Shown in pieces: positions 1 through 64,000 of a stretch of 64,000 nt of DNA. A model generated the notes under the pieces. That model did no database searches, was not told the origin of the DNA, and was given only the letters and a program-made list of their open reading frames with translations. This DNA is from Candidatus Pacearchaeota archaeon (lineage in GTDB: Archaea > Nanobdellota > Nanobdellia > Pacearchaeales > GW2011-AR1), in assembly GCA_018303995.1 (NCBI GenBank), contig JAGVXB010000002.1, forward strand, positions 5,916-69,915. Reading direction: 5' to 3'. A program made the translations under genes and the position numbers. Position 1 is the stretch's first letter, and every line of letters starts with the position of its first letter.

Positions 1-84
1 AGTTAGAGGTGCAGTTTTAGGCGAGAGAGCTTTATCTAATTGGGAAGGGAAAAAGTAGTGTTGCGATAAAGATATAAAGAAGCT

Positions 85-474
85 TTGCATGGTTATTTGG
101 TGTCTGCCGTGCCTTCGAAACAATTTGAATCGGAAGAAGATATAGCTAGAAATTATGTTGACGGAGTGCCTAGTCGCTGTGGCGGGTCTTTTGTTTTTCT
201 TGATTATAATGGAAGGATTTATCCAGGTGTTGCTAAATTATTAGAGATTAAAGATAGGCCTGATTTGTCAATTGTAAGATTAGATAAAATTTATCCTCCT
301 GCAAGTGATTATATTGTTGAACTTGTTCTTAGAAAAAGGCCTGGTGTTGTAAAACTTGGGGTTGATGGGGCTATAGGGCAAGAGAGAAGATTTTATGCAA
401 AACTTAAATACAATAAACTGGAAAAATTAACGCGTGAAGAAAATGATATTGCTTGGTCAACTGATGCCATTTGA
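85..474 (+). CDS. hypothetical protein (129 aa)
   Basis: Intact ORF; the first codon in the track is TTG. I recognise no motif. Confidence 0.35.
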   Translation: MHGYLVSAVPSKQFESEEDIARNYVDGVPSRCGGSFVFLDYNGRIYPGVAKLLEIKDRPDLSIVRLDKIYPPASDYIVELVLRKRPGVVKLGVDGAIGQERRFYAKLKYNKLEKLTREENDIAWSTDAI

Positions 475-556
475 ATGGACTTTACATTTATTACTTGGTT
501 TTATTTGATTTAATAATCTCTTACTATAGTAATTTTATAGACTTAAGTAACAACAT

Positions 557-2254
557 TTGAAGATAATAATACTTTTATACTGTTATTTTCCAGTGTTAGT
601 AATGAAAAGCGTGAGTATCATCTCAAAAAATGAATTTAAAGTACTAATTTTAATGCCTAGATTCCAACTTACTACAAAAATAACATATAATTATATGATT
701 CCTTTAGGATTGTTATATATTTCTTCTACAATTAAAAGAGAAGGATATGTTGTTAATTCTGTAAATCTAAACCATATGGATGGTACTATTTCTGAAATAA
801 TGAAAAAAGAACTGGACAAAGAAAAATATGACGTTGTGTGTACCAGTCTTATTGGAGGCCCAAGTTATCCTATAGTGGAAAAAATAGTAGAATCTACAAA
901 AGAGCATATAACAAAGCCTAAAATAATTATTGGAGGAGCTTTAATTACTAGTGAGCCGGAGCTGATGTTTAGTTCGTTAGGAATTGATTTTGGAGTTTTA
1001 GGAGAAGGAGAGATAACAATAGTGGAATTATTAGAGGCTATTAGAAAGGGTGTGAAAGAACCAAAAAAAATTAAAGGAATTATATATAAAGATAATAATG
1101 AAAAAATAATAAAAACTGAGAAAAGAGAACCAATAAAAGATTTAACTTCTATTTCTTATCCAGATTTTGAAGGTTTTGAATTCAGTGAATATTTAAAGCA
1201 TTTGTCTAGTAATCAACAGACTTATAATCAATCTTATGATTATCCTCTCCCATATCCTTTGTTAGCTAGTCGTTCTTGTCCATTTCAATGTACGTTTTGT
1301 TATCATAGCATTGGATATGCTTATAGGGAAAGGCCAATATCTGATGTAATAAATGAGATAAAAAAAGCGATAAAAGACTATAAAATGAACATTATTGCAA
1401 TTTACGATGATATGTTTTCTTACAAAAAAGAAAGATTATATGAGTTTTGTAATGAGATAATTAAAATAAACAAAGAAATTCCTTGGAAGTTGAAATGGTC
1501 TTGTCAGTTGTCAGTAGCTAATCTTGATAGAGATTTATTGAAGAAAATGAAAGAGTCTGGATGCGAATTAATTAGTTACGGTTTTGAGAGTTATAGTCAA
1601 AAAGTGTTGGATAGCATGAGAAAGCCGATAACTCCTGAAAAGATAGATTTTGCAATTAAGGCAACTTTGGCAGAGAAGATAGGAATTTTGGGCAACTTTA
1701 TTTTTGGTGATGTGGCAGAAACAAAAGAAACTGCCAAACAAACATTAGATTATTGGAAGAAAAATTGTCGTGGCCAAGTGGCTTTGGGATTTATTCAACC
1801 CTTTCCTGGAAGTGCCATTTATCATCATTGCTTAAAAAAAGGGATAATCAAAGATAAACTCAAGTTTATTAAAGAAATAATATATGGAAAAAAAGTCTTT
1901 AATATGACTGATGAAATGACTAATGAGGAAATTTCAGATCTATTTAAGGAAGTAAGACGTTTAAGAAATAAATATATGAGACATTCAGTTCCAATGTCAG
2001 TAGAAAAAGAGAGGGAAGAGAGGTATAAAATTAAACTAAAATGCCCATATTGTTGTGAATTATTGGTCTATAAGAACTTTTATCTTCAGAAAAGATTACT
2101 TTATAGAAGTCATATAACTTGTAGGAAATGTCATATGCGTTTTTATGTCTTGAGTCCTTTAATTGGCTTGTCTGGGATGTTTCCTCTTTTAAGCTTATTT
2201 GCAGAAATGGTCATTAGAAAAATAAGAAGTGATATAAAAGTTACTCAAATATAA
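557..2254 (+). CDS. B12-binding-domain radical SAM enzyme (class B type)
   Basis: CPFQCTFCYH (CxxxCxxC) cluster motif sits after a Rossmann-like N-domain (KVLILMPRF, IIIGGALIT). The C-terminus has a CPYC...CRKC zinc-ribbon-like tail. The more likely start is ATG 602. Confidence 0.8.
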   Translation: MKIIILLYCYFPVLVMKSVSIISKNEFKVLILMPRFQLTTKITYNYMIPLGLLYISSTIKREGYVVNSVNLNHMDGTISEIMKKELDKEKYDVVCTSLIGGPSYPIVEKIVESTKEHITKPKIIIGGALITSEPELMFSSLGIDFGVLGEGEITIVELLEAIRKGVKEPKKIKGIIYKDNNEKIIKTEKREPIKDLTSISYPDFEGFEFSEYLKHLSSNQQTYNQSYDYPLPYPLLASRSCPFQCTFCYHSIGYAYRERPISDVINEIKKAIKDYKMNIIAIYDDMFSYKKERLYEFCNEIIKINKEIPWKLKWSCQLSVANLDRDLLKKMKESGCELISYGFESYSQKVLDSMRKPITPEKIDFAIKATLAEKIGILGNFIFGDVAETKETAKQTLDYWKKNCRGQVALGFIQPFPGSAIYHHCLKKGIIKDKLKFIKEIIYGKKVFNMTDEMTNEEISDLFKEVRRLRNKYMRHSVPMSVEKEREERYKIKLKCPYCCELLVYKNFYLQKRLLYRSHITCRKCHMRFYVLSPLIGLSGMFPLLSLFAEMVIRKIRSDIKVTQI

Positions 2255-2255
2255 A

Positions 2256-2432
2256 TTAAGTTAAGATAATTGCTTGTGAAGGGCAGATATCTATGGCCTC
2301 TTTTAATGAATTGTTATCTGTTTTTTGTTTTAAAACTTTTGCTTTCTGATTTTCAATAGCAAATATTTCAGGACAGATTGTGTTGCATAATCCGCAACCA
2401 GTACATTTGTCTTTATCAATTTTCAATTTCAT
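2256..2432 (-). CDS. small single-cluster 4Fe-4S ferredoxin (58 aa), absent from the ORF track
   Basis: Hand translation of the minus strand gives MKLKIDKDKCTGCGLCNTICPEIF...AIDICPSQAIILT. This has CxxCxxC...CP spacing. It is convergent with the rSAM gene, with stops 1 nt apart. Confidence 0.65.
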   Translation of the reverse strand: MKLKIDKDKCTGCGLCNTICPEIFAIENQKAKVLKQKTDNNSLKEAIDICPSQAIILT

Positions 2433-2619
2433 TAGATGTGAAATCGACTATTATTTTTAAATGCTTCTAAATTTATGAGTGGGGATGTTTTGTTAGTATT
2501 GGTTAGGATTTTAGTATATCTTTTCTTTTCAATTTTGACTTTTCTGTTCTTTCTATATTACTCATTACTATTTTTTATAGTGCATTAGACTTTAAAACCC
2601 TATAAACAATCACTATTAT

Positions 2620-3582
2620 ATGGCTAAACCTGAAATGAAACCTGCATTTGAAGTGCGAATGAAAGCTCTCTTGTCGAATAAGGAAGATTTTGATAAATAT
2701 AATTCTATTATTCATACTAAACCTTTGAATTATATTAGATGTAATACTCTTAAGATCTCTTGTGAGGAGCTTTTTGTTCGTTTGAAGAAGAGGTGGAATG
2801 TTATTCAGCCTTTTTCTACACGCCCTGAAATAATGCTTGTTGATTCTGAACTTGGTCCTGGAGATTTGGGAAATGCTATTGAACATTTGCTTGGGTATTA
2901 TTATATTCAAGAAGTTTGTAGTATGATGAGTGTTATTGCTCTCGATCCTAGGCCAGGTGAAAGAGTATTTGATGTTTGCGCATCTCCTGGGAGTAAGACT
3001 ACTCAGATTGCTTCTTCTATGCAGAATAGTGGGACAATTATTGCGAATGATGTTAAGCTTGATAGGCTTAGGATTTTGGCTGCTAATCTTGAACGTTGTG
3101 GTGTTATGAATGCTGTTTGTGTTAGAAATGATGGTGTTGGATTATGTCAACGTTTGACGGAGAAGAAATTTAAGTTTGATAAAATATTATTAGATGCTCC
3201 TTGTTCTGGGGAGGGAACTTTGCGTAGCTCGGCTAAGACATTTTTGATGTGGAATGAGAAAGTAGTCTATAAGTTATCTCGTGAGCAGAAGAAGTTGATT
3301 GCTAATGCGCTTGGATGTTTGAAAAAAGATGGGGTGTTAGTTTATTCTACTTGTACTCATTCTCCAGAAGAGAATGAGGCAGTTGTTGATTTTGCTTTGA
3401 AGAATTTTCCTGTTTCACTTGAAAAGTTAGATTTGCCTTTAAAATCTAGACCTGGTGTTACTTCTTGGGATGGTGAAGCGTTTAGTTCTGAAATGATTAA
3501 GTGTGCTAGAATTTACCCCCAAGATAATGATAGTGAAGGTTTTTTTGTTGCTAAGCTTAGATTGCTTGAGGAGATAAAATGA
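2620..3582 (+). CDS. NOL1/NOP2/Sun-family RNA cytosine-C5 methyltransferase
   Basis: SAM motif DVCASPGSKT plus the catalytic motifs DAPCSGEGT and YSTCT. Confidence 0.85.
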   Translation: MAKPEMKPAFEVRMKALLSNKEDFDKYNSIIHTKPLNYIRCNTLKISCEELFVRLKKRWNVIQPFSTRPEIMLVDSELGPGDLGNAIEHLLGYYYIQEVCSMMSVIALDPRPGERVFDVCASPGSKTTQIASSMQNSGTIIANDVKLDRLRILAANLERCGVMNAVCVRNDGVGLCQRLTEKKFKFDKILLDAPCSGEGTLRSSAKTFLMWNEKVVYKLSREQKKLIANALGCLKKDGVLVYSTCTHSPEENEAVVDFALKNFPVSLEKLDLPLKSRPGVTSWDGEAFSSEMIKCARIYPQDNDSEGFFVAKLRLLEEIK

Positions 3583-4175
3583 AATTAATAATTGTAAGAC
3601 ATGGTGAGACTGTTGAGAATAAAGAGGGTATAATGCAAGGTCAGACTCATGGAAAATTAAGCGATATGGGATTAAGGCAAGTTGAAAAATTGGCTGAATA
3701 TTTGAAGAATGAAAAAATTGATTTGATTTACAGTTCTGATCTTGGAAGGTGTAAGGAATCTCTTGCTCCTTTGTTACAATTTATAAATCAAAAAGTTATT
3801 TATACTGAATTACTTCGAGAGAGAACTAAAGGTATTTTTGATGGAAAGGATTCTAAGCAATATCATAATTGGATGTTGGAAAATCCTAGAAAAATTCCTT
3901 CTGGTGGAGAAAATGCTCAAGAGGTAGATGCTCGCGTGGATAAATTTTTGAAAGAAAATATTGGAAAATGGAAAAATAAAACTGTTTTAATAATGGCGCA
4001 TGGTGGTACAAAAATAAGTTTATTAAAAATTCTTTTAGGCACTCAGCATGAGCATGTTAATGCTGTTGAGAAAGTGAGCCCAAATGCGGCTGTAACAATT
4101 ATTGAGGCTGATAAAGAGAATAAATTTTTTATTACTAAATTACATCATATTAAACATTTGGAGGAAGTGAAATGA
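3579..4175 (+). CDS. histidine phosphatase (phosphoglycerate mutase-like) family protein
   Basis: N-terminal RHGET motif and a later AHGGT. There is a 4-nt overlap with the upstream gene. Confidence 0.75.
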   Translation: MKLIIVRHGETVENKEGIMQGQTHGKLSDMGLRQVEKLAEYLKNEKIDLIYSSDLGRCKESLAPLLQFINQKVIYTELLRERTKGIFDGKDSKQYHNWMLENPRKIPSGGENAQEVDARVDKFLKENIGKWKNKTVLIMAHGGTKISLLKILLGTQHEHVNAVEKVSPNAAVTIIEADKENKFFITKLHHIKHLEEVK

Positions 4176-5104
4176 AACCAAAATTTATTGAGAAGAGAGT
4201 TTTATGTGAAGTTAAAAAGACATTTCCAGATGCACAAATTATGAGTTATGTGTTGTTAAAAGGAGGGCTTGTTAGTCCAGTATATAAGGTTAAAATAAAA
4301 AATCCATCTATTTATTTAGCTGTTAAAATCTATAAATCAAAAAATCAAAAAATGATTCAGACAAATAATAATGTTTTAAGTTTCTTGTATGAAAAGGACT
4401 TTCCAGTTCCTAAAATATATTCTAACAATCTATTTGTTAAACAAGGAATAGTTGTAATGGAATTTATTAATGGGAAGAATGCTTTGGATGTTTATAATAA
4501 ATTTTCTTTAAAAGTTAAGGCTAAGATTTTGTTAAATATAGGTAAATTATTGAAGAGATTACATAGTTTATCTATTCCAGACTTTTGGGTCCATCATAAA
4601 CATGAAGTTCGAGATATTAAAGATTGGTTGAAATGGAATAAACTTCGTGTTAGAAAATATCTTGAATTTGCTAAGGAAAATATGAATAATAAATATTATT
4701 TATTTTTAAAAAATGAATTTAGTATATTTCTTAAGACATTAGATAAAAATATAGACTTTGTTCCAATGCATTGGGACTATCATTTATCTAATATTTTAGT
4801 ATCGTCTGAGGGAAATATTTTAGGCCTTTTCGATTTTGACAATGCGATGAAAGGGCATAATCTAGCAGATATTGGGCAAGCTAAATATTGGCTTATATTT
4901 AGGTCTAAAGATTATGAGAACTTCAAATATTTTTTAAAAGGATATGGTTTAAAGATGAATAGTAAAAATGATGTTCTTATTAGGGGCTACTTTATTTTGC
5001 ATCTTATGGCTGTTACAAGGTCAATCTGGAAAAAGAGAAGACTTAATTGGATTATTAAAGAGCATTGTAAAATATTAGATAAATTAATTGGAGATGTTAA
5101 ATGA
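4172..5104 (+). CDS. aminoglycoside/choline-kinase-like phosphotransferase (APH fold)
   Basis: HWDYHLSNILV (HxDxxxxN) and FDFDNA (DxD) kinase motifs, with a lysine-rich N-lobe. Confidence 0.7.
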   Translation: MKPKFIEKRVLCEVKKTFPDAQIMSYVLLKGGLVSPVYKVKIKNPSIYLAVKIYKSKNQKMIQTNNNVLSFLYEKDFPVPKIYSNNLFVKQGIVVMEFINGKNALDVYNKFSLKVKAKILLNIGKLLKRLHSLSIPDFWVHHKHEVRDIKDWLKWNKLRVRKYLEFAKENMNNKYYLFLKNEFSIFLKTLDKNIDFVPMHWDYHLSNILVSSEGNILGLFDFDNAMKGHNLADIGQAKYWLIFRSKDYENFKYFLKGYGLKMNSKNDVLIRGYFILHLMAVTRSIWKKRRLNWIIKEHCKILDKLIGDVK

Positions 5105-5529
5105 TTCGCGCATTGGTTTGGTTGTTTGGAATTCAGTCTGCTGTTGCTTGTGTCGTTATTAAAGATGGCAAGATATTATTGACTAAAAGATCTCCTTTAT
5201 TAATTGAGGGTGGAAAATGGTGTTTGCCTGGAGGAGGAATTAAAAGATGGGAGAAAAATATAGATGCTGCTAAAAGAGAATTGTTTGAGGAAACTGGGCT
5301 GAAATCTAGAAGTGCAGAATTTTTGTTTGTACATGAGGAAATGCTTAGAAGATTGAAATTACATGCTGAGGTTTTTGTTTTTAATATTGAAACTATTGGT
5401 GAACTAAAGAGAAACTGGGAAGTTTCTGAATCTAAATGGTTTTCTAGAAAGGAGATTTCTAAAATGAATTTAGCTTTCACACATAAAGATATAGTTAATA
5501 AATATTTTAAATTGAAGGGTGTTAGATGA
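5101..5529 (+). CDS. NUDIX hydrolase
   Basis: Nudix box GGGIKRWEKNIDAAKRELFEETGL. Confidence 0.85.
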   Translation: MIRALVWLFGIQSAVACVVIKDGKILLTKRSPLLIEGGKWCLPGGGIKRWEKNIDAAKRELFEETGLKSRSAEFLFVHEEMLRRLKLHAEVFVFNIETIGELKRNWEVSESKWFSRKEISKMNLAFTHKDIVNKYFKLKGVR

Positions 5530-5981
5530 AAGTTGAATTTTATAATGCTAAAAAAAAGAAAGAGCTGCTTGAACGGTTGAATAAGCAGTTTGGAGTTAGT
5601 TCTGTGCCTAAGATATTGTTTGAAACAGGCAAGGAAAGAATACGTGGATTTAGTGGGGATTTGACTATTGATGAGATTTATGCACTTGCAGATATTTCTA
5701 ATGTTGAATTTATAGGACTTTATTTGTTTAAACAAGATATGGAGTTCATTAGATTTGGGTTTGACGGGGCTTTGTTTTTCAAAGAGCAGTTTTCAAAGAA
5801 TGTTGTTAATCTTACAGATGAACAAGTTGATGGATGGATGAATGGGCATAATTTGAATGTTGTTTTGGAGAAAGGAATGTATGTTGTTAAACATGATAAT
5901 GATATTTTTGGATGTGGGTTTTCTGATGGCAAGGGATTGATTAATTTTGTTCCAAAAGAGAGACGAATTAGACGGAATTAA
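5526..5981 (+). CDS. NIP7-like / PUA-domain protein (tentative)
   Basis: Size and C-terminal pattern (GMYVVKHDNDIFGCGFSDGKGLINFVPKERR) resemble archaeal Nip7/PUA proteins. It is operonic with the NOP2/Sun gene. Confidence 0.4.
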   Translation: MKVEFYNAKKKKELLERLNKQFGVSSVPKILFETGKERIRGFSGDLTIDEIYALADISNVEFIGLYLFKQDMEFIRFGFDGALFFKEQFSKNVVNLTDEQVDGWMNGHNLNVVLEKGMYVVKHDNDIFGCGFSDGKGLINFVPKERRIRRN

Positions 5982-6011
5982 AAAGTTTAAATATATACTA
6001 ATAGTTGTGTT

Positions 6012-7430
6012 TTGATGAGTGCTAAGAAGAAAAAGAATTTATTTAGTAGGGCTTATGATTTTACGGTGTCTAAAGTTGATTCTGCTGTTGAAGGCACTAG
6101 GGGATATTTTGGAAGAAGAAGTGAGGCTAAGAAAAAGAAAAGAGAAGAACAAGATGCTGTTGACGAGGAAGTAGAGAGAGAAGTACAGAGTAAACTTCCT
6201 GAAGCCAGAGAGGCGATGGAATATGCGATTAAGAAGCAGAAAGGAAATGCAAGAAAGAATTGGGTTAAGAGGAGATTTTTGCCAGGTGTTGTTGCAACGG
6301 CAGTTGCTTTTGGTGCATATGAGAAGTATGCTCATGAGCCTGTAAAGAATACTGCTGAAATAGTTTTGTATGCTGCAGATGCTTCTCAGAGACTTGGAAG
6401 AGCGGCTCAAAGATTAGGGGAGGAAATAATTGGCCGAGGTACTGAAGGTGCGCGGTTTGAAAAGGCGCAAAGAGAATTTGAAGTTGCAGATAATGAATAT
6501 TTTACAGGCATAAGAGAATTAATGGACACGTATAAGCAGAATTTGAGTAATAGGAAATATATAGTTGATGAAATGAAAAATGCTGCTGAAGGTTTTGGGA
6601 AAGTTTCAAGAAAGGCTCCAGGTTATGAAGGTTTTAGAGAGACTGGTATTCCTAGTATGAGGGAGAAACTCAATAAATGGATGTCTGAATTTATAGGGGG
6701 ACAGTCTAAAGGAGATGTCGAAAATAGGATGTCTAAAGAATATGCAGACAATTATAATGAACTTTTGAAAATGTTGAATGAAGCAGATAGAGCAAAGCAG
6801 ATAGGAAATAAAGATATTCAAGAGATTGCCGATAGATTGGCTAGGGCATCAAAAGGGCTTGAGAAGTTAAATAAAGATGATGAGAAATATTTGGCTGAAA
6901 AAATGAATGAGGTAAATACTCTTTATAACATTGGTCAAAGAATGAGGGAATTGGAAACAGGACAAATTAGAACGCGAGATGTTGCATATAGGGAGTTGAC
7001 TGAACTTGGGAGAAAGTACGGGCTTGATGCTGAAAGACCTGAAAATTATGCAAATATTATTGCTTATGTTGCGGGATTGATATTTGCTGGATTAGCAGGG
7101 GGATTGGGGAGTGCGTTAGGAAATAAATTTTTACCTAGAAGGGATATTGATTTAGGGAAAGTGTCTAGGCAGTATTTAGAGCACAAAGTTGGAAAAGAAA
7201 TTAAAGGTAAAAAATCTGGTGCTGGCGATTTGGAGGATAAAGTGATTACTGGTTTAATTATATTGTCGCCTATATTTTTGATGCCATTTTTCTTTAAAGT
7301 GACTGGATTTGCTATTGCTGAAAATTTTTTTATTAAATCAAGTCTTTTAGCTAATTCTTTTTTGTTTGTGTGGCTTTTTTTACTCTTTTTTGTAGTATCT
7401 AGAAAGATTTATAAGAATAGGAAAGTTTAG
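6012..7430 (+). CDS. hypothetical charged/coiled-coil protein with C-terminal transmembrane segments
   Basis: Long ORF with lysine/glutamate-rich helical text and hydrophobic stretches near the C-terminus (ILSPIFLMPFFF, FLFVWLFLLFFVV). Confidence 0.5.
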   Translation: MMSAKKKKNLFSRAYDFTVSKVDSAVEGTRGYFGRRSEAKKKKREEQDAVDEEVEREVQSKLPEAREAMEYAIKKQKGNARKNWVKRRFLPGVVATAVAFGAYEKYAHEPVKNTAEIVLYAADASQRLGRAAQRLGEEIIGRGTEGARFEKAQREFEVADNEYFTGIRELMDTYKQNLSNRKYIVDEMKNAAEGFGKVSRKAPGYEGFRETGIPSMREKLNKWMSEFIGGQSKGDVENRMSKEYADNYNELLKMLNEADRAKQIGNKDIQEIADRLARASKGLEKLNKDDEKYLAEKMNEVNTLYNIGQRMRELETGQIRTRDVAYRELTELGRKYGLDAERPENYANIIAYVAGLIFAGLAGGLGSALGNKFLPRRDIDLGKVSRQYLEHKVGKEIKGKKSGAGDLEDKVITGLIILSPIFLMPFFFKVTGFAIAENFFIKSSLLANSFLFVWLFLLFFVVSRKIYKNRKV

Positions 7431-7436
7431 TGCCTT

Positions 7437-7814
7437 ATGGGAAAGATTAATATAATGAAGGCAGAAGTTTGTTCTGGAGATAAGTGTGTTAAAGACGTTG
7501 CTAAAGAAATGAGTTCTAAGAAAATAAGAAGATTTTATATTGTTAATGGTAAAAAAGAATTGGAAGGTGTTTTTACAACTGTTGATTTGATTAAAGTTAT
7601 TGTTGGTGATAAAGATGCTTCAAAAGTTAAAGTCAAAGATATTATGACTAAGAATGTTAAGTATATTGATTTGGAAAGTAGTATAGAGGATGCTTTGAAA
7701 ATAATGAATGACCTTAGGACTTTTGTATGTCCTGTTGTAGATAATGGTAAGTTTATAGGAATTGTAGGTTATCAAGATATTATACGAGGAGTCGTAGACG
7801 AATCTAGGAAGTAA
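7437..7814 (+). CDS. CBS-domain pair protein
   Basis: 125 aa with two CBS-like halves (FYIVNGKKELEGVFTTVDLI and VCPVVDNGKFIGIVGYQDII). Confidence 0.7.
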   Translation: MGKINIMKAEVCSGDKCVKDVAKEMSSKKIRRFYIVNGKKELEGVFTTVDLIKVIVGDKDASKVKVKDIMTKNVKYIDLESSIEDALKIMNDLRTFVCPVVDNGKFIGIVGYQDIIRGVVDESRK

Positions 7815-7815
7815 A

Positions 7816-8496
7816 ATGGCTAATCTTGAAGATAGACTTGATTCTGACAAAGAGTCTTTATTGAATAAGGCTGTAAGAAAGACTAGGGAGTATTTGGGAA
7901 GTGGGCCTACTAGAGATGATATGATTATTAGTTTAAAGAGAGATTTGAAAAATTATTTTGAAAACGTAAGCGATGTTGAAAGAGCAAGAAGATATAGCAA
8001 GCTTGAGTCTTATGTTGATGGTGCAATAGCAAAATATGAAGATAATCTGAAAGGGATTGGTAGAAAATTTGTTGGTAGGGGTTCAATGGTAACTGCTTTT
8101 GCAAATGATATTTATTCTTTGTTTTCTAAGGCGCCGTTTATGAATTTTTCTGCTGCAAGTTATGTTTTGTTTGGAGCTAAAACTTTGGCAGAAGTACCTG
8201 CCGTTTACAAGTATATGAAGAAATCGCATGATTGGTATGGACTTCTTAAATTTGCAATAATGAAACCTATAAATTATATTCTTCCAATAATTGGGCCTGC
8301 AATTGAGTCTGGTTCTTTTGAGAGAATGGTTAAAAATAGGGCTAGATACGAGGCTAAAGATAGATTCTTAGAAATGGTTGGAGCTGAAACTAACAAGGAG
8401 AAGATGAAGCGAGTTGTTAAGAAGCCTTTAAGGGAAATGATTGGTTCATTGGAACCGCAAAGATTGCCTGATGGACAACCAGCTTATGCTTTTTGA
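7816..8496 (+). CDS. hypothetical protein (226 aa)
   Basis: Intact ORF starting 2 nt after the CBS gene. No recognised motif. Confidence 0.45.
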   Translation: MANLEDRLDSDKESLLNKAVRKTREYLGSGPTRDDMIISLKRDLKNYFENVSDVERARRYSKLESYVDGAIAKYEDNLKGIGRKFVGRGSMVTAFANDIYSLFSKAPFMNFSAASYVLFGAKTLAEVPAVYKYMKKSHDWYGLLKFAIMKPINYILPIIGPAIESGSFERMVKNRARYEAKDRFLEMVGAETNKEKMKRVVKKPLREMIGSLEPQRLPDGQPAYAF

Positions 8497-8597
8497 TTTT
8501 TGTTAGATTGGCTTATAGTGAAAGACATAAGATAATCAACGACAAATTAGTGAAATGCTAAATTCGTTGGTTATAAATACTCAAATTTTTAGGTTTT

Positions 8598-8927
8598 GTG
8601 ATGTCTGAAGAGTTACCTACAAAAAAATATAGTATTGCTTTTAAGTTGCGTAGCAGAGTAAATCGCGTACAACAATTAGAAATGATTGGTAGTTATCTAA
8701 GATCTGGGGCTAATTTAATTTCATCTAATAAAAATGATAATGGTCTTAGTGCTACAAGTGAAGAAAGATATGAGCTTGTCGGAGGAGCAGTAATCACTAT
8801 CTGCCGTGAATATTGTAAAGGAGAAAATAAATTTTATTCAGTAAGAGGGGAATTTGTTCAGGGCGATGCTTTGGCAAGAAAAGGACTTGAGGCTATTGCT
8901 GGAGAATTAGGATTGGTTAGGGCTTGA
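8598..8927 (+). CDS. hypothetical 109-aa protein, paralogue 1
   Basis: Shares length and the pattern Y.(L/M)VGGAV...F(Y)...ARxGLExxAxxLG with the next ORF. Confidence 0.5.
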   Translation: MMSEELPTKKYSIAFKLRSRVNRVQQLEMIGSYLRSGANLISSNKNDNGLSATSEERYELVGGAVITICREYCKGENKFYSVRGEFVQGDALARKGLEAIAGELGLVRA

Positions 8928-8990
8928 AGTTTATTAGCCAAGAAGCATTTGTATGATCTATATTGTAATTATATTTAAATAAGGAATTAA

Positions 8991-9320
8991 TTGAAACTGA
9001 TTATGGGTGCTGGAGGAGTTGGAGATGGAGGAACATGGACTTGTAAGAGGGTTGTTGAATTAAAAGGTGGTTTAGACTTGATTGATCCAATAATAAATTA
9101 TTTACTTAGTAATTGTATAGTTCTTTCAGAAGAGAGAATTATTGGTACAAAATCATCTAATAGATATATGGTTCAAGGGGGAGCCGTTTTACGTATGGAC
9201 TATGATGGAGGTGCTTATAGTTTTTATGGAGAACATTTTATTGATGATGAAAGAGCAAGAAATGGACTTGAAAAATTTGCAAAAGATTTGGGATTTGAAA
9301 CTAGAGAAGTTGGTAGTTAA
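8991..9320 (+). CDS. hypothetical 109-aa protein, paralogue 2
   Basis: Tandem paralogue of 8598-8927 (YMVQGGAV..., ARNGLEKFAKDLGF). Confidence 0.5.
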   Translation: MKLIMGAGGVGDGGTWTCKRVVELKGGLDLIDPIINYLLSNCIVLSEERIIGTKSSNRYMVQGGAVLRMDYDGGAYSFYGEHFIDDERARNGLEKFAKDLGFETREVGS

Positions 9321-9438
9321 TTCTATAGTCCAATAACAAAATATTTGAACGCTTTTTGTTCTTGTTCTATCTATTCAAGACCTATAATTGTTCAATTTTC
9401 AAAGTCATTGAATATATAAAGCATGCTTTTTATTCTGA

Positions 9439-10341
9439 GTGATGGAAAAATCTGTTATTGATAAAATAATTAAGGCAGGCAAGATTGCTCAGGAGCTTCG
9501 TAGATATGCTCGCGAGATTGTTATAAAAGATAAACCTCTTTTTGAGATTGCTGATTTGATTGATAAAAAGATTTCATCTCTTGGGGCTAAACCTGCTTTT
9601 CCCGTTAATTTGAGTATGAATGAAATTGCTGCTCATTATACTCCTGTTTTTGGAGATTCGACTTTGGCTCACGGTTTGCTTAAAGTAGATATTGGAATTA
9701 GTGTTGATGGGTATATTGCAGATACTGCTTTTACTGTTGACCTTGAGGATTCTGAGGAGAATAGAAAATTAATTGAAGCAGCTGAGGCTGCTGTTTCTGC
9801 TTCTGTTTCGGCTTTTGCTGTTGGTAAAAGACTCACTGAAATAGGTGCTGAGATTAGCTCTGCGATTTCTAAACTTGGATTTAGTTCAATATCTAATTTA
9901 TCAGGGCATAGTATTGAACGCTTTGTTGTGCATGCTGGATGGACAGTTCCTAATTTTGATTCTGGACAGAAGGACGTTTTAGAAGAAGGACTTTATGCAA
10001 CGGAACCGTTTGCTACTAATGGGCTTGGTCGTGTTCGTGACGGTGGTAAGAGTGGGATTTATCGCGTTAATGTAGATTCTGGTGCTGGTGTGCGAGATAG
10101 GTTTGCTCGTGATGTTTTGGCGTGGATTGCTGATGAGTATAAGACTTTGCCTTTTGCTTCACGTTGGGTGCATGCTAAATTTGGAAGTCGAGGAATGCTT
10201 GCTTTGCGTCAGCTTGAACAGGCAGGAGTTTTATATCAGTATCCTCAATTAGTTGAAGTTAATGGCGGAAAGGTTGCTCAGGCGGAGCATACTGTTTTGC
10301 TTCTTGAAGACGGGACGAAGTATATTACGACGAGAGAATAA
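9439..10341 (+). CDS. map: methionine aminopeptidase, type 2 (archaeal)
   Basis: About 300 aa with the motifs NEIAAHYTP, DIGISVDGYIADTAFT, SGHSIERF and AEHTVLL. Confidence 0.9.
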   Translation: MMEKSVIDKIIKAGKIAQELRRYAREIVIKDKPLFEIADLIDKKISSLGAKPAFPVNLSMNEIAAHYTPVFGDSTLAHGLLKVDIGISVDGYIADTAFTVDLEDSEENRKLIEAAEAAVSASVSAFAVGKRLTEIGAEISSAISKLGFSSISNLSGHSIERFVVHAGWTVPNFDSGQKDVLEEGLYATEPFATNGLGRVRDGGKSGIYRVNVDSGAGVRDRFARDVLAWIADEYKTLPFASRWVHAKFGSRGMLALRQLEQAGVLYQYPQLVEVNGGKVAQAEHTVLLLEDGTKYITTRE

Positions 10342-10424
10342 ATAATTAGTTAATTGGCCATTCATGCTTTACTATAATAAATTATTTTCTATCTCATGAT
10401 TAATTATATAAACTGTAATTCTGT

Positions 10425-11630
10425 ATGGTTATTGTGGGGAAAGTGTACCTTTATTTAATTGTTTTATTGTTAATTACAGTTCCACTTGTATCGGCATTCT
10501 ATCCTCTTGATTGGATCAAATCATTTTTTGAAACTGAAGAAGACTCTTTCACGAAGATAATCAATCCAATAAATAACAGTATGTTAAATCAAGGAGATGA
10601 GATTGACATTGCGTGGGATACTTCAAGTTTTGTAATTGTTGAATATTCGATAACTGTAAATTTAATTAGGCTGGATGATGAAGGAAATGAAGTCTTTGGC
10701 ATAACGCTAGGACGCGAACTAAAAAAAAGGAGTCTAAAATGGAAGGTTCCAGAAGGCTTGACGGGAAATTTTGCAATTGTAGTAAAAACTAATGGGCAAG
10801 GAATCCATAGTTCAATGGACAAGGTATTTATAACAATAAAAGGAGAAGACAAAGATCCAATAATAAGATCAATAACTCCAGACAGAGGATCTCTTAGAGC
10901 AGTACCTAATATGGCTAATGATTTAGAAATTGAAAATAAGAATCAATTTTCTACGATAACTATTTCTGGAGAGAATTTTGCATCAAATGAATTAGGGCGT
11001 AATAATATAAAATTATATCCTGATTCAAAAGAAAATTATGATATTTATTTTACTTTAATTGAAGGTGCACCTCAAACTGAGAATCAACTAAATGTGCGAT
11101 TTATTGATGGACTAATCACAGAACTTGATTTAGAACCTGGAAAATATGAAGTATATATAGAAAATATTTTTGGGACAAGTAACAAAGTGCCATTGTATAT
11201 AGAAGAACCATCAACGCCTAAAGTAAAGAAGATTGTCTTTCCAGAAGAAAATTCAAAGCTTAAGATTGGAAGTACTTACGATATTGAATGGAAAAGTAGG
11301 AATATTGAAACAATTGATTACATCACTCTTATAGATCAGACTCCGAAGTGTCACCAAAGTACTTCAATACCAACCACCTCCAAGCCTAGAGGAGAAGAAA
11401 GTAATAGTCAAAACACAGGCAACAGTCAAAACACAGAAGTAACAAGTGAAGTATGTCTAACAAAGGGAATTATCTTATTTAAGAATGTAGAAAACACAGG
11501 ATCGGTAAAGTGGACAGTTCCAAAAATAGTAAAATATGAAAATATCGATCAAATGCAAATAATTCCTGGAAACGAATATAAGATTCGGATTGGAGATTTA
11601 GAATCTTCTTCATTTAAAATTATCGACTAG
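10425..11630 (+). CDS. secreted protein with repeated small beta-domains
   Basis: N-terminal signal/TM segment. Two similar modules are present (INPINNSMLNQGDEIDIAWDTS and VFPEENSKLKIGSTYDIEWKS), with an IPT-like middle segment. Confidence 0.5.
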   Translation: MVIVGKVYLYLIVLLLITVPLVSAFYPLDWIKSFFETEEDSFTKIINPINNSMLNQGDEIDIAWDTSSFVIVEYSITVNLIRLDDEGNEVFGITLGRELKKRSLKWKVPEGLTGNFAIVVKTNGQGIHSSMDKVFITIKGEDKDPIIRSITPDRGSLRAVPNMANDLEIENKNQFSTITISGENFASNELGRNNIKLYPDSKENYDIYFTLIEGAPQTENQLNVRFIDGLITELDLEPGKYEVYIENIFGTSNKVPLYIEEPSTPKVKKIVFPEENSKLKIGSTYDIEWKSRNIETIDYITLIDQTPKCHQSTSIPTTSKPRGEESNSQNTGNSQNTEVTSEVCLTKGIILFKNVENTGSVKWTVPKIVKYENIDQMQIIPGNEYKIRIGDLESSSFKIID

Positions 11631-11694
11631 TTGTTGAGCATATTAATATTAAGACAAGAGAGAATTAAATAACATTAAAAATAATTTATGCTAA

Positions 11695-14115
11695 TTAATT
11701 AGCGTAAAGAGGTCCTAATTCCAAGCCACCGATCTTAGCTTTCTTAAGATAATGTTCTTCTATCTTTTTATAACGTTTTGCTGTGTCTTCCGAGACTGAT
11801 GGTTTTACTTTGATTAGGGCTTCGTCGAAGTCTTTTACAGTTACTACTTTTGTATTTATGTTTTTTCTTAATGCAATTATTGCTGCTTCTCTTACGAAAC
11901 TTTCAATGTCTGCGCCTACGAAGCCTTCTGTTTTTTTGACTAGGTAGTGTATAATCTTGTCTTTGTCAGATAGGTCTTGGATGTTAATTAATTCATTTTT
12001 CTTTTTGATTTGTTCTTCTGGAGTGCCTGTTACTGTGATAGGATTTAATTTTATTTCTTTTCCGAAGTAGTTAATTATACTCATTATTTCATCTTTTGTT
12101 GGAACTATTGGCATTTTCTTTGTGTGGATGTCTAATATTTTTTCTCTACTTCTTGAGTCTGGAACATCTACTAGAAGTATTCTGTCAAAACGACCTGGCC
12201 TCATTAAAGCTGCGTCTAACATGTCTGGTCTGTTAGTTGCTCCTATAACGACGACGTTCTTTAAATCTTCAATGCCGTCCATTTCTGCGAGCATTTGATT
12301 TAGAACTCGCTCGGTAACTTTTGAACCCATTTCCATTCCTCTTTTTCCTGCTAATGCGTCTATTTCATCGAAAAAGATTACGCATGGAGACACTTGTCTT
12401 GCTCTTTCAAAAACTTTTCTTACTCCTTCTTCTGATTTTCCGACCCACATAGATAATAAAGATGGACCTTTAACGTTAATGAAATTAGCTTCAGATTCTT
12501 TTGCTACTGCTTTAGCTAGTAATGTTTTTCCAGTTCCTGGAGGTCCGTAGAGTAAGATTCCTCTTGGAGGTTTTATGCCTAAGCGTTCGAAACTTTCTCT
12601 GTGTTTTAGAGGCCATTCAACCGCTTCGCGTAATTCTTGTTTTATTGTGTCTAATCCGCCAATGTCTTCCCATGAAATATTTGGCATTTCAACTAAGACT
12701 TCTCTCATAGCGCTGGGTCTGACTACCTTTAGAGCTGCTTCGAAATCTTCTTTTCCTATAATCATTTTGTCTAGAGCTTCTTGAGGAATTTCTTTGTCTT
12801 CATCTAGATTTAAATCTGGAAGAGCTTTTCTTAAAACTCCCATTGCCGCTTCTTTTGCTAATGATTCTAGGTCTGCTCCGACGAAGCCGTGAGTTTTAGA
12901 CGCTAACTCGTCTAAATCAACGTCTTTTTTCATAGGCATTGCTCTTGTGTGAATTTTTAAAATATTTAGTCTGCCTTTTTTATCTGGGACAGATATTTCA
13001 ATTTCTCTGTCAAAACGGCCTGGGCGTCTTAGGGCTTGGTCTATAGAATTTATTCTGTTTGTTGCACCTATTACTATTACTTTGCCTCTTGAGTTTAGAC
13101 CGTCCATCATTGTTAATAATTGAGATACAACTCGGCGTTCTACTTCTCCTTGAGTTTCTTCTCTCTTTGAAGCGATTGCGTCTATTTCGTCAATGAAAAT
13201 AATCGAAGGTGCATTTTTTTCAGCTTCTTCGAAAATGTCTCTAATTTTTTTCTCTGACTCGCCGTAAAATTTACTCATTATTTCAGGACCGTTTAATAAA
13301 ATAAAATTTGCTTCAGATTCATTTGCTACTGCTTTAGCCAGGAGGGTTTTACCAGTTCCTGGAGAGCCGTGCAACAGAACGCCTTTTGGAGGTTCTATTC
13401 CTAAACGGTCGAATACTTCTGGGTGTTTTAACGGTAGCTCGACCATCTCTCGGATTTTATGTATTTCTTCTGTTAGTCCGCCAATGTCTTCATAAGTTAC
13501 TTCAGGGATTGAGTCTTCTTCTTCTACATTTGTTGCTTTTGGATTTACCGTCAATTCAGTGTCTTCAGTTATTACAATTGCTTGTGCTGGCGTAGTTGAT
13601 ATAATTTTAAATCTTATATTTTGGAAACCCATTCCGCCTCTGAATAAATCTTGTAAGTCTTCGAAAGCTTCGTTCATGTCGTGCATTAAGTCTCTTCTTC
13701 TTTGGGCTCCGCCTAGCGAGACTAGATCTCCTTTCATTGCTGCTCTGCCTAACAAACCGGATTTGAACGCTTCTGGATCTCCTTGGACTACTATCCCTGG
13801 TTGTGCTGGCGCGATTGTGACTTTTTTTGCTGGTTTAATTTGGGCTTTTCTTACAGTTACTTTTTCTCCTATTCCCGTTTTTGCGTTTTTTCTTGTTAAA
13901 CCATCGATACGAATTATGCCTTCCCCGATGTCTGCAGGATATGAGCGGTCTATTATTGCTACAGTTTCTCTTTCTCCTTGAATTGAGACTATGTCTCCTC
14001 GGTTTAAACCTAAAGCGCGCATTACTTCAGTGTCTATTCTGGCGATGCCTTTGTAAGCGTCGTCTTGTAACGCTTCTAGGACTTTCAATTTTATGAGTTT
14101 TGGTGGTTCTGGCAT
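11695..14115 (-). CDS. cdc48: CDC48/VAT-type AAA+ ATPase (two AAA domains)
   Basis: N-domain (LKVLEA...GDIVSI). There are two Walker A motifs ([16 protein letters not shown]), two Walker B motifs ([16 protein letters not shown]) and SRH motifs. Confidence 0.95.
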
Positions 14116-14163
14116 GTTATTTTTGTTTCTTTGTTTAGTTTATATATCTTGCTTAAAATCTTA

Positions 14164-14505
14164 TTAAAGTCCTCCAAACCTTAAACTTAGTCTATGCATG
14201 TCTTCGAAACATAATCTTACCATGTTGTCCATGGCTCTTTCTTGATGGTTTATGAAATTTATGATTTCTTTTGGAATGCTTATTGCGTGGCTGTTTCCTA
14301 TTATTCTTAGTTTTACGTTGTATGTTTTGTCTTTGATGTTGTTGAAATTATTCATGTTGTTTATGTCTGCTGGATGGATTATTTGTTCTTTACAATTTTT
14401 ACAAGATACCGCTCTTAATTCAAAACCGTTTTTGTTTATTAGGGATTTTTCCATTTTGCTATTGCAGTGTTTGCATAATATTGTGTTGTCAAATATATCT
14501 GTCAT
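14164..14505 (-). CDS. zinc-ribbon plus AbrB/SpoVT-like domain protein
   Basis: CKHC...CKNC ribbon followed by LRIIGNSHAISIPKEII (AbrB-fold signature). Confidence 0.5.
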   Translation of the reverse strand: MTDIFDNTILCKHCNSKMEKSLINKNGFELRAVSCKNCKEQIIHPADINNMNNFNNIKDKTYNVKLRIIGNSHAISIPKEIINFINHQERAMDNMVRLCFEDMHRLSLRFGGL

Positions 14506-14557
14506 GGTGTATCTTTTATGTATATACGGAAAGAGATATACTATTTAAACTTTATTG

Positions 14558-14626
14558 TTATATCAAAGTGTATCTTGATAGAACACTTTGAGTATCCAAA
14601 AAACTGAAATCAAAGTTTTTTTGATA
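14558..14626 (+). repeat. dispersed hairpin repeat, copy A
   Basis: TATCAAAGTGT...AACACTTTGAGTATCCAAAAAA...ATCAAAGTTTTTTTGATA. It shares the core with copies at 17241, 27431, 59102 and 63003. Confidence 0.8.
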
Positions 14627-14742
14627 AAGTTTAATCCTCAAATTTCTTTTTCTGCAGAAATTTTAGTTTTAAATGTTTTTGTTTTTATAAGCCTCTATTT
14701 CTTTTTGATTAGGTTTTTAAACATTCGAATTATAATAGTTGA

Positions 14743-15315
14743 GTGAATAAATTTTTGGTTAATATGAAGAGGTTTTGGACTTTTTTGAAACAAGATACTT
14801 GGCAGTCTTGGTTAGTTTCACTTGTTTTGGCTTTTGTTTTTATTAAGTTTCTATTTTTTCCTTTTTTGAGCTGGGTGTTTATGACGTCCCTGCCTCTCGT
14901 CGTTGTTGAATCGTGTTCGATGTATCATACTAGCGGATTTGATTCTTGGTGGGAGAGCAATGGAGTTTGGTATGAAGAACATGGAATAGATAAAGAAGAG
15001 TTTAGTAATTTGAATTTTAAGAATGGGTTAAATAAAGGAGATATAATTCTTGTTTCAGGTCGTGGGTCTTATAATCAAGGAGATGTTTTGATATTTAATT
15101 CTCAATATAAGTATCCTTTAATTCATAGGCTTGTTCGCGTTGAGCCGTATGACACTAAAGGAGATAATAATTTTGCTCAGTTGCCCGGGGAGTTAAATAT
15201 TGAGCCCGAGCAATTTGTCGGGAAGGCTATTGCGCGAGTTCCTGGAATAGGATGGATTAAGCTTATCTTCTTTGAAGGTTCTCGAGATCCTAGTCAGAGA
15301 GGATTTTGTAAGTAA
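14743..15315 (+). CDS. signal peptidase I, archaeal/SEC11 type
   Basis: N-terminal TM segment, catalytic-Ser region VVESCSMYHT, then GDIILV and IHRLV boxes. Confidence 0.7.
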   Translation: MNKFLVNMKRFWTFLKQDTWQSWLVSLVLAFVFIKFLFFPFLSWVFMTSLPLVVVESCSMYHTSGFDSWWESNGVWYEEHGIDKEEFSNLNFKNGLNKGDIILVSGRGSYNQGDVLIFNSQYKYPLIHRLVRVEPYDTKGDNNFAQLPGELNIEPEQFVGKAIARVPGIGWIKLIFFEGSRDPSQRGFCK

Positions 15316-15359
15316 TTTATCGCCTAAATAATTAAATATTAATATTTTCTTATATTGTT

Positions 15360-15617
15360 ATGGATAATTTGAAGTTTAATTTTAGTTCGAGATATTTTAT
15401 TCCTATTTTCGGGGTAAAAGATTATGTTTGCGATGTTAGTAAATATTATTCTCAGCTTTCAAGTAGAGGTCTTTCTGCAGATGACTTGGCTAATGAGTTT
15501 TCATGGAAAGGATGTGAGCATGATTTAAAAGAGACTTTGTATTTTGCTTATCAAACAATTGTTGCAGTAGCTTCGTCTGTTTTTATAGCTAAAGGTTTAG
15601 AAGCATTAACTTCTTAA
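15360..15617 (+). CDS. hypothetical protein (85 aa)
   Basis: ORF only. Confidence 0.3.
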   Translation: MDNLKFNFSSRYFIPIFGVKDYVCDVSKYYSQLSSRGLSADDLANEFSWKGCEHDLKETLYFAYQTIVAVASSVFIAKGLEALTS

Positions 15618-15673
15618 ATCTAAATATTCCATTTGAATTTCCATAACTGCGAAAGGTAGATAAAGATACTTAT

Positions 15674-16837
15674 TTGATGTTATTTATGCGGAGAGTGTTT
15701 TATTCAAGTATAGGGGTTTTATTATTATTATTTGGATTTCTGCTTTATATAGAATCTTTTCAAGATATAACTGGTAGAATTGTATCTTCAGGGGCAGATG
15801 AAGGAAATATAAGATTTGCAGGGATTTATTTTATATTTGCAGGAATGTTTTCTTTATTTTTGTCGATGAAGAGAAAGAAAGGTCAGGCAGCGATGGAGTT
15901 CTTGATGACATATGGGTGGGCAATTCTTGCAGCAATAGTTGCAATTGGAATGCTTGCATATATTGGAATTTTTAATTTTGATGGATTGGCTGGCAATAAT
16001 GGAATGATTGATCCACCGTTTTATTTGAGCGCTGAAAATGTAGAATTAAGTGGGGTAAATATTGAGTTGGCGAATGGTGCATCAGAGCCTTATGATATAA
16101 GTAAAGTTGAAGTTGAGGGATGTGGAGAATTTGGCGCTTCAATATCAATAGGTGCTGGAACATCTACTACTTTAAACTTGCCTTGTAATCTGACCGAGGG
16201 GAATTTTAAAGGATATATTAAAGTGTTTTACAAAAAGAAGGGGTCAAATTTAGAATTAATATCTAATGGTATAATTACAGGTCAGGCTACAGGAAATGTG
16301 AATTTAGTTCCTAATTGGCTAATGATAGGAGATACTGGGTGGGATAAAGATTCACCCGAAAAAACATTAGTATTAGATTATAATAATATAGAAGTTTATT
16401 CTCATGATAGTAGGGAGACTGATACTAAGAATTGTTATAATTGGGCCGGCACTTCTTTAATTCCTGCTGATTCAAATAAAGCTTATAAGTACAGTATTTG
16501 GATAAAGTCTACAGATACACTTATGGATAACTTTTTTGGATTTAATATTTATAATTCAGCTACTAATAAAATTGCCGGTGATTGGAGTAATCCTTATTTT
16601 AAGTCTGATGAGGGTGATTCAAATACATGGCAAAAATTTGAAGGATTTTTAGGTCCTAGTTCTTATGGGGGCGCTACTGGATGTGATTCTGATTCGACAA
16701 ATGGAGATGATTGGTGCATGGCAAGCAACACTGCTTATATGATAATGAGATTTGGGGGTTGTTATTCTGATGGTGATTCTACAGGACATACATATTTTAT
16801 TTACCCAAGAATTGAAGAGGTTTCATGGCCTCCATAA
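15674..16837 (+). CDS. archaeal type IV pilin-like protein (class III signal peptide) with a large C-terminal globular domain
   Basis: KKGQAAMEFLMTYGWAILAAIVAIGMLAY is a class III signal peptide / pilin N-terminus. An internal ATG at 15866 (MKRKKGQ...) would be the canonical start. Confidence 0.6.
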   Translation: MMLFMRRVFYSSIGVLLLLFGFLLYIESFQDITGRIVSSGADEGNIRFAGIYFIFAGMFSLFLSMKRKKGQAAMEFLMTYGWAILAAIVAIGMLAYIGIFNFDGLAGNNGMIDPPFYLSAENVELSGVNIELANGASEPYDISKVEVEGCGEFGASISIGAGTSTTLNLPCNLTEGNFKGYIKVFYKKKGSNLELISNGIITGQATGNVNLVPNWLMIGDTGWDKDSPEKTLVLDYNNIEVYSHDSRETDTKNCYNWAGTSLIPADSNKAYKYSIWIKSTDTLMDNFFGFNIYNSATNKIAGDWSNPYFKSDEGDSNTWQKFEGFLGPSSYGGATGCDSDSTNGDDWCMASNTAYMIMRFGGCYSDGDSTGHTYFIYPRIEEVSWPP

Positions 16838-16893
16838 TGTTAACCGAAAGGTTAATATACTTTTAAAAGGTGGATTATTAACTTTGAGGATAT

Positions 16894-17205
16894 ATGGAAT
16901 TTTGTTCTAAATGCGGAGGGATGTTGCTTGTTGAAGGAGATAAGGCTCCAGCTTGTGCTAAATGCGGTTATAAATTTAAGGGAAAATTAAAGATTCAGTC
17001 TTCTGAGAAGATAGCTGTCCCTGATAGGATTGCTGTTGTTGATGAGTCTAAGTTGAATACTTATCCGATTATAGAGATAAAGTGTCCTTCTTGTAAGCAA
17101 AAAGAAGCATATTTTTGGACGATGCAGACTCGTTCTTCCGATGAGTCAGAGACTAAGTTTTACAAGTGTGTGAAGTGCGAGCATACTTGGAGAACATATA
17201 GATAG
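16894..17205 (+). CDS. tfs: transcription factor S / RNA polymerase subunit M
   Basis: N-terminal CxxC...CxxC ribbon and C-terminal TFIIS-type ribbon with QTRSSDE and CVKCEHTW. Confidence 0.9.
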   Translation: MEFCSKCGGMLLVEGDKAPACAKCGYKFKGKLKIQSSEKIAVPDRIAVVDESKLNTYPIIEIKCPSCKQKEAYFWTMQTRSSDESETKFYKCVKCEHTWRTYR

Positions 17206-17240
17206 GTTGTTTTGATTTTTTTCTATTTTTCTAGGATAGC

Positions 17241-17384
17241 TAATCAAAAAAACATTTAGATGTTTTTTGGATGCATACAAAATCTATAAAAGATTTTGTT
17301 GCACAGAAGTTTGTCATTGTCAACAAACTTCTCGTGATCGAAGTGTTACTTCAAAGAGATTGAACTTTCAAACACTTCGACATG
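17241..17384 (-). repeat. dispersed hairpin repeat, copy E (expanded variant)
   Basis: On the + strand it reads TAATCAAAAAAACATTTAGA...TTTTTTGGATGCA...TCGAAGTGTTAC...AAACACTTCGACATG. The arm carries a compensatory change relative to the other copies. An insertion of about 70 bp has its own 10-bp hairpin (AGAAGTTTGT/ACAAACTTCT). Confidence 0.7.
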
Positions 17385-17433
17385 TTTAAAAAACCAGTTT
17401 TGTTTTGCTTTTAAGAGATTTATCTCTGACTAC

Positions 17434-17507
17434 GGCCTCGTAGCTCAGCCTGGTAGAGCACCGGCCTTTTAAGCCGGGTGTCGCGGGTCCAAATCCCGTC
17501 GGGGCCA
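17434..17507 (+). tRNA. tRNA-Lys (anticodon UUU)
   Basis: Hand-folded cloverleaf: acceptor GGCCTCG/CGGGGCC, D arm GCTC/GAGC, anticodon arm CCGGC-CTTTTAA-GCCGG, T arm GCGGG-TCCAAAT-CCCGT, discriminator A. No CCA is encoded. Confidence 0.9.
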
Positions 17508-17539
17508 GGGTGTCGCGGGTCCAAATCCCGTCGGGGCCA
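17476..17539 (+). repeat. perfect 32-bp tandem direct repeat covering the tRNA-Lys 3' end
   Basis: GGGTGTCGCGGGTCCAAATCCCGTCGGGGCCA occurs at 17476-17507 (inside the tRNA) and again at 17508-17539. Confidence 0.95.
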
Positions 17540-17730
17540 TTTTATGTCATGGATTTGGACACAAGAAAATCTTAGAGATTTTCTGTACAGCAAATTCTTC
17601 TTGAAAAGAATTTGCTTGCATCCAAAGATGAGCAAGTCCTCTTTGGCCCTCCAACTTTTACAAGATTGAGCATATCTTCATTCTCTCTTGCTGTGGACAT
17701 CCTCATCTGAAGATTGTGGTGTTCCTCGCT

Positions 17731-17759
17731 GCGGAGTATGAAGACCGTCGGGGCCATTT
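17731..17759 (+). repeat. degenerate third copy of the tRNA-Lys 3' end
   Basis: GCGGAGTATGAAGACCGTCGGGGCCATTT. The last 15 nt (CCGTCGGGGCCATTT) are identical to 17528-17542. Confidence 0.7.
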
Positions 17760-17926
17760 CACATTCCATAGCGAATATCCGAGCATGTGAGGATGGTTGA
17801 GCAAGAGAATGTGAAATTAAGTTCTTCGCAGTGAGTCTCCGAGCCTGTGAAAGAGTTTAAAGAGAGTTGAAAATTAATTCTATAAATTATTTAGAAAATT
17901 ATATAATCTTTTTTAAATGATAAATT

Positions 17927-18265
17927 GTGATGATTGGGTTGATTAGAGATAAAAAAGAGATAGATGAAATAATTACACAAAATATTAAGGGCAAGAAGCT
18001 GATTTTTACTCAAAATTTTGGGATTAGAAACGCTATGCGAGATATATCTGATGAAAGAGTGCTAGAAGTCTTTCCGCAATTTGATAAGGTATTTGCTATT
18101 GAGAAGAAATTATTGAAACTTGGAGATACAGGTTATGAGTTATTTTACAATTTAAGTAACAATATTACTTTTTCCATAGCAACTATTACAAAAAGAGGCA
18201 GTTTACTATTGATTCACGCGATTGAATATAAAAGAAGTTTGGGGAAGAGATTTAAAATTGGTTGA
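17927..18265 (+). CDS. hypothetical protein, possibly DUF4258-like
   Basis: FTQNFGIRNAMRDISDERVLEV resembles the H..RM..R.I motif of DUF4258 proteins. This is a weak call. Confidence 0.3.
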   Translation: MMIGLIRDKKEIDEIITQNIKGKKLIFTQNFGIRNAMRDISDERVLEVFPQFDKVFAIEKKLLKLGDTGYELFYNLSNNITFSIATITKRGSLLLIHAIEYKRSLGKRFKIG

Positions 18266-18605
18266 TTACTATCTGCTTATTTACAGGCATTTGAATGTTA
18301 TATGGCACTGCTATTGCTTTTTTGCCTGATTTTAGAATAAATGCAATAAGATAACCTTGTCTTATTTGTTTAAATGAAATCTCTACTTCTGTAAGATTTT
18401 GCAATATTGATGAATCTAGGCCTAAAGATTCTAAGTATTGTGAGGCATCTATCAATTCTATGTTGGCTACTTCATTATTTGTTGTGATGTCCAATATCAC
18501 ATTAAGTATTCTGATGCTTCCATATATTTTATCTGAATTATCTTTGCGAGAGATAAATAATCTGTCAGTCATATCTTCATAAATAAATGTGCATGTTTTT
18601 TTCAT
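18252..18605 (-). CDS. hypothetical protein, possibly DUF2283-like N-terminus
   Basis: YEDMTDRLFIS...ILDITTNNEVANIELIDAS resembles the DUF2283 pattern. It is convergent with 17927-18265 and overlaps it by 14 nt. Confidence 0.3.
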   Translation of the reverse strand: MKKTCTFIYEDMTDRLFISRKDNSDKIYGSIRILNVILDITTNNEVANIELIDASQYLESLGLDSSILQNLTEVEISFKQIRQGYLIAFILKSGKKAIAVPYNIQMPVNKQIVINQF

Positions 18606-18673
18606 ATTAATTATATGGCTATGCGTTTTATAATTCTTTTGATTGTCCTTTCAACCAATTTATATTTATACTT

Positions 18674-19057
18674 ATGACTTCATTGAAATACATGATTAGC
18701 TTTGAATGGTCTGATATATTTTCAAGATATAAGGATTATGTATTTATTGTTGAGGGCAGAAAAGATGCCGATGCTCTGAATAATTTAGGGTTTAGAAGAG
18801 TTTTCACTATTAATAAAATTGGTGTTTCTCTTCGAGAGATTATTGAGAAAATTGTTTGTGGTATTGATGGGAAAGATAAGGTATGCATCTTGACTGATTT
18901 TGATAAGAAGGGAAAACAGCTCTATAAGATTATTAAAAAAGAAATGGCTCCTATGGGCGTTAGAATTGATTCTTCACTTAGAAAAATTTTGTTAATAATG
19001 GGTGTTTCTCATATAGAAGGGCTTGATAGCTTTGTTGATAAATTATCTACTGGTTGA
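18674..19057 (+). CDS. small Toprim-domain protein
   Basis: FIVEGRKDADAL (catalytic Glu) and ILTDFDKKGKQL (DxD) Toprim motifs in 127 aa. Confidence 0.6.
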   Translation: MTSLKYMISFEWSDIFSRYKDYVFIVEGRKDADALNNLGFRRVFTINKIGVSLREIIEKIVCGIDGKDKVCILTDFDKKGKQLYKIIKKEMAPMGVRIDSSLRKILLIMGVSHIEGLDSFVDKLSTG

Positions 19058-19633
19058 TTTCTTTTTCTTGTTGAACTTTTTTGTAGCACTTGTTTGTTTA
19101 ATATAATGCTTTGCCGAAATTGAGCCTAGGATAAGACATGCTATTGATAATGGGATTGAAATAAAAGTCCATGTTAGGTAATAAATGCTTAGAATTAATG
19201 CTGGAAGGGCGAATCCTTGGACAAATGTGGTTAGTTTTCCGATATAGGCTGCATGGGGTATTGATTTTCCAGACATGAAATAAGCTACTGCGAATGGGGC
19301 AGTTATTATTTCTCTAGACATTATGAATAAAATTTGCATTCCTTGAATCCAGCCTAAATTTCCAGACATTCCGAACGCAATTATGAATGCTAGTGCAGTT
19401 CCTACCCATAGAAATCTGTCTGCAATTATATCTGCTTTTCTTCCAAATTCACTTTCCCACTTAAACTTACGGGCCAATTGGCCGTCTAGCCAATCAGTAA
19501 GTGCGGCTATTGCAAAGATAGTTATTGTTGTTCTTATGTCTGCTTTTGTGAAAATTAAATATATAATGACAAAAGTAAGGAAAACTCTGGATATTGTTAA
19601 GAAGTTTGGAATGTGTTTTAGGATATTTTTCAT
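19043..19633 (-). CDS. CDP-alcohol phosphatidyltransferase
   Basis: DWLDGQLARKFKWESEFGRKADIIADR matches D(x)2DG(x)2AR(x)8G(x)3D(x)3D. The protein is multi-pass membrane. Confidence 0.85.
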   Translation of the reverse strand: MKNILKHIPNFLTISRVFLTFVIIYLIFTKADIRTTITIFAIAALTDWLDGQLARKFKWESEFGRKADIIADRFLWVGTALAFIIAFGMSGNLGWIQGMQILFIMSREIITAPFAVAYFMSGKSIPHAAYIGKLTTFVQGFALPALILSIYYLTWTFISIPLSIACLILGSISAKHYIKQTSATKKFNKKKKSTSR

Positions 19634-19640
19634 TAATTAG

Positions 19641-19952
19641 TTAAGCAATTACTCTTTTTATATTTTCTATATTGTTAGCTACTTCTTCGCCTCTCTTTGT
19701 GAGTTTGATTAATTTTATTCTGCCTTTTTTCTCGAAGCCTACTAGTTCAAGTTTTTCTAACATTTGAAGTATTTTTACTGCGTGACTATATGTGCAGTCA
19801 ACTTCCTTTGCAAGGATTGAGCCGTATCTTGCGCGTGTTAACTTTTTTAAGGCTACTAGCATCAAAGCCGGTTTTCTTCTGAAGAAAACGTCGAAACTGT
19901 CTTTTGGTTTTTGAATCATTTTGATATATCCTTTGTAATCTCTATATTGCAA
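19641..19952 (-). CDS. winged-helix transcriptional regulator (tentative)
   Basis: GSILAKEVDCTYSHAVKILQMLEKLELVGFEKKGRIKLIKLTKRGEEV has an HTH plus wing pattern. Confidence 0.5.
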   Translation of the reverse strand: MQYRDYKGYIKMIQKPKDSFDVFFRRKPALMLVALKKLTRARYGSILAKEVDCTYSHAVKILQMLEKLELVGFEKKGRIKLIKLTKRGEEVANNIENIKRVIA

Positions 19953-20054
19953 TAAGTATATCGCTTTTAAGTTTTTCTATATGCTTGTTATCTTTGATAG
20001 TAGTTATTTTGTTTCACTTTTTTTGAGTTTTTTGATTTGTAGACGATAATGTAC

Positions 20055-20660
20055 TTATTCTTTCTTTTGTAATCTTACTTTGAATCCTTTGCTAAGAAAT
20101 CTTGCTTGATAAATTCCTGGCTCGGCTTGAACTACAGTATAAAGACTTTTATCTGCATTTCTCTCAATTTTGTATCTGCTTTTGTCAACAACTACAAATG
20201 TTGCTGTTTCTGTATTTGGTGAACCTATAATTTTATCACTTCTTTTTGGACCTTCAAACGGTTCGTCTAAAGATACATAAAATAATCTGTTTGAACTTTG
20301 TAAGATATCACATCTTCCATCTGTACCTGTCCAGATTACTACATATCCTCTTCCAGTTCCTAAATAAGGTTGGCGTCTTATTGGTTCTTCTTTTGGAGTA
20401 TCTTTTTTTGCTTTTTTATATTCATCTATTATTTCCTTGAGTTCTTGTGAGGCTAATCTTTTGATTATATGTTTAGATGCTATATCCATAATTTGTTTCA
20501 TATTTTTAACGAATGCTCTGTTTTGGGCCCTTAACAGGTAATCTTCTTCTGATTTTTCATACTGTGGGTCAAAATTACTCAATGAACAAGGATCTATTAC
20601 TAATAATTCTCCTGACTTGTTGACTACTTCTCCCACTAGTTTTGCTTCAAGGTCTGCCAT
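20055..20660 (-). CDS. hypothetical protein (201 aa)
   Basis: ORF only. Confidence 0.4.
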   Translation of the reverse strand: MADLEAKLVGEVVNKSGELLVIDPCSLSNFDPQYEKSEEDYLLRAQNRAFVKNMKQIMDIASKHIIKRLASQELKEIIDEYKKAKKDTPKEEPIRRQPYLGTGRGYVVIWTGTDGRCDILQSSNRLFYVSLDEPFEGPKRSDKIIGSPNTETATFVVVDKSRYKIERNADKSLYTVVQAEPGIYQARFLSKGFKVRLQKKE

Positions 20661-20759
20661 AACTTCAAAAGATAGGTATGTTTTTTAAGCCTTTTTCTTA
20701 ATATTTACTATTAATTGATAGAAATTTTATTATCAAATAGAAGTGTTTATAATTGTTAG

Positions 20760-21392
20760 TTGTGTGTGATTTTTATGGCTTTAAAGAAACTAAAGATACT
20801 GGCTGCATCTGATTTGCATGGAGACTCGCGACTTACTAAGAAACTTGCTCTTCGTGCTGAGAAGGAAGGAGTTGATTTAGTTGTTTTATGTGGGGACTTG
20901 ACTGGCTTCGGTGAAAGTAAGAATTTGATTAAACCGTTTAAGGATAAAAATCAGAAGGTGCTTTTGTTGCCTGGAAATTGGGATTCTTTTGCTACTACTG
21001 ACTTTCTTGCTCAGTTATACGGAGTTACTAATATTCATGGATATGGCGCAGTTTATCAAGGAGTTGGTTTTTTTGGAGCTGGAAGCGCTTCTACTGCTAT
21101 CGGGCCTAGGTCTGGAATTTCAGAGAAAGAACTTTTTGATACTTTAGAGAAAGCTCATAAAGGCCTTAAAGGTATAGAGAAAAAAGTTATGTTGACTCAT
21201 ATGCATCCTTCTAAAGGAATTTCAGAATCTGTAGGATTTAGAGGAAGTGATTCTATTCATAAAGCTGTTTTGAAATTTAAGCCTGATTTACTTTTACATG
21301 GGCATATTCACGAGACTTTTGGAACTGAAGATTTTATTGGAAAGACTAAAGTTATTAATGTCGGGCGTGATGGGGTTATTTTAGAGATTTGA
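20760..21392 (+). CDS. metallophosphoesterase (calcineurin-like)
   Basis: The motifs DLHGD, GDLTG, GNWD, HMHP and GHIHE occur in order. The likely start is the ATG at MALKKLKIL. Confidence 0.8.
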   Translation: MCVIFMALKKLKILAASDLHGDSRLTKKLALRAEKEGVDLVVLCGDLTGFGESKNLIKPFKDKNQKVLLLPGNWDSFATTDFLAQLYGVTNIHGYGAVYQGVGFFGAGSASTAIGPRSGISEKELFDTLEKAHKGLKGIEKKVMLTHMHPSKGISESVGFRGSDSIHKAVLKFKPDLLLHGHIHETFGTEDFIGKTKVINVGRDGVILEI

Positions 21393-21425
21393 TAATTTTA
21401 TAAACTTGTTTTGTTTTAACTTGTT

Positions 21426-21965
21426 ATGGTTAAGGTTGCTGATAGAAAATCTGTGGGGAGGGTTTATTCTGCTTTTGATATTTATTCAAAGGACCCTCAG
21501 AAACTTAGATTTATAGGCGAATGGTTTGAAGGTGAGGCAAGAGATGAAGTTGAAAGAGAACGCTACAAACAAGCTTCTAAGGATTTTAGGAGGGCTGCAA
21601 AGTTTTATTCTAAAGCTTCTGAATATTCAAAGACAGATGATTCTTTAAAAAGCGAATTAGAAGACTTGTTTAGAAATGCTTTATCTGAATATAAAAAAGA
21701 ACGTAGAATGGCAGTTTTATATGAAAAAACTAAAGATATGAACTCGATTAGAAGGTTTATTGTTAGAAAAATAAAAGGAAGGTATATTTTAGCTTCTTTT
21801 GCTTTGGCTTTGTTTTCTTCTTTTCCTAGCCTGACGGGAAATGTTGTTGGAAATAAGAGTTTTGCTTTTTCTACTGTTGGAGTAGTCTTTTTCTTTATTG
21901 GTGTCTTTTTTTCTTGGTTTTTTGTTCGGAAGATGATTTTGATTAATGAGTCGTTTAAGAAATAA
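21426..21965 (+). CDS. hypothetical protein with C-terminal TM helices
   Basis: Charged N-half, then hydrophobic ILASFALALFSSF and VGVVFFFIGVFFSWFFV. Confidence 0.4.
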   Translation: MVKVADRKSVGRVYSAFDIYSKDPQKLRFIGEWFEGEARDEVERERYKQASKDFRRAAKFYSKASEYSKTDDSLKSELEDLFRNALSEYKKERRMAVLYEKTKDMNSIRRFIVRKIKGRYILASFALALFSSFPSLTGNVVGNKSFAFSTVGVVFFFIGVFFSWFFVRKMILINESFKK

Positions 21966-22100
21966 TTTTTTTTGATTTTTGTGGCTATTATATTAGCTAA
22001 AATAATTGCTTCAGTAAAGTGTGAGGCGCGAAGCGCCGAACTGCGCCGACCATATTGGTTTTTAATTGTAGTTTTTGTTTTATTTTTTCATTGAAAGTGA

Positions 22101-22164
22101 GAGTTGGGGTAATTTTAATTGTGGTTTTTCTCGAGGAAGGTTTATAAAATAACTTATCGTGTGT
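22101..22164 (+). promoter_or_regulatory. conserved upstream region with TATA box (TTTATAAAAT at 22141-22150)
   Basis: CGAGGAAGGTTTATAAAATAACTTATCGTGTGT is nearly identical to 24181-24214. The TATA box lies about 40-50 nt upstream of ATG 22190. Confidence 0.6.
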
Positions 22165-22189
22165 AAAAAGTGAGGATTGTGATGATTTT

Positions 22190-24130
22190 ATGAGCTACGA
22201 TAGTTATGAGGGAGCTTCTAGATTGCCTGTTGTGCCTTTGTATTACAGTATTCCTTTGCTTTTGGTTTGCATAAGTGCTTTTTTGATTTTAGTTTTTTTG
22301 TTTAATGTAGAAGTTCCTCAGGTGATGTTACAGTCAGTTCCTACGAATGTGGCATATGTTAATTCTTGTGGGGTTTTGAATCAGGATAATGCTTATTATG
22401 TTTTGAATCAGAGTATTAATGTTGCTGGTAATTGTATAACTATTAATGGAGTAAATGTAACTTTAGATGGAGAATCTAAATATGTTCTGCAAGCAACTGG
22501 AATAGCGGTTTTTGTATCTGCTTATGGGAGGAATGTTACAGTTAAAGGATTAAACATTACTTCAGCACACGCGGGTATACATTTGGCTGGAGCGAGTAAT
22601 TCCACAGTAGTTTCAAACTATATCAGTAATTCCTTTAATTCTATAATTTCTAATCTTGGAAATGGGAATTCAATATCAAATAATATTATAGATAGACCTC
22701 TTAGTGGCGGAATAGGCATAGGTACAATATTTTTTGATGGGCAGAGCGTTTCATTGAAGAATAATATTGTTTCTAACATACCCTCTTCTTATTCAAGTTT
22801 ACTGCTTTATTCTTTTAATGAAACTAGTTATGGATTTGCAGAACTTACTGATAATTCTTTTGTTTATTATAACATAAATTCTACTTTTGTAACATTTGTT
22901 AATCTTGGAAATGGCAAAATCAACTTTATAGAATCATTGATGAATGTGAATGGGAGCAATTTGAATGATGATGTTAGACTTGGATTTAATTACGCTTATG
23001 TTAATTCTTCTAATTCTGGTTTAAATAAATCTGCGATTATTACTTTTTACGGCTTACCGACTAATATTACGAACTCAACAATTCTTCGTAATGGTGTTCT
23101 TTGTCCTGCAAATATTTGTACTAATTTGACTAGCTTAAATGCAGGGACTGTTGTATTCAATGTTACTTCTTGGACTAATTATTCTATAAGCAACATTAAT
23201 TCTTTTATAAATAATCCTTCGAATAATGCCAATATCACAACTAATAATTCATTAAATTCAATTATATCTATAAATGAGCCTGATTCTGGAGATTTATATA
23301 CTGTTTTAGATTTTCCAGTCTTATTTAATGTTAATTTGACTTTGAATGGAAGTGTTAAGTTTAGTTTGAATGGTGGATTTATGAACATGACAATGAATAC
23401 TACAGATAATAGATTATTTACTTATAGTCAGAGTTTGCTGACTGTTGGAAATTATACATTTACTGCTTATGCTAACCTTACTAATGGAACTAGGTTGAGT
23501 GCTTCAGTTAATTTCAGGGTTGTAGATATTATTCCTACAATGAGTATTGATGAGCCTGATTTAAATGAGAGATATTATTTATCTGCGTTTCCAGTTACAT
23601 TTGTCGTTACTTTAAATCAGAATGGAAGTGTTAAGTTTAGTTTGAATAATGGAGTTATGAACACGACAATGAATACTACAGATAATGTTGCATTTACTTA
23701 TCGTCAAAATTTGCTGACTGTTGGAAATTATACATTTACTGCTTATGCTAACTTTACTAATGGAACTAGGTTGAGCGATTCTGTTGATTTTAGAGTTGTT
23801 AATAATCCTAGTAATAATAATCCTGGAGGTAGTAGCGGTGGTGGGAATAATAATGGAGGAAATTCTGGTTCTGGAAATAGTTCAAATAGTTCTGGGGGAA
23901 GTTCTTATGTTTCACCTGTACTTCCATCAAATTATAGTGGCTTTTTTAATTCAAATTCAGGAAATATAAAGAGTTCTTCAGGTAGTGCAAGGAATGTGGT
24001 CTATTGGCTTATTATTGTAATACTTTTTGTAGCGATAATTATTCTTGTTTTTTTAATTATTAAATTTATTAAATCCAATTTTATTGAAGAAAACTTTAAT
24101 TCTACAAAACTTATAAGCCATTTGAGATAG
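22190..24130 (+). CDS. surface protein: signal/TM, right-handed beta-helix repeats, two Ig-like repeats, N/G/S-rich linker, C-terminal TM anchor
   Basis: Repeated N.I..N..xGI patterns and very many N-x-S/T sequons. The module INEPDSGDLYTVLDFPV...NYTFTAYAN is duplicated. The C-terminus carries GGSSGGGNNNGGNSG followed by WLIIVILFVAIIILVFLII. Confidence 0.7.
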   Translation: MSYDSYEGASRLPVVPLYYSIPLLLVCISAFLILVFLFNVEVPQVMLQSVPTNVAYVNSCGVLNQDNAYYVLNQSINVAGNCITINGVNVTLDGESKYVLQATGIAVFVSAYGRNVTVKGLNITSAHAGIHLAGASNSTVVSNYISNSFNSIISNLGNGNSISNNIIDRPLSGGIGIGTIFFDGQSVSLKNNIVSNIPSSYSSLLLYSFNETSYGFAELTDNSFVYYNINSTFVTFVNLGNGKINFIESLMNVNGSNLNDDVRLGFNYAYVNSSNSGLNKSAIITFYGLPTNITNSTILRNGVLCPANICTNLTSLNAGTVVFNVTSWTNYSISNINSFINNPSNNANITTNNSLNSIISINEPDSGDLYTVLDFPVLFNVNLTLNGSVKFSLNGGFMNMTMNTTDNRLFTYSQSLLTVGNYTFTAYANLTNGTRLSASVNFRVVDIIPTMSIDEPDLNERYYLSAFPVTFVVTLNQNGSVKFSLNNGVMNTTMNTTDNVAFTYRQNLLTVGNYTFTAYANFTNGTRLSDSVDFRVVNNPSNNNPGGSSGGGNNNGGNSGSGNSSNSSGGSSYVSPVLPSNYSGFFNSNSGNIKSSSGSARNVVYWLIIVILFVAIIILVFLIIKFIKSNFIEENFNSTKLISHLR

Positions 24131-24150
24131 TCTGAGAAGTATCTTCTTTT

Positions 24151-24214
24151 AGGTGTGGGAATTTAATGTTGTAGGTTTTACGAGAAGGTTTATAAAATAA
24201 GTTAACTTGTGTGT
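24151..24214 (+). promoter_or_regulatory. conserved upstream region with TATA box (24189-24198), paralogous to 22101-22164
   Basis: CGAGAAGGTTTATAAAATAAGTTAACTTGTGTGT. The likely coding start is ATG 24229. Confidence 0.6.
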
Positions 24215-27200
24215 GGAATGGAGTTTGTATGAGAAAAAGGAAGAATTTAGTTATTCCACGTGTACCTTTGAGTTATAGTGTTCCTTTGCTTATTGTTTGT
24301 ATTGCCGTATTTTTTGTTTTGTTTTCGTGGTATCTTGGAGGAATTCCTAATATAATGCTTCAAGCTGTTCCTGTTAATGTTATAAATGTAACTTCTTGCG
24401 GAACTTTGAGTCAGAATAATGCTTATTATGTTTTGAATTCAAGTCTGAGTTTTACAACTTCTAATTGCATTACTATTCAGGGAGATAATGTTACTTTAGA
24501 TGGTGAATTTAAACATTTGATTACATCAAGTGCGCCTTATAGCTATACTGCTTCTGCAGTACTTTCTCTAGGTAAAAATGTCACTATTCAAAGATTGAAT
24601 ATTACTGTTCCTGTGTCTCGAGGAATAGTCATTTATGGAAGTAATTCAGTTGTGAATTCAAATGTTATTAAGGATGCTTATGTTGCTGCAGTTATCGGTG
24701 CTGCAGCTACTCCTTCTGGAGTTATATTTTCGAATAATGTTATAAATAGAGCATATATAGGAATATCTATTTGGGATGCTACAAAAGTTGAAATTTTAGA
24801 TAATACTATTTCGAATACTAATAATTCTGTGGATATTGGATTGTTTGGTGGTCAAAGTATTTTGCTGAAGAATTTAAATATTATTAATCAATCTCCTCTT
24901 ACAAATAGTTTAACTATAACTGATGCTGTTGCTAACGGTAATGTTCCTGGTCCGCCTAATTTTATTGATATTGTTGATAGTTCATTTACTTCTTATCAGA
25001 TTGCCAATGCATTTACAACATTTACAAGCACTGGAAAAGGAGAGATTAACTTTACCCAACCTATTAGTGGGGGAGTTATGACTCAAGGAGTAAGTGGCCG
25101 CAATTTGAATGATGATGTTAAGATTGAATATAATTATGCTTATGTAAATTCTACTCGTGCTGGATTGAATGTGCCTGCTAGAATTACTTTTGAAGGTCTT
25201 CCAACTAATTTAGTTAATCCGGTAATGTTACGTAATGGACTTTCTTGTCCTGCAAATATTTGTACTAATTTGACTAGCTTGAATGCGGGTACTGTTGTGT
25301 TTAATGTTACTGGATGGACAGATTATTCAATTAATTTGGGCGGTGCTCCCGTTGTCATTCCTGTAAATGCTATAAATGTAAGTTCTTGTGGAGTTCTTAG
25401 CAGAAATAACACTTATTATGTTTTGAATGCGAGTTTTACTGCTTCTATTTCGCCATGTATTTCAATTATAGGAAATAATGTTACTTTAGATGGAACTTCA
25501 AGATATTCAATCAGTCCTGCAACTGGATTAAGTAGTGTTGGAATTGATATTGTTGGAAGCAATGTTTCAGTTGCTAGAGTCAATTTGAGGTCATTTAGAG
25601 TTGGAATTGCTTCTGGAAATAGAGATTCTTATATTTATGGTAACTCTATTGTTGGTTCAGGTATTGTGTCTTCAGGATTTACTAGTGTTGGAATAGATTT
25701 ATATGAGACTTTAAGATCAAGAGTTGCTCAAAACTTAATATCTAATGTTCAGGTAGGAATTAATTTAAATTTTTCGAATAAGAGTTTAATTGAGCGAAAT
25801 GTTCTTAATAAGTTGAACCCTGCGGATTTATTAGACACTGGAATATTATTGTATCTTGGTTTTAATAATAGTATAGATTCAAATACTATTACTAGGGCAA
25901 ATTACTCTATTACTTTATCTAACTCTAATCATAACAATATTTCTAATAATATATTATTAAATTCCAGTATTTCTGGAGTATACTCTATATTGTCAGGGTT
26001 TAATTCTTTTTCAAATGTTTCTATACTAAATCCGCGAAGAGATGGTATTGTTTTAGTTTCAGGTATTCCGATTTATAATTCTTTTAAAAATGTCAATGTA
26101 ATAAATGGAAATTCTTCTCATTATGATTTAGATGTTAATTCACCTTATTTTGCTTCGACTTCTTCTGCTTATGTTGATATTATAGATAGTTCATTTAAAT
26201 CTTATAGAATTAATAATTCTTTTGTTAATTTGATTAATACAAGCAATGGTAGGATTAACTTTACTCAACCATTTATGAATGTAAATGGGCTTGATTTGGG
26301 TAGTGATATTCATGTAGAACGTAATCTTGCAAACGTTGAGTCTGCGTTGCGTCCTAGGTTAAATGTGCCTGCTAGAATTACTTTCGAAGGTCTTCCAACT
26401 AATTTAGTTAATCCGGTAATGTTACGTAATGGGCTTTCTTGTCCTGCAAATATTTGTACTAATTTGACTAGCTTGAATGCTGGTACTGTTGTGTTTAATG
26501 TTACTGGATGGACGAACTATTCTATTAGCTCGGTGATTAATCCTAATAATAACTCCTCGAATAATAATACTTATTCTAATATATCTATAAATGAGCCTGA
26601 TTCTGGAGATTTATATACTGTTTTAGATTTTCCTGTTGTGTTTGATGTTAATTTGAGTATGAATGGAAGTGTTAAATTTAGTTTGAATGGTGGAGTTGCT
26701 AATATTACAATGAATACTTTAAATCGTAGAACATTTACTTATAGTCAGAGTTTACTTCTTATTGGAAATTATACTTTTACTGCTTATGCTAACTTTAGTA
26801 ATGGGGTTAACGAAAGTTTATCTGTTGACTTTAGGGTTGTGGATATTGTTCCTACTATGAGTATAAATGAGCCTAGTCCAGATGAGAGTTATGCTTTATC
26901 TGCGTTTCCAGTTACATTTAATATTTCTTTGAATTTGAATGGAAGTGTTAACTTTAGTTTGAATAATGGAGTTACAAATACTACAATGAATACTACAAAC
27001 AATAGATTATTTACTTATAGTCAGGGTTTACTTCCTGTTGGAAATTATGTGTTGACTGCTTATAGTAATTTCTTAAATGGGGCTAAACGAAATGCTACTG
27101 TTAATTTCGTTGTTGTGAATAATCCTAATAATCCTGGAGGTAGCAGTGGTGGTAGCGGTGGTGGTGGGGGTAGAAGAAGTACTACGGGGATTGCGAGGAA

Positions 27201-27462
27201 TAATTCAAATATTTCTTCTGGTGGAAATTATGTTCCACCAACAATATATCCATCAGATTCTGATGACTTCTCAGATTTGCCTTCACAAGACATAGTGGAT
27301 TCTTCTGCTATTAGTTTGAGAAATGTGATTTTCTGGACTGTTATTGCAATACTTTCTGTAATGATTGCTATTCTCATTATTTTGATTATAAGAGAAATAA
27401 AGGTTCGTGTTGCTGTGAAAAACACAGATTATGTCAAAGTGTTTGAAAACCACACCCTTTAG
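24211..27462 (+). CDS. giant surface protein: two beta-helix modules, two Ig-like repeats, G/S linker, C-terminal TM anchor
   Basis: Paralogue of 22190-24130 with the beta-helix module duplicated. The likely start is M at 24229 (MRKRKNL). The last ~10 codons (from ATG 27431) run into hairpin repeat copy B. Confidence 0.7.
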   Translation: MWNGVCMRKRKNLVIPRVPLSYSVPLLIVCIAVFFVLFSWYLGGIPNIMLQAVPVNVINVTSCGTLSQNNAYYVLNSSLSFTTSNCITIQGDNVTLDGEFKHLITSSAPYSYTASAVLSLGKNVTIQRLNITVPVSRGIVIYGSNSVVNSNVIKDAYVAAVIGAAATPSGVIFSNNVINRAYIGISIWDATKVEILDNTISNTNNSVDIGLFGGQSILLKNLNIINQSPLTNSLTITDAVANGNVPGPPNFIDIVDSSFTSYQIANAFTTFTSTGKGEINFTQPISGGVMTQGVSGRNLNDDVKIEYNYAYVNSTRAGLNVPARITFEGLPTNLVNPVMLRNGLSCPANICTNLTSLNAGTVVFNVTGWTDYSINLGGAPVVIPVNAINVSSCGVLSRNNTYYVLNASFTASISPCISIIGNNVTLDGTSRYSISPATGLSSVGIDIVGSNVSVARVNLRSFRVGIASGNRDSYIYGNSIVGSGIVSSGFTSVGIDLYETLRSRVAQNLISNVQVGINLNFSNKSLIERNVLNKLNPADLLDTGILLYLGFNNSIDSNTITRANYSITLSNSNHNNISNNILLNSSISGVYSILSGFNSFSNVSILNPRRDGIVLVSGIPIYNSFKNVNVINGNSSHYDLDVNSPYFASTSSAYVDIIDSSFKSYRINNSFVNLINTSNGRINFTQPFMNVNGLDLGSDIHVERNLANVESALRPRLNVPARITFEGLPTNLVNPVMLRNGLSCPANICTNLTSLNAGTVVFNVTGWTNYSISSVINPNNNSSNNNTYSNISINEPDSGDLYTVLDFPVVFDVNLSMNGSVKFSLNGGVANITMNTLNRRTFTYSQSLLLIGNYTFTAYANFSNGVNESLSVDFRVVDIVPTMSINEPSPDESYALSAFPVTFNISLNLNGSVNFSLNNGVTNTTMNTTNNRLFTYSQGLLPVGNYVLTAYSNFLNGAKRNATVNFVVVNNPNNPGGSSGGSGGGGGRRSTTGIARNNSNISSGGNYVPPTIYPSDSDDFSDLPSQDIVDSSAISLRNVIFWTVIAILSVMIAILIILIIREIKVRVAVKNTDYVKVFENHTL
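25168..25319 (+). repeat. 152-bp intragenic cassette, copy 1
   Basis: AATGTGCCTGCTAGAATTACTTT...GTTACTGGATGGAC. By eye it differs from 26362-26513 at 3 positions. Confidence 0.9.
26362..26513 (+). repeat. 152-bp intragenic cassette, copy 2
   Basis: Encodes NVPARITFEGLPTNLVNPVMLRNGLSCPANICTNLTSLNAGTVVFNVTGWT, as does copy 1. A diverged third copy lies at about 23060-23170 in the neighbouring gene. Confidence 0.9.
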
Positions 27463-27543
27463 GGCATGAACACTTTGAGCATCCAAAAAACCAAACAAAC
27501 CATGCACTTTAGTGCGTGGTGAAATCAAAGTTTTTTTGATATA
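27431..27543 (+). repeat. dispersed hairpin repeat, copy B
   Basis: ATGTCAAAGTGTTTGAAAA...GAACACTTTGAGCATCCAAAAAA...(inner hairpin CCATGCACT/AGTGCGTGG)...ATCAAAGTTTTTTTGATA. It lies between two convergent genes. Confidence 0.8.
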
Positions 27544-27568
27544 AATATTGTAAAAGATGTAAATTAGT

Positions 27569-29824
27569 TTAGAAAAGTGTTTTTTGTTTTGAGCCCTTTA
27601 CTATTTGTTCGTAGTCTATTTTGTGCTTTAGTTTTTGTATTGGTTCTGGGCCGTTTTCAGTGATATAATACTCTACGAGGTTTGATTCCATGCTGTCTAG
27701 GAGACGTGCGGCTTTTACATGCGGGGGAGTTATTTTAGTATAGTCTTTTAAGTCTTTTCTTATTGATTTTCTATATATTAATTTAGAATTTATTTTTCCT
27801 TCTCTTATTTGCTTTATGTAGTCTTTTATGAATGGAATTGGATTTTCTTTGTGAAATACTTTTGTTAATAATTCAATTTGGAAATCTTTAGCTGCTTCAG
27901 TCCAGTCGCCTCGAATTGCTTCTAATCCTACTATTTCCAAGGATTCTTTTCCATTGTTTTCTACTAGTCCGGCATATCTTTTCTTAGAGCCTGCTTCTGT
28001 TTTTGAATTGCGTATTTTTGGGAGCATTAAGGCTATGTAATATTTTTTGAATTCTAGCTCTAAGTATGATTTTCTGTTATATTTTTCTTTAATGTAATTT
28101 TCATAAAAATTGTTTATATATTTTTGCAATTCTAAGCCTAATTGTTTTGCCTTTGTTTTTTCTACGTTTGCGCTTATGAATACGGAGTCTGTGTCACTGT
28201 ATATTACTTTTAGATTTCTTTCTTCAATCTTTTTTGCAGTTAGTTGAATTATTTCTTGTCCAGAATGAGTTATTGCATTGGCTAAGTTCAAGCTAAAATA
28301 TCTGCAATTAGGCGACGCTAAAACGCCGAAGAATGAGTTCATAATTATTTTTATTGCGTAACTGGATAATTCTCTTTGTTCTTTTTTAGCTCTTTCTCTT
28401 TCATTGTGGAGCTTTTCAATTATATAGGGGAGTATTCCTTCTTCGTTTTTGAAATAAATTTTATTTGTTGTTTCTATTGCCCCTTTTTCTTTTTTTTCAA
28501 GCATCGATATTGGATCGATATTAAATGTTTTTATTATTGAAGGATATAGAGATTTGAAGTCTAAAACTAAAACATCATGATAAATTCCTGGTTTTGGCTC
28601 CATTACATAACCGCCTTTGATTCTTTCTTCTTTTTGTTTATAATGGAGTGTTGGAGAGACTACTCCTCGGTTTCTTGCTTCTCTAATGTACAAAGAGTCG
28701 AAAGCGATTATTGAGCCAGTTAATCTGTTTAAAGGCAAGCCTGTTAAAATGGAGCGTTCAATTGCTAAGTCTAGTATTTTTGTTTGAATTAAGAGTTTGT
28801 ATGCTAGCTTACAGTCTTGAATATTATATTCTACTAGCTTATTTTTATCTTTATCATATAATTTTTCTATTTCTTCATGTCTGTCTTTTCCTTTTATTAT
28901 TTTTCCTTCTCCTAACATTTCTTGCGAGACGTTTTCTAATGAATAAGATTCGAATTCTTTGTTTTTTATTGAAGGAGCTTCCTGTATGAATGGGTCTTTG
29001 ATTAAATTTAAGCCGTCTAGGATTTGTCTTCCTGGGATGTTTGCTGATGAATTTCTGAAAAAATTATCTTCTATCTTTAATTTGATGTTTTCATTCGTTC
29101 TCCCGAAGTTAAATGGAATGTTGTGCTCTTCAAATTTCTTTCTTAAATAGTTTAAATCGAAGTCTATTACGTGCCAGCCAGTTATTATGTCTGGGTCGAA
29201 TTTTATTATTTCCTCGCGAAATTTGCTTAACACTTCTGCTTCTGTTTTACAGTTTACTGCCCTTTCTACTTTTTCATTGCTTTTTATGAATGTTTTTTCA
29301 TAATTGTGGCTATATAGTCCGATGCAGAATAGTTCTTCTGTTTTTTTGTTTGTTTCAATATCTAATGATAGAACTTTTAATGGAATGTTTGCGTGTGTTG
29401 GTTTAATCTTTGCATCTTTAAAGATGACATCTACTAATTCTGATGGTTCTGTTTCTCCTGTGATGTCTATAGTGTTGTATAAATTATTGTCTATAATAAA
29501 ACGCATTGTAGGAGTTAAATCTGCTTCATAGGTATTGATATCTTTTTGATGGACTGCTTTGATTATTTTAATTAATTCTGTTTTATTCTCGTGAGATATT
29601 TTTAGAACGTTTTCTTTATTTTTATTTGTGAATTTTGTTTTTTCTATTAATGTACTTTCTAGGACGTTTTTTGCTTTTTCTGCGTCTGACTCTCTTATGT
29701 AGAAATATGGAACGAAGGGAATTACTGTTGCAAACGACTTATTATTTTCTAATCTACCAAAGATTTGAATTAATGTTTTGTCTTCGTTTGTGATTGATGA
29801 GATGTTTACTATATGGGCTTTCAT
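27569..29824 (-). CDS. polB: family B DNA polymerase
   Basis: Exo I (LSLDIET), motif A (LDFKSLYPSII), motif B (KIIMNSFFGVL) and motif C (YSDTDSVF). Confidence 0.93.
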   Translation of the reverse strand: MKAHIVNISSITNEDKTLIQIFGRLENNKSFATVIPFVPYFYIRESDAEKAKNVLESTLIEKTKFTNKNKENVLKISHENKTELIKIIKAVHQKDINTYEADLTPTMRFIIDNNLYNTIDITGETEPSELVDVIFKDAKIKPTHANIPLKVLSLDIETNKKTEELFCIGLYSHNYEKTFIKSNEKVERAVNCKTEAEVLSKFREEIIKFDPDIITGWHVIDFDLNYLRKKFEEHNIPFNFGRTNENIKLKIEDNFFRNSSANIPGRQILDGLNLIKDPFIQEAPSIKNKEFESYSLENVSQEMLGEGKIIKGKDRHEEIEKLYDKDKNKLVEYNIQDCKLAYKLLIQTKILDLAIERSILTGLPLNRLTGSIIAFDSLYIREARNRGVVSPTLHYKQKEERIKGGYVMEPKPGIYHDVLVLDFKSLYPSIIKTFNIDPISMLEKKEKGAIETTNKIYFKNEEGILPYIIEKLHNERERAKKEQRELSSYAIKIIMNSFFGVLASPNCRYFSLNLANAITHSGQEIIQLTAKKIEERNLKVIYSDTDSVFISANVEKTKAKQLGLELQKYINNFYENYIKEKYNRKSYLELEFKKYYIALMLPKIRNSKTEAGSKKRYAGLVENNGKESLEIVGLEAIRGDWTEAAKDFQIELLTKVFHKENPIPFIKDYIKQIREGKINSKLIYRKSIRKDLKDYTKITPPHVKAARLLDSMESNLVEYYITENGPEPIQKLKHKIDYEQIVKGSKQKTLF

Positions 29825-29835
29825 GGATATTGTAG

Positions 29836-30615
29836 TTAATTATGCTTTTTTAGGGTTTCTATTGTATCTTTATGTTTTGCTATTACTCTTTCCGCATACA
29901 TTCTTTCTAAAATGGTTAATTTTTCATTTGAAAGACCTTTCTCTAAAATACTGTATCCTCTATGCAATTGAGTTAATGCGCCTGCCATAAGTGTACGAGA
30001 TGGTTTTATTTGACTTTTTTTTGCTCTTTCTATTTGTGATGCGTATGCATCAATTTCTCCTATTCCAATTATTACTTCTGGTCTTATCTCACCTGTGTTG
30101 CATAATCTTGTTAATTCTTCTCCTCTTACTATTCTACCACCAAAATCGTATCCGTTTCTGTGCTCTTCTGCATGTACATCTTCGTGATATATTGCATTCT
30201 CTAAATCTGCTAGAGATTTGACTTCTGGAGCACCAATTAATTCTTTTCTTACAAATATTTGTCTTTTTTGTCCATCTCCTACTTTTGTGCTTACATCTGC
30301 AACACTCATATAATGTCCTTCTGCTAGTTTTCTGCTATTTTGAATACTAATTTCTATTTCACTTGGAGACATACGACCACTTAGAGAAGATCTTAAATAA
30401 GCATCTGAATCTTTGAAATCAGGATCATAAATTATTCTAGATATATTTTCAGGATTACAATTTCTGAAAGCTTCGTCTAAGGTTTGTTGAGGGTTTTCAA
30501 AACTGATTGTTCTTTTTTCTTCTGGAATGCTTTCATATTTTGAGAAAATTATTCCACCACTCAGCAATGCTGCTGATGCTAATCCTCCTATTGTCCATTT
30601 AGTTATTGATTTCAT
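29836..30615 (-). CDS. membrane-anchored/secreted putative zinc metalloprotease
   Basis: N-terminal TM segment (GGLASAALLSGGIIF) and an HExxH motif (YHEDVHAEEH). Confidence 0.45.
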   Translation of the reverse strand: MKSITKWTIGGLASAALLSGGIIFSKYESIPEEKRTISFENPQQTLDEAFRNCNPENISRIIYDPDFKDSDAYLRSSLSGRMSPSEIEISIQNSRKLAEGHYMSVADVSTKVGDGQKRQIFVRKELIGAPEVKSLADLENAIYHEDVHAEEHRNGYDFGGRIVRGEELTRLCNTGEIRPEVIIGIGEIDAYASQIERAKKSQIKPSRTLMAGALTQLHRGYSILEKGLSNEKLTILERMYAERVIAKHKDTIETLKKHN

Positions 30616-30718
30616 ATTGTTTTTATATAAAAATGGAGGTTTAAAAGGATTTTGATTGTTATTACTCTTTAGTTAAATAAATAGTAAGGTTTAAATATGT
30701 ATGATTTAATGATTTTAG

Positions 30719-31099
30719 ATGGTAGTTCGAGAAATTGAGCATTATAAAAGTGTTGAACTTTATCCTTACGTAGTTCATGCTTCCAGAATAGCTCTGCCTT
30801 ACTTTAATAGGGGATTTGGGCGTACTCAATTAGTTAAAAGATTTGAAGATCTTGATGATGCTCTTTTTCCTGTAGGAGATTATCAAAATCTTAGTCATAG
30901 GGAATTATTTGGTAAACTTAATAAAATTCGTGCACAGCTGTGGCCTATTCTTGAAAGAGTTTCTCATAGTGTTGCTGATGAGATCAGTCGGTCAAACCAG
31001 TCTCTGGCTTCTGAATGCGGATATGAAGGTGAAGTTAGTGACAGAACTTTACTTCCTAGAACACCTGAACAACTTGCTCGCGATGGTGTTTTTGACTGA
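30719..31099 (+). CDS. hypothetical protein (126 aa)
   Basis: ORF only. Confidence 0.4.
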   Translation: MVVREIEHYKSVELYPYVVHASRIALPYFNRGFGRTQLVKRFEDLDDALFPVGDYQNLSHRELFGKLNKIRAQLWPILERVSHSVADEISRSNQSLASECGYEGEVSDRTLLPRTPEQLARDGVFD

Positions 31100-31162
31100 T
31101 AAGAATTTTTATTAACTCTAGATATGTTGTTTATTTATGGTTTCAACTCTTAAATTAAGTAA

Positions 31163-32194
31163 ATGGGGAGATTAGTCATGGGTTTACAAATAGGCGATTT
31201 GGTTTCTCGGAAAGAAGTTACTTTTTCCGAGTTGAAAGGGAAGACTATTGCTATTGATGCTTTTAATGTGATATATCAGTTTTTGTCTTCTGTTAGACAA
31301 CCAGATGGAACTCCGCTAATGGATTCTTCTGGCCAAGTTACTTCGCATTTGTCTGGGTTGTTTTATAGGAATATTGCCCTTCTTGCTGAAGGGATTAGTT
31401 TAATTTATGTTTTTGATGGAGAGTATCATGTTCTTAAGGGAAAGACTCATGAATTACGCCAGGCTGCTAAGGATGTTGCTGTTGAGAAATATGAAGAAGC
31501 TGTTGATGAGGGGGATGTTGATGGGATGGGGAAGTATGCTCGTGGTTTTTCTAAAGTTGATGACAAGATGATTTCTGAAAGTAAGGAGTTGCTTGAGGCG
31601 ATGGGTATTGCTGTAGTTCAGGCACCTGGTGAGGGAGAGATGCAGGCTGCTGAACTTGTTAAAAGTGGACAGGCTTATGCTGTCGGCTCTCAAGATTATG
31701 ATGCTCTTGTCGTTGGAGGAACTCGTTTAATTCAAAATTTGACTTTATCTCGCAAACGCAAGACTGTTTCCGGATTTATTTACATAGCGCCGGAAATGAT
31801 TGAATTTGAAGGGGTTATTAATCAACTTGGGATTAATTGGGATCAGCTTATTTGTTTAGCTATTTTAGTTGGGACGGACTTTAATCCTGGGGGCGTTAAG
31901 GGTATTGGGCCTAAGAAGGCGCTTGCTCTTGTTAAGCAGTTTGTTTATCCTGTGAAGATATTTGAAAGTGTAGTTGAAAGACATGGAGATTTAGGTTTTA
32001 ATTGGATGGAGATATTTGAGATTTTCAAGAAACCGAATGTTTCAAAGCATAAAGTTACTTTTCCTAAAGTTAATGAAGAGAAGATTAAAGAGATTCTTGT
32101 TACTCGACATGAGTTTTCTGCTGAACGTGTGGAGAATCAGCTTGTTAAGTTGCGAGAGATTAAGTCTAGAAGCGCGCAGAAGAGTCTGTTTTAG
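31163..32194 (+). CDS. fen: flap endonuclease 1
   Basis: MGLQIGDLV...IAIDAFNVIYQFLS...DGTPL...TSHLSGLFYR...VFDG..., then the H3TH region GTDFNPGGVKGIGPKKA. The likely start is ATG 31178. Confidence 0.92.
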   Translation: MGRLVMGLQIGDLVSRKEVTFSELKGKTIAIDAFNVIYQFLSSVRQPDGTPLMDSSGQVTSHLSGLFYRNIALLAEGISLIYVFDGEYHVLKGKTHELRQAAKDVAVEKYEEAVDEGDVDGMGKYARGFSKVDDKMISESKELLEAMGIAVVQAPGEGEMQAAELVKSGQAYAVGSQDYDALVVGGTRLIQNLTLSRKRKTVSGFIYIAPEMIEFEGVINQLGINWDQLICLAILVGTDFNPGGVKGIGPKKALALVKQFVYPVKIFESVVERHGDLGFNWMEIFEIFKKPNVSKHKVTFPKVNEEKIKEILVTRHEFSAERVENQLVKLREIKSRSAQKSLF

Positions 32195-32979
32195 ATATTC
32201 TCTATGCCTTCAAGGTCTCTTCTAGCTCTTTCTTTGAGTTCTTCTTCTTCTTGTTTTTCTTGTTCTTCTTTTAATTTTTGGGATTCTATTTTAATTATTT
32301 CTTTCTTATTTTTTCTGGATTCTTCTTTTCCTTCTTTGGCATTTCTTTCTAATATTTTCTTCTTTGTTATTTGTTTGATTTGACTTGATAAAAGTAGTAT
32401 TGAAAGCAATAATATTAGTATTGTGAAAAAGTAAACATATTTTCCTATTGTTTCTTCTATATTTGATGCTGTTTCAATAAGATAAGTGGCCATTGACTTT
32501 TCTATGCGTACTGATGAGATAAAGATTATCCAAGAGGCAAGAATAATTCCTTTAATATATTTCTTTTTTTTACCCTCGATGTATATATTGATTATATGAG
32601 TTAAATCATAGAGCAATTTTATCAATATTATGTAAATTATTAAGGTTAATGTAAAAAACCAAGATATTGTGAATCCTATGCCTAAAATAATGTTGAATAC
32701 AGGGTCAAGGTATTTGAATAGACTTTCTATTTTTTTTAAGATTTTTCCGAATGTAGTTTGTTCTAGTATTTCTGTTTTCTTTTCTTCAAGGAATTCTTCT
32801 CTTATTTTATCATTTCCTATTATATTTATTATATCTTCTGGACTTTCTAATACTTCTTCATTTGTTTCATTACTTGGAATGTTTGAATTAGCTTGGGAAT
32901 ATGCTCCATTGACAAATAAACTTGTGATAAAGATTGCTACTATGATCATCAAAACCAGCTTTTTTTGCATGGATTGCAA
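32191..32979 (-). CDS. membrane protein with signal peptide and lysine/glutamate-rich C-terminal tail
   Basis: N-terminal hydrophobic leader, several TM segments, and the tail KEEQEKQEEEELKERARRD. Confidence 0.5.
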   Translation of the reverse strand: MQSMQKKLVLMIIVAIFITSLFVNGAYSQANSNIPSNETNEEVLESPEDIINIIGNDKIREEFLEEKKTEILEQTTFGKILKKIESLFKYLDPVFNIILGIGFTISWFFTLTLIIYIILIKLLYDLTHIINIYIEGKKKKYIKGIILASWIIFISSVRIEKSMATYLIETASNIEETIGKYVYFFTILILLLSILLLSSQIKQITKKKILERNAKEGKEESRKNKKEIIKIESQKLKEEQEKQEEEELKERARRDLEGIENI

Positions 32980-33096
32980 AATACTCTATTTTTTTTAAGT
33001 CTTTACATATGCGTTTATTTAGTTAACTACTATATAGTAGATACTAAATCGAAAGGTTTAAATAGGGGTTTGTATATCATTTTTTAGGATAATAAC

Positions 33097-33744
33097 ATGA
33101 CAAGAGAATATACTGCTGGAGGAAGAACCGTTATTGGTGATATTGCTAGCGGAGCGAAGAGGGCTTATGAAGGGATGATTAGACCTGCTGTTGGTTGTCT
33201 TGCTAACGGGGTGAGAGGAGTTTATAATAAAGCAGTCAGGCCTGCTGTTAGTTATCTTGGTGCTGGAGGTGTTGCGGGAGGTCTTGTTGGAATTGCTATT
33301 ACTGGAGGACCTATTGGGGCAGTGCTTGGTACAGTTGTTGGAAAGAAATGGAGAGAAGGTCTTAAAATAGCTGGGGAGTTAAAAGAGCGAAATGATCAAG
33401 TTATAGCTATGGCTGAGGCTTATGAGGAAGCTACTAGTGCTACTCCTACAGGTTATGGTGTTAGAGACTCTTTTATATTTCCTAGAGCAGAAGCTCGAAA
33501 AGCTGCACGTGCTTATGGGAGTTTGTGCGATAAAGTCGAGGATGAATTAGGTATTGAGAAGCCAAATTTTAAAACTGTTAAAAAATATGTTGGTTTACAG
33601 AATGAAGCAAATGCTTTGTTTGGTGCTGACGCTTCAGTTAGAGAATACCTTAAAGCAAAGGAAATGTTTAGAGCAGCTTATAATGCAGACCCTGCAGATA
33701 TAGGACAACTTAGAGACTTTTTACAAAGACTTAGAGGACCATGA
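33097..33744 (+). CDS. hypothetical protein with a glycine-rich hydrophobic segment
   Basis: ORF with repeated RPAV.. units and GAGGVAGGLVGIAITGGPIGAVLGTVVG. Confidence 0.45.
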   Translation: MTREYTAGGRTVIGDIASGAKRAYEGMIRPAVGCLANGVRGVYNKAVRPAVSYLGAGGVAGGLVGIAITGGPIGAVLGTVVGKKWREGLKIAGELKERNDQVIAMAEAYEEATSATPTGYGVRDSFIFPRAEARKAARAYGSLCDKVEDELGIEKPNFKTVKKYVGLQNEANALFGADASVREYLKAKEMFRAAYNADPADIGQLRDFLQRLRGP

Positions 33745-33746
33745 TT

Positions 33747-34376
33747 TTAGGTTTTGTTCATATAAGCTTTTAGTCGCCTTACATTTTTTATTTCTTTTAT
33801 ATATTTATTTTCTTGTCTTTTTATTGAATACCAATTTAGTATGGCTGGAAGGTAACCTATTTCTACAGCAAGAATTATTAATTTATATAAATAATTGTCA
33901 ATTATTGCGCTTAGAGTTATTATTTGGATTATATTTCCGAGAATTGGTATTTGTGTAAGAGTTGCATATCCTATTGCCATAACAAAGACTTTAACTGGTG
34001 TTCCTGCTATTGTGTTTATCCATCTTATTTTCATATATTCGATTTCAATTCCGCTGTCAAAAATTCCTTTTATTTTTTTTTCACCTTCTTCTTTGCCTTT
34101 TATGTAGCTATAATATCCCTTTATTAAAAATGAGGTTAGCCACAATATGATTCCTGCAAATAAGGCAAGAATGAAATGACTGAAAAAATTGTCGCTAAAA
34201 TTGCCTAAATCTTCTAGTCCGAATATTTTTTTGCTGAATTCGAGTGATTTTTCTAGAAAACTTGTCGGGGATGTTGTAGTATTTAATGATGCAAATGTGC
34301 CAATTATTATAAGAACCAATAGACTTCCCGTTATTATGTTTATGAAACTCATTTTATGAACTGCGTAAGGCTTCAA
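33747..34376 (-). CDS. multi-pass membrane protein, tandem family member 1
   Basis: Shares QIPILGNIIQIITLS plus a basic Y/K-rich tail with the next two genes. The probable start is the internal ATG (MSFINII) near 34352. Confidence 0.55.
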   Translation of the reverse strand: MKPYAVHKMSFINIITGSLLVLIIIGTFASLNTTTSPTSFLEKSLEFSKKIFGLEDLGNFSDNFFSHFILALFAGIILWLTSFLIKGYYSYIKGKEEGEKKIKGIFDSGIEIEYMKIRWINTIAGTPVKVFVMAIGYATLTQIPILGNIIQIITLSAIIDNYLYKLIILAVEIGYLPAILNWYSIKRQENKYIKEIKNVRRLKAYMNKT

Positions 34377-35034
34377 TTGCCGCTTTATTTGCCTTTATTT
34401 TGAGTAGTTCGCCTCTATATTTTTTTCTTAATTTATATGTGGAGTATGCTTCTATTGCAGCAGGGCCCATTCCTAGAACAAATGCTACTATAAGTGGCTT
34501 TACAATAAAGTATGCAACGGTATCTTTGAAAATCATTAGAGGTTCAAAAGTTATTATTTGAATGGCTACTTTTATGAAAGGTATTTGGTTTAAGATAAAG
34601 TAGAACATTCCAATGGGAATTGCTTTCCAAAACTGGTTTCCGGCGAATTTAAGCCAGCTATTATTTGCTATGATTTTTAGGTCAGTTTCATTAATTCCTG
34701 GATTCATTATTTTTTCAACTTTAGTTGCTATAAAATAAATTAGGCAAATGTAAAATCCCGCTATAAATCCTATAAAGAGGTCTTTGAAAGAGTCTAAAAA
34801 TCCTCTTTCAAAACCTAAAATCTGAAGTATTTTGGTTTTTGAAAAATCTGTGAATTTTTGTATGGAGTTTACGTTTTTCCAGTCCCAGGTTGTAGAGCTA
34901 GATGTTTCGATGGATGTGAGTTGTTTCCATGTATCTGGAAGAAAGAAGAATATGATTCCTACTATAACTACTACAATTATTGCTATGGCTATTAAAATCT
35001 TTATTGTTAAACTTATTCCTCTTTTGTTCATCAT
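34354..35034 (-). CDS. multi-pass membrane protein, tandem family member 2
   Basis: NQIPFIKVAIQIITFE motif, then a TM segment and a basic tail (YKLRKKYRGELLKIK). Confidence 0.55.
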   Translation of the reverse strand: MMNKRGISLTIKILIAIAIIVVVIVGIIFFFLPDTWKQLTSIETSSSTTWDWKNVNSIQKFTDFSKTKILQILGFERGFLDSFKDLFIGFIAGFYICLIYFIATKVEKIMNPGINETDLKIIANNSWLKFAGNQFWKAIPIGMFYFILNQIPFIKVAIQIITFEPLMIFKDTVAYFIVKPLIVAFVLGMGPAAIEAYSTYKLRKKYRGELLKIKANKAAIEALRSS

Positions 35035-35066
35035 GTTATATTTATTTGTTTTTGGTGTTTAAATAT

Positions 35067-36104
35067 TTAGATTTCCGCCTTTTTCTTCAGATATTCTTCT
35101 TTTAACGCTTTCTTGTATTTAATGTATTCTGTATTGTATTCATTAAATTTTTCTATATAGGGGTCTATGAATAGGATTGCCGCTGAGACAATGATTGCCC
35201 TTATCCAGAATGGTGTGCCTATGATTTCAAGAGTAATTATTTTTAAAAGGAGGTTTAGAATAGGAACTCCGCTTCCAACGAAATAAACTATTGAAAATAG
35301 TGCGGTTCTGTTAAATATATTTTTGAATTCTTTCTGTTTTTTAATATATTGCATCATTCTTTTATTTACGTTTTCAATTTCTGAAGTTTCTAAATATTGA
35401 GAAGAATTGTTTTGTTTGAGTTGAGGTCTATGGACAATGGTGAAAAATTTGATTATAAGGTAAATTATAATAATAATTCCAATGACTAATGCATCAAAGA
35501 AGAGAAGCCTATAAAGAAAATTGTCTATGTTCCAGAAACTTCCTTCGAACAAATATGGTCCGTCTATTCTTGGAAACCATCCAGTTATCTTATTCATTCC
35601 TTCTTTTATTGATGCAAAGTTTTTGTCAATGAAATTATCTAATACTCCTATTGTTTTTGATGCTCCTGTCCATAACCCGATAGTTATTTTAGAAAACAGG
35701 GTTTGTTCACCTGTTGCTGTTAACGTTGGTGTTGGAGGAGTTATGATTATTGGTTGACTGTTTGTTGAAAGAATTAAAATAAGTGCAAATATAGCAAATA
35801 CGGCATATGTGATGAAGTTAGACTTATTTGAATCATAAATACTTTTTATTTTATTTATATTTGATTTATTAACATCTTTTATTTTTTCTCTTATGTTTGA
35901 AAGAAAAATTCTTATTTTTGCAGGTGCGAACATTGGTTTTATTATTTCAAAAATTGACATATAAAACCATAAAGCTATTGCAATTAATCCTAGTAAACTT
36001 CCAATCCATTTATTTGTGAATGATGATGCTAGGTATGTTAGCGCTGTTATGCCTATTAAGGCTAATGCAGTCTTATTACCTGCCATCTTATCACCTAATT
36101 TCAT
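35067..36104 (-). CDS. multi-pass membrane protein, tandem family member 3
   Basis: GSGVPILNLLLKIITLE motif, then a TM segment and a basic tail (YIKYKKALKEEYLKKK). Confidence 0.55.
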   Translation of the reverse strand: MKLGDKMAGNKTALALIGITALTYLASSFTNKWIGSLLGLIAIALWFYMSIFEIIKPMFAPAKIRIFLSNIREKIKDVNKSNINKIKSIYDSNKSNFITYAVFAIFALILILSTNSQPIIITPPTPTLTATGEQTLFSKITIGLWTGASKTIGVLDNFIDKNFASIKEGMNKITGWFPRIDGPYLFEGSFWNIDNFLYRLLFFDALVIGIIIIIYLIIKFFTIVHRPQLKQNNSSQYLETSEIENVNKRMMQYIKKQKEFKNIFNRTALFSIVYFVGSGVPILNLLLKIITLEIIGTPFWIRAIIVSAAILFIDPYIEKFNEYNTEYIKYKKALKEEYLKKKAEI

Positions 36105-36242
36105 ACTTCATCGAGGGAATTTGTATTTATATAATTGTGCTTGATTGCTTCAAATGGGTCTTATACCCCTTAGCTTGCTACAATAGTTCCCATTTGAAGG
36201 CTTAAAGAATACCCTACGGCTTGCTGTGGTTGGGATTCTTTA

Positions 36243-36737
36243 TTAATTTTTTTTGTATCTTACCCATTTATGTATTGAATTATCGAAAAATATTAGCAAT
36301 AAAGTTAGTCCTGCTAATATCCAATTCATTAGCTTTCCTTGTTCTGATAAATTGTAATATTGGTCATAGAATACGAATGCAAACGAGCCTGCGAATAAGA
36401 TTATTAAAAATTTTCTGATTAATGATGTGGTGTTTTTTCTATGTATGAGGTATGTTATTACGAGCATTATTGCAATGTATATAAGAAATATTCCTAGGAA
36501 TTTTGATGAAATTCCCATGTTTTGTATTGCGGTTTCGCTTATGCTTCTGGCAGCAACTATCGCAATTACTAAACTAATAATTCCTTTTATTGAATTGCTC
36601 CATTGTAGCATTTTCATTTGTCTTAAAATGGCATAAATTGCCACAAAAATTATGAGAAGAAAGATGATTCTTATTTGGAGTGTTTCGTCAAGATTGATTA
36701 ATTCGTCAAAGATATTCATTAGACTGTGAGTTATCAT
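36243..36737 (-). CDS. multi-pass membrane protein (164 aa)
   Basis: Four to five hydrophobic helices. No recognised motif. Confidence 0.5.
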   Translation of the reverse strand: MITHSLMNIFDELINLDETLQIRIIFLLIIFVAIYAILRQMKMLQWSNSIKGIISLVIAIVAARSISETAIQNMGISSKFLGIFLIYIAIMLVITYLIHRKNTTSLIRKFLIILFAGSFAFVFYDQYYNLSEQGKLMNWILAGLTLLLIFFDNSIHKWVRYKKN

Positions 36738-36825
36738 ATGTTTAAATACTGTTTTGCTTAACCTATTTTAATTATATAGTAGTAAAAATAGTAACATTTA
36801 AATAGTTTAATTTAATCTTTAAATT

Positions 36826-37179
36826 ATGAAAAAAGATGTATCTGATACCGTTATGGATAGGTTAAACATAGATAGGGGTGTCAGAGATTTAATAAGGCAG
36901 ATGTGGGAGCATGATTGTGAGACGAAGGCTTCGTGTGAAGGGCATGGGGTTAAACCTGCTTATGTTCTTCTTTCACAGAGTGGTGACGGCTGGTTTGAAA
37001 AGAACGCTCACTTATATGGGCTTAGAAGGGCTTTAAATGGTTCTTGTTGCGAGTCTCGAGTTGTTGGTAATGTTTGTGGAGTATGCGGTGCAGGAATAAG
37101 AGGAAATTCTGTTTATAGGGGAAGGATAGTTCAAAATCCGGTTGCTTTTGAAAGTGATGTTACTGAAGTTAGTTTTTAA
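36826..37179 (+). CDS. small cysteine-rich protein
   Basis: CETKASCEGH...CCESRVVGNVCGVCG cysteine pattern in 117 aa. Confidence 0.45.
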   Translation: MKKDVSDTVMDRLNIDRGVRDLIRQMWEHDCETKASCEGHGVKPAYVLLSQSGDGWFEKNAHLYGLRRALNGSCCESRVVGNVCGVCGAGIRGNSVYRGRIVQNPVAFESDVTEVSF

Positions 37180-37287
37180 TATTCTTTAATATGTTGAACT
37201 TTTATGATTCTTAGCGTATGACCTAAAACTCCGATGCTTTTTGAGATATTAATAAGACTTAAATACTAGCTATTTTTTATTTAGATT

Positions 37288-38271
37288 ATGATAAATAAAA
37301 GGTTAGGTGTATTGCTTTTTGTTTTTGGGCTCATTGTTTTAGGGAGTATTTTCGTTAGTGCACAGAATGATTTTTGGGATAATGTAAATCCAATGGGAGA
37401 TGTTTTTCAGAATACAGATCTTTTTAATTTGCAGACTGGTGCTTTGAAAGTTGTTTTTCTTGCTATATTGATTGTTCTTATATTTGCAGGACTTATGGAA
37501 GCTGACTTTCCTAAATCTACTTCTTTAAAGTTTATTATTTCTGTTTTGTTGGGATATTTGGCTACTATTTTAATTACTGGTGATGAGATTACTGCTGCGA
37601 TGCTTTCATATAAAGCGTTTGGAGTTGCTCTTATTTTATTTATTCCTATAATGGGGCTTGGATTTGTGACTTATGTTTCTGTTCAAAAAGGAAAGGGAGT
37701 ATTTATTGTGGCGCAGAGACTTTTGTGGCTTGCTTATGCAATGTTTTTGATAATATATGTTATAGGACTTGTTTTGTTGAGGTGGGATGTAGGGTTTGGA
37801 GGATTTGGAGATAATGGTAAGATTAATGAAAGTTTGGGAACTTATACTACTAGTTTAGAGGCATTGAGAAATGCGCAGTCTGAGTTGGCTAAACTTCCAG
37901 TTGAGAAAGATAGTAATGGAAATCCTATTGGAGCTTATAAAACTAAAAAAGATTTAGTTGATGGTGCTCAACGTAATTTAGATGCTTCGGAAGAGAAGCT
38001 TCCCGCGTTGATTAACCAATATAGATTTATTTTTGGGCCTAAATATCTGGAATATGGTTCTGATGAAAAGTTTAAAGTAAGTAATACTACTCTTCTTATA
38101 TTGTCTGTGATGGCTATATTTGTTCTTGTGGTTTTTGTTATTAACAATAATAATGTTGTTGCGTATTTAGAGAAAGACATAAGTCAGAGAGATATTGATG
38201 AAGAGAGAAATTTGATTAAGAAGTCTCATGCTAGAGATGTTGCTAATGCTGAAGTTGTTGGTAAGAGATAG
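37288..38271 (+). CDS. membrane protein with signal peptide
   Basis: Signal-like N-terminus (VLLFVFGLIVLGSIFVSA), multiple TM segments and a soluble loop. Confidence 0.5.
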   Translation: MINKRLGVLLFVFGLIVLGSIFVSAQNDFWDNVNPMGDVFQNTDLFNLQTGALKVVFLAILIVLIFAGLMEADFPKSTSLKFIISVLLGYLATILITGDEITAAMLSYKAFGVALILFIPIMGLGFVTYVSVQKGKGVFIVAQRLLWLAYAMFLIIYVIGLVLLRWDVGFGGFGDNGKINESLGTYTTSLEALRNAQSELAKLPVEKDSNGNPIGAYKTKKDLVDGAQRNLDASEEKLPALINQYRFIFGPKYLEYGSDEKFKVSNTTLLILSVMAIFVLVVFVINNNNVVAYLEKDISQRDIDEERNLIKKSHARDVANAEVVGKR

Positions 38272-38371
38272 TTTATTTTAATTTAATGGTCTGGTTTGTA
38301 CTGATTTGTGATGGTGTTTTAAAGTTCTGTTTGTTATTGAATATTATAATTTTGCTGTGAATTAATTTGTT

Positions 38372-38776
38372 TTGACTAAATTACAAAGTAGTAAAAATAG
38401 AAAAATATATAAACTAGATTTAAAACTAAAACCTATGGGTTCGGAAGAGTATAAGTTGCCACAATTACCTTCTTTAAAAGATCTTGAGGCAAGAGCAGAC
38501 AAACAACTAAGTGAGGGTTCTGAGCTAAAAGTGCTAAGGTTAACTGAAACTATTTGTCCAGTTTTAGAAAGATATATTGCCCAGACTTCTTGCCTACCTC
38601 GCGATAAGAGGCCAAGCGCGAGAATTCAATTTATGGGAGAAAAAGTTGCTTGTGAAAAGCACAAAATAGAAATTAAAAAAAGTGTAGGAAGATATAGCTT
38701 CTGCACGGTAACGAATGAAGGATGTCCTTATAGCACATTACCAAGTTATAAAGCATTAACTAGGGAGAAATTATGA
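38372..38776 (+). CDS. LPQLPSL-motif protein with CP(V/I)LERY Cys-rich C-domain
   Basis: The track start is TTG. ATG 38435 (MGSEEYKLPQLPSLKDLEARADKQ), preceded by AAAATATATAAA, is the more likely start. The C-domain is paralogous to 40145-40570. Confidence 0.55.
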   Translation: MTKLQSSKNRKIYKLDLKLKPMGSEEYKLPQLPSLKDLEARADKQLSEGSELKVLRLTETICPVLERYIAQTSCLPRDKRPSARIQFMGEKVACEKHKIEIKKSVGRYSFCTVTNEGCPYSTLPSYKALTREKL

Positions 38777-39189
38777 ACCGAAAAGAATTTGATATACCAA
38801 GATTGCCTTCATTAGATGAATTAATTAAGAGAGCAGAGAAAGAACAAAAAGAAGATTCTTGTGAAAAAAAAGAGGCTTTAGAGAAGCAAGTAGAAATGCA
38901 GATATTGAGAAACAGACTCGAGTCATTAAAAAGAGCCGAAATTGAAAGAAAAAATTATAAAAGAAATGAAGTAATTAAAGAAATTGGAGGAAGAGCAGTA
39001 GGACTAGGATGTATTGTTGCTGGAGCATATTTGATTTATTCGGGAATGGATAATCTTTTATTTCATCAAAGTTATATGAAAAGCTTAGTTGAAGAAGATA
39101 GGCTAAATTACGGATTTTTGAATATGTTTAAGGTTATAGGTGGGGGAATATTAATTTTTGGGGGAAAAGAGAGATTATCTAATAGCTAA
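38773..39189 (+). CDS. IPRLPSLDELIKRAEKEQ-motif protein with two C-terminal TM helices
   Basis: N-terminal motif, then a coiled-coil text, then GLGCIVAGAYLIYSG and VIGGGILIFGG. Overlaps its upstream neighbour by 4 nt. Confidence 0.55.
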   Translation: MNRKEFDIPRLPSLDELIKRAEKEQKEDSCEKKEALEKQVEMQILRNRLESLKRAEIERKNYKRNEVIKEIGGRAVGLGCIVAGAYLIYSGMDNLLFHQSYMKSLVEEDRLNYGFLNMFKVIGGGILIFGGKERLSNS

Positions 39190-39194
39190 ACAAA

Positions 39195-40148
39195 ATGACA
39201 TATGAAATAACAAGAATGGATGCAAAAACAAGAGACTTAGTAGCGAATAGTTCTAACGCTTTTGAAGCTTTGTCTCATGTTGATGTTGGTTTAGTAGATT
39301 TTTATCATGCAAATAGAGATAAACTTACTGCAAGCGAGATAATGCCTGCAATAGTTAGATTTGGAGAATTAAAATCTGATGAACGAGTCAATTTAGTTAG
39401 AACAATGGGCGCAATAAGACAAGCCGAAATAAGTGCAGATGTATCTAAGTATCAAGTTGATGGTGCTGTAAAAATAACTGAATTAACTGAAGATGGTCAA
39501 AGTTATAGAGTAAGAGTTACTGAGGAAAATTCAACTGAAAGAACTAGAATCTCAGAAAATGCTCTGACATTAAGGCATAGTAGAGAAATGGAAACTCAGG
39601 AGAAGATAAATTCAATGCAATGTCATGTAATGACGAGAGCTCTGGAGGCAAGATTAGAAGGTGAAAAATATGTTTCAGACAATAAATTAAGAGAAGTCTA
39701 TGCTGAAACAGAAATGAGAAGGCATGTAGAAGAGGTAAGAGCAGCTACAGAAAGAGGAATCTCTAGAGATAGGCTGGAAGAAAAAGTTAGAACTGCCGAA
39801 TTAGCAATGGAACAAACAATAAGAACTTATGAAATACAAAGACAACAAAATAAAGACTCAAAAAAGGCTGAAATGGTTCTGGGGTATGTTCTAGCAGAAT
39901 GTAGAATTATAATAGAATATATTAAAACAAAAGGACTTGAAAAGATAGAAAGAGAAAAGACCAAACAAGAATTTGTAAAAGGGGGACTTGGAGTTATAGG
40001 AAGGGCTATAGATAAAGGTAAAGATGATGTTTATTTGGAACTTCGAGATGGAGACAAAAGACTTTCATTAGATTATTCCTCAAATAGAAACAGGTCACTG
40101 CCTCAACTACCAAACAGTCAACAAGATAAGGGAGATAAAGATCAATGA
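39195..40148 (+). CDS. charged coiled-coil protein ending in SLPQLPNSQQ
   Basis: 317 aa, rich in E/R/K, with a C-terminal LPQLP-like motif. Confidence 0.5.
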   Translation: MTYEITRMDAKTRDLVANSSNAFEALSHVDVGLVDFYHANRDKLTASEIMPAIVRFGELKSDERVNLVRTMGAIRQAEISADVSKYQVDGAVKITELTEDGQSYRVRVTEENSTERTRISENALTLRHSREMETQEKINSMQCHVMTRALEARLEGEKYVSDNKLREVYAETEMRRHVEEVRAATERGISRDRLEEKVRTAELAMEQTIRTYEIQRQQNKDSKKAEMVLGYVLAECRIIIEYIKTKGLEKIEREKTKQEFVKGGLGVIGRAIDKGKDDVYLELRDGDKRLSLDYSSNRNRSLPQLPNSQQDKGDKDQ

Positions 40149-40570
40149 CAAAAAAATATGAAGATATTCCAAGATTGCCTTCATTAGACGAGTTAATTAA
40201 AAGGGCAGAAAAGGAACAAGAAAAAAATAGAGGTGTGTCTCGAAGAGCTGAAAAGTTGCCTTTGCCTGAGTTACTAAGGCAATTGTCTGAATATGTTTCT
40301 GCAGAAGATTTGAAGAGATTGATGGAAAGACCCGAACCTTCTTATGTGCCTGAATCGGAACCTATTGAGGAAAGAACAACTACTTGTCCAATATTAGAGA
40401 GATACAACTCAAAAATGAGTATATATAGCAGTGCGGAAATAAAAATAATAGGAAATAGGAGTTCTGGCTCTTGTCAAATTGTTTGTGAGCATTATAATCG
40501 CGGTTGTGGTATCATTCCTGCTGCTTGGAATAATAAACCTTGCCCATTTGAATCCAATAAACCCTTTTAA
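40145..40570 (+). CDS. IPRLPSLDELIKRAEKEQ-motif protein with CPILERY Cys-rich C-domain
   Basis: The N-terminus is near-identical to that of 38773-39189. The C-domain is paralogous to 38372-38776. Overlaps its upstream neighbour by 4 nt. Confidence 0.55.
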   Translation: MTKKYEDIPRLPSLDELIKRAEKEQEKNRGVSRRAEKLPLPELLRQLSEYVSAEDLKRLMERPEPSYVPESEPIEERTTTCPILERYNSKMSIYSSAEIKIIGNRSSGSCQIVCEHYNRGCGIIPAAWNNKPCPFESNKPF

Positions 40571-40717
40571 CAAATTTTTATATTTGAAATATTTTTATCT
40601 TGCTCTTAGGCATTTATAGTTTTTTATTTTGATATTTATTGGCTATTAAAATTGATAACTTCCTCCTCATACTAGGATTGATTTGTTAAAACTGTTACAA
40701 TTTTTATATCTCTTTAT

Positions 40718-40984
40718 TTATTTTAATTCTATAATGTCTTCGATTTCTTTTTTCATTTCAATGTTTAAAGAAACTTCTAAACCATAATGAGTTGGTTTTG
40801 AGGATATAAATTTATTTTTTAATAAATCTTCGATAGCCTTTCTTACTTCTTTTCTGCTTTTTAGATGATCTGGTAGACCTTTTTGTAAATTATGTATACT
40901 TGTATGTTTATGTGTCCAAATCCTATGTCTTACGAGTTTTCTTAAAATAAACTTTTCTATCTCTTTTTTTATAATTTCATCCAC
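40718..40984 (-). CDS. hypothetical protein (88 aa)
   Basis: ORF only. Confidence 0.35.
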   Translation of the reverse strand: MDEIIKKEIEKFILRKLVRHRIWTHKHTSIHNLQKGLPDHLKSRKEVRKAIEDLLKNKFISSKPTHYGLEVSLNIEMKKEIEDIIELK

Positions 40985-41102
40985 ATATTTTGAAGATTTG
41001 CTAATTTAAATATTTTTGGAGCTCCGATTTAGTAATTGTCTTATTGATAATATAGGTTATTGAAATAGTAACCTTTATATATTTGTTAATTTGTTCTAAT
41101 CT

Positions 41103-41447
41103 ATGGAATCTGATATTGAACCTGTAAGCATTTTTGTAGAATATTTTGGTAGCTCTCCTTATATTAAGGTGCTTGACTATTTGATTTCTGGATTTGGTTT
41201 TGACTATAGCATGACTGAAATAGCCAGGGGTGCAGGTGTTGGATGGAGCGCATTTACTAATGTTTGGAGTAGGCTTTTAGAAAAAAAGATTATTGTTCAG
41301 ACTAGGACTGTTGGGAATGCAAAACTTTTTACATTGAATAAAGAAGATGAATTTGTAAAGAAAATTGTTAAATTTGATTGGGAGATAACTAAGCTAGAAA
41401 TGGATAAAGTACATGAAGAAATTGTTGTCTTATCGAAAAAACATTGA
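41103..41447 (+). CDS. winged-helix DNA-binding protein (tentative)
   Basis: YSMTEIARGAGVGWSAFTNVWSRLLEKKIIVQTRTVGNAKLFTLN has an HTH plus wing pattern. Confidence 0.45.
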   Translation: MESDIEPVSIFVEYFGSSPYIKVLDYLISGFGFDYSMTEIARGAGVGWSAFTNVWSRLLEKKIIVQTRTVGNAKLFTLNKEDEFVKKIVKFDWEITKLEMDKVHEEIVVLSKKH

Positions 41448-41517
41448 CTGTTAAGTTTTTTGATTTATCTTTTGGTCAATACGTTCATTTTAAAAGTTCT
41501 GAATATTAAGATATAAT

Positions 41518-42300
41518 ATGCGGATTGGATTTGACGTCTTTGGAAATATAGCTTTAATTAAGTTTGACAGAAGTATGTCTCTTTCTGATAAGAAGAAATA
41601 TGCCTTGCAGTATTTGTCTTCTCATAAGAGTGTTACGACTGTGCTTGAGAAGACGGGTAAGTTTTCCGGTCGACTGCGGACTCTTAAGACTAGGTTTCTT
41701 GCGGGAGATAAGACTCTTGAGGCGCTTTATAGAGAGAATGGGTGCGAGTTTAGATTTAATGTTGAGAGTTGTTATTTCTCTCCTCGCCTTAGTGAAGAGA
41801 GGAAGAATATTGCTTCGCTTGTTAAATCTAAAGAACGCGTTCTTGTTATGTTTGCTGGTGTAGGTCCTTTTCCAATCGTTATTGGGAAACATTCTAATGC
41901 TTCTGAGGTGTTTAGTGTTGAACTTGGTCGTGATTGTTGTAAATATGCATTAGAGAACGTTAAACGTAATAAATTGATTGATAAGGTTAAAGTTGTTCAA
42001 GGCGACGTTAGGAGGGTTATAGGCCCTGGTAGAATTGTTTCTGGCACTTTTGATAGGATTGTAATGGCTCGTCCGAACTTGGTTGATGGCTTTTTAGATG
42101 TTGCTTTTTCAGTCTCTCGTAAAGGAACTGTAATTCATTATTATGGTTTTTATTTTGAAGAGGATGTTAGTAAGTTGAAAGAGTTAATTTTATCTGAAGC
42201 TCTTAAGGCTGGGAAGAGAGTTAAGATTTTAAGAGTTGTTAAAGCTGGAGACATAGGAGCTAGGAAGTTTAGGTATAGGGCGGATTTGAGAGTTTTATAA
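41518..42300 (+). CDS. Met-10+/Trm5-like SAM-dependent tRNA methyltransferase
   Basis: VLVMFAGVGPFPIVI SAM motif and overall TRM5/TYW2-like layout. Confidence 0.7.
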   Translation: MRIGFDVFGNIALIKFDRSMSLSDKKKYALQYLSSHKSVTTVLEKTGKFSGRLRTLKTRFLAGDKTLEALYRENGCEFRFNVESCYFSPRLSEERKNIASLVKSKERVLVMFAGVGPFPIVIGKHSNASEVFSVELGRDCCKYALENVKRNKLIDKVKVVQGDVRRVIGPGRIVSGTFDRIVMARPNLVDGFLDVAFSVSRKGTVIHYYGFYFEEDVSKLKELILSEALKAGKRVKILRVVKAGDIGARKFRYRADLRVL

Positions 42301-43026
42301 TTAATTAATTCCTAAACCTTTATACATGAATTCTAAAACTCTCTCTTGAATTGCTTCTTGTGGGATACTGTGTCCATATTCTGCTAATTCGATAATGTTT
42401 TCTGGTTTGCCTGAAAATATTTCATGCCTTAGTTTTGTTGCAATATTATCACAACGATCTTCTTTGACGCCTAAAATTGTTAATGGATTTATTGAATAAG
42501 GAGTTTTTCTATTTAATAGGGCTTGAGGTACATCAATGTCAAGTACTGTTTCCAAACAACGTGAAGGGATTATACGAGTTATTCCTTTCTCTCTATCATG
42601 TGGAAAACTTACATCTAGGTCAACTTTTCCATCAATCATTCTTTGAACATAAGGCTTTATCGCAGGATGGGGTTTTGCAAATGGAACAATTGAAACATAA
42701 GGCTTAAGTTTGTCTGATAGTGTTTCGTCAGTTGCCAAGAAGTAATCTAAAAATGTTGCTCCTAAGCTTGAAGCAATAAAACCTACTCTATTTTGGTCTA
42801 CTGTTTCATCCATAAGAGCTTCTCTAACAACTAATCCAATATCATCAATCCAATTTCCATTAACTGGGCAAATTATTTTGTTTCCATCTTTGCAAATTGT
42901 TCTGAATCTTGGCGCATAAACTATACAGCCTTTATCTTTCATTGCTTGCAACATTTCTTGGATTCTTCCTGATTCTCCTTGTTCAAGAAGGCCTCCTACT
43001 CCAATTACTAATGGTTGTTTTGTCAT
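42301..43026 (-). CDS. alpha/beta-hydrolase-like protein (tentative)
   Basis: GFIASSLGA nucleophile-elbow-like motif, with a late His (EYGHSIP). Confidence 0.4.
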   Translation of the reverse strand: MTKQPLVIGVGGLLEQGESGRIQEMLQAMKDKGCIVYAPRFRTICKDGNKIICPVNGNWIDDIGLVVREALMDETVDQNRVGFIASSLGATFLDYFLATDETLSDKLKPYVSIVPFAKPHPAIKPYVQRMIDGKVDLDVSFPHDREKGITRIIPSRCLETVLDIDVPQALLNRKTPYSINPLTILGVKEDRCDNIATKLRHEIFSGKPENIIELAEYGHSIPQEAIQERVLEFMYKGLGIN

Positions 43027-43070
43027 TATGTTACTATCTAAAAGTGGTTTAAAAAGCTTGTGGTCTTGGC

Positions 43071-43433
43071 TTATTTAACAAACTCTACATTATCTAAATC
43101 TTTGAATTCTTTATCTCCTGTGAGGAACTTGATTCCTAATCTTTTAGCCATAATATATCCTATGCAATCAGGCACAGAGACGTTTCTGTCTTTCCATTCA
43201 AGCCTAAATTTTATGGCCTCTTCAATCCATTCAGGGTTGACCGAAACAATGTGCTTAGAGTATCTTTTAATATAATTATCTGCTTCAGGATTTTTATCTC
43301 TAAACCAAGCATAACATAATTCTGAAAAAGTAAAATTGTTTATTATTATTTCACTATCTAGATAAGGCTCATAATTTAAATTTCCTTTAGTAATTTCAAT
43401 AATTGCATATGCATCAAAATAATATTTAGTCAT
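43071..43433 (-). CDS. vapC: PIN-domain toxin
   Basis: N-terminal YFDAYAIIE and C-terminal TGDKEF acidic residues. Overlaps the upstream antitoxin gene by 8 nt. Confidence 0.75.
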   Translation of the reverse strand: MTKYYFDAYAIIEITKGNLNYEPYLDSEIIINNFTFSELCYAWFRDKNPEADNYIKRYSKHIVSVNPEWIEEAIKFRLEWKDRNVSVPDCIGYIMAKRLGIKFLTGDKEFKDLDNVEFVK

Positions 43434-43650
43434 ATGTAAGCTCTTTATCTATTTCTTTCATTAATTTTTCAGTAGGCTTCTTTGATTTATAAGTTCCAAA
43501 AGTTTCCCTCAATGTATTGCCTCGTTTCTTTTTCATAAAAATTGTAACTTCTTCTCCTTCTTTTACATTTTCTTCTTGTAATGCTCTTATTGGCACAACT
43601 ATTCCAAACGAATTTCCCCATTTTCTTAACTTTGTGCTTAGTTCAATCAT
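43426..43650 (-). CDS. vapB: AbrB/MazE-fold antitoxin
   Basis: LRKWGNSFGIVVPIRAL signature; 74 aa. Confidence 0.7.
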   Translation of the reverse strand: MIELSTKLRKWGNSFGIVVPIRALQEENVKEGEEVTIFMKKKRGNTLRETFGTYKSKKPTEKLMKEIDKELTYD

Positions 43651-43684
43651 ATGTATAAACCGTATAATTAATATTTAAATCTTT

Positions 43685-45423
43685 CTAAATGTTAGATTGG
43701 CCTTTTACTGCTGACGGACTTTCGCCTCCGTGCCACGTTAGTCTTGGACGCATTCTCATAGGATAAATGCGCTCTGAATTATCGTCTAGGATAATTGCAG
43801 AGCCTTTGCTTGATGGGAGCTTGTCCATTGAGCTTTTTATGCTTTCTAATAGATAAGTTTGCATTATTTGATTTAGGGCTTCTATATCTGGTTTGGAAGT
43901 AACTCGGTGCGAGATTATAATATCTGATTGAGTCATTACGTCATTGTGTATTTGTCCTGGTTGTTGAGTTGCTAAGACTAGAGAAATTCCTGGTTGACGT
44001 CCTTCTCTTAAAATTTGGACTAGTGCATCTGTTGCTGGGGTTTTTTCGTTTTTTTTCAAAAATTCGTGGGCTTCGTCAATAAAGAGCCAGACTAAAGGAG
44101 TTTCTCTTGTTGGATTGTAAGACATGTAATCTATTCCATGTTGAATTGATTGAATTTCTTCTTGTTTTCTTGCGTTTATTCTCTGAGTGAATATCTTTCT
44201 GCTAACTAGGCCTATGACTAGGCCTCTAACGTTAAATGAACCAATTGAGCTGTAAACTGATAAGTCTATAATTGTAGTTTTGCCTGCATTTATTAAATCC
44301 GTTATTTCTATTCCTTCTGTTGTTGTTGCAAAAATTCCCCAGCTTTCTGCTGCTTGGAATAAAGAGTTAGCTATATTTTTTGTTTCTTGACTTATATTAT
44401 GTGTTTTATTTATTTGATTTATTATATCTTGTATTGTAAAGCTGTCTTTTTCTTTTTTTAATTCGCTTATTGTGTTTGTTATTAGAACTCCTTCTTGGGA
44501 CGTCATTAATACGTTAAAGGTAATTATCCAGTCTTCGGATTCTAATTCTGAAGCTTTTAATGCAAAGGCTTCGTCTACTGGAATTCCTTTATCGCGATAC
44601 TCTTGCATTTTTCCTATAGGGGCGAATACTTTAATTGGGGAGCTTTTTGGTTCTAATTTCCATTCATCTAATAGGGATTTTTCTTTTTCGTTTTTGAATT
44701 TCATTGTCCAGAAGATACCCATTGTATCAAATATTATAGGGGCTATGTTTCTTGATGTTTCTGGCGGTAAGTTAGATATTTCTTCTGTTATGACGCCAAG
44801 CGTGTACGACTTTCCAGAATTATGCGAAATTATTCCATTAGCTATAAAAGAATGATTTTTAGGAACTGATAAGTCATATACTTCTTTAATATTTTCTATT
44901 TCTTTAATCTCTTTAATAAATCTCCAACTTTTAGATTCTTTCCAGTTCTCCATAATAAAGATAATTGTTTATTGCCTGTTGCGATTAATAATGGATGTTC
45001 TTTTGTCAGAATTAGTTCTTTATTATTTTCTGATATTATTTTAATTAATTCTTCATCCTTTATATTATATCTTATTAATTCTGCTCTTTCCCATTCAAAT
45101 GTTTGGTTCTCTAAATTAAATGATAATACTTTGTCAAGCAATGGATTGAAGTCTTTTATTCTCTTGTAACCTTTGTCTGTAAATACTTGCGTGTTTCCTT
45201 CTAGGCATCCTCTTTTTCCTGCTACTAGAATTACATGCGACCTTGCGACATCAAGGAAAATATTATTTGACATTGAGGTGTAATTCCCCATTGTGACGTA
45301 GCCTTTACCTATATGTATTAAGCCTGACTGCCCGAATTTCTTTTTGTCTGAAGCATCTCTGCCAAGAATTATATCATATGCCATATAATTAAACGATTTT
45401 ATGTCTATAAATATGTTCTCCAA
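43685..45423 (-). pseudogene. HerA/FtsK-like (DUF87-type) P-loop ATPase carrying a mini-intein, with the reading frame broken inside the intein
   Basis: The Walker A motif is split as VAGKRG | intein | SGKSYT. Walker B is LVWLFIDEAHEF and ATQQPGQI follows. The two track ORFs (44896-45423 and 43685-44953) are in different frames. A 1-nt shift near 44905-44925 would join them. Confidence 0.75.
44819..45207 (-). mobile_element. mini-intein (about 130 aa) in the ATPase P-loop
   Basis: Block A CLEGNTQVFT, block B LILTKEHPLL, blocks F/G VYDLSVPKNHSFIANGIISHN followed by the +1 Ser. No homing-endonuclease-sized insert is present. Confidence 0.75.
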
Positions 45424-45721
45424 CGGTGAGATTTATATATTTGTATTTTTTTATTATATTATGGTTTCGTCTGCTAAAAAGAAGCTTATAAGGAAAAATA
45501 ATACTTTTTTGGTTGTGGTTTTTTTAGTTTCTTTCTTTCTTTTTGTTTTATTTGCTTATTCTTTGTATAGTTATGATTTGGTTTTGCTTTCTCCTGGGGG
45601 CGGTAATGAAAAACTCACGACTTCTTTCGTTATTGCTTTTTTTGTTGGACTAATTGCTACTCTTGCGATTATGGTAGTTGTTTTATATTTTATTCTGCAT
45701 AACGTGGAAAATGAATATTGA
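45401..45721 (+). CDS. small membrane protein
   Basis: Two TM helices. The likely start is the internal ATG (MVSSAKKK) near 45461. Confidence 0.4.
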   Translation: MSINMFSNGEIYIFVFFYYIMVSSAKKKLIRKNNTFLVVVFLVSFFLFVLFAYSLYSYDLVLLSPGGGNEKLTTSFVIAFFVGLIATLAIMVVVLYFILHNVENEY

Positions 45722-45757
45722 ATGAATGTGGAGAAGATTTAAATAAAATGATATTTA

Positions 45758-46369
45758 GTGATTTTTATGAATAAATATACACTTCCTAAATTGCCTTATG
45801 CTTTCGATGCGTTAGAGCCTTATATGGATGCTAAGACTGTTGAAATACACTATACAAAACATCATCAAGGATATTGCGATAAACTGAATTTGGCTCTTGA
45901 AAAACATCCTGCTCTTTTTGATAAGAAAGTCGAGGATTTACTTATCGGTTTGGATTCTGTGCCTTTAGATATTAAGACTGCTGTTCGTAATTTTGGAGGA
46001 GGGTTTGTTAATCATAATTTATTTTGGGAATGCATGAGTTCTAAGAAGAGTGAATGTTCTGGAAAGATACTTACTGCGATAAAAAATGATTTTGGAAGTT
46101 TTGAGGAGTTCCGCAAACAGTTTACTGCTTCTGCTACGACTTTATTTGGTTCTGGATATACTTGGCTTGTTTTATCTAATGGAAAGTTAGAAATAATGAA
46201 TACTAAGGACCAGGATTCTCCTCTATCTGTTGGGAAGAAGCCAGTTTTGGTTATTGATGTTTGGGAACATAGCTATTATTTGAAATATCAGAATAAGCGC
46301 GCAGATTTTATTGATGCTTGGTGGGATTTGGTTAATTGGGCGCATGTTGAGAAGAAATATTTGGATTGA
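45758..46369 (+). CDS. sod: Fe/Mn superoxide dismutase
   Basis: LPYAFDALEPY, KHHQGY and DVWEHSYYLKYQNKRADF. The likely start is ATG 45770. Confidence 0.92.
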   Translation: MIFMNKYTLPKLPYAFDALEPYMDAKTVEIHYTKHHQGYCDKLNLALEKHPALFDKKVEDLLIGLDSVPLDIKTAVRNFGGGFVNHNLFWECMSSKKSECSGKILTAIKNDFGSFEEFRKQFTASATTLFGSGYTWLVLSNGKLEIMNTKDQDSPLSVGKKPVLVIDVWEHSYYLKYQNKRADFIDAWWDLVNWAHVEKKYLD

Positions 46370-46421
46370 TTTTTAATTAATCTTTTTTGATCTTTAAGTT
46401 TTTCATCATCTAACTCTTTAC

Positions 46422-46616
46422 TTATCTTTTTACTATTTTAAGTTCTTTTTCTATTGCTTCTGGTGTAAGACCTATCCAATCTATTTTTCTTTCTTTTGCT
46501 ATATCTAGCATATCCCAGAGCGATATTCCTGCAATTTCTCCTGCTCTTCCTAGACTCATCCCTCCCTTTTTATATATCTCTAAGGCGTACTCAACTTGTT
46601 TTTTTGAAGGTTTCAT
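46422..46616 (-). CDS. UPF0175-family small protein (antitoxin-like)
   Basis: GMSLGRAGEIAGISLWDMLDIAKERKI resembles the UPF0175 signature. No partner toxin gene was seen. Confidence 0.5.
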   Translation of the reverse strand: MKPSKKQVEYALEIYKKGGMSLGRAGEIAGISLWDMLDIAKERKIDWIGLTPEAIEKELKIVKR

Positions 46617-46733
46617 ATATTATTTTATCTATCAATCTTATTAAGTTTTTTTATCATTCCTCTTTATTTAGTGTAACTAATTAATGACACTAAATACAAA
46701 GGTTTAAATAGGGTATGACTGCGTCATACTTTT

Positions 46734-46874
46734 ATGAAAGAAAAGATAACTATATCTGTAGATTCTGAGACACTGGAAAGTATAGATAAGCACATTGAGT
46801 CTGGAGCTTATAGAAATCGAAGTCATGCGTTTGAACATTCTGTTAAGAAATTAATTGGAGGTAAAAATGGGTAA
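46734..46874 (+). CDS. ribbon-helix-helix (CopG-like) protein, 46 aa, absent from the ORF track
   Basis: Hand translation gives MKEKITISVDSETLESIDKHIESGAYRNRSHAFEHSVKKLIGGKNG. Its stop overlaps the kinase ATG at 46867. Confidence 0.6.
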   Translation: MKEKITISVDSETLESIDKHIESGAYRNRSHAFEHSVKKLIGGKNG

Positions 46875-48492
46875 AGAAGATTATTCTGGAGTGCTTAGAA
46901 CAAGTAGGTATGAGGTTGACAGAGTCTTAGGCCAGGGGACATGGGGTACAGTTTATAGGGCTAAAGATAAAGTTAGCGGAGATTTCGTTGCCTTGAAAGT
47001 TCTTACGCCCACGGAGTTAGCACAGAGACAGATGGTAGAAAGAGGACAAACTCCTCAAAGTGTTATTTTGAAAGAAGGGGGAAGACATTCCTGTGCTCGT
47101 ATTGTACATAGAACTCTTGATGTTGATGGAAATGGAACTTATTTCTTAGTAATGCCTGTCATGAAAAAATTTTTAGATGATGTATTGGGTGATGAAAGGC
47201 TGGCTGAAGCAAGAACTCGATTAAAGCATGGCTTAAGTATAGAACAAATTAATGACTATACTAGAGACTTATTTGATGGACTCCGAGAAATGCACGAGAT
47301 TCGCGGAGACGTTCACGCGGACCTTAAGCCTGCGAATCTTGCAATTGATAAGGGAAGACTTTACCTAAATGATTTGGGCACATCTACCTGTGCTTCATTG
47401 CAAACTAGTTCAACTAACTCTAAAAGGGGAGAAAGAGGATTTGAGTTTACTCGTGCTCCTGAATGCTTTTTAGGAAAAGATCCTTCAAGATATTCTGATG
47501 TATGGGGGGCTGCTGCTTTGGTTTACAGAATGATGAGTAAGGATGGAAGTTACCCTTTACAAAATGAATTTGGAAATGTTTCTGACAAAACTGCTTATTT
47601 GGAGCAGATTGGCTCTGATAGGTTAAGAGAATTGTTAAGAGATAAGATAAAGAGGAATATTTCAAAAGAACATCGTAGAATAGGAAAAATACTTGAACAA
47701 TGTTTAGACCCTGATCCTAATAAAAGGCCTGGTAGTTCTGAACTAGTCAGTTTAATGGATAGAGCTACTGAAAAGAATAGATTCTGGAAGGATGCAGGAA
47801 GATTTACTAAAAGATTCGGGGTTGCTGTAGGAGCTATTGCTGCCTTAGGAGCTGTTGGATATACAGTAGCTACGGCTCCAAAGCCTACACCCTCAGAACC
47901 TCCTAAGGTTTCTGGTTTGCTTTATCTTGAAGACAATTCCGGTAAGACCTTTGATATTGAAGAGCCTTTTGAATTGCCAGAAACTTTTGATAGAGTTGGA
48001 TTGACAACTGATAAAATTTCCAAGAGGGTTACTAATTTGCCGAGTATTGCTTATTTAGTGGACTGCAAGGCTAAGGCTATGTTAGCTGGAGGAGCATGGG
48101 GAGCAGAAAGAATAACTCCTCATGAAAAAGAGCTTTTTGATAAGCATGCTTCTGATGAAGAAAAGCAAAATATTACAGAGGGCAGATTTAAGCCAAATGC
48201 ACTTCCTGAAATGTATCTTGTTCCTGCTGTAGCTTTAGAAGCTACAATGAATTCTATTCGTGACGCTCGTGGAAGAGTTGATTTAGAGGATTTACTTGTT
48301 TTTAGTAGAGTTAGTCAATCTAAGAGAAATGAAATTAATCTGATTAAATGCTATAGTGGTTCTGGAAACTTCAGAGATTATCAAAAGGCACTTCCTGAAG
48401 ATGAAGTAAATTTTATCAAATCATGGCTGGCTTATATTCATGATGGTCTTGCCCGCAAGGATTTATCTAGCGATGTTAAGGATAATCGATAA
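46855..48492 (+). CDS. Hanks-type Ser/Thr protein kinase with TM helix and C-terminal extracytoplasmic domain
   Basis: GQGTWGTVY...VALKVL, HADLKPANL, NDLG and TRAPE, then the TM segment FGVAVGAIAALGAVGYTVA. The likely start is ATG 46867. Confidence 0.85.
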   Translation: MEVKMGKEDYSGVLRTSRYEVDRVLGQGTWGTVYRAKDKVSGDFVALKVLTPTELAQRQMVERGQTPQSVILKEGGRHSCARIVHRTLDVDGNGTYFLVMPVMKKFLDDVLGDERLAEARTRLKHGLSIEQINDYTRDLFDGLREMHEIRGDVHADLKPANLAIDKGRLYLNDLGTSTCASLQTSSTNSKRGERGFEFTRAPECFLGKDPSRYSDVWGAAALVYRMMSKDGSYPLQNEFGNVSDKTAYLEQIGSDRLRELLRDKIKRNISKEHRRIGKILEQCLDPDPNKRPGSSELVSLMDRATEKNRFWKDAGRFTKRFGVAVGAIAALGAVGYTVATAPKPTPSEPPKVSGLLYLEDNSGKTFDIEEPFELPETFDRVGLTTDKISKRVTNLPSIAYLVDCKAKAMLAGGAWGAERITPHEKELFDKHASDEEKQNITEGRFKPNALPEMYLVPAVALEATMNSIRDARGRVDLEDLLVFSRVSQSKRNEINLIKCYSGSGNFRDYQKALPEDEVNFIKSWLAYIHDGLARKDLSSDVKDNR

Positions 48493-49386
48493 AACTGGAC
48501 TTGAACTTATTTGTATTAACCTAAAGAGCTCATTAATATGGCAGAGAACCATTGCTTTTTTTCCATTAGCTTTTTCTATTAATCTAGGTATTTTCCCGAA
48601 GTGGTATTCTTTTTTTAAGATATTTATTTTATGAATACTTGTTATATCTTTATTTGTTATGGTATTATCTAGAAATGCATAATATTTTTCCAGATCTTCA
48701 AAAATATCTAAAATCTCTTTATCTGCTTTGAACTTTTTTGTTTTTGCGTATTCATAAAGGTAATAGTATTTGTGTTCTATATGCATTAGGAAAGTTAGGA
48801 GCTCCCAGCTTAGGACAACTTCTTTTTCCGACTCATTAAGCAAAACTCTTCTACAGAACAATACGAGTTTGTCTAGATGTTCTCGCATGGCTTGTACCTC
48901 TGAAGAACTCACATATTTTCCAAATTTGACATCTTGAACAACAGAAACGTGAGTTTCTTTAATTAAAGACATTACTCTTTTTAGTAATTCAGGATACTTT
49001 TTATTAGATGGTTCTGAGACGTTTTCTATAATACATTCTTTTTCGGAACGACTGGTAATCTCAAAACCCAATAGCATTTTATCTACTATTTGCTGTGCTT
49101 CTCGTATAATTTCTTTGTTTATATTTTCAATTTTTATTATTTGAAAACCTTCTCTGTAAGCATGAGTGAGAATGTTTTGAATGTCTTTTTTGTTTTCTTC
49201 AGTTATTTTTAGAATTATTTCTTTTTTGGTTTTTTCTTTTGGCGTGGTGATTTTTAAGATACTGTTACTTTCCTCGACCTCGACTTGCGAGCCTTTCTCT
49301 AAATTATTCTGTTTAGCCCATTTGGCCGGTATACTCACCATTAAGGTAGCTGCTCCTTGTTTCACTAATTTTCTTATAACCATCAA
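48463..49386 (-). CDS. AbrB-domain / PhoU-like regulator
   Basis: N-terminal LVKQGAATLMVSIPAKWAK (AbrB/SpoVT), then a helical domain of about 200 aa. This architecture is typical of archaeal PhoU-like proteins. Confidence 0.5.
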   Translation of the reverse strand: MMVIRKLVKQGAATLMVSIPAKWAKQNNLEKGSQVEVEESNSILKITTPKEKTKKEIILKITEENKKDIQNILTHAYREGFQIIKIENINKEIIREAQQIVDKMLLGFEITSRSEKECIIENVSEPSNKKYPELLKRVMSLIKETHVSVVQDVKFGKYVSSSEVQAMREHLDKLVLFCRRVLLNESEKEVVLSWELLTFLMHIEHKYYYLYEYAKTKKFKADKEILDIFEDLEKYYAFLDNTITNKDITSIHKINILKKEYHFGKIPRLIEKANGKKAMVLCHINELFRLIQISSSPVLSIILNIAR

Positions 49387-49479
49387 AGTATATACATTTA
49401 TACTAGTATTTAAAGTTTATACATAAGGTTTATATTTGGACTTTCTTGATGTTGTTCTATAAAAGTAGTAACTTAAAAC

Positions 49480-50145
49480 ATGGAAACACAAAAAAAATCA
49501 ATGGGGAAGACAGTAGCACTTGCTTTAGCTGGTGCTCTTGCTTCTGGATGCGCTACACCTATCGAATTCAAGCCCGGCTTTAACGCCGTATATGCTGGAT
49601 TACATAGCAAACGCGAAGAAGGATATGCACGTGTATTTACTGGTGCTAGTGTAGGAAATGATACTTTGCGAGTTTATCATCATGGTCTTAATGAAGTGAG
49701 CGGAGAAGACACTAATACTTATTTTGGAAGAAATATATTTGGTGTTGAACCTCTGAATATTGGAATTGAAGCAATTGTAGATATGCGTGGAAACAAAGAT
49801 GGTTTATTTGATGGTCAGCCTTATTATGGGGCTAGAGATTTTAATTCTGTGAAGATGCTAGGTTCCGACTGGGGATTCTTACAAGGAACTACAAATGGGG
49901 AGAATGGAAACTTAACGATGCTTTATGGTAAAAATATGGGCTTTTTATCTGAAAGTTTGAGACCTTTGTCTGTAGAACTTTTCCACACATATGAATATGG
50001 GCAAGATGGAAAAGATAGCAATTATAGTGAAATTACAGCTGACTGGAATATATTTGGCAACTTTGGGATATTTGTTAGACAAGATATTTCCGAGTTTAGT
50101 TTGAATGATGCAAATTATGTTATTGGGGGAGTTTTGAAACTTTAA
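49480..50145 (+). CDS. lipobox-bearing beta-rich protein (operon gene 1)
   Basis: KKSMGKTVALALAGALASGC lipoprotein-type signal. The mature part is G/N/Y/F-rich with alternating beta-strand-like text. Confidence 0.55.
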   Translation: METQKKSMGKTVALALAGALASGCATPIEFKPGFNAVYAGLHSKREEGYARVFTGASVGNDTLRVYHHGLNEVSGEDTNTYFGRNIFGVEPLNIGIEAIVDMRGNKDGLFDGQPYYGARDFNSVKMLGSDWGFLQGTTNGENGNLTMLYGKNMGFLSESLRPLSVELFHTYEYGQDGKDSNYSEITADWNIFGNFGIFVRQDISEFSLNDANYVIGGVLKL

Positions 50146-50146
50146 T

Positions 50147-50776
50147 ATGGCGTATTATACTGAAGATATTAGGTCAAGAGGAATTCAGTCAGGAGTAGCG
50201 CATGCACCATTTGATGAAGCTCTTGAAATATTGAGAAGTCAAGGAGAGAGCATAATTTCAATAGCTCAGAATGCTCAGTTGAGAATTCAGGAAGGAACAG
50301 AAGCATATATCTCACAAAATGGTAATTATGTTCGAGAAGGAGTTATTTATATTCCAAAGGCAAAACCTAAATTAGTTAGATTTTCTCCAATACTAAGTTT
50401 TGTAAAAGATGCAACATATGCACATGGGCAAGGAGAAGAATTTTGCCCTAGTCAAGACTTAATAGATATTGCTTTAGGTGATTCAGTAGAATTTCCTCAA
50501 AAAGATATCCTTATTCCAACAAATAGATTTAATTCAGAAGGGTTGCTAGCATTTCTTTTTGGTGGGGTAGACAAAGCACAAGCATATGGAAATTTTCTAG
50601 ATTCTACAGGAATCAAGGAAATGTTTGTTTGTGTAGTTGATAATAATTATGTTAATAAGCAAGATAAACCATTTGCAAGACCGTTGTGGTTCGGCGGGCT
50701 TATCGACGGGTCTTACCTTGATGTCAGCATCCACTACTTGCATAACGACGAGAGAGTTCGTGGGGTGCGGGAATAA
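50147..50776 (+). CDS. hypothetical protein (operon gene 2)
   Basis: Starts 2 nt after gene 1. The C-terminal LWFGGLIDG...RVRGVRE motif is shared with genes 3 and 5. Confidence 0.5.
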   Translation: MAYYTEDIRSRGIQSGVAHAPFDEALEILRSQGESIISIAQNAQLRIQEGTEAYISQNGNYVREGVIYIPKAKPKLVRFSPILSFVKDATYAHGQGEEFCPSQDLIDIALGDSVEFPQKDILIPTNRFNSEGLLAFLFGGVDKAQAYGNFLDSTGIKEMFVCVVDNNYVNKQDKPFARPLWFGGLIDGSYLDVSIHYLHNDERVRGVRE

Positions 50777-50777
50777 T

Positions 50778-51461
50778 ATGGTATCAAAAACAGATTTCAA
50801 ACATAATCCTGCTGAACGGACAATAGAAACAGCTGGAAGGGTTTATACTGATTTTGAGTTGACAGGCGATTTTCGCTTATTAAGACAAGCAAATTATGGA
50901 GAAGGCTTCAGAATGGCAACATTTGGAGAAGTTCTTGATTTAGTTCATCAATCATATCTTAATCAAGGAAATACAGGAGCAGATAATGTTGTTAGAGCGA
51001 CAAGACAATTCTGGTTATCTGGAAACACTGTTGCATATGGAGGAAGAGATATCATAACTGTCCAAAATTTCCCAGAAATTAAAGAGGGAAGAATTATAAT
51101 GGATTTTGAAGAATTAGAATCTTTACTTAATGAAGGAGAAGATTTAGTGCCTGGGGTAAGGATAAGCCGAGACGGAAATGTGGGCTTTGTTTTAAGAAAC
51201 AAAGTTAGAGGGGGTTGGCATGATGAAACACAAATAAGAGGGTCTCTTTATCCTATAGTTCTTGCACTTAGTAAAAACGGTTCAGATAATATGGCAGACA
51301 TTTCTAGAGTTAAGCAGAAAAGCGCTTATTTTGCGCTTCCAACAGTGGGAAAAATAACAGTCTTGGATTTGGATGAGGACGATGATAGGTTGGGCTTCGG
51401 TGGCTACTACTGGGGCGAGTTCGACAACGGCAGGCATTCATTCGGAGTAAAGGAGAAATAA
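50778..51461 (+). CDS. hypothetical protein (operon gene 3)
   Basis: The track ORF begins at 50637, but ATG 50778 lies 2 nt after the gene 2 stop. The C-terminus reads RLGFGGYYWGEF...HSFGVKEK. Confidence 0.5.
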   Translation: MVSKTDFKHNPAERTIETAGRVYTDFELTGDFRLLRQANYGEGFRMATFGEVLDLVHQSYLNQGNTGADNVVRATRQFWLSGNTVAYGGRDIITVQNFPEIKEGRIIMDFEELESLLNEGEDLVPGVRISRDGNVGFVLRNKVRGGWHDETQIRGSLYPIVLALSKNGSDNMADISRVKQKSAYFALPTVGKITVLDLDEDDDRLGFGGYYWGEFDNGRHSFGVKEK

Positions 51462-51464
51462 AAA

Positions 51465-52256
51465 ATGGCTGACAAATCTAGAAATACTGGAAAGGGAATT
51501 GCTTTAGCCGGTCTTGGTGCTTTAGCTTCATGTGTTTCGCCTGAGCGAGGGTTGGAAAAACTTGCTCAACAACCTTCTCAACCTCCTGTTGCTGCAAATG
51601 GAAGAAAACCTAACGAAGTGGATTATAGTACTAAAGTTGCTGATAAGTATCTTGCAAGAATAGGTGTTATTTTTGCAGATGAGCCTGTAATTCAGAATAG
51701 TTTGACTTATTCTAATAATAATTTGCCCGGTTTGAGTCTTAATTATTGGGAAAATAGGCTACTTGGAAATGGAGAATTAACTGAAACAGATTTAACTCTT
51801 CGTTATGGTTTGTCTAGGGAAAATTTTGATTTTTCTGTTAAAGCCGATTACGTTTTTCTTGATGCATTTACTTCTTTTAGAGATGCTCTAGAGATAGGTG
51901 CTAGTGTGTCTACAAGAAATTTGCCTGTGAGACTTGGTGGAGAGATTGATGCAATATTTAGCCCTGATAACAGTAGGGATGTAGGATTTGAATATATTTT
52001 ATCGGCTAGAAAAGATGTTAATTTAATTGGTGGTTTAAGTGCAAATGCTTGGGGAGATGTGCATTTTAATAGTCATTATTTTACTCCAGACAGCACTTTT
52101 TCAGTAACAAACATTGGAGCTGGATTAAACTGGGACATATTTAGAAATGGTTTAGTTAATTTAGGTGTTAGTGGTCAACAACAATATACTTTAGGAGATA
52201 ATTTTGAAGATCAATCTCTTGTTGGAGTGAGTGTTGGAGGGAGTGTTAAGTTTTAA
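51465..52256 (+). CDS. lipobox-bearing beta-rich protein (operon gene 4)
   Basis: GKGIALAGLGALASC lipobox. Strand-like alternating pattern, ending in ...VGVSVGGSVKF with a C-terminal aromatic residue. Confidence 0.55.
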   Translation: MADKSRNTGKGIALAGLGALASCVSPERGLEKLAQQPSQPPVAANGRKPNEVDYSTKVADKYLARIGVIFADEPVIQNSLTYSNNNLPGLSLNYWENRLLGNGELTETDLTLRYGLSRENFDFSVKADYVFLDAFTSFRDALEIGASVSTRNLPVRLGGEIDAIFSPDNSRDVGFEYILSARKDVNLIGGLSANAWGDVHFNSHYFTPDSTFSVTNIGAGLNWDIFRNGLVNLGVSGQQQYTLGDNFEDQSLVGVSVGGSVKF

Positions 52257-52257
52257 G

Positions 52258-52923
52258 ATGGATGATACAAAAGCTTTTTTTGGGTTTAGAGTAAAGGGAA
52301 AAGACTGCACAACTTATAGACACTCTAATGCGGGGTTTAACGGTTTAGGGATGAGGATGCTTGAGTATGTTTCTCAAACCCCTGTTTCTCTTATGAGGTT
52401 AGTAGCTGTTCGCACCGAATTAGTTGATTCTCTGGATATGGCGCCTCGAGAGATTGTAGAACATTATGAGAAAATTAAGAAGAAACTTGCCATACAACTT
52501 ATAGGAAATAACCATTCTTGGGGGAATGTTGTTAATTCTTTGAGTGGAGGTTTATATTCTAATGATTTGTTTGTTTTTAATGAGCACTTAATGCAAATGC
52601 TCGATAGTAAGAAATTACCTAGAGTTTCTTGGGATAATGCTTACATTGTAGATGTGGATAAAGAAAGATTGGAGTTTTATCAGAAATTTGTTGCGCCTTA
52701 CAACTTTGGTAGATATTCTAAGATAGTTGAAGAGTTAGATTCAGCATCTTCAAAACATAATGGTGTCATTTTAGTCAGAGAATTTTCTTTTGATGAGGTT
52801 AAAGCTGCTAAAGATGACTTTGGTGGTTTAATTGCTCGAGTAAATGAGTCATCTGCACAATTATCTCAAGCCGATTCATTTAACAGAAAATATTTTGAGT
52901 GGTTGTCTGAGGCGCCTGGATAA
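52258..52923 (+). CDS. hypothetical protein (operon gene 5)
   Basis: ATG 52258 lies 2 nt after the gene 4 stop. A DDFGGLIARV motif lies near the C-terminus. Confidence 0.5.
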   Translation: MDDTKAFFGFRVKGKDCTTYRHSNAGFNGLGMRMLEYVSQTPVSLMRLVAVRTELVDSLDMAPREIVEHYEKIKKKLAIQLIGNNHSWGNVVNSLSGGLYSNDLFVFNEHLMQMLDSKKLPRVSWDNAYIVDVDKERLEFYQKFVAPYNFGRYSKIVEELDSASSKHNGVILVREFSFDEVKAAKDDFGGLIARVNESSAQLSQADSFNRKYFEWLSEAPG

Positions 52924-52953
52924 AAATAAATTCCTAAAATGGAGATATAAATA

Positions 52954-53658
52954 ATGACAAAGAGATTTCATGGAAAAATAGGGGAAGAATATGCACTTTT
53001 TGAGAGGGCATATACTCATTTTAATGAATTTCAGGAAAGAATAGCAAAGCAAGTTAGTAAACATTGTAAGGGGAAAAAAGTTTATCCTATTCTTGAATTA
53101 GGATGCGGACCAGGTCCAACTAGTAAAAAATTACTTATGTTAAATAAAAAGGCTATTTTGACTGCAGTTGACAACGAACCTTTAATGATTGCCCAGGCAG
53201 AAGATTATCTACAACAATATGAAGATAGAGTATACCTAGTACAAAGGGATATTTTGGAATATCTTGATAATATGCCTGGTTCAGTTTTTGATGCTGTAGC
53301 TAGTGGATGGACACTTCATAATTTCGATTCAAGTTATAGAGAAAAAGTACTTCGTGGAATTTATAGGGTTCTCAAACCAAATGGGATATTTGTTAATGGA
53401 GATAAATACGCACAAGATGATGCTGATAAACATCATGCTGATTTTAATTGGTCTATTGAGCAATTCGTTAAAAAGATGGCAGAAAAAGGACATCATCAAC
53501 TATGCTATGACTGGATTATCCACATGGGGTTTGATGAAGATCCAAAAAGGTTAATGAAAGAAAGAGAGTCTTTGAGTGAACTTGAAAGAATTGGTTTTAT
53601 TAGTCCTGAAGTTATCTGGAGAAAGAGAATGGAGGCAATTGTGTCTGCTAGGAAATAG
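52954..53658 (+). CDS. class I SAM-dependent methyltransferase (operon gene 6)
   Basis: ILELGCGPGPTS motif I, then VASGWTLHNF and LKPNGIFVNGD. Confidence 0.75.
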   Translation: MTKRFHGKIGEEYALFERAYTHFNEFQERIAKQVSKHCKGKKVYPILELGCGPGPTSKKLLMLNKKAILTAVDNEPLMIAQAEDYLQQYEDRVYLVQRDILEYLDNMPGSVFDAVASGWTLHNFDSSYREKVLRGIYRVLKPNGIFVNGDKYAQDDADKHHADFNWSIEQFVKKMAEKGHHQLCYDWIIHMGFDEDPKRLMKERESLSELERIGFISPEVIWRKRMEAIVSARK

Positions 53659-53737
53659 TTTTACCTTTTAATAAAATCCCTATTTTTCAGTTTATAAGGG
53701 CATAATGTTTAAAAGCCACTACTTTTCTTAATTTAAC

Positions 53738-54679
53738 ATGGATCACTTAAAGTTACACGTTTTGCCTAGAGTAGAAATGACTCGGGAAGAATTTTTAGTG
53801 AATACTCTGCGTAATTCTATTGCTTTAGATGGTGTTGTAAAGGGCGGTCCGTTTTTTGATCCGGTTACAAAGCACATGAACATTGATCATCATGATGGGG
53901 TTGTTCGCGAGGCCACAATGAGTACTTGCAAGCAGGTTTTTTATGCGATAAAGGCTGGTTTATTTGAGAGTTTTAGAGACGAAAGGGGAAGGCCATTTGC
54001 TAATGCATATTTAAATGATCCTGATCAAGATACTAGTTTATCTTTTTTTGAGTTACAAAATTATAAAATGCTTGAAGGAACAAATGGTTCTCCAGCTTTG
54101 AATCGTTTGATTGAATTAACAGACCGTTTAGATGTTACAGCAGGCGCCTTTCCCATGAGTTTATCTGATCAACTTTTACGCCAATATGCTTGGATATTCC
54201 AAAACTATTCTGATCTTAGAAAGAGTGGAAAACTTGCAGTTGCTAATGCAGGCGAGATTAGAGCTTGTTTAGAGGCTACTTCTTCTAGAATAATGGATTA
54301 TCTGTTGGGTCGCGGAAGTGAGTTAGAATTAGATACAAGATACGAAATATTACATGAAGATCCTAGGTTTAAGGTTATTAATGAAATAGGTGGAAACGAT
54401 GCTCGCTACTTTTTGTTTTCAAAAGGATTGAATGCTTTCATCAGTTTAGTGGCTACTCGTCCGGATGGCAATAGAGTATATTCTGTTGGTAGAAGAAGCA
54501 TGCTTATCCCATTTCCAGTGAAAGAATTGTATGATGTTTTCAATGCTGCAGAAGGCCTAACTAAAGACGGTTGGGGTAGTTCCGACATAGTTGGAGGTTC
54601 TTCAAGACTGCATGGAAGTAAGCTTACTCCTTCTGAACTATTTAGATTAACTAAAGATTACTTAGATAAATCTAAATAA
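53738..54679 (+). CDS. hypothetical protein, possibly a divergent DHH/DHHA1-like phosphoesterase (operon gene 7)
   Basis: NIDHHDG (DHH-like), NDPDQDT and a late GGSSRLHG (GGGH-like). The assignment is weak. Confidence 0.35.
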   Translation: MDHLKLHVLPRVEMTREEFLVNTLRNSIALDGVVKGGPFFDPVTKHMNIDHHDGVVREATMSTCKQVFYAIKAGLFESFRDERGRPFANAYLNDPDQDTSLSFFELQNYKMLEGTNGSPALNRLIELTDRLDVTAGAFPMSLSDQLLRQYAWIFQNYSDLRKSGKLAVANAGEIRACLEATSSRIMDYLLGRGSELELDTRYEILHEDPRFKVINEIGGNDARYFLFSKGLNAFISLVATRPDGNRVYSVGRRSMLIPFPVKELYDVFNAAEGLTKDGWGSSDIVGGSSRLHGSKLTPSELFRLTKDYLDKSK

Positions 54680-54694
54680 ACTAAATATAAATTT

Positions 54695-55615
54695 ATGAGT
54701 TCTAATATTAAGTCTAGGAAAGAAGATTTTGGTGTAATCACATATGACTCTTCTAAGGATACTTTTGTTCTGGTTCCAAATGATAGTTTTGATTCAAATG
54801 AAAATTATACTCTTTCGGGTCCGTTAACTGCTCATTGGACAACTACTCTTAGATGCAATGCGAGATGTAGTTATTGTTATCTTCTTCCCGTATTGAAGAA
54901 AGTTAATGAAAAAGAAGATATCCTTTCTAAAGGAGATGCGAGAGAATTTATCCGTAGTTTTGCACAATCTGGAGGATTTAGACTTTATCTTACTGGTGGG
55001 GAGCCGACACTTCATCCGTTTATTGATGAAATAATGGATTATGCAAATGAAGAAAAGATAAAGGTTGTAGTTAACACTAATGGTATTATTGTTCCGGAAA
55101 GAGTTTACGAATCGGTAAGAAGGAATGGGGCAAGTTTGAGTTTTAGTCTTGATTCTCATTCTGGGAAAGAACATGACGAAGTTAGAAAACAAAAATCTTT
55201 TGATTCAATAGTTGAAATGCTTGGAAGATGTAGGAATGAAGGGGTTGATACAAGAGTAATATCTGTTGCAAGTACGGGTGACGTGCATTACTGGGAAGAA
55301 TTTGGGCGTTTTTTAAGCGAAGCAGGAGTTGGAAGATGGTTTATTCAAGGAGATAATTCTAAGATAGTTGAAGGGTTAGATTCAGATTTAGAGAGCAGAC
55401 TCAGGGTTTCTTTTCCATCATTACGTGTTAGAGTTATTCCTGCGATTTATGATTCTTTTTTATATGTTCTTCCAGATGGAACTGCTTGCTCTAATGCTTG
55501 GGGAGATAGAGTTGTTTATGGGAAAGTTCCTCAAGACTCTGTAAAAGATATTTGGAAGAAAAATAGTAAGAATGGGCTTAAAGATCATTTAGGAATAATT
55601 CGAATAGAAAACTAG
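54695..55615 (+). CDS. radical SAM enzyme (operon gene 8)
   Basis: CNARCSYCY (CxxxCxxC), LTGGEPTLHP and VVNTNG. There is no obvious SPASM Cys-rich tail. Confidence 0.8.
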   Translation: MSSNIKSRKEDFGVITYDSSKDTFVLVPNDSFDSNENYTLSGPLTAHWTTTLRCNARCSYCYLLPVLKKVNEKEDILSKGDAREFIRSFAQSGGFRLYLTGGEPTLHPFIDEIMDYANEEKIKVVVNTNGIIVPERVYESVRRNGASLSFSLDSHSGKEHDEVRKQKSFDSIVEMLGRCRNEGVDTRVISVASTGDVHYWEEFGRFLSEAGVGRWFIQGDNSKIVEGLDSDLESRLRVSFPSLRVRVIPAIYDSFLYVLPDGTACSNAWGDRVVYGKVPQDSVKDIWKKNSKNGLKDHLGIIRIEN

Positions 55616-55624
55616 AGGATGATT

Positions 55625-56794
55625 TTATCTTTTAATAAAATCTATTTCTTCTGGCCCTAACTTGAGTTGTTCTTGAATGATCTGGTCGTTTTGAATTATC
55701 TTTTTTATTAGGCTGAAGTCACGCATTGCTCTCTTTGTCGAGCAATGAACGTATTTTGCGTATTTTTGGCTGATTGTTTTTTTCTTTGACATTATAGTGT
55801 TGTTTAACCATATTTTTAATATTCTCTGAGGTCTTTCGTATTTTGTGAAACTGGCTTTTGGTTTGTCTTTGGCGTAACTTATGCCTGCGGACTGGAATAT
55901 ATTTTGATAAACTAGGAAACGCCAGAATTGCTGTCTGTAAATGCGTCCTCTAAATATGTCTGCCTTTGCTAATGCTAAATAGGCTCGTGCTAATGCTTTG
56001 CCTTTATATTCTCTTGGGATATTTTCTTCTATCCAGAGGAGGATTTCATCTAGAGACATTTTCGTATTATCAAATAAATCTAAACTGTCCGAGCGTTCTT
56101 GAAATAGTTTTTTTAATATATTGAAAATGCTGTCTTTTTTACTTCTTTCTTCGAGGAAGTCTACATTTGTCTGATCTGTTAGAACATATGTTTGTAAGTC
56201 GTTTAAAGCGGCTCGAATATCTCCTTGAGATTTTATGGCTATTTGTTTAAGGTAGTGTATATTTTCTTTATGTCCTTCTTTTTTTACTATACTCTCTAAG
56301 ACTTTTACTATATCATCTATGAATAGAGGTTTCATTTCTATCAATTTGCATTTTGGTCTCAAGTCTGAGAATTTAGAATCCCATATGTCGTTTCCAGTCA
56401 TTATTATTGGATGTGCTGTTTTGTCTATTATTCTGATTAGTTCTGCTACTCCGCCAATGTCTGTGCCTGTTACACCGTCAACTTCGTCCATTAGTAGGAT
56501 TTTTCCTATTTTGAAAAGACTTTGTTGTAAGGATGCTGGTTTGAGAATTTCTTCTAATTTTAGTCTATTTCTTAAGTCTGATGAGTTTAGTTCAAAGATA
56601 TCTAAGTTGTGTTCTTTTGCTATTGCGTGAACTAAAGTTGTTTTACCGGTTCCTGATGGACCGTGTAAAATTATTCCTTTCTTTTTAGGAAATTCTTTTA
56701 GAAATTTTTGTAATTCTAAGACTGCTGATTCTTGACCTATTAAGTCTCTTAAGACTGTTGGCCTGTATTTCTCGGCGAAGCTTGAACTTATCAT
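55625..56794 (-). CDS. rfcL: replication factor C large subunit
   Basis: FAEKYRPTVLRDLIGQ, GPSGTGKTT and LLMDEVDG. Confidence 0.85.
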   Translation of the reverse strand: MISSSFAEKYRPTVLRDLIGQESAVLELQKFLKEFPKKKGIILHGPSGTGKTTLVHAIAKEHNLDIFELNSSDLRNRLKLEEILKPASLQQSLFKIGKILLMDEVDGVTGTDIGGVAELIRIIDKTAHPIIMTGNDIWDSKFSDLRPKCKLIEMKPLFIDDIVKVLESIVKKEGHKENIHYLKQIAIKSQGDIRAALNDLQTYVLTDQTNVDFLEERSKKDSIFNILKKLFQERSDSLDLFDNTKMSLDEILLWIEENIPREYKGKALARAYLALAKADIFRGRIYRQQFWRFLVYQNIFQSAGISYAKDKPKASFTKYERPQRILKIWLNNTIMSKKKTISQKYAKYVHCSTKRAMRDFSLIKKIIQNDQIIQEQLKLGPEEIDFIKR

Positions 56795-56845
56795 TATTTA
56801 TTTTTGATGCTTTATTATTTAAGGATATGTTTACTTTATCAGTAT

Positions 56846-57199
56846 TTACTTTTTTCTATAACCAAACTTCTTATTGTATGTTGGATGGTCTATGATATCA
56901 AGCACGAATGCAATTATTTCTATTTCTGAATTGCCCGCTGTTACACTATATAGCATTCTCCAAAAATCAGGCAGTTCTACTCTGTGTAAATTATTTATTC
57001 GATATTTTTCTTTATATTCTTCTGGGATCAAATCCTTTGCGATTGGCTCCCCATATTGAAAATTATTCTTTATTAGCTCTATTTTGTAATTAACTGCTTT
57101 CAAGATCATTCTCTCTTTTTTAGAGAATGGAGATCTGCTGTTTAGATGATCATAAACTTCTTTGGCTTCTAAAGATAAAACAACATTGACTTCTTTCAT
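56846..57199 (-). CDS. RelE/ParE-superfamily-like toxin (tentative)
   Basis: HRVELPDFWRMLYSV...IEIIAFVLDIIDHPTYNKKF resembles RelE-fold C-terminal strands. There is a 4-nt overlap with the upstream small gene. Confidence 0.4.
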   Translation of the reverse strand: MKEVNVVLSLEAKEVYDHLNSRSPFSKKERMILKAVNYKIELIKNNFQYGEPIAKDLIPEEYKEKYRINNLHRVELPDFWRMLYSVTAGNSEIEIIAFVLDIIDHPTYNKKFGYRKK

Positions 57200-57474
57200 A
57201 TAGAGTATCCTTCAGATATCGCTTTTCTTAAAATTGGATTTTCATTATGTATCCAACTTATTCCGCGAACGCCAAAGGCAATTTTATTGCTTTTTTCTAG
57301 ATATTGCAGAATTATAATGAGAGTATTATGATTTACTTGGCGAGGCAGTTTTCTTTTAAGCTCGGCTACTGTAATTACACTATCGTTATTTTCTCTTATA
57401 GCCTCCTCTACCATAATTACAGTATTTAGAGTTGGCCAGTGCGTTACTTTCATTCCTTCTAACTTTTGTGACAT
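57196..57474 (-). CDS. putative cognate antitoxin / small DNA-binding protein
   Basis: 92 aa, translationally coupled to 56846-57199. Confidence 0.35.
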   Translation of the reverse strand: MSQKLEGMKVTHWPTLNTVIMVEEAIRENNDSVITVAELKRKLPRQVNHNTLIIILQYLEKSNKIAFGVRGISWIHNENPILRKAISEGYSI

Positions 57475-57587
57475 ATTAATATGTTTTAGTTATTTAGTTA
57501 TATCTAATAATTACTAATTAGTATTTAAGCTTTTCTATTTTTAATTGATATGAAAATGTTTAAATACATCAATATGTATGCAATGTT

Positions 57588-57824
57588 ATGCAAGTAGCAG
57601 ATGAACAAACTAGTATTCGAGTAAGTAAACGCATACTTCATTTACTTCAGAGTATGAAAACCTATTCTAAAGAGAGTTATGATGAGGTTATTTGGAATTT
57701 AATAGAACCTCATCTTGAACTTAATGAAAAAACTAAGAGGTCTATAGAAGAATCTAGAAAAGAAATTGAAAAAGGGAATTATTACACTCTTGAAGAAATT
57801 GAAGAAAAATACGGGTTGAAGTGA
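57588..57824 (+). CDS. putative antitoxin
   Basis: 78 aa, with a 4-nt overlap with the downstream RelE-like gene. Confidence 0.5.
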   Translation: MQVADEQTSIRVSKRILHLLQSMKTYSKESYDEVIWNLIEPHLELNEKTKRSIEESRKEIEKGNYYTLEEIEEKYGLK

Positions 57825-58078
57825 TGAAAATAATTTTTTCTGATAAGGCAGATAAACAGTTATCTAGATTAAATCCTTTTATAGCCGATAAAATTATTAA
57901 ATCTATAAGGAAATTCCAAAATGGCGAACGTGTTGATATCCAAAAATTGCATGGAAGATTAAATGAATTTCGTATTAGGGTTGGCGATTATAGAGTTATT
58001 TTGGAGAAACTTCCAAACGGAGACTTTTCAGTTTTAGAGATAGGTCAAAGAGAAAATATTTACTTTTTTGAATTCTAA
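57821..58078 (+). CDS. relE: RelE/ParE-family toxin
   Basis: KADKQLSRL...FRIRVGDYRVILE...VLEIGQRENIY is the classic RelE/ParE pattern. Confidence 0.8.
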   Translation: MMKIIFSDKADKQLSRLNPFIADKIIKSIRKFQNGERVDIQKLHGRLNEFRIRVGDYRVILEKLPNGDFSVLEIGQRENIYFFEF

Positions 58079-59055
58079 ATATCTTCTTTGCTGCCTGCTA
58101 AGACGAAAGAAGCTAGTAAGGCTTGAAGCTGAACAAATTCGTCGCTGCCTTCTACTATTCTGAATTCAGCTTCTCCTGTTTTTTCTGTGAGTCTTACTTT
58201 TATTTGAGGCTCTATCTGCAAAGTCCATATTTCTTTTTGAATTGCTTTTATTATGTCTGTTCCGCCTACACTTTCTTTCAACATTATGTCTAGAAGTTTT
58301 TCTCTTGCATTTAGGAAGTCTCCTGCTAGTGCGTAATCTAAAACAATTTTCACATTTGTCGGCTTTGCCGATGCGGCAATCATCTTGACTATTTCTGAAT
58401 TAATGTCCAGGGCTATTGATGCTGTTGCTTGTAAAAGGTTTATGGCTCTTCTGCAGTCGCCTTCAGACATTTCATATAAAGTCTCTAGAGCGTCTTCAGT
58501 TATTTTTAGCTTTTCTTTTTCGGCTATTTTTTTTATTACTGAGACAATGTCTTTTTTTTCTAATAATTTGAATCTGAAAACGACACAACGTGATTGGATT
58601 GGATCGATAATTTTTGATGAGTAGTTGCATGACATGATAAATCTGCATGTGTTTGTGTAGTTTTCCATTGTTCTTCTTAATGCTTGTTGGGCTTCTTGTG
58701 TTAATGCGTCTGCTTCGTCTAGAAAGATTACTTTAAATGAGACGCTTCCGATTGATTTTGTTCTTGCGAAGTCTTTTACTTTTTGTCTTACTACGTCGAT
58801 TCCTCGCTCGTCAGATGCGTTTAATTCCAAGTAGTTTTCTTTCCATTTGTCTTTGAAAAGTTCTTTTACGATTATTAATGCTAATGTTGATTTTCCTGTG
58901 CCTGAAGGGCCTGCAAACATTATGTGGGGAATGTTCATTGCTTGCACTAGTGCGCTTGCTCTTTTTACTATTTCTTGTTGTCCAACTACGTCGTCAAATA
59001 CCGACGGTCTGTATTTTTCAGTCCATATTTCACTTTGGCTCATGTTATCTTTCAT
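58075..59055 (-). CDS. rfcS: replication factor C small subunit
   Basis: WTEKYRPSVFDDVVGQ, GPSGTGKST, FLDEADALT and the QSRC (SRC) motif. Confidence 0.92.
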   Translation of the reverse strand: MKDNMSQSEIWTEKYRPSVFDDVVGQQEIVKRASALVQAMNIPHIMFAGPSGTGKSTLALIIVKELFKDKWKENYLELNASDERGIDVVRQKVKDFARTKSIGSVSFKVIFLDEADALTQEAQQALRRTMENYTNTCRFIMSCNYSSKIIDPIQSRCVVFRFKLLEKKDIVSVIKKIAEKEKLKITEDALETLYEMSEGDCRRAINLLQATASIALDINSEIVKMIAASAKPTNVKIVLDYALAGDFLNAREKLLDIMLKESVGGTDIIKAIQKEIWTLQIEPQIKVRLTEKTGEAEFRIVEGSDEFVQLQALLASFVLAGSKEDI

Positions 59056-59101
59056 AATTTGTTTATTATAAAGATTTGTGTGTTTTCATTCATTATTTTT
59101 C

Positions 59102-59182
59102 ATATGTCAAAGTGTTTGAATTGAATCGTAACACTTTGAGCATCCAAAAGTTTACGTATGATTTCAAAAACTTTTTGATATA
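59102..59182 (+). repeat. dispersed hairpin repeat, copy C
   Basis: ATATGTCAAAGTGTTTGAATTGAATCGTAACACTTTGAGCATCCAAAAG...TCAAAAACTTTTTGATATA. Confidence 0.85.
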
Positions 59183-59219
59183 ACTATTGTGGTGACATAA
59201 AGCTTATTACTTTGTTTTA

Positions 59220-59717
59220 TTGATTGTTTTTGTGGTAAAAGCATATACTTCTAATGGAGATGAGGGATTTACTAAAGATTTTTCTGGAAAGCATTATTTG
59301 AAAGATGATTTGATGATTGTTATTAATGGTAAGGTTGATAGTTTGCAGAGTGCTTTGGATATGGCTCTTTTTTTGGATACTCATCATTCTGTTTTTTTGA
59401 AGAAAGTTCAGCAAAAATTATGGCAGGCCTCTGGGGAGATTGCTAATTGTCCTGGTGATTGTTTGAATGCTCCGATTACTGATTTGGATTTGAAAGAACT
59501 TGAGGAATATATTGATTCTTTAGGTGAGCCTCCTAATAAGTTCGTTAGATTTACTAATGAAACGAGTATGTGGTTTAATGAGTGTCGTGTGCGTTGTCGT
59601 GAATTGGAGACTTTTTTAGTTAAGATGTTTAGAGATGGTAATGTTCGAAGTGAGGTTTATAGGTATATTAATCGTTTGAGTAGTCTGTTTTTTATGATGG
59701 GATATAAAGCTAGTTAG
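59220..59717 (+). CDS. PduO-type ATP:cob(I)alamin adenosyltransferase
   Basis: YTSNGDEGFT N-terminal motif and four-helix-bundle-length protein. The start codon is uncertain. Confidence 0.7.
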   Translation: MIVFVVKAYTSNGDEGFTKDFSGKHYLKDDLMIVINGKVDSLQSALDMALFLDTHHSVFLKKVQQKLWQASGEIANCPGDCLNAPITDLDLKELEEYIDSLGEPPNKFVRFTNETSMWFNECRVRCRELETFLVKMFRDGNVRSEVYRYINRLSSLFFMMGYKAS

Positions 59718-59772
59718 AATTGGTATTTTTTAGTGCAATAATGTTTATAATCTGTTTAAATAGATTATTTAT

Positions 59773-60132
59773 ATGGCTCTACAACATTATGTTCAATGGG
59801 TTGATGCTCCTGGTTGTAAGACTTCTTTTAAAGAGGGAAGAGCAGGAATACAACAGTTAACTGCTGAAAAGGTTTTTTCTCCAGATCACTCTTTTAATTT
59901 GCTTATTGCTAAAACAACTCTTTACGAAGGGTGCGATCTTTCTTCCAAACTGCTTCCTCTTGTGGTTGCTATGCGGGAAAGGAAAAGAGGCGAAGGGCGT
60001 AATGACTTTTATTCATTTGATAATCATGGTATTTGTTTATCTCATGGTTATTCAATAGCTAAAGATGGTAAACTCGTAGTAGATGAAGCTCATGATACTG
60101 ATGTTGGTAGGCTTATTGAGCGTGGGGATTAA
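59773..60132 (+). CDS. hypothetical protein (119 aa)
   Basis: ORF only. Confidence 0.4.
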   Translation: MALQHYVQWVDAPGCKTSFKEGRAGIQQLTAEKVFSPDHSFNLLIAKTTLYEGCDLSSKLLPLVVAMRERKRGEGRNDFYSFDNHGICLSHGYSIAKDGKLVVDEAHDTDVGRLIERGD

Positions 60133-60288
60133 TTATGGAATTAATTGGAGATTATAATGTTCCTATGCCTTTAACAATACACCCGACAGTTATTGATTTA
60201 AGAAATAATTGTTTAGAGGAATAAGAGTTACTTATTTTTTAGTTAAAACTTATTCAATTCTCGTAATTCTAGACATTAAGAATTATTT

Positions 60289-60405
60289 TTAACCTGCGTT
60301 TGCTCTACGCATTTTACGTTTTCGCTTTTCTTTCTTTAAACGTTTGCGTTGCCACTTCCATCGCATTTGACCTTTCTTTTTCCAGCGTCTTGATGAGCGT
60401 TTCAT
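60289..60405 (-). CDS. rpl41e: ribosomal protein L41e (38 aa), absent from the ORF track
   Basis: Hand translation gives MKRSSRRWKKKGQMRWKWQRKRLKKEKRKRKMRRANAG. This matches the archaeal L41e pattern KRSSRRWKKKG.MRWKW. Confidence 0.75.
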   Translation of the reverse strand: MKRSSRRWKKKGQMRWKWQRKRLKKEKRKRKMRRANAG

Positions 60406-60436
60406 GTTATGGTGTTAATTTTATGCTTTTTAAAGC

Positions 60437-61516
60437 TTACGAGAAATAGGTCCTCTTGATATTATCTATTTCTGTCTTGAAGATTTGTGCTTTTTCTTCT
60501 CCTATTATGTCTTTGTAAGAGTTCATGTTTGAGTGGATTGTTTTTCCTAGGCTGGTAAGTGTTTTTGTTAATAGGGCGATGTCTGATTCTTCTAGGGATG
60601 TTTTTGATAATATTCTCCATCCTCTTATGTTGTCTACTTTTTTGTTGTTTTCGTAAGCCAGGGATTTGATTATATTTTCTGAATCTATGAGTTCTTCATA
60701 TGAAAGACCGTTAACTAGGGTTCTTGATTTTTTAAAATCAAGTTTGGTGTAGTCTTTTATTACTAAGTTTATTTCTTTTTCAATATTCGCAGTTAACTCT
60801 TTAAGTCTGGTTTTTATTATTGTTCCTTCATTGCCTAGTTCTAATATTTTTATATCGCTAGCCATTTTTTCTATTAGTCTGCCTTTTTGTAATACTATTG
60901 AGGCTTGTTCTATATTAGGATAGTTTCTAAGTTCCATTTGAGTTAATTTTTCAACGTGATGGTCAAATAATTCTCTTTGTTTTTCTATGACTTGGGTTTG
61001 TTCGTTAACTTTTCTTAATACTTCGTTTACATTTTTTACTATGTGTCTGAAATTTTTGTAATATGCAGTTATCTCATTTCTTCTTTCTGAAACAGTTACA
61101 ACTAATGTATTCATCATTTTTGCAGTTCTTTCTGCCGTTCTGTGTCTTGTTCCTGTTTCTTTCGTAGATATTTTTTTGTCAGGATAGATCATTACATTTG
61201 CTTGAGTGATTCTTTTCATGTCTTTTGATAAAATAATTGCTCCGTCCATTTTAGATAACTCTACTATTTTTTGAGGTACAAATTTACTATTTATTTTAAA
61301 ACCGCCGTCGAGGATTGAGTGTATTCCTTCTATTTCTACTACTATTATCGCTCCTTTTTTTGCACTTACTACTCCTTCAAGAGCAGTTCTAAAGTTTGTT
61401 CCTGGAGATAGGACTCTTAGAATATGGTCTATTTCCTCTTTTGTTGCTTTGTTTTTTCCATTTTTTTCAGATTCTTCTTGCATAATTTGCGCTTGAACCT
61501 CTATTTTTTCTTCCAT
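60437..61516 (-). CDS. disA: DisA-type diadenylate cyclase (DAC domain, helical linker, HhH-like tail)
   Basis: The motifs GAIIVV, MDGAIIL and TGTRHRTAERTAK are DAC signatures. The tail IIGEEKAQIFKTEIDNI resembles a DisA HhH. Confidence 0.8.
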   Translation of the reverse strand: MEEKIEVQAQIMQEESEKNGKNKATKEEIDHILRVLSPGTNFRTALEGVVSAKKGAIIVVEIEGIHSILDGGFKINSKFVPQKIVELSKMDGAIILSKDMKRITQANVMIYPDKKISTKETGTRHRTAERTAKMMNTLVVTVSERRNEITAYYKNFRHIVKNVNEVLRKVNEQTQVIEKQRELFDHHVEKLTQMELRNYPNIEQASIVLQKGRLIEKMASDIKILELGNEGTIIKTRLKELTANIEKEINLVIKDYTKLDFKKSRTLVNGLSYEELIDSENIIKSLAYENNKKVDNIRGWRILSKTSLEESDIALLTKTLTSLGKTIHSNMNSYKDIIGEEKAQIFKTEIDNIKRTYFS

Positions 61517-61638
61517 TTTTATTTTATGCTGAACTTATATTTAACTTTAATTGTTTTTTTGCTGGTTTTTTGCTATTTTTTCTGATTTCTGTTTGGGGAA
61601 AATCCTTAAATAGTGTTTTCATTGCTTTTGGGTAAGAA

Positions 61639-61711
61639 AGCCCCATCGAATAGTGGTCAAGTTCGCAGCCCTCTGGCGGCTGAAACCTCGGTTCGAATCC
61701 GAGTGGGGCTA
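61639..61711 (+). tRNA. tRNA-Gln (anticodon CUG)
   Basis: Hand-folded: acceptor AGCCCCA/TGGGGCT, D arm GAAT/GTTC, anticodon arm CAGCC-CTCTGGC-GGCTG, T arm CTCGG-TTCGAAT-CCGAG, discriminator A. Confidence 0.88.
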
Positions 61712-61767
61712 TTAACTGTAATCTGGATTCAAAGAGTTCATAGATTTGATGAGCTTTGGCGAATCTA

Positions 61768-62124
61768 TTAGATTTTGACAATTTCTATTGCATAAATACC
61801 ATACTTTTTTACACTTTCTTTGTAGCCTTCTAGGCGATTATAGCTTTCTATGCCTTCTTCAATAGTGCCTTGACTTGATAGAACTCTTTTTATGCCTTCA
61901 GTTTCTAGCATTAATCTTATGGTTTTATAGTGTCTTATTCCTAATACTCTGACTTTCATAGTTTTTTTATTTTCATTATTAGTAAAAACTATTATATCTC
62001 CTGCTTTAAATTTATCAAATTGTATGTTTTTATCAAGGCCTGTAGGAACTCGGCCCTCTATTTTCTTTATGCCGCTCTTTATAGATTCAAAAGGTCTTGA
62101 ATTAAGAGATAAGGAATATTTCAT
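61768..62124 (-). CDS. ASCH-domain protein
   Basis: LNSRPFESIKSGIKKIEGRV...GDIIVF pattern; 118 aa. Confidence 0.55.
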   Translation of the reverse strand: MKYSLSLNSRPFESIKSGIKKIEGRVPTGLDKNIQFDKFKAGDIIVFTNNENKKTMKVRVLGIRHYKTIRLMLETEGIKRVLSSQGTIEEGIESYNRLEGYKESVKKYGIYAIEIVKI

Positions 62125-62200
62125 AAATAAGTTATGGGCATTTCATTTTTAACTATTTCTAAGTCTGTTTAGTTAACTTTATATTTCATAATTCATTAGA

Positions 62201-62416
62201 TTGTTGATGGGTGAGCATGATTATAGGGGAAGATTGACTATTTTGCCTTCTGATTTATATTTTTCTGACGATGTGAGAATGGTTACTCTTCCAGATGATG
62301 ATGAAGTCAGAAAGACTTGGGTAGAGATTGACAGAAGAGCTTTGGACAGTTATGAAAGATCGTATCAAGAACATATGAGCGTATTGGGAGAAATGGGAAA
62401 CATGCCTCTTGATTAA
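62201..62416 (+). CDS. hypothetical protein (71 aa)
   Basis: ORF only. Confidence 0.3.
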   Translation: MLMGEHDYRGRLTILPSDLYFSDDVRMVTLPDDDEVRKTWVEIDRRALDSYERSYQEHMSVLGEMGNMPLD

Positions 62417-62446
62417 ATTTATAATCTTATTCTTATTTGATATATT

Positions 62447-62998
62447 ATGAAGAGGCTGTTTATTTTTACATATCCCAAACTGACTTTGTATTTTATCGCA
62501 ATAGTTGTTGCTTATTTTGTTTTTCAGATTCCTTCTGTTTATGGTATGGTTGTTTCTTTTGATAGTTTGATTTATTTGGCAATATTCTTTGGCGGTTTGC
62601 TTTTTTCTGCTGGTTTTTCAACGCCTATTGCGACTGGTTTCTTTTTAGCTTTGAGTCCTCCTGATATTTATATTGCTGCCCTTGTTGGGGGTTTCGGTGC
62701 TTTAATTGCTGACCTTGGTATATTTTCATTTATTAGATTGTCTTTTATGGATGAGTTTAAGCTTTTGAAACATAACTCTTTTGTAAGGCATATTTCTTCT
62801 GGCGTTGGAATGATAGTTCCTAAAAAACTACGTAGCTTTTTAGTTTATGTTTTAGTTGTGTTTATTATTGCTTCTCCTTTGCCTGATGAGCTTGGTGTTG
62901 CTTTGCTTGCTGGTTTTACTAAAGTTCATCCTTATGGTTTTGCGATGATGAGCTATATTGGGAATACTTTGGGAATTTATTTGCTTTTGATTATTTAA
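62447..62998 (+). CDS. multi-pass membrane protein
   Basis: About five hydrophobic helices. Confidence 0.5.
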   Translation: MKRLFIFTYPKLTLYFIAIVVAYFVFQIPSVYGMVVSFDSLIYLAIFFGGLLFSAGFSTPIATGFFLALSPPDIYIAALVGGFGALIADLGIFSFIRLSFMDEFKLLKHNSFVRHISSGVGMIVPKKLRSFLVYVLVVFIIASPLPDELGVALLAGFTKVHPYGFAMMSYIGNTLGIYLLLII

Positions 62999-63002
62999 CG
63001 TG

Positions 63003-63079
63003 TTGACATAGAAAAAACAATATTCTTTGTTTTTGGGATGCTCAAAGTGTTACTGTTCAATTCAAACACTTTGACATAG
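63003..63079 (-). repeat. dispersed hairpin repeat, copy D (inverted orientation)
   Basis: The reverse complement reads CTATGTCAAAGTGTTTGAATTGAACAGTAACACTTTGAGCATCCCAAAAA. It lies about 30 nt upstream of the tRNA-like RNA. Confidence 0.85.
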
Positions 63080-63111
63080 TTTTTTAAAGCGTTCTGTTTA
63101 GTTTTCTTTAG

Positions 63112-63369
63112 GCCCTTGTAGAATAGTGGTCAAGTTCACTGCCCTCTCGAACGGGTTTTACTCGCATGTGAGGTGATGTCGTTGAGACTATATCTGTGCT
63201 CTCTACGAGCAACATGATCTCAGCTGTCGCTTAGGCGATAGTGGAGAACGGCACTGAAGTGTCGCCCTACACTTCAGTCCCTCCAACTCTTACGAGTTGA
63301 AGGAATCCCGGCAGGGGCATGGCGAGGAGCAGAGAGATCCCTAAACCCCTCTGCCCTCGCCTCTTTTTT
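63112..63369 (+). ncRNA. GC-rich structured RNA with a tRNA-Glu(CUC)-like 5' half; identity unresolved
   Basis: Positions 63112-63150 fold as acceptor strand, D arm and anticodon strand plus loop (CTCTCGA). The D arm is identical over 17 nt to tRNA-Gln. At least five local hairpins follow. CAGGGGC-A at 63312-63319 can pair with the 5' GCCCTTG. The RNA ends in a GC hairpin plus a T6 run. Confidence 0.55.
63321..63369 (+). terminator. GC-rich hairpin followed by a T-run
   Basis: GGCGAGGaGCAGAG...CTCTGCCCTCGCC stem (63321-63361), then CTCTTTTTT. Confidence 0.55.
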
Positions 63370-63383
63370 GGAAAAGAATAAAT

Positions 63384-63474
63384 ATAGCAAAGGACGCTCT
63401 AATTTCCCCACTTTCGCGCCTTTGCTATCTAGCGAAAGACGACTAATCTGGGAAAAAACAAAAGTCTTTCGCTA
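63384..63474 (+). other. two tandem, related long-loop hairpins
   Basis: ATAGCAAAGGACGC...GCGCCTTTGCTAT (63384-63428) and TAGCGAAAGAC...GTCTTTCGCTA (63430-63474). Differences between the two arms are compensated. Confidence 0.6.
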
Positions 63475-63500
63475 TACTCTAAATTTTAGTATTTTACACA

Positions 63501-63743
63501 ATGAGTAAAGATGTGGGTGTGGATAGTGGTGGAAGAGATGTTACTAATTATGATTTAGATTTAACTAAAAGACTTGGTGATAAAAATTCTAGAATAAGCC
63601 CTTCGCATATACCTCCAATGTTTTATTTAACTAGAGCCTTGGGTTTAGAATTTTGTTCTAATGGAGATGTTCGGAGATATGAGCCTGTTGTGGAAAGAGG
63701 TAAAATTATAGATGGGCGTTTCGGCAGTCCTGGGCCTGCTTAG
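63501..63743 (+). CDS. hypothetical protein (80 aa)
   Basis: ORF only. Confidence 0.35.
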   Translation: MSKDVGVDSGGRDVTNYDLDLTKRLGDKNSRISPSHIPPMFYLTRALGLEFCSNGDVRRYEPVVERGKIIDGRFGSPGPA

Positions 63744-63785
63744 TAAGATATTTATAGAACTAAATGCTTCAGATTTTGAGGAAAA

Positions 63786-64000
63786 ATGGTGAATTGGGTA
63801 TTTATTGGAATTATATTGCTTGCAGTCGTGCTTTTTTTTAAGATTACCTCTTTCAGGTATGAGAAATGGTGGACTTATTCAATAGGGATTCTTTTTATTT
63901 TTATTTTGTTTTCATTTTTTAACGTCGTACGTACTAATGATATTGACCTATACACATTCGAAGGTTTTGTTTCTGGATTAAAGTCTTATGCTTACTGGGT
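63786..64000 (+). CDS. membrane protein, 3'-truncated by the window edge
   Basis: Hand translation gives MVNWVFIGIILLAVVLFFKITSF...IGILFIFILFSFF. It is open to the end of the window. Confidence 0.35.
   Translation, partial: MVNWVFIGIILLAVVLFFKITSFRYEKWWTYSIGILFIFILFSFFNVVRTNDIDLYTFEGFVSGLKSYAYW

Follow-up and report, generated by a model that had tools for sequence, protein, structure and literature searches.

The major finding was a cluster of four genes in which the products of genes 1, 2 and 4 open with the same short peptide motif, (D/E/K)LP(K/R/Q)LP(S/T/P)Lx(E/D)(L/V)xxRAE at residues 7-25, and in which gene 3, whose product is the proposed partner, recurs beside motif-bearing genes in related loci. 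The cluster lies within the 64,000-nucleotide stretch of DNA from a groundwater archaeon (Candidatus Pacearchaeota) that was analysed as a whole (the window). The reading that we prefer, with a probability of about 0.4, is that the motif is a docking peptide by which interchangeable subunits, together with a membrane anchor, would be tethered to the gene 3 protein, while cassettes would be swapped at the motif-coding DNA of a strain-variable hotspot. All that goes beyond the sequence patterns themselves, including binding of the peptide to the gene 3 protein, metal binding and membrane anchoring, is what we infer from them.

Layout of the cluster and transcription signals

The four ORFs are co-directional and together span 38435-40570 (Table 1). 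Their translational coupling, described in the initial annotation, was confirmed by ATGA overlaps at 38773 and 40145 and by a 5-nt gap at 39190-39194, and GGGAG sites were found ahead of genes 2 and 4. The start of gene 1 had previously been placed at TTG 38372, which was not borne out. From the sequence, ATG 38435 is most likely the start, since a TATA-like element is present at 38385-38413 and since the motif then begins at residue 7, as in every relative. The peptide SSKNRKIYK of the TTG-38372 ORF is accordingly spurious, being the promoter DNA element translated as protein. When the regions upstream of the leading genes were aligned, the window, L009, L012 (two copies) and L013 all had this element. 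The TATA-like box inside it lies about 27 nt ahead of ATG 38435, which implies a predicted mRNA that is leaderless or nearly so. The T-rich tract 3' of gene 4 is a likely candidate for the archaeal transcription stop.

Table 1. Features of the four-gene cluster (window positions)
Feature	Position	Strand	Basis
Promoter element AAAGTAGTAAAAATAGAAAAATATATAAA, conserved	38385..38413	+	shared by aligned upstream regions of first genes
TATA-like box	38403-38413	+	
Gene 1, short-form motif and four-Cys protein, 113 aa	38435..38776	+	ORF, pairwise and family alignment
Gene 1 motif, residues 7-24, KLPQLPSLKDLEARADKQ	38453-38506	+	
GGGAG, Shine-Dalgarno-like site for gene 2	38763-38767	+	
Gene 2, motif, charged helical region and two Gly-rich hydrophobic segments	38773..39189	+	ORF, hydropathy
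Motif-coding direct repeat, gene 2 copy	38791..38856	+	repeat family D1
Gene 2 motif, residues 7-25	38791-38847	+	
Gene 2 hydrophobic segments	about 38983-39051 and 39118-39168	+	
Gene 3, soluble, mostly helical protein, 317 aa	39195..40148	+	family alignments A6 and A8
Gene 3 predicted hairpin turn, ERGISRDRLEE	39750-39782	+	
Gene 3 tail, SLPQLPNS	40095-40118	+	
GGGAG ahead of gene 4	40130-40134	+	
Gene 4, long-form motif and four-Cys protein, 141 aa	40145..40570	+	ORF, family alignment
Gene 4 motif, residues 7-25	40163-40219	+	
Motif-coding direct repeat, gene 4 copy	40163..40228	+	repeat family D1
Gene 4 second helix module	about 40253-40354	+	
Gene 4 Cys domain	about 40376-40555	+	
T-rich tract, 3' of gene 4	40571..40640	+	read directly from sequence

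The N-terminal motif

The near-identity of the N-termini of genes 2 and 4 that had been reported was exact over the segment DIPRLPSLDELIKRAEKEQ, which both carry (BLASTP, 21/28 residues identical, E 3e-11). The N-terminus of gene 1, previously described as related to these, fits the motif pattern. The similarity between the 5' ends of genes 2 and 4 also held at the DNA level, where the two repeats are 85% identical, and the second of the two intervals given earlier was found to be about 7 nt out of register. The pattern [LI]P[KRQ]LP[STP]L.[ED][LV] was seen three times when the 0.89-Mb genome was translated in all six frames, against an expectation of 0.0011, and genes 1, 2 and 4 were its sole carriers. 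When 25 motif proteins were aligned, the central P and the L following it were present in all 25 and the L preceding the P in 24. The motif started within the first 9 residues in every case, 5-8 residues after the Met.

The 85% DNA identity of the 5' ends of genes 2 and 4 could be taken to mean that the shared N-termini stem from a recent local duplication or gene conversion and have no function of their own. This explanation was rejected, and is given next to no weight, because the divergence is synonymous only and the motif is conserved across loci. Seven of the 19 motif codons differ between genes 2 and 4, all of them synonymously, and 25 proteins, encoded at about 12 loci with gene 3 identities as low as 25%, keep the motif despite using different codons. 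The initial annotation had allowed that local duplication might be the whole explanation; instead, both the motif and the Cys domain recur in about a dozen further loci, where they are, on these alignments, conserved under purifying selection.

The motif was carried by four types of C-terminal module, namely a short four-Cys domain, a long four-Cys domain, a hydrophobic hairpin and a Cys-free "X" domain, which strengthens the earlier proposal of a shared linear motif on otherwise different proteins. Its sequence suggests a proline-rich cap and, after it, a short amphipathic helix. The helix had hydrophobic moments of 1.2-2.1 and was the sole high-confidence part of the AF2 model of the Cys family (pLDDT 91 at residues 11-20). 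Matches to the motif HMM were confined to genes of the cluster in the three carrier genomes, with three in G000, five in G061 and three in G062. A general sorting signal was rejected since the motif was found nowhere else in these genomes. Of the docking, sorting or processing roles suggested initially, docking to a cluster-encoded partner is therefore favoured, both because of this restriction and because the gene 2 motif is predicted to be cytoplasmic.

The core of the MIM2 peptide of ESCRT-III proteins has been published as phi-P-x-phi-P with a charged x (PMC8970359). The variants IPRLP, LPKLP and LPRLP, found in 19 of the 25 proteins, fit this core, and the motif could accordingly be a MIM2-type peptide bound by an MIT-domain AAA ATPase (Vps4/CdvC). 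This was rejected as exceedingly improbable, given that no match to MIT or Snf7 in the carrier genomes exceeded the Pfam cut-offs. The MIT domain (PF04212) had no match at E<=0.1 in G062 or in G000, where, at about 83% completeness, its absence is not absolute, and in G061 the match was sub-threshold (17.8 bits versus a 30-bit cut-off). For Snf7 (PF03357), none of the three had a match above its cut-off. Moreover, the motif is N-terminal with no downstream P-phi-P half, and its carriers are not ESCRT-III proteins, no Snf7 match being obtained among them.

The C-terminal modules

The Cys domain that genes 1 and 4 had been said to share was borne out by pairwise comparison (E 3e-4) and by four invariant Cys, which in gene 1 are C41, C73, C90 and C97. 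In the 14-member family alignment these four residues were retained with loops of varying length between them. The pattern is CP[IV]L ... V.CE ... GC ... CP[YF], in which the four Cys are isolated at spacings of about 30, 16 and 6-25 residues. A search of 1.84 billion cluster representatives with a profile of genes 1 and 4 plus P0002 returned 10 proteins at E<=1e-3, each 113-151 aa long, and the N-terminal motif was clear in every one except P0011 (SQLPPL). Gene 1 was closest to P0006/L012_d, at 65% identity along its whole length; for the domain that follows residue 26 alone, the value was 66%. Gene 4 has a motif-like second helix module, KLPLPELLRQL, after its motif, and its mid-segment matched P0002 at 40/42 residues and about 90% nucleotide identity between diverged flanks.

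Gene 2 had been assigned two TM helices. Two hydrophobic segments are indeed present, but they are short and Gly-rich and just one passed the threshold of 1.4 in a 19-residue hydropathy window. The motif of gene 2 is predicted to lie on the cytoplasmic side, since a K/R-rich stretch precedes the first hydrophobic segment (positive-inside rule). Its orthologues were L019_TM and L009_TM. In the domain that follows residue 26, identity was 84% to the former and 28% to the latter, which matched gene 2 at 40% over the full length.

The 14-member alignment lacked the two CxxC or CxxH knuckles of a C4 zinc ribbon or zinc finger. Four Cys without CxxC knuckles are equally typical of disulfide-stabilised secreted domains and of metal sites; here the domain is putatively, and probably, metal-binding. 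If instead the four-Cys domains were disulfide-bonded extracellular proteins, the motif would be a non-classical export or sorting signal. Such an interpretation would be in keeping with the wide spacing of the Cys, the variable loops and the lack of CxxC pairs. It would also suit the frequent position of the cluster beside paralogous membrane proteins with signal peptides and multiple TM segments (window, L009, L019, L027 and L049), but these paralogues are retained in a same-genus genome that lacks the cluster. A hydrophobic signal sequence is absent, and gene 2, whose N-terminus is predicted to be cytoplasmic, bears the motif there as well. The three genomes hold no other carrier and the minimal loci have no membrane component, so that a translocon, whether general or dedicated, is hard to place. 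Export is therefore considered very unlikely.

Gene 3, the proposed constant partner

Gene 3 has a conserved N-terminal domain, FEAL.H...AYA...MP...RF.ELQS.EK, and a predicted long helical hairpin. As the AF2 model, based on an alignment of 3 sequences, reached a pLDDT of only 47, nothing but secondary structure was taken from it. At the predicted hairpin turn, the ERG and D of ERGISRDRLEE vary across homologues, and the segment is not conserved in the L049 homologue (279 aa; hhalign probability 99.9%). The motif-like tail that had been noted at the C terminus of gene 3 is present, but it does not constitute a related conserved motif. It was kept just in relatives that are 90-92% identical in gene 3 and was missing from homologues at 48% identity or less, and SLPQLPNS was rejected as a fourth motif copy for this reason.

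In about 12 distinct loci, all from Pacearchaeota/Woesearchaeota-type DPANN genomes and metagenomes, one to five motif genes adjoin a gene 3 homologue, and the genes mostly overlap by 1-4 nt. In every locus with enough flank the gene 3 homologue adjoined at least one motif-bearing gene, the loci counted being the window, L009/17/18, L019, L012/20/21, L013, L024-26, L027, L011 and L049. The neighbour in L011 is 5'-truncated and only its Cys domain is visible. L017-L021 come from groundwater samples of the Rifle and Hainich types. Beside the most distant gene 3 homologue, P0017 (L022), no motif gene was found in the 127 nt upstream or directly downstream.

These arrangements bear on an alternative in which the motif helix would be a self-association handle, the small and hairpin proteins forming homo- or hetero-oligomers while gene 3 acts separately, e.g., as a chaperone or regulator. 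The amphipathic character of the helix, its confident AF2 prediction, the restriction of the motif to the cluster and the presence of up to five paralogues per locus are all consistent with self-association. However, L024-26, L027 and L049 hold a single motif protein with a gene 3 homologue; the minimal conserved pair is thus a motif protein plus gene 3, not several motif proteins, and self-association is deemed unlikely.

Distribution and cassette exchange

Among 401 genomes of the class, the cluster occurred in just one: the profiles of the motif and of gene 3 matched only the genome of the window, and the motif HMM had no match in the 400 others. The cluster was not found in 16 same-genus genomes. 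In a same-genus genome, an AAA_14/DUF4143 ATPase occupies its site. The site is a strain-variable hotspot with a PIN gene close by, and an IS66 transposase is present in one variant. In L012 and L013 the neighbours of the cluster are rpS6e and aIF5B. A search for flanking inverted repeats that could explain an in-place inversion gave just weak AT-rich matches.

Between strains, blocks of homology terminate at the motif-coding repeats. Positions 38791-40223 of the window and 2473-3899 of L019 form a block that is 89.9% identical, the left end of which is the gene 2 repeat copy. The gene 4 copy is the right end of the blocks common to L009, L017, L018 and L019, and downstream of it the C-terminal modules differ. 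Cassette identities were incongruent with gene 3 identities in a semi-global identity table, from which clearly homologous pairs only were taken as it overstates unrelated pairs. Against L012, the identities were 66% for gene 1 (to L012_d, domain after residue 26) and just 48% for gene 3; against L009, they were 32% for gene 1 (to the gene in the same position) and 92% for gene 3.

Mosaic cassettes and tandem divergent paralogues would also be expected of a polymorphic conflict module, effector- or toxin-like, in which a constant N-terminal targeting region is combined with swapped, diversifying C-terminal domains. The patchy distribution and the hotspot, with its ATPase replacement, transposase and PIN gene, point the same way. 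Against this, PADLOC, Pfam and NCBIfam returned no toxin, immunity or defence family, the small genes are not paired one-to-one with immunity-like genes, and the variable modules are mostly versions of one four-Cys fold rather than unrelated toxins. A conflict module is judged to be quite unlikely. It concerns the role of the cluster, which would be directed at hosts, competitors or mobile elements, and is partly compatible with docking.

Searches for known families

The motif, the Cys domain and the remaining components matched no known family with an assigned function in profile searches; the first two had not been recognised in the initial annotation. Queries with the four proteins, with their relatives and with the family alignments yielded only sub-threshold noise in Pfam, PHROGs, PADLOC and NCBIfam, and profile searches of PDB sequences gave nothing significant. 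Foldseek gave no match at E<=0.001 against PDB and BFVD with the AF2 models of the Cys family (14 sequences, pLDDT 65) and gene 3 (pLDDT 47) as queries. No relative of gene 3 or the Cys family was found in IMG/VR, and none in INPHARED phages; together with the lack of a significant PHROG match, this led to the rejection of a viral or proviral origin. The literature search found no description of these protein families.

Proposed mechanism and significance

On the docking reading, the cluster would be an accessory module of DPANN archaea of the Pacearchaeota/Woesearchaeota type that encodes a protein complex on its own. Its constant subunit would be the helical protein of gene 3 (roughly 310 aa), co-translated with one to five variable small proteins, and the motif peptide would be the docking handle for a cluster-encoded site, most likely on the gene 3 protein. 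Docking would tether interchangeable C-terminal modules to one cytoplasmic scaffold: the four-Cys module, probably metal-binding, in short and long forms, the Cys-free X domain and the hydrophobic-hairpin membrane anchor. The motif-coding DNA would double as the junction for swapping C-terminal cassettes between strains, so that the repertoire would be strain-variable. The biological role could be inter-organism or conflict-related, which is conceivable because of the hotspot setting and rapid turnover. Rather doubtfully, we extend this to a "dock-and-swap" DPANN complex, in which a helical hub would recruit strain-specific metal-binding subunits and a membrane anchor, acquired by recombination, via the LPxLPSLxEL helix, possibly as a symbiont-host or conflict machine.

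Many of the genes in the tiny genomes of DPANN archaea lack an assignment. The cluster offers a concrete, testable case of how these episymbionts may build lineage-specific machinery, since three or four uncharacterised families are united by a short, strongly selected N-terminal peptide and accompanied by a constant helical partner, a conserved promoter and clear signs of cassette exchange at the motif DNA. If the motif is a docking handle, it would represent a new recognition motif within a simple two-component system of peptide plus hub, which could be rebuilt in vitro with no need to culture the organism and would supply a rule for spotting further client proteins in metagenomes. If it is an export or processing tag instead, it would reveal an unrecognised trafficking route in these archaea. 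Given its great rarity, the family may be of limited general importance.

Comparison with known systems

The four-Cys proteins resemble the small archaeal C4 zinc-binding proteins (zinc ribbons and treble clefs) in being small and cytoplasmic with exactly four invariant Cys, but they have neither the CxxC/CxxH knuckles nor a profile or fold match. The first five residues of the motif fit the core of the MIM2 peptide of ESCRT-III/CdvB, which binds the MIT domain of Vps4/CdvC (PMC8970359). However, MIM2 has four prolines and is C-terminal in a Snf7 protein, whereas the cluster motif has two prolines and is N-terminal.

Polymorphic toxins (LXG, Rhs and CDI) and prochlorosin-type RiPP loci likewise combine a conserved N-terminus with diversified C-termini, and share with the cluster tandem paralogues, recombination junctions at conserved 5' coding sequence and a patchy distribution in a variable genome island. 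Unlike these, the cluster lacks genes recognisable as encoding toxin, immunity, secretion, modification or peptidase functions, and its products are folded proteins of 110-180 aa, mostly of one four-Cys family. The small genes are consecutive rather than interleaved with partners as in toxin-immunity loci, and no radical SAM, LanM or C39 genes, as sought for RiPP loci, adjoin the cluster in L012 and L013.

Encapsulin and BMC cargo peptides and, more loosely, dockerin-cohesin pairs provide a further comparison. Their partners differ from gene 3, as no HK97-fold, BMC-domain or cohesin-like protein was identified here by Pfam or PHROG; the partner in the cluster is helical with a predicted fold that lacks a match, the motif sequence is unrelated and the binding is putative. 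In each case, however, a short terminal amphipathic-helix peptide is borne by otherwise different proteins, and the peptide-bearing genes adjoin one constant structural partner. As in the encapsulin and BMC systems, the peptide occurs on different co-encoded proteins and is missing elsewhere in the genome.

RESULTS

The genome carrying the window comprises 0.89 Mb in 38 contigs. The four genes were placed from the ORF listing and the raw sequence, and the translational coupling claimed for them in the initial annotation was borne out: the junctions at 38773 and 40145 are ATGA overlaps, and 5 nt separate gene 2 from gene 3. Genes 2 and 4 each have a GGGAG site upstream, and gene 4 is followed by a T-rich tract. 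The TTG at 38372 is probably the wrong start for gene 1. This was deduced from a conserved promoter-side block ending in a TATA-like box ~27 nt 5' of ATG 38435, which is also kept 5' of the first cluster genes in the related loci L009, L012 (twice), and L013, and from the position of the motif, which with ATG 38435 as the start falls at residue 7, matching every relative.

Coordinates of the cluster and of neighboring or related features
Feature	Window	Strand	Counterpart	Remarks
Promoter-side block AAAGTAGTAAAAATAGAAAAATATATAAA	38385-38413			~29 nt
Gene 1	38372/38435-38776	+
Gene 2	38773-39189	+
Gene 3	39195-40148	+
Gene 4	40145-40570	+
Motif-coding DNA	38791-38856		window 40163-40228	85% identity
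Shared block	38791-40223		L019
Shared block	39194-40222		L009
Gene 4 mid-segment VSRRAEKLPLPELLRQLSEYVSAEDLKRLMERPEPSYVPE	40235-40362		L001 199-326	near-identical
Whole cluster	38372-40570		L009 6657-9519; L017	inverted in place
Macro-synteny	31163-38271		L049 968-5031	distant metagenomic contig
Cys-rich ORF	36826-37179	+		117 aa; phrog_6638, E 1e-7
Winged-helix-like gene	40718-40984	-		88 aa
Winged-helix-like gene	41103-41447	+		114 aa
PIN-domain gene	43071-43433	-		PF01850, E 4e-9; ~2.5 kb from cluster
HerA/DUF87 ATPase	43685-45423	-	L009 1366-3786; L046 5217-6530	intein content varies by strain
Hairpin repeat	27429-27489		L009 4006-4072; L019 154-186	80-94% identity
IS66-family transposase			L018 217-1575	PF03050, E 1.5e-31

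The near-identical N-terminal segment reported for genes 2 and 4 is exactly common to both (DIPRLPSLDELIKRAEKEQ), and the related segment at the gene 1 N terminus is KLPQLPSLKDLEARADKQ. In the six-frame translation of the genome, the pattern covering these three copies was expected 0.0011 times and found 3 times, in genes 1, 2, and 4 only. Recent local duplication had been named as a possible sole origin of the shared N termini. Across the 19-codon motif core of genes 2 and 4, however, 7 codons differ and 7/7 changes are synonymous, showing the motif peptide to be under purifying selection and no fresh duplicate; the motif is also kept across loci. The SLPQLPNS tail of gene 3, suggested as a related motif, was dropped as a fourth copy since it occurs only in the window and in relatives 90-92% identical in gene 3 and is absent from all other, more distant gene 3 homologues.

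A consensus built from 25 proteins and anchored on the central LP reads (D/E/K)-L-P-(K/R/Q)-L-P-(S/P/T)-L-x-(E/D)-(L/V)-x-x-R-A-(E/D), with the P and the next L of the anchor present in 25/25 and the L before P in 24/25. The motif always starts ≤9 residues from the Met and, apart from four Cys, is the best-conserved feature of the motif-bearing small proteins (clients).

The Cys regions of genes 1 and 4 align (pairwise E 3e-4), in agreement with the common domain proposed for them, and the four Cys of the family occur in the contexts CP[IV]L..., V.CE[KH], GC, and CP[YF]. The description of one N-terminal motif on otherwise different proteins also held, as four kinds of C-terminal module bear it: a short 4-Cys domain, as in gene 1; a long 4-Cys form, as in gene 4, into which a KLPLxELLxQL helix is inserted and to which the divergent P0010 type also belongs; a charged coil followed by two Gly-rich hydrophobic segments, as in gene 2; and an X domain free of Cys, found in L019, in L048, and in the truncated gene 5' of the gene 4 relative P0002 in L001. 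Because a K/R-rich stretch precedes the first hydrophobic segment of gene 2 and the loop is poor in positive charges, the gene 2 motif is predicted by the positive-inside rule to be cytoplasmic. The four Cys form no CxxC knuckles, and by sequence they would fit a metal site or disulfides alike. Set beside the predicted cytoplasmic motif, a non-classical export tag on disulfide-bonded proteins appears very unlikely.

A word-indexed search with gene 4 returned one relative, P0002. When 1.84 billion cluster representatives were searched exhaustively with a profile, ten proteins came out at E≤1e-3. Each is 113-151 aa long and has four aligned Cys, and the N-terminal motif is clear in every one except P0011 (SQLPPL). 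Homologues of gene 3 were 92, 90, 48, 48, 36, 33, and 25% identical, with a 22% outlier. The original observation was confirmed and extended to relatives at about twelve distinct loci on the fetched contigs. Given enough flank, 1-5 motif genes adjoin a gene 3 homologue at each locus, usually with overlaps of 1-4 nt. The order is Cys-a, Cys-b, gene 3, hydrophobic-hairpin protein, long-form Cys in L009/L017/L018; L019, in which the order matches that of the window, has X-domain protein, hydrophobic-hairpin protein, gene 3, long-form Cys. L012/L020/L021 carry five Cys genes, gene 3, and a membrane protein between rpS6e and aIF5B, and L013 carries three Cys genes and gene 3 in the same place. One Cys gene accompanies gene 3 in L024-26 and L027, and one long-form Cys gene follows the homologue in L049. 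From these single-motif-gene loci, the minimal conserved unit is deduced to be a single motif protein together with the helical product of gene 3.

A 26-column motif profile matched 3, 5, and 3 proteins in the three cluster-carrying genomes, in cluster genes only (E 1e-7 to 6e-13), and none in 400 other genomes of the class; the gene 3 profile matched in 1/401 genomes, and single-protein searches found nothing in the 60 nearest relatives, 16 same-genus genomes among them. A cell-wide sorting tag is therefore ruled out, and the reader of the motif should be cluster-encoded. Gene 3 is the sole constant non-motif protein in the cluster. Self-association of the clients through the helix after the prolines is considered unlikely. 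This helix is the sole confident element of the AF2 model (pLDDT 91, residues 11-20; overall 65).

The initial annotation had recognized neither motif nor Cys domain. Searches of Pfam, NCBIfam, PHROGs, and PADLOC gave nothing above noise for any cluster component. Neither profile searches of PDB sequences nor Foldseek with two weak models gave a match, and no relatives were found in IMG/VR contigs or a phage collection. The protein families appear undescribed, very rare, and confined to Pacearchaeota/Woesearchaeota-type DPANN archaea.

The cluster is an accessory cassette within a variable region. G016, a genome of the same genus, has the TYW2 methyltransferase, the winged-helix genes that flank the cluster, and the membrane paralogues (signal-peptide/multi-TM); where the cluster would be, it has an AAA_14/DUF4143 ATPase and a small membrane gene. 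A closely related contig, deposited as Candidatus Pacearchaeota archaeon, has 88-92% nucleotide identity across the flanks and gene 3. Relative to strains at this identity (L009/L017), the entire cluster is inverted, with the membrane-protein gene on one side and the 88-aa winged-helix gene on the other; a search for inverted repeats flanking it gave nothing convincing. DNA blocks common to close strains span one motif-coding repeat to the other, and past their ends the C-terminal modules are unrelated. After residue 26, the gene 1 domain is 66% identical to L012_d and 32% to the same-position gene in L009, whereas gene 3 is 48% identical to its L012 homologue and 92% to that of L009; cassette and gene 3 identities are incongruent. 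A 42-residue mid-segment of P0002 is identical to gene 4 at 40/42 positions (8 synonymous and 2 non-synonymous codon changes), and both flanks, the motif and the Cys domain, are strongly diverged, suggesting a mosaic or, alternatively, unusual constraint on the segment. A polymorphic conflict or effector role, partly compatible with docking, is rated quite unlikely.

The distant locus L049, whose gene 3 homologue is 25% identical, preserves the macro-order of the window: FEN1, then membrane paralogues, then the cluster, then two winged-helix genes. This suggests that the cluster has long resided in this region and has often been lost and exchanged there, and was not inserted at random. In the syntenic stretch, FEN1/XPG and the cluster are separated by a run of the membrane paralogues, multi-TM proteins that have a signal peptide and a charged C-terminal tail. 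The winged-helix-like pair, divergently transcribed next to the cluster, could be local regulators. The pair is kept beside the cluster in L009/L017, and L049 has homologues of 90 and 105 aa there; in this genus, each genome has several paralogues of the 114-aa family.

Other features were noted nearby. The transposase replaces the first Cys gene in a metagenomic cluster variant. The PIN gene is in keeping with a variable, toxin-antitoxin-rich region. The Cys-rich ORF, amid the membrane-protein stretch, is unrelated to the 4-Cys family and gave the only PHROG match near the cluster, one of unassigned function. Dispersed hairpin repeat copies, which adjoin related clusters in other strains too, are consistent with a small mobile repeat. 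The L009 HerA/DUF87 copy (806 aa) has Intein_splicing and LAGLIDADG_3 matches on record, and in G016 the two window fragments match a single continuous stretch without insert.

DISCUSSION

It is tentatively proposed, at a probability of about 40%, that the motif is an operon-intrinsic docking peptide by which a membrane anchor and small, interchangeable subunits would be attached, in the cytoplasm, to the helical product of gene 3. Four points underlie this reading: the motif is confined to the cluster, the motif genes are obligatorily linked and translationally coupled to gene 3, the C-terminal modules are diverse, and the gene 2 motif is predicted to be cytoplasmic. The motif-coding DNA may double as a recombination junction for cassette exchange. 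The initial interpretation is partly supported: of the docking, sorting, or processing signal first suggested, docking gains support from the cluster-restricted motif and the predicted gene 2 topology, and cell-wide sorting does not stand. The module is coherent, directly testable, and of an unfamiliar kind, with a putative function and a narrow reach.

The possibility that the motif is a MIM2 was rejected, as no MIT or Snf7 match above Pfam cut-offs was found in the carrier genomes and, unlike MIM2, the motif has no second proline pair and is N-terminal. The likeness lies in the five-residue core phi-P-x-phi-P, which the first five residues of the motif fit (PMC8970359).

Follow-up and report, generated by a model that had tools for sequence, protein, structure and literature searches.

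Eight tightly packed genes of a groundwater Nanoarchaeote: a single pathway, or part of a strain-variable genomic island?

Eight co-directional genes with almost no space between them raise the question of whether they serve one pathway or belong to separate units brought together at one site. They lie in a 64-kb stretch of DNA that was analysed as a whole, referred to here as the window, and all functions given for genes of this region are those that we infer. Coordinates are those of the open reading frame listing, a choice between start codons being noted for g3 and g5.

49480-50145, plus strand: g1, lipobox protein
50147-50776, plus strand: g2, cytoplasmic protein
50778-51461, plus strand: g3, cytoplasmic protein (ATG at 50778 is the true start; an upstream TTG is not used)
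51465-52256, plus strand: g4, lipobox protein
52258-52923, plus strand: g5, cytoplasmic protein (ATG start preferred over an upstream GTG)
52954-53658, plus strand: g6, methyltransferase
53738-54679, plus strand: g7, DHH-like protein
54695-55615, plus strand: g8, radical SAM enzyme

The near-gapless packing described in an earlier note on this DNA is borne out by spacers of 1, 1, 3, 1, 30, 79 and 15 nt from g1 to g8, and toxin-antitoxin (TA) genes do stand on either side, at 43071-43650 and 57588-58078. The raised G+C content also ascribed to the block was not recovered, g1-g8 having values of 0.34-0.385 against 0.335 +/- 0.035 for the remaining window genes (z 0.2-1.4); GC3 is the same in both groups, with no compositional anomaly. 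As read from the sequence, SD-like GGAG motifs precede g2-g6 while g1 and g7 have no such motif, and TATA-like boxes are placed 20-45 nt upstream of g1 and of g7. The array is identical in all 13 of the g7-carrying contigs of the source population, and its tight packing and population-wide fixation would also fit co-function. As a conserved unit, the eight-gene order does not stand, since related genomes hold subsets or other genes at the same site. The surroundings of the block contain the following features.

45758-46369, plus strand: Fe/Mn superoxide dismutase (SOD) gene (Pfam Sod_Fe_N/C), marking the conserved left side of the variable island
46440-46598, minus strand: UPF0175 antitoxin gene remnant, detected by tblastn with the L001 protein
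46734-46868, plus strand: small RHH-type gene preceding the kinase gene, 91% identical to a 46-aa RHH_1 gene of L006
46855-48492, plus strand: Ser/Thr protein kinase gene (Pfam Pkinase, E 3e-26)
48463-49386, minus strand: AbrB/SpoVT-type regulator gene of the AbrB-PhoU family (PF04014, E 6e-8), divergent from g1
55625-56794, minus strand: replication factor C large subunit (RFC-large) gene (AAA and RFC lid domains), the conserved flank on the right and an anchor for recombination

The two flanks are shared with the loci L001, L006 and L008, whose SOD at the matching position is 77% identical to that of the window and whose RFC-large is 82% identical, RFC-small, likewise downstream of the block, reaching 94% between the window and the syntenic genomes. 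What stands between them varies: TA genes and g7 in L001, TA genes, g1 and g4 in L008, and the RHH gene, the kinase, AbrB and then X344, g4 and g5 in L006, each followed by RFC-large, whose stop codon is abutted by the last cassette gene in every variant. Among the syntenic genomes compared, the present one has the longest version. In L001 and L008, flanks of 9.2 kb and 8.0 kb match at 99.7% DNA identity, and the inserts, of 1.0 kb and 1.6 kb, are unrelated to each other; that is, strains with near-identical flanks hold entirely different cassettes at one site. On the left, L001 and L008 have an intact UPF0175/DUF3368 pair where the window keeps a remnant matching residues 43-94 of 100 of the L001 protein with 55% identity; gene calling in the identical contig L071 gives a UPF0175 gene of 64 aa at this site. 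Short repeated stretches are found inside the block.

53655-53688, no strand assigned: ghost copy of the RFC-large 3' end, in the g6-g7 spacer
52715-52744, plus strand: 30-nt patch copy in g5, 29/30 identical to the copy in g8
55356-55385, plus strand: second copy of the 30-nt patch, in g8

Apart from the ghost, the 20-mer TTTTAYCTTTTAATAAAATC is found solely at the genuine 3' end of RFC-large (55623-55642; 0.02 expected by chance), and the alignment between the two stretches to about 30 nt. The minus strand of the ghost reads ..DFIKR followed by a stop, and the cassette/RFC-large junction of L006 is also matched. As a recombination scar, the ghost divides g1-g6 from g7-g8. The patch pair (0.00 expected by chance) encodes SKIVE(E/G)LDS and differs from the homologues in g5 and g8 alike.

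The reading that we prefer, with moderate confidence, is that the block is a genomic island, variable between strains, of a groundwater Nanoarchaeote and not a single eight-gene pathway. The island would be bounded by the SOD/UPF0175 region on one side and the RFC-large 3' end on the other, and recombination at this site would allow cassettes to be gained, lost and exchanged. Three modules may be distinguished. The first, made up of the RHH gene, a membrane Ser/Thr kinase and the divergent AbrB/PhoU-type regulator, would act in sensing and regulation; the strongest hydrophobic segment of the kinase begins at residue 321 and its C-terminal domain comprises ~200 aa, and kinases at the equivalent position in L005, L006 and L031 are too diverged for alignment with it. 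The second, an envelope module, would consist of g1-g6, probably on a single transcript, and the third of a nucleotide-directed enzyme pair, g7-g8, probably under its own promoter.

Within the envelope module, g1 and g4 carry the lipoprotein signals predicted for them (lipoboxes ALASGC and ALASC), which a lipobox scan identified as the sole convincing ones in the window. Their reported likeness extends to the signal peptide and to the C-terminal tail, with a common GGx(V/L)K(F/L) ending, but not to the rest of the sequences; the looser ending [VLF]-[KRHE]-[FL] is found in g1, g4, X344 and a 420-aa protein of L024. The Gly/Asn-rich and beta-rich g1 has homologues in L008 (70% identity) and L053 (41%), finishes in GGVLKL where homologues have GGVLKF or GGVIEF, shows a weakly raised period-2 amphipathicity (z about 1) and was without match in Pfam and PDB sequence searches. 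Few homologues of g4 were found (6 in one search, the two with examined contigs lying in Nanoarchaeota-type loci), the lipobox Cys is invariant across eight homologues, and the terminal F of its GGSVKF ending is invariant too. The earlier suggestion of an outer-membrane barrel gains support from an AF2 model of g4 with 13 long strands, built from a 7-sequence alignment with a mean pLDDT of 61.7, in which 10-residue block means of the barrel region range from about 55 to 83 and are mostly 68-83. All of its top 50 Foldseek matches in the PDB are outer-membrane barrels, including OccAB4 (E 2e-4), PcoB, NanC, Omp32, the BamA barrel and OmpG, hydrophobic and polar residues alternate along the strands (period-2 moment z=2.46), and the sub-threshold Pfam matches of the family are for the most part outer-membrane barrel families. 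Taken together, these data lead us to predict, with moderate model confidence, that g4 is a lipid-anchored protein with a bacterial outer-membrane-type beta-barrel fold. In the preferred reading, g1 and g4 would be exported and lipid-modified at the lipobox Cys, as candidate amphipathic beta-barrels at the cell surface, the g4 barrel hanging from a flexible tether of ~35 residues that corresponds to a low-confidence, Pro/Gln/Ala-rich linker of the model between lipobox and barrel; they might act as pores or adhesins at host-cell contact. Hypothetical cell-surface proteins of Nanoarchaeota have been reported to carry an excess of non-synonymous SNPs (PMC6142677).

The other members of this module would be the methyltransferase g6 and three unrelated cytoplasmic cassettes, g2, g3 and g5. 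The FGG motifs noticed in the latter are present, but the paralogy proposed for them finds no backing, BLASTP giving no match, the g2-family HMM missing g3 and g5, and HHalign assigning g3 versus g2 a probability of 0.4%. With 622 cluster representatives (50% identity) matching it at E<=1e-3, the cytoplasmic g2 is part of a large family that is uncharacterised and whose named members are assigned to Nanoarchaeota or to an uncultured archaeon; Pfam and PDB searches gave no match. A member in L062 stands in an unrelated gene context, and L008 and L053 have no g2 between g1 and g4. For g3, also cytoplasmic, five metagenomic relatives make up a small family (33-39% identity), the one examined, in L060, standing alone in archaeal surroundings; a PDB search gave no match. 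A single relative of the cytoplasmic g5 was detected, at 38% identity, in L006, where the homologue of g4 precedes it; Pfam, PDB and defence-library searches gave no match, and two sub-threshold PHROGs matches (E 0.03 and 0.05) both concern function-unknown families. Finally, g6 is a class I SAM methyltransferase as had been proposed (PF13649, E 2e-16), with Methyltransf_25/11/12/31 matches at E 1e-12 to 2e-16 and no NCBIfam equivalog at or above its own cutoff; the class I methyltransferases near g7 in L005, L024 and L031 are unrelated to it.

Judged from sequence, g7 founds a conserved Pfam-less family common to DPANN archaea, CPR bacteria and Planctomycetota: 299 homologues were found, the best 120 at 52-72% identity and none with a Pfam domain, and genome-scan matches fall in Nanoarchaeota, Woesearchaeota, CPR phyla and Planctomycetota. 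Its NIDHHD and GGSSR motifs are invariant or nearly so in 34 homologues, invariant residues being D31, D50-H51-H52 and N93-D94-x-D96-Q97-D98. No sequence profile ties g7 to DHH families; the DHH-like nature first suspected from these motifs is upheld by its AF2 model (pLDDT 93.3), the top Foldseek matches of which are DHH-family enzymes, namely NrN, RecJ-Cdc45, PPX1, family II PPase and PggH in the PDB (E 5e-3 to 2e-2) and phage 'exopolyphosphatase' and DHH hydrolases in BFVD (E 9e-5 to 1e-3), with weak scores (TM 0.2-0.4). We regard g7 as a putative metal-dependent phosphoesterase of DHH/DHHA1-like two-domain fold. It is mostly a stand-alone gene, no neighbour family being seen in more than four of 39 loci.

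In this context, one may ask whether the cluster, or a recurrent core of AbrB/PhoU regulator, secreted barrels and g7 (to which g8 and a methyltransferase may be added), is a single system for uptake and processing of host phosphocompounds, which we regard as unlikely. The surface barrels would be the entry pore, the cytoplasmic g7, together with g8 and the methyltransferase, would act on nucleotides, oligonucleotides or polyphosphate once taken up, and the PhoU-type regulator would be in control, by analogy with bacterial Pho regulons. In five DPANN loci (the window, L053, L005, L024 and L031), g7 directly follows secreted or beta-rich proteins downstream of a divergent AbrB-type gene. L053 holds AbrB, g1, g4, g7 and g8 as a compact unit before TruD, that is in a different flank, which argues for some functional linkage. 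The structural resemblance of g7 to PPX1 (an exopolyphosphatase), nanoRNase-type enzymes and family II pyrophosphatase, the presence of its family in reduced-genome CPR and DPANN lineages, and the tight, population-fixed array would also agree with such a system. Nevertheless, near-identical strains have g7 or g1 and g4 at the site, never both, g7 is solitary in bacteria and some archaea, g2, g3, g5 and g6 are outside any recurrent set, the secreted proteins of different loci have no detectable homology, and a transporter gene is absent. As to the regulator, homologues are divergent and upstream of cassettes in L005, L006, L024, L031 and L053, and the AbrB half of the earlier assignment applies to all six homologues, whereas the PhoU domain is detectable in two of the six and was not detected in the window's own protein. 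Within the island reading, the envelope and g7 parts may still cooperate, since an AbrB-type regulator, one or two secreted beta-rich proteins and g7 loosely recur in DPANN; each part is also found without the other.

The radical SAM nature of g8 is confirmed (PF04055, E 7e-20; motif CNARCSYC). The statement that it has no SPASM tail is right in that the auxiliary-cluster tail is absent, but the C-terminus retains a degenerate SPASM-like form with one Cys (E 0.046, below cutoff). Among solved structures, its closest relative is BlsE (E 2e-10), with viperin-like enzymes and MoaA next, and its family is a small orphan one of 18 homologues. In four independent locus groups (L054/55, L056, L067/68, L069/70), a divergent TrmB gene precedes the g8 homologue and an HD-domain gene overlaps or abuts it downstream. 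Only in the window and L053 is g7 upstream of g8, replacing this pairing, and no HD homologue was found in the window. According to the island reading, g8 would modify a nucleotide-like small molecule, and the g7 phosphoesterase would stand in for the HD phosphohydrolase, the partner of g8 in other lineages.

That the block is instead an antiviral defence island, with a viperin-like g8 making a modified nucleotide, an NrN-like g7 as nucleotide- or signal-degrading phosphodiesterase, g6 as modification methyltransferase and the kinase as sensor, seems improbable. Defence hotspots typically have variable content and TA neighbours, and this locus shows both; in PADLOC, g8 matches pVip (70.8 bits, E 3e-20), g6 matches mad2 and the kinase both mad6 and PD-T4-6, PDB sequence searches link g8 to viperin-like structures among others, NrN, the top structural match of g7, is a SAM-AMP-binding enzyme, and one g7 homologue is labelled 'abortive infection protein' by its source. 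However, the pVip match is limited to the generic radical SAM core, at positions 3-166 of a 257-position profile, those of g6 and the kinase are confined to the methyltransferase and kinase domains, and the viperin-like reminiscence of g8 fails at 61 bits against the curated cutoff of 180 (NCBIfam viperin_w_prok). In addition, some loci pairing g8 with its conserved HD hydrolase and TrmB regulator have housekeeping neighbours, g7 sits among housekeeping genes in CPR bacteria (e.g. a mur/fts cluster), its homologues were found on only two IMG/VR contigs, and g1-g5 are without defence-family match. Least probable is one novel biosynthetic pathway, e.g. for a modified envelope lipid, glycan or peptide exported or presented by the lipoproteins, with radical SAM enzyme, methyltransferase and phosphoesterase as tailoring enzymes: the first two are a common tailoring pair, and the tight co-directional packing, the SD-like motifs of internal genes and the stability across 13 contigs would suit it, but the set is conserved in no related genome, the g2, g7 and g8 families each occur in other contexts, the scar parts g1-g6 from g7-g8, and precursor peptide, glycosyltransferase, lipid-synthesis and transporter genes are all absent.

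Compared with known systems, the block is placed by profile and defence-library searches in no described pathway or defence system, as had been anticipated. To our knowledge, neither an outer membrane nor a barrel-assembly machinery is known in Nanoarchaeota, and the bacterial-type outer-membrane barrel fold predicted for g4 is unexpected for an archaeon.

Eight plus-strand genes, g1 to g8, encoding two lipobox proteins (g1, g4), three cytoplasmic proteins (g2, g3, g5), a class I methyltransferase (g6), a DHH-like protein (g7) and a radical SAM enzyme (g8), occupy positions 49480-55615 with spacers of 1, 1, 3, 1, 30, 79 and 15 nt, the ORF listing and spacing bearing out the tight co-directional packing described in the earlier note. 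For g3 and g5, the true start codons are ATG 50778 and ATG 52258, the mechanical ORFs beginning at upstream TTG and GTG codons, respectively. Above threshold, searches of all eight proteins against Pfam, NCBIfam, PADLOC and PHROGs returned just generic methyltransferase and radical SAM domains, g6 being a generic class I methyltransferase according to Pfam. The proteins g1-g5 and g7 have no match in Pfam, NCBIfam or PADLOC and, among these six, only g5 was matched in PHROGs, by two sub-threshold families of unknown function. The elevated G+C content claimed for the first half of the block was not recovered: the G+C of g1-g8 lies 0.2-1.4 SD from that of the other window genes and third-position G+C is likewise not different, so that the block is not compositionally foreign and a foreign origin by composition was ruled out. 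The main elements of the region are the following:

45758-46369, plus strand: SOD, left flank
46855-48492, plus strand: Ser/Thr kinase
48463-49386, minus strand: AbrB-type regulator
49480-55615, plus strand: g1 to g8
53655-53688: ghost, a copy of the RFC-large 3' end within the g6-g7 spacer
55625-56794, minus strand: RFC-large, right flank, with RFC-small also on this downstream side

The window is identical to L071, a Rifle aquifer contig, and its closest relatives carry a Nanoarchaeota annotation. While the eight-gene array is fixed in the Rifle population, with the same arrangement in 13 of the 13 g7-bearing contigs examined, the conserved eight-gene operon proposed in the earlier note does not hold, since all eight genes occur together in this population only and relatives carry subsets of them or other genes. 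Three syntenic Nanoarchaeota loci keep the flanks (RFC-small 94%, RFC-large 82%, SOD 77% and a TYW2-type methyltransferase 77% identical), and the four syntenic genomes, the window included, have four different contents between them. From SOD to RFC-large, the three loci read as follows:

L001: UPF0175/DUF3368 toxin-antitoxin (TA) pair, then g7 alone
L008: UPF0175/DUF3368 TA pair, then adjacent g1 and g4, with g2 and g3 absent between them
L006: RHH, kinase, AbrB-PhoU, then X344 (an unrelated beta-rich protein of 344 aa that is secreted), g4 and a homologue of g5

A fourth subset, g1 g4 g7 g8, is found at L053, a locus with another flank. The flanking DNA of L001 and L008 is 99.7% identical over 9.2 kb on the upstream side and 8.0 kb on the downstream side (about 17 kb), and the inserts in between, of 1.0 kb and 1.6 kb, respectively, are unrelated to each other. 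A cassette has thus been swapped between near-identical strains, with the right breakpoint at the 3' end of RFC-large. Kept flanks enclosing unrelated cargo in close relatives are what defines a flexible island, and the 'operon' is a mosaic.

Traces of this history are also present within the window. The 79-nt g6-g7 spacer contains the ghost of about 30 nt of the RFC-large 3' end, whose minus strand reads …DFIKR*; a 20-mer of it has two copies in the window against 0.02 expected, and also matches the junction between cassette and RFC-large in L006. The position of this ghost after g6 argues that g6 once abutted RFC-large and that g7-g8 were joined on later. In terms of expression signals, sequence inspection reveals SD-like GGAG motifs upstream of g2-g6, and g1 and g7 lack such a motif and each have TATA-like boxes 20-45 nt upstream. 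Combined with the scar, this pattern suggests two transcription units, g1-g6 and g7-g8. No RNA element was found by Rfam between 45500 and 58500. Besides, a UPF0175 gene remnant is kept upstream of the kinase, and the AbrB proteins, although the gene type is kept, are 32% identical, the adjacent RHH gene being 91% identical. Apart from the ghost, the only non-random repeat is a 30-nt patch that g5 and g8 have in common. In this patch (52715-52744 in g5, 55356-55385 in g8), 29 of the 30 positions are identical although the genes are unrelated, with 0.00 expected by chance, and the encoded SKIVE(E/G)LDS differs from the residues of the homologues there in both g5 and g8, which suggests a short event of gene conversion or template switching.

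Variation was also observed around the array. No tblastn alignment was obtained between the Ser/Thr kinases at the same position in the window (46855-48492) and L006 (5927-8005), while the neighbouring 46-aa RHH gene is 91% identical; judged from this comparison, the kinase, together with a C-terminal domain presumed to be extracellular, lies within the hypervariable region. On the right side, 117-aa and 92-aa genes without Pfam family (56846-57474, minus strand), between RFC-large and an RHH/ParE pair, have no counterpart in L001, L006 and L008, thereby pointing to a second small variable spot beside the island. On the left side, a HerA/DUF87 ATPase gene with intein sequence (43685-45423, minus strand) consists of two overlapping ORFs of 175 aa and 422 aa in the window, of one 1027-aa gene with intein-domain matches on either side of DUF87 in L001 and L008, and of an intein-free 436-aa gene in L006. 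The intein content therefore varies among close relatives.

The reading towards which we lean, without strong conviction, is that of a flexible island of separable cassettes, namely a sensing/regulating part, an envelope part whose barrel-like proteins would be lipid-anchored, and a pair of enzymes directed at nucleotides; functions, here and below, are those that we infer. The excess of non-synonymous SNPs reported in hypothetical cell-surface proteins of Nanoarchaeota (PMC6142677) fits this reading. As to the earlier note as a whole, its observation stands while its interpretation is retained in part only.

The envelope part rests on g1 and g4. With a lipobox taken as a basic N-terminus, a hydrophobic core and [LVI/A][AS][GAS]-Cys within about 25 residues, the scan supports the lipoprotein-type signals that had been predicted by eye: g1 (...ALAGALASG-C24) and g4 (...LAGLGALAS-C23) carry the only two convincing lipoboxes of the 64-kb window, and the putative lipidated Cys does not vary among 8 g4 homologues and is also found in 3 of the 3 g1 homologues. 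After a low-confidence linker of about 35 residues, the AlphaFold2 model of g4, computed from a 7-sequence alignment (mean pLDDT 61.7, block means of the barrel region about 55-83, mostly 68-83), displays 13 long antiparallel strands of 8-14 residues each, in which hydrophobic and polar residues alternate. The period-2 moment of g4 is raised over shuffled controls (z 2.46), which is the case for no other of the eight proteins (g1, z about 1). All 50 best Foldseek matches of this model in the PDB are outer-membrane or organellar barrels (probability 0.97-1.0, TM 0.32-0.56), including OccAB4, PcoB, NanC, Omp32, the BamA barrel, OmpG, Tsx and VDAC. In addition, g4 ends in ...VGVSVGGSVKF, with an invariant F263 and hydrophobic residues at -3, -7 and -9, that is, the aromatic end and alternating hydrophobics of a beta-signal. 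The bacterial barrel-like terminus noted earlier for g4 is upheld by this ending, and the modelled fold, of moderate confidence, would be that of a barrel. The g4 family reaches no curated outer-membrane protein family of Pfam at threshold; its sub-threshold Pfam matches are mostly outer-membrane barrel families (SlipAM, PelB_C barrel, DUF5686, IAT_beta). PDB sequence searches with g1 and g4 gave nothing meaningful.

Comparable endings are found elsewhere, namely GGVLK(L/F) or GGVIEF in the g1 family, EVRL in X344 and EFKF in a 420-aa protein of L024. We read the GGx(V/L)K(F/L) tail of g1 and g4, together with the similar endings of the unrelated secreted proteins that take the place of g1 elsewhere, as a putative shared C-terminal signal. 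Sequence comparison detected no homology between g1 and g4, nor between either of them and the larger secreted proteins of L005, L024, L031, L037 and L006. The g4 family is small, with six homologues on a handful of metagenomic contigs, two of which were traced to the same archaeal, Nanoarchaeota-type locus. Since the homologues sit at this same locus in independent assemblies, bacterial contamination is excluded as the source of g4.

Transmembrane beta-barrels count as a hallmark of the outer membranes of bacteria and organelles, and Nanoarchaeota are not known to have an outer membrane or BAM/Omp85 machinery. Literature searches brought up no account of outer-membrane-type barrels in Nanoarchaeota or Woesearchaeota; for archaea they yielded a single mention, that of a porin-like family with a possible distant relative in Altiarchaeales (PMC12228718). 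The model-based prediction of lipoprotein barrels of outer-membrane type in a single-membrane archaeon, held here with moderate confidence, would if true be unexpected for g4 and its neighbours. One may further speculate that Nanoarchaeota own lipid-anchored transmembrane barrel families of the bacterial outer-membrane type (g4, probably g1, and the unrelated beta-rich secreted proteins found at this locus in other DPANN) with a shared beta-signal. Tied to the symbiont by lipid anchor and flexible linker, the barrel would insert into the host membrane as a conduit for the symbiont's uptake of metabolites, the rapid cassette swapping being an adaptation to different hosts; this proposal is a tentative one that we consider unlikely as it stands.

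The genes g2, g3 and g5, presented as paralogues in the earlier note, were found to be unrelated by BLASTP, a g2-family HMM and HHalign, and their paralogy was ruled out. The g2 family is large and uncharacterised (622 cluster representatives), its named members belong to Nanoarchaeota or an uncultured archaeon, and elsewhere it stands in another context. In turn, g3 has few distant, stand-alone relatives and g5 only one. PDB sequence searches with g3, g5 and the g2-family and g7-family profiles brought nothing meaningful.

As for g7, 299 homologues were detected, the best 120 of which are 52-72% identical and include both archaea and bacteria; neither g7 nor these best 120 homologues contain a Pfam domain. 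A genome scan places the family in Nanoarchaeota, Woesearchaeota, many CPR phyla and Planctomycetota, as well as in MAGs labelled Gammaproteobacteria or Methanosarcinales. Over loci L010-L052, its distribution is patchy across domains, with identities of 39-71% throughout, a pattern that may point to horizontal transfer or to very strong constraint. Invariant residues in 34 sequences are D31, D50-H51-H52, N93-D94-x-D96-Q97-D98, D132 and G287-S288-x-R290, thereby comprising an Asp-His-His triad and additional Asp of the metal-binding type found in DHH enzymes, in a non-canonical motif order. The AlphaFold model (pLDDT 93.3) retrieves DHH/DHHA1 enzymes as 9 of its 10 best Foldseek matches in the PDB, with weak scores (E 5e-3 to 2e-2, TM 0.19-0.35), its neighbours being NrN, RecJ-Cdc45, PPX1, family II pyrophosphatase and PggH. 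In the viral structure library BFVD, it retrieves phage 'exopolyphosphatases' and DHH hydrolases, with named matches down to E 8e-4. The DHH- and GGGH-like motifs reported previously are real in that the DHH triad is invariant and GGSSR is conserved near the C-terminus; nevertheless, the His of GGGH is not conserved, neither PF01368/PF02272 nor any other sequence profile matches g7, and a PDB search with the family profile yielded no DHH protein. We call g7 DHH/DHHA1-like rather than a member of that family.

In L066 (IMGVR_UViG_3300033066_002300, 96 kb, classed as viral), a g7 homologue is broken at 8613-9041 by a stop-rich insert of 429 nt, a multiple of three, for which Rfam, intron families included, gave no match. 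L065 (IMGVR_UViG_3300029893_000001, 392 kb, also classed as viral), which carries a homologue with 50% identity, could represent either a huge phage or a small cellular genome classed wrongly. On the Nanoarchaeota contig L047 (355-1989), a g7 relative with 39% identity is divergent beside a 201-aa radical SAM protein unrelated to g8.

The protein g8, with the radical SAM core C-N-A-R-C-S-Y-C (CxxxCxxC; PF04055, E 7e-20), comes from a family in which 18 proteins were detected and which has its own N-terminal extension of about 45 residues. The absence of a SPASM tail noted earlier is correct in that a Cys-rich auxiliary-cluster domain is lacking and the SPASM match (E 0.046) is below cutoff; what had been missed is that a degenerate hairpin, LPDGxxC...YG...IW, resembling that of SPASM/twitch proteins is kept at the C-terminus. 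As one Cys only is present in the C-terminal 90 residues, likewise in the closest homologues, an auxiliary cluster is unlikely. The viperin likeness suggested earlier is not supported by the curated profile. Among solved structures, BlsE, viperin-like enzymes and MoaA match g8 best; on the viperin equivalog NF038283 it scores 61 bits where the cutoff is 180, over profile positions 3-183 of 281, and none of the NCBIfam equivalogs reaches its cutoff. The PADLOC pVip match covers profile positions 3-166 of 257.

In four independent locus groups (L054/55, L056, L067/68 and L069/70), an HD_5-type gene overlaps or abuts the g8 homologue downstream and a divergent TrmB gene lies upstream; the HD gene is missing in the window and L053 only, where g7 is directly upstream of g8. 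This suggests a pair made of a radical SAM enzyme and a phosphohydrolase, in which the DHH-like enzyme would replace the HD enzyme in the window and L053. No locus came out of a pattern scan of metagenomes with g8. One homologue, P0128, is identical to g8 over about the first 155 residues and then close to P0129, and could be a recombinant radical SAM allele of a related strain or an assembly chimera.

Whether the cassettes also cooperate was considered from the surroundings of g7. In five DPANN loci (the window, L053, L005, L024 and L031), one or two proteins that are secreted or beta-rich precede g7, with a divergent AbrB-type regulator upstream, often preceded by a Ser/Thr kinase, and a class I methyltransferase is often near. 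Together with the compact arrangement of AbrB and g1 g4 g7 g8 at L053, beside a different flank gene (TruD), this pattern makes a facultative functional link between surface proteins and g7 plausible. A stronger version, in which regulator, barrels and g7 would form the core of one uptake-and-processing system, appeals to the same five loci and is, in our opinion, rather unlikely: in the L001/L008 pair, g7 and g1+g4 are each present at the site without the other, and over 39 loci the neighbours of g7 are not conserved, the gene standing alone among housekeeping genes in CPR bacteria. That the region would be a defence island is improbable. PADLOC did return a mad2 methyltransferase domain, a mad6 kinase domain and the pVip core, but these are generic domain matches, with none for g1-g5 and g7, and several system-specific components of a known anti-phage system were not encountered together, in agreement with the earlier statement that no described defence system is matched. 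Since the MADS-like (mad2, mad6) and pVip matches are at domain level only, they were not treated as system membership, and assignment to a MADS or pVip system was dropped. A single biosynthetic pathway is very improbable, the tight packing that might evoke it being no evidence for one pathway in a streamlined genome.

Returning to the flexible island of cassettes, its most interesting aspects are the predicted lipoprotein barrels, the Pfam-less g7 family, the pairing of radical SAM enzyme and hydrolase, and cassette swapping with a scar. Both DPANN archaea and CPR bacteria rely on host cells, yet little is known of the molecules at the site of contact. As surface proteins are swapped between near-identical strains, the locus is a concrete candidate for host-range determinants. 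In addition, g7 represents a strongly conserved family of DPANN, CPR and Planctomycetota and a well-behaved target for biochemistry, and the constant pairing of g8 relatives with an HD hydrolase points to unexplored nucleotide-type chemistry.

Compared with known systems, g7 resembles the DHH/DHHA1 phosphoesterases (NrnA, PggH, GdpP, RecJ/Cdc45, yeast PPX1, family II pyrophosphatase, NrN) by its two-domain alpha/beta model, Asp-His-His, Asp clusters, GGSSR where DHHA1 has GGGH, and its best structural matches in two libraries, but its Foldseek scores are weak (TM 0.2-0.4), its triad comes early (residues 50-52), before NDxDQD, and the canonical I-IV order is not kept. The SPASM/twitch nucleotide enzymes (BlsE, viperin, MoaA) share the CxxxCxxC core and hairpin-like C-terminus of g8, whose family differs by its single Cys, its N-terminal extension, an HD_5-like hydrolase partner and a TrmB regulator. 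In several DPANN loci, a regulator of AbrB-PhoU type stands beside a secreted, porin-like barrel and a phosphoesterase, which may recall the bacterial Pho regulon by analogy only, although Pst transporter, PhoB/R and alkaline phosphatase are missing here, g7 has no signal peptide, and a PhoU domain is not detectable in the window's own regulator. With bacterial outer-membrane barrels of 12-18 strands (NanC/KdgM, OmpG, OccD/OccK, PcoB, Omp32), g4 shares a signal peptide, about 13 predicted amphipathic strands and a terminal Phe; it differs by a lipobox and long linker ahead of the predicted barrel, by moderate model confidence, and by a Nanoarchaeote as its source organism, with homologues in few metagenomic contigs. 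Finally, syntenic flanks, unrelated content, nearby TA genes and a cargo made mostly of surface proteins and accessory enzymes are features of flexible islands and hotspots. The present island departs from these in that no tRNA gene was found within it or at its borders, no att-like or long direct repeats flanking it and no integrase among the ORFs scanned against Pfam, in that its cargo is not made of defence systems recognised by PADLOC, and in that its right anchor is the 3' end of RFC-large, a ghost copy of which lies inside the array.
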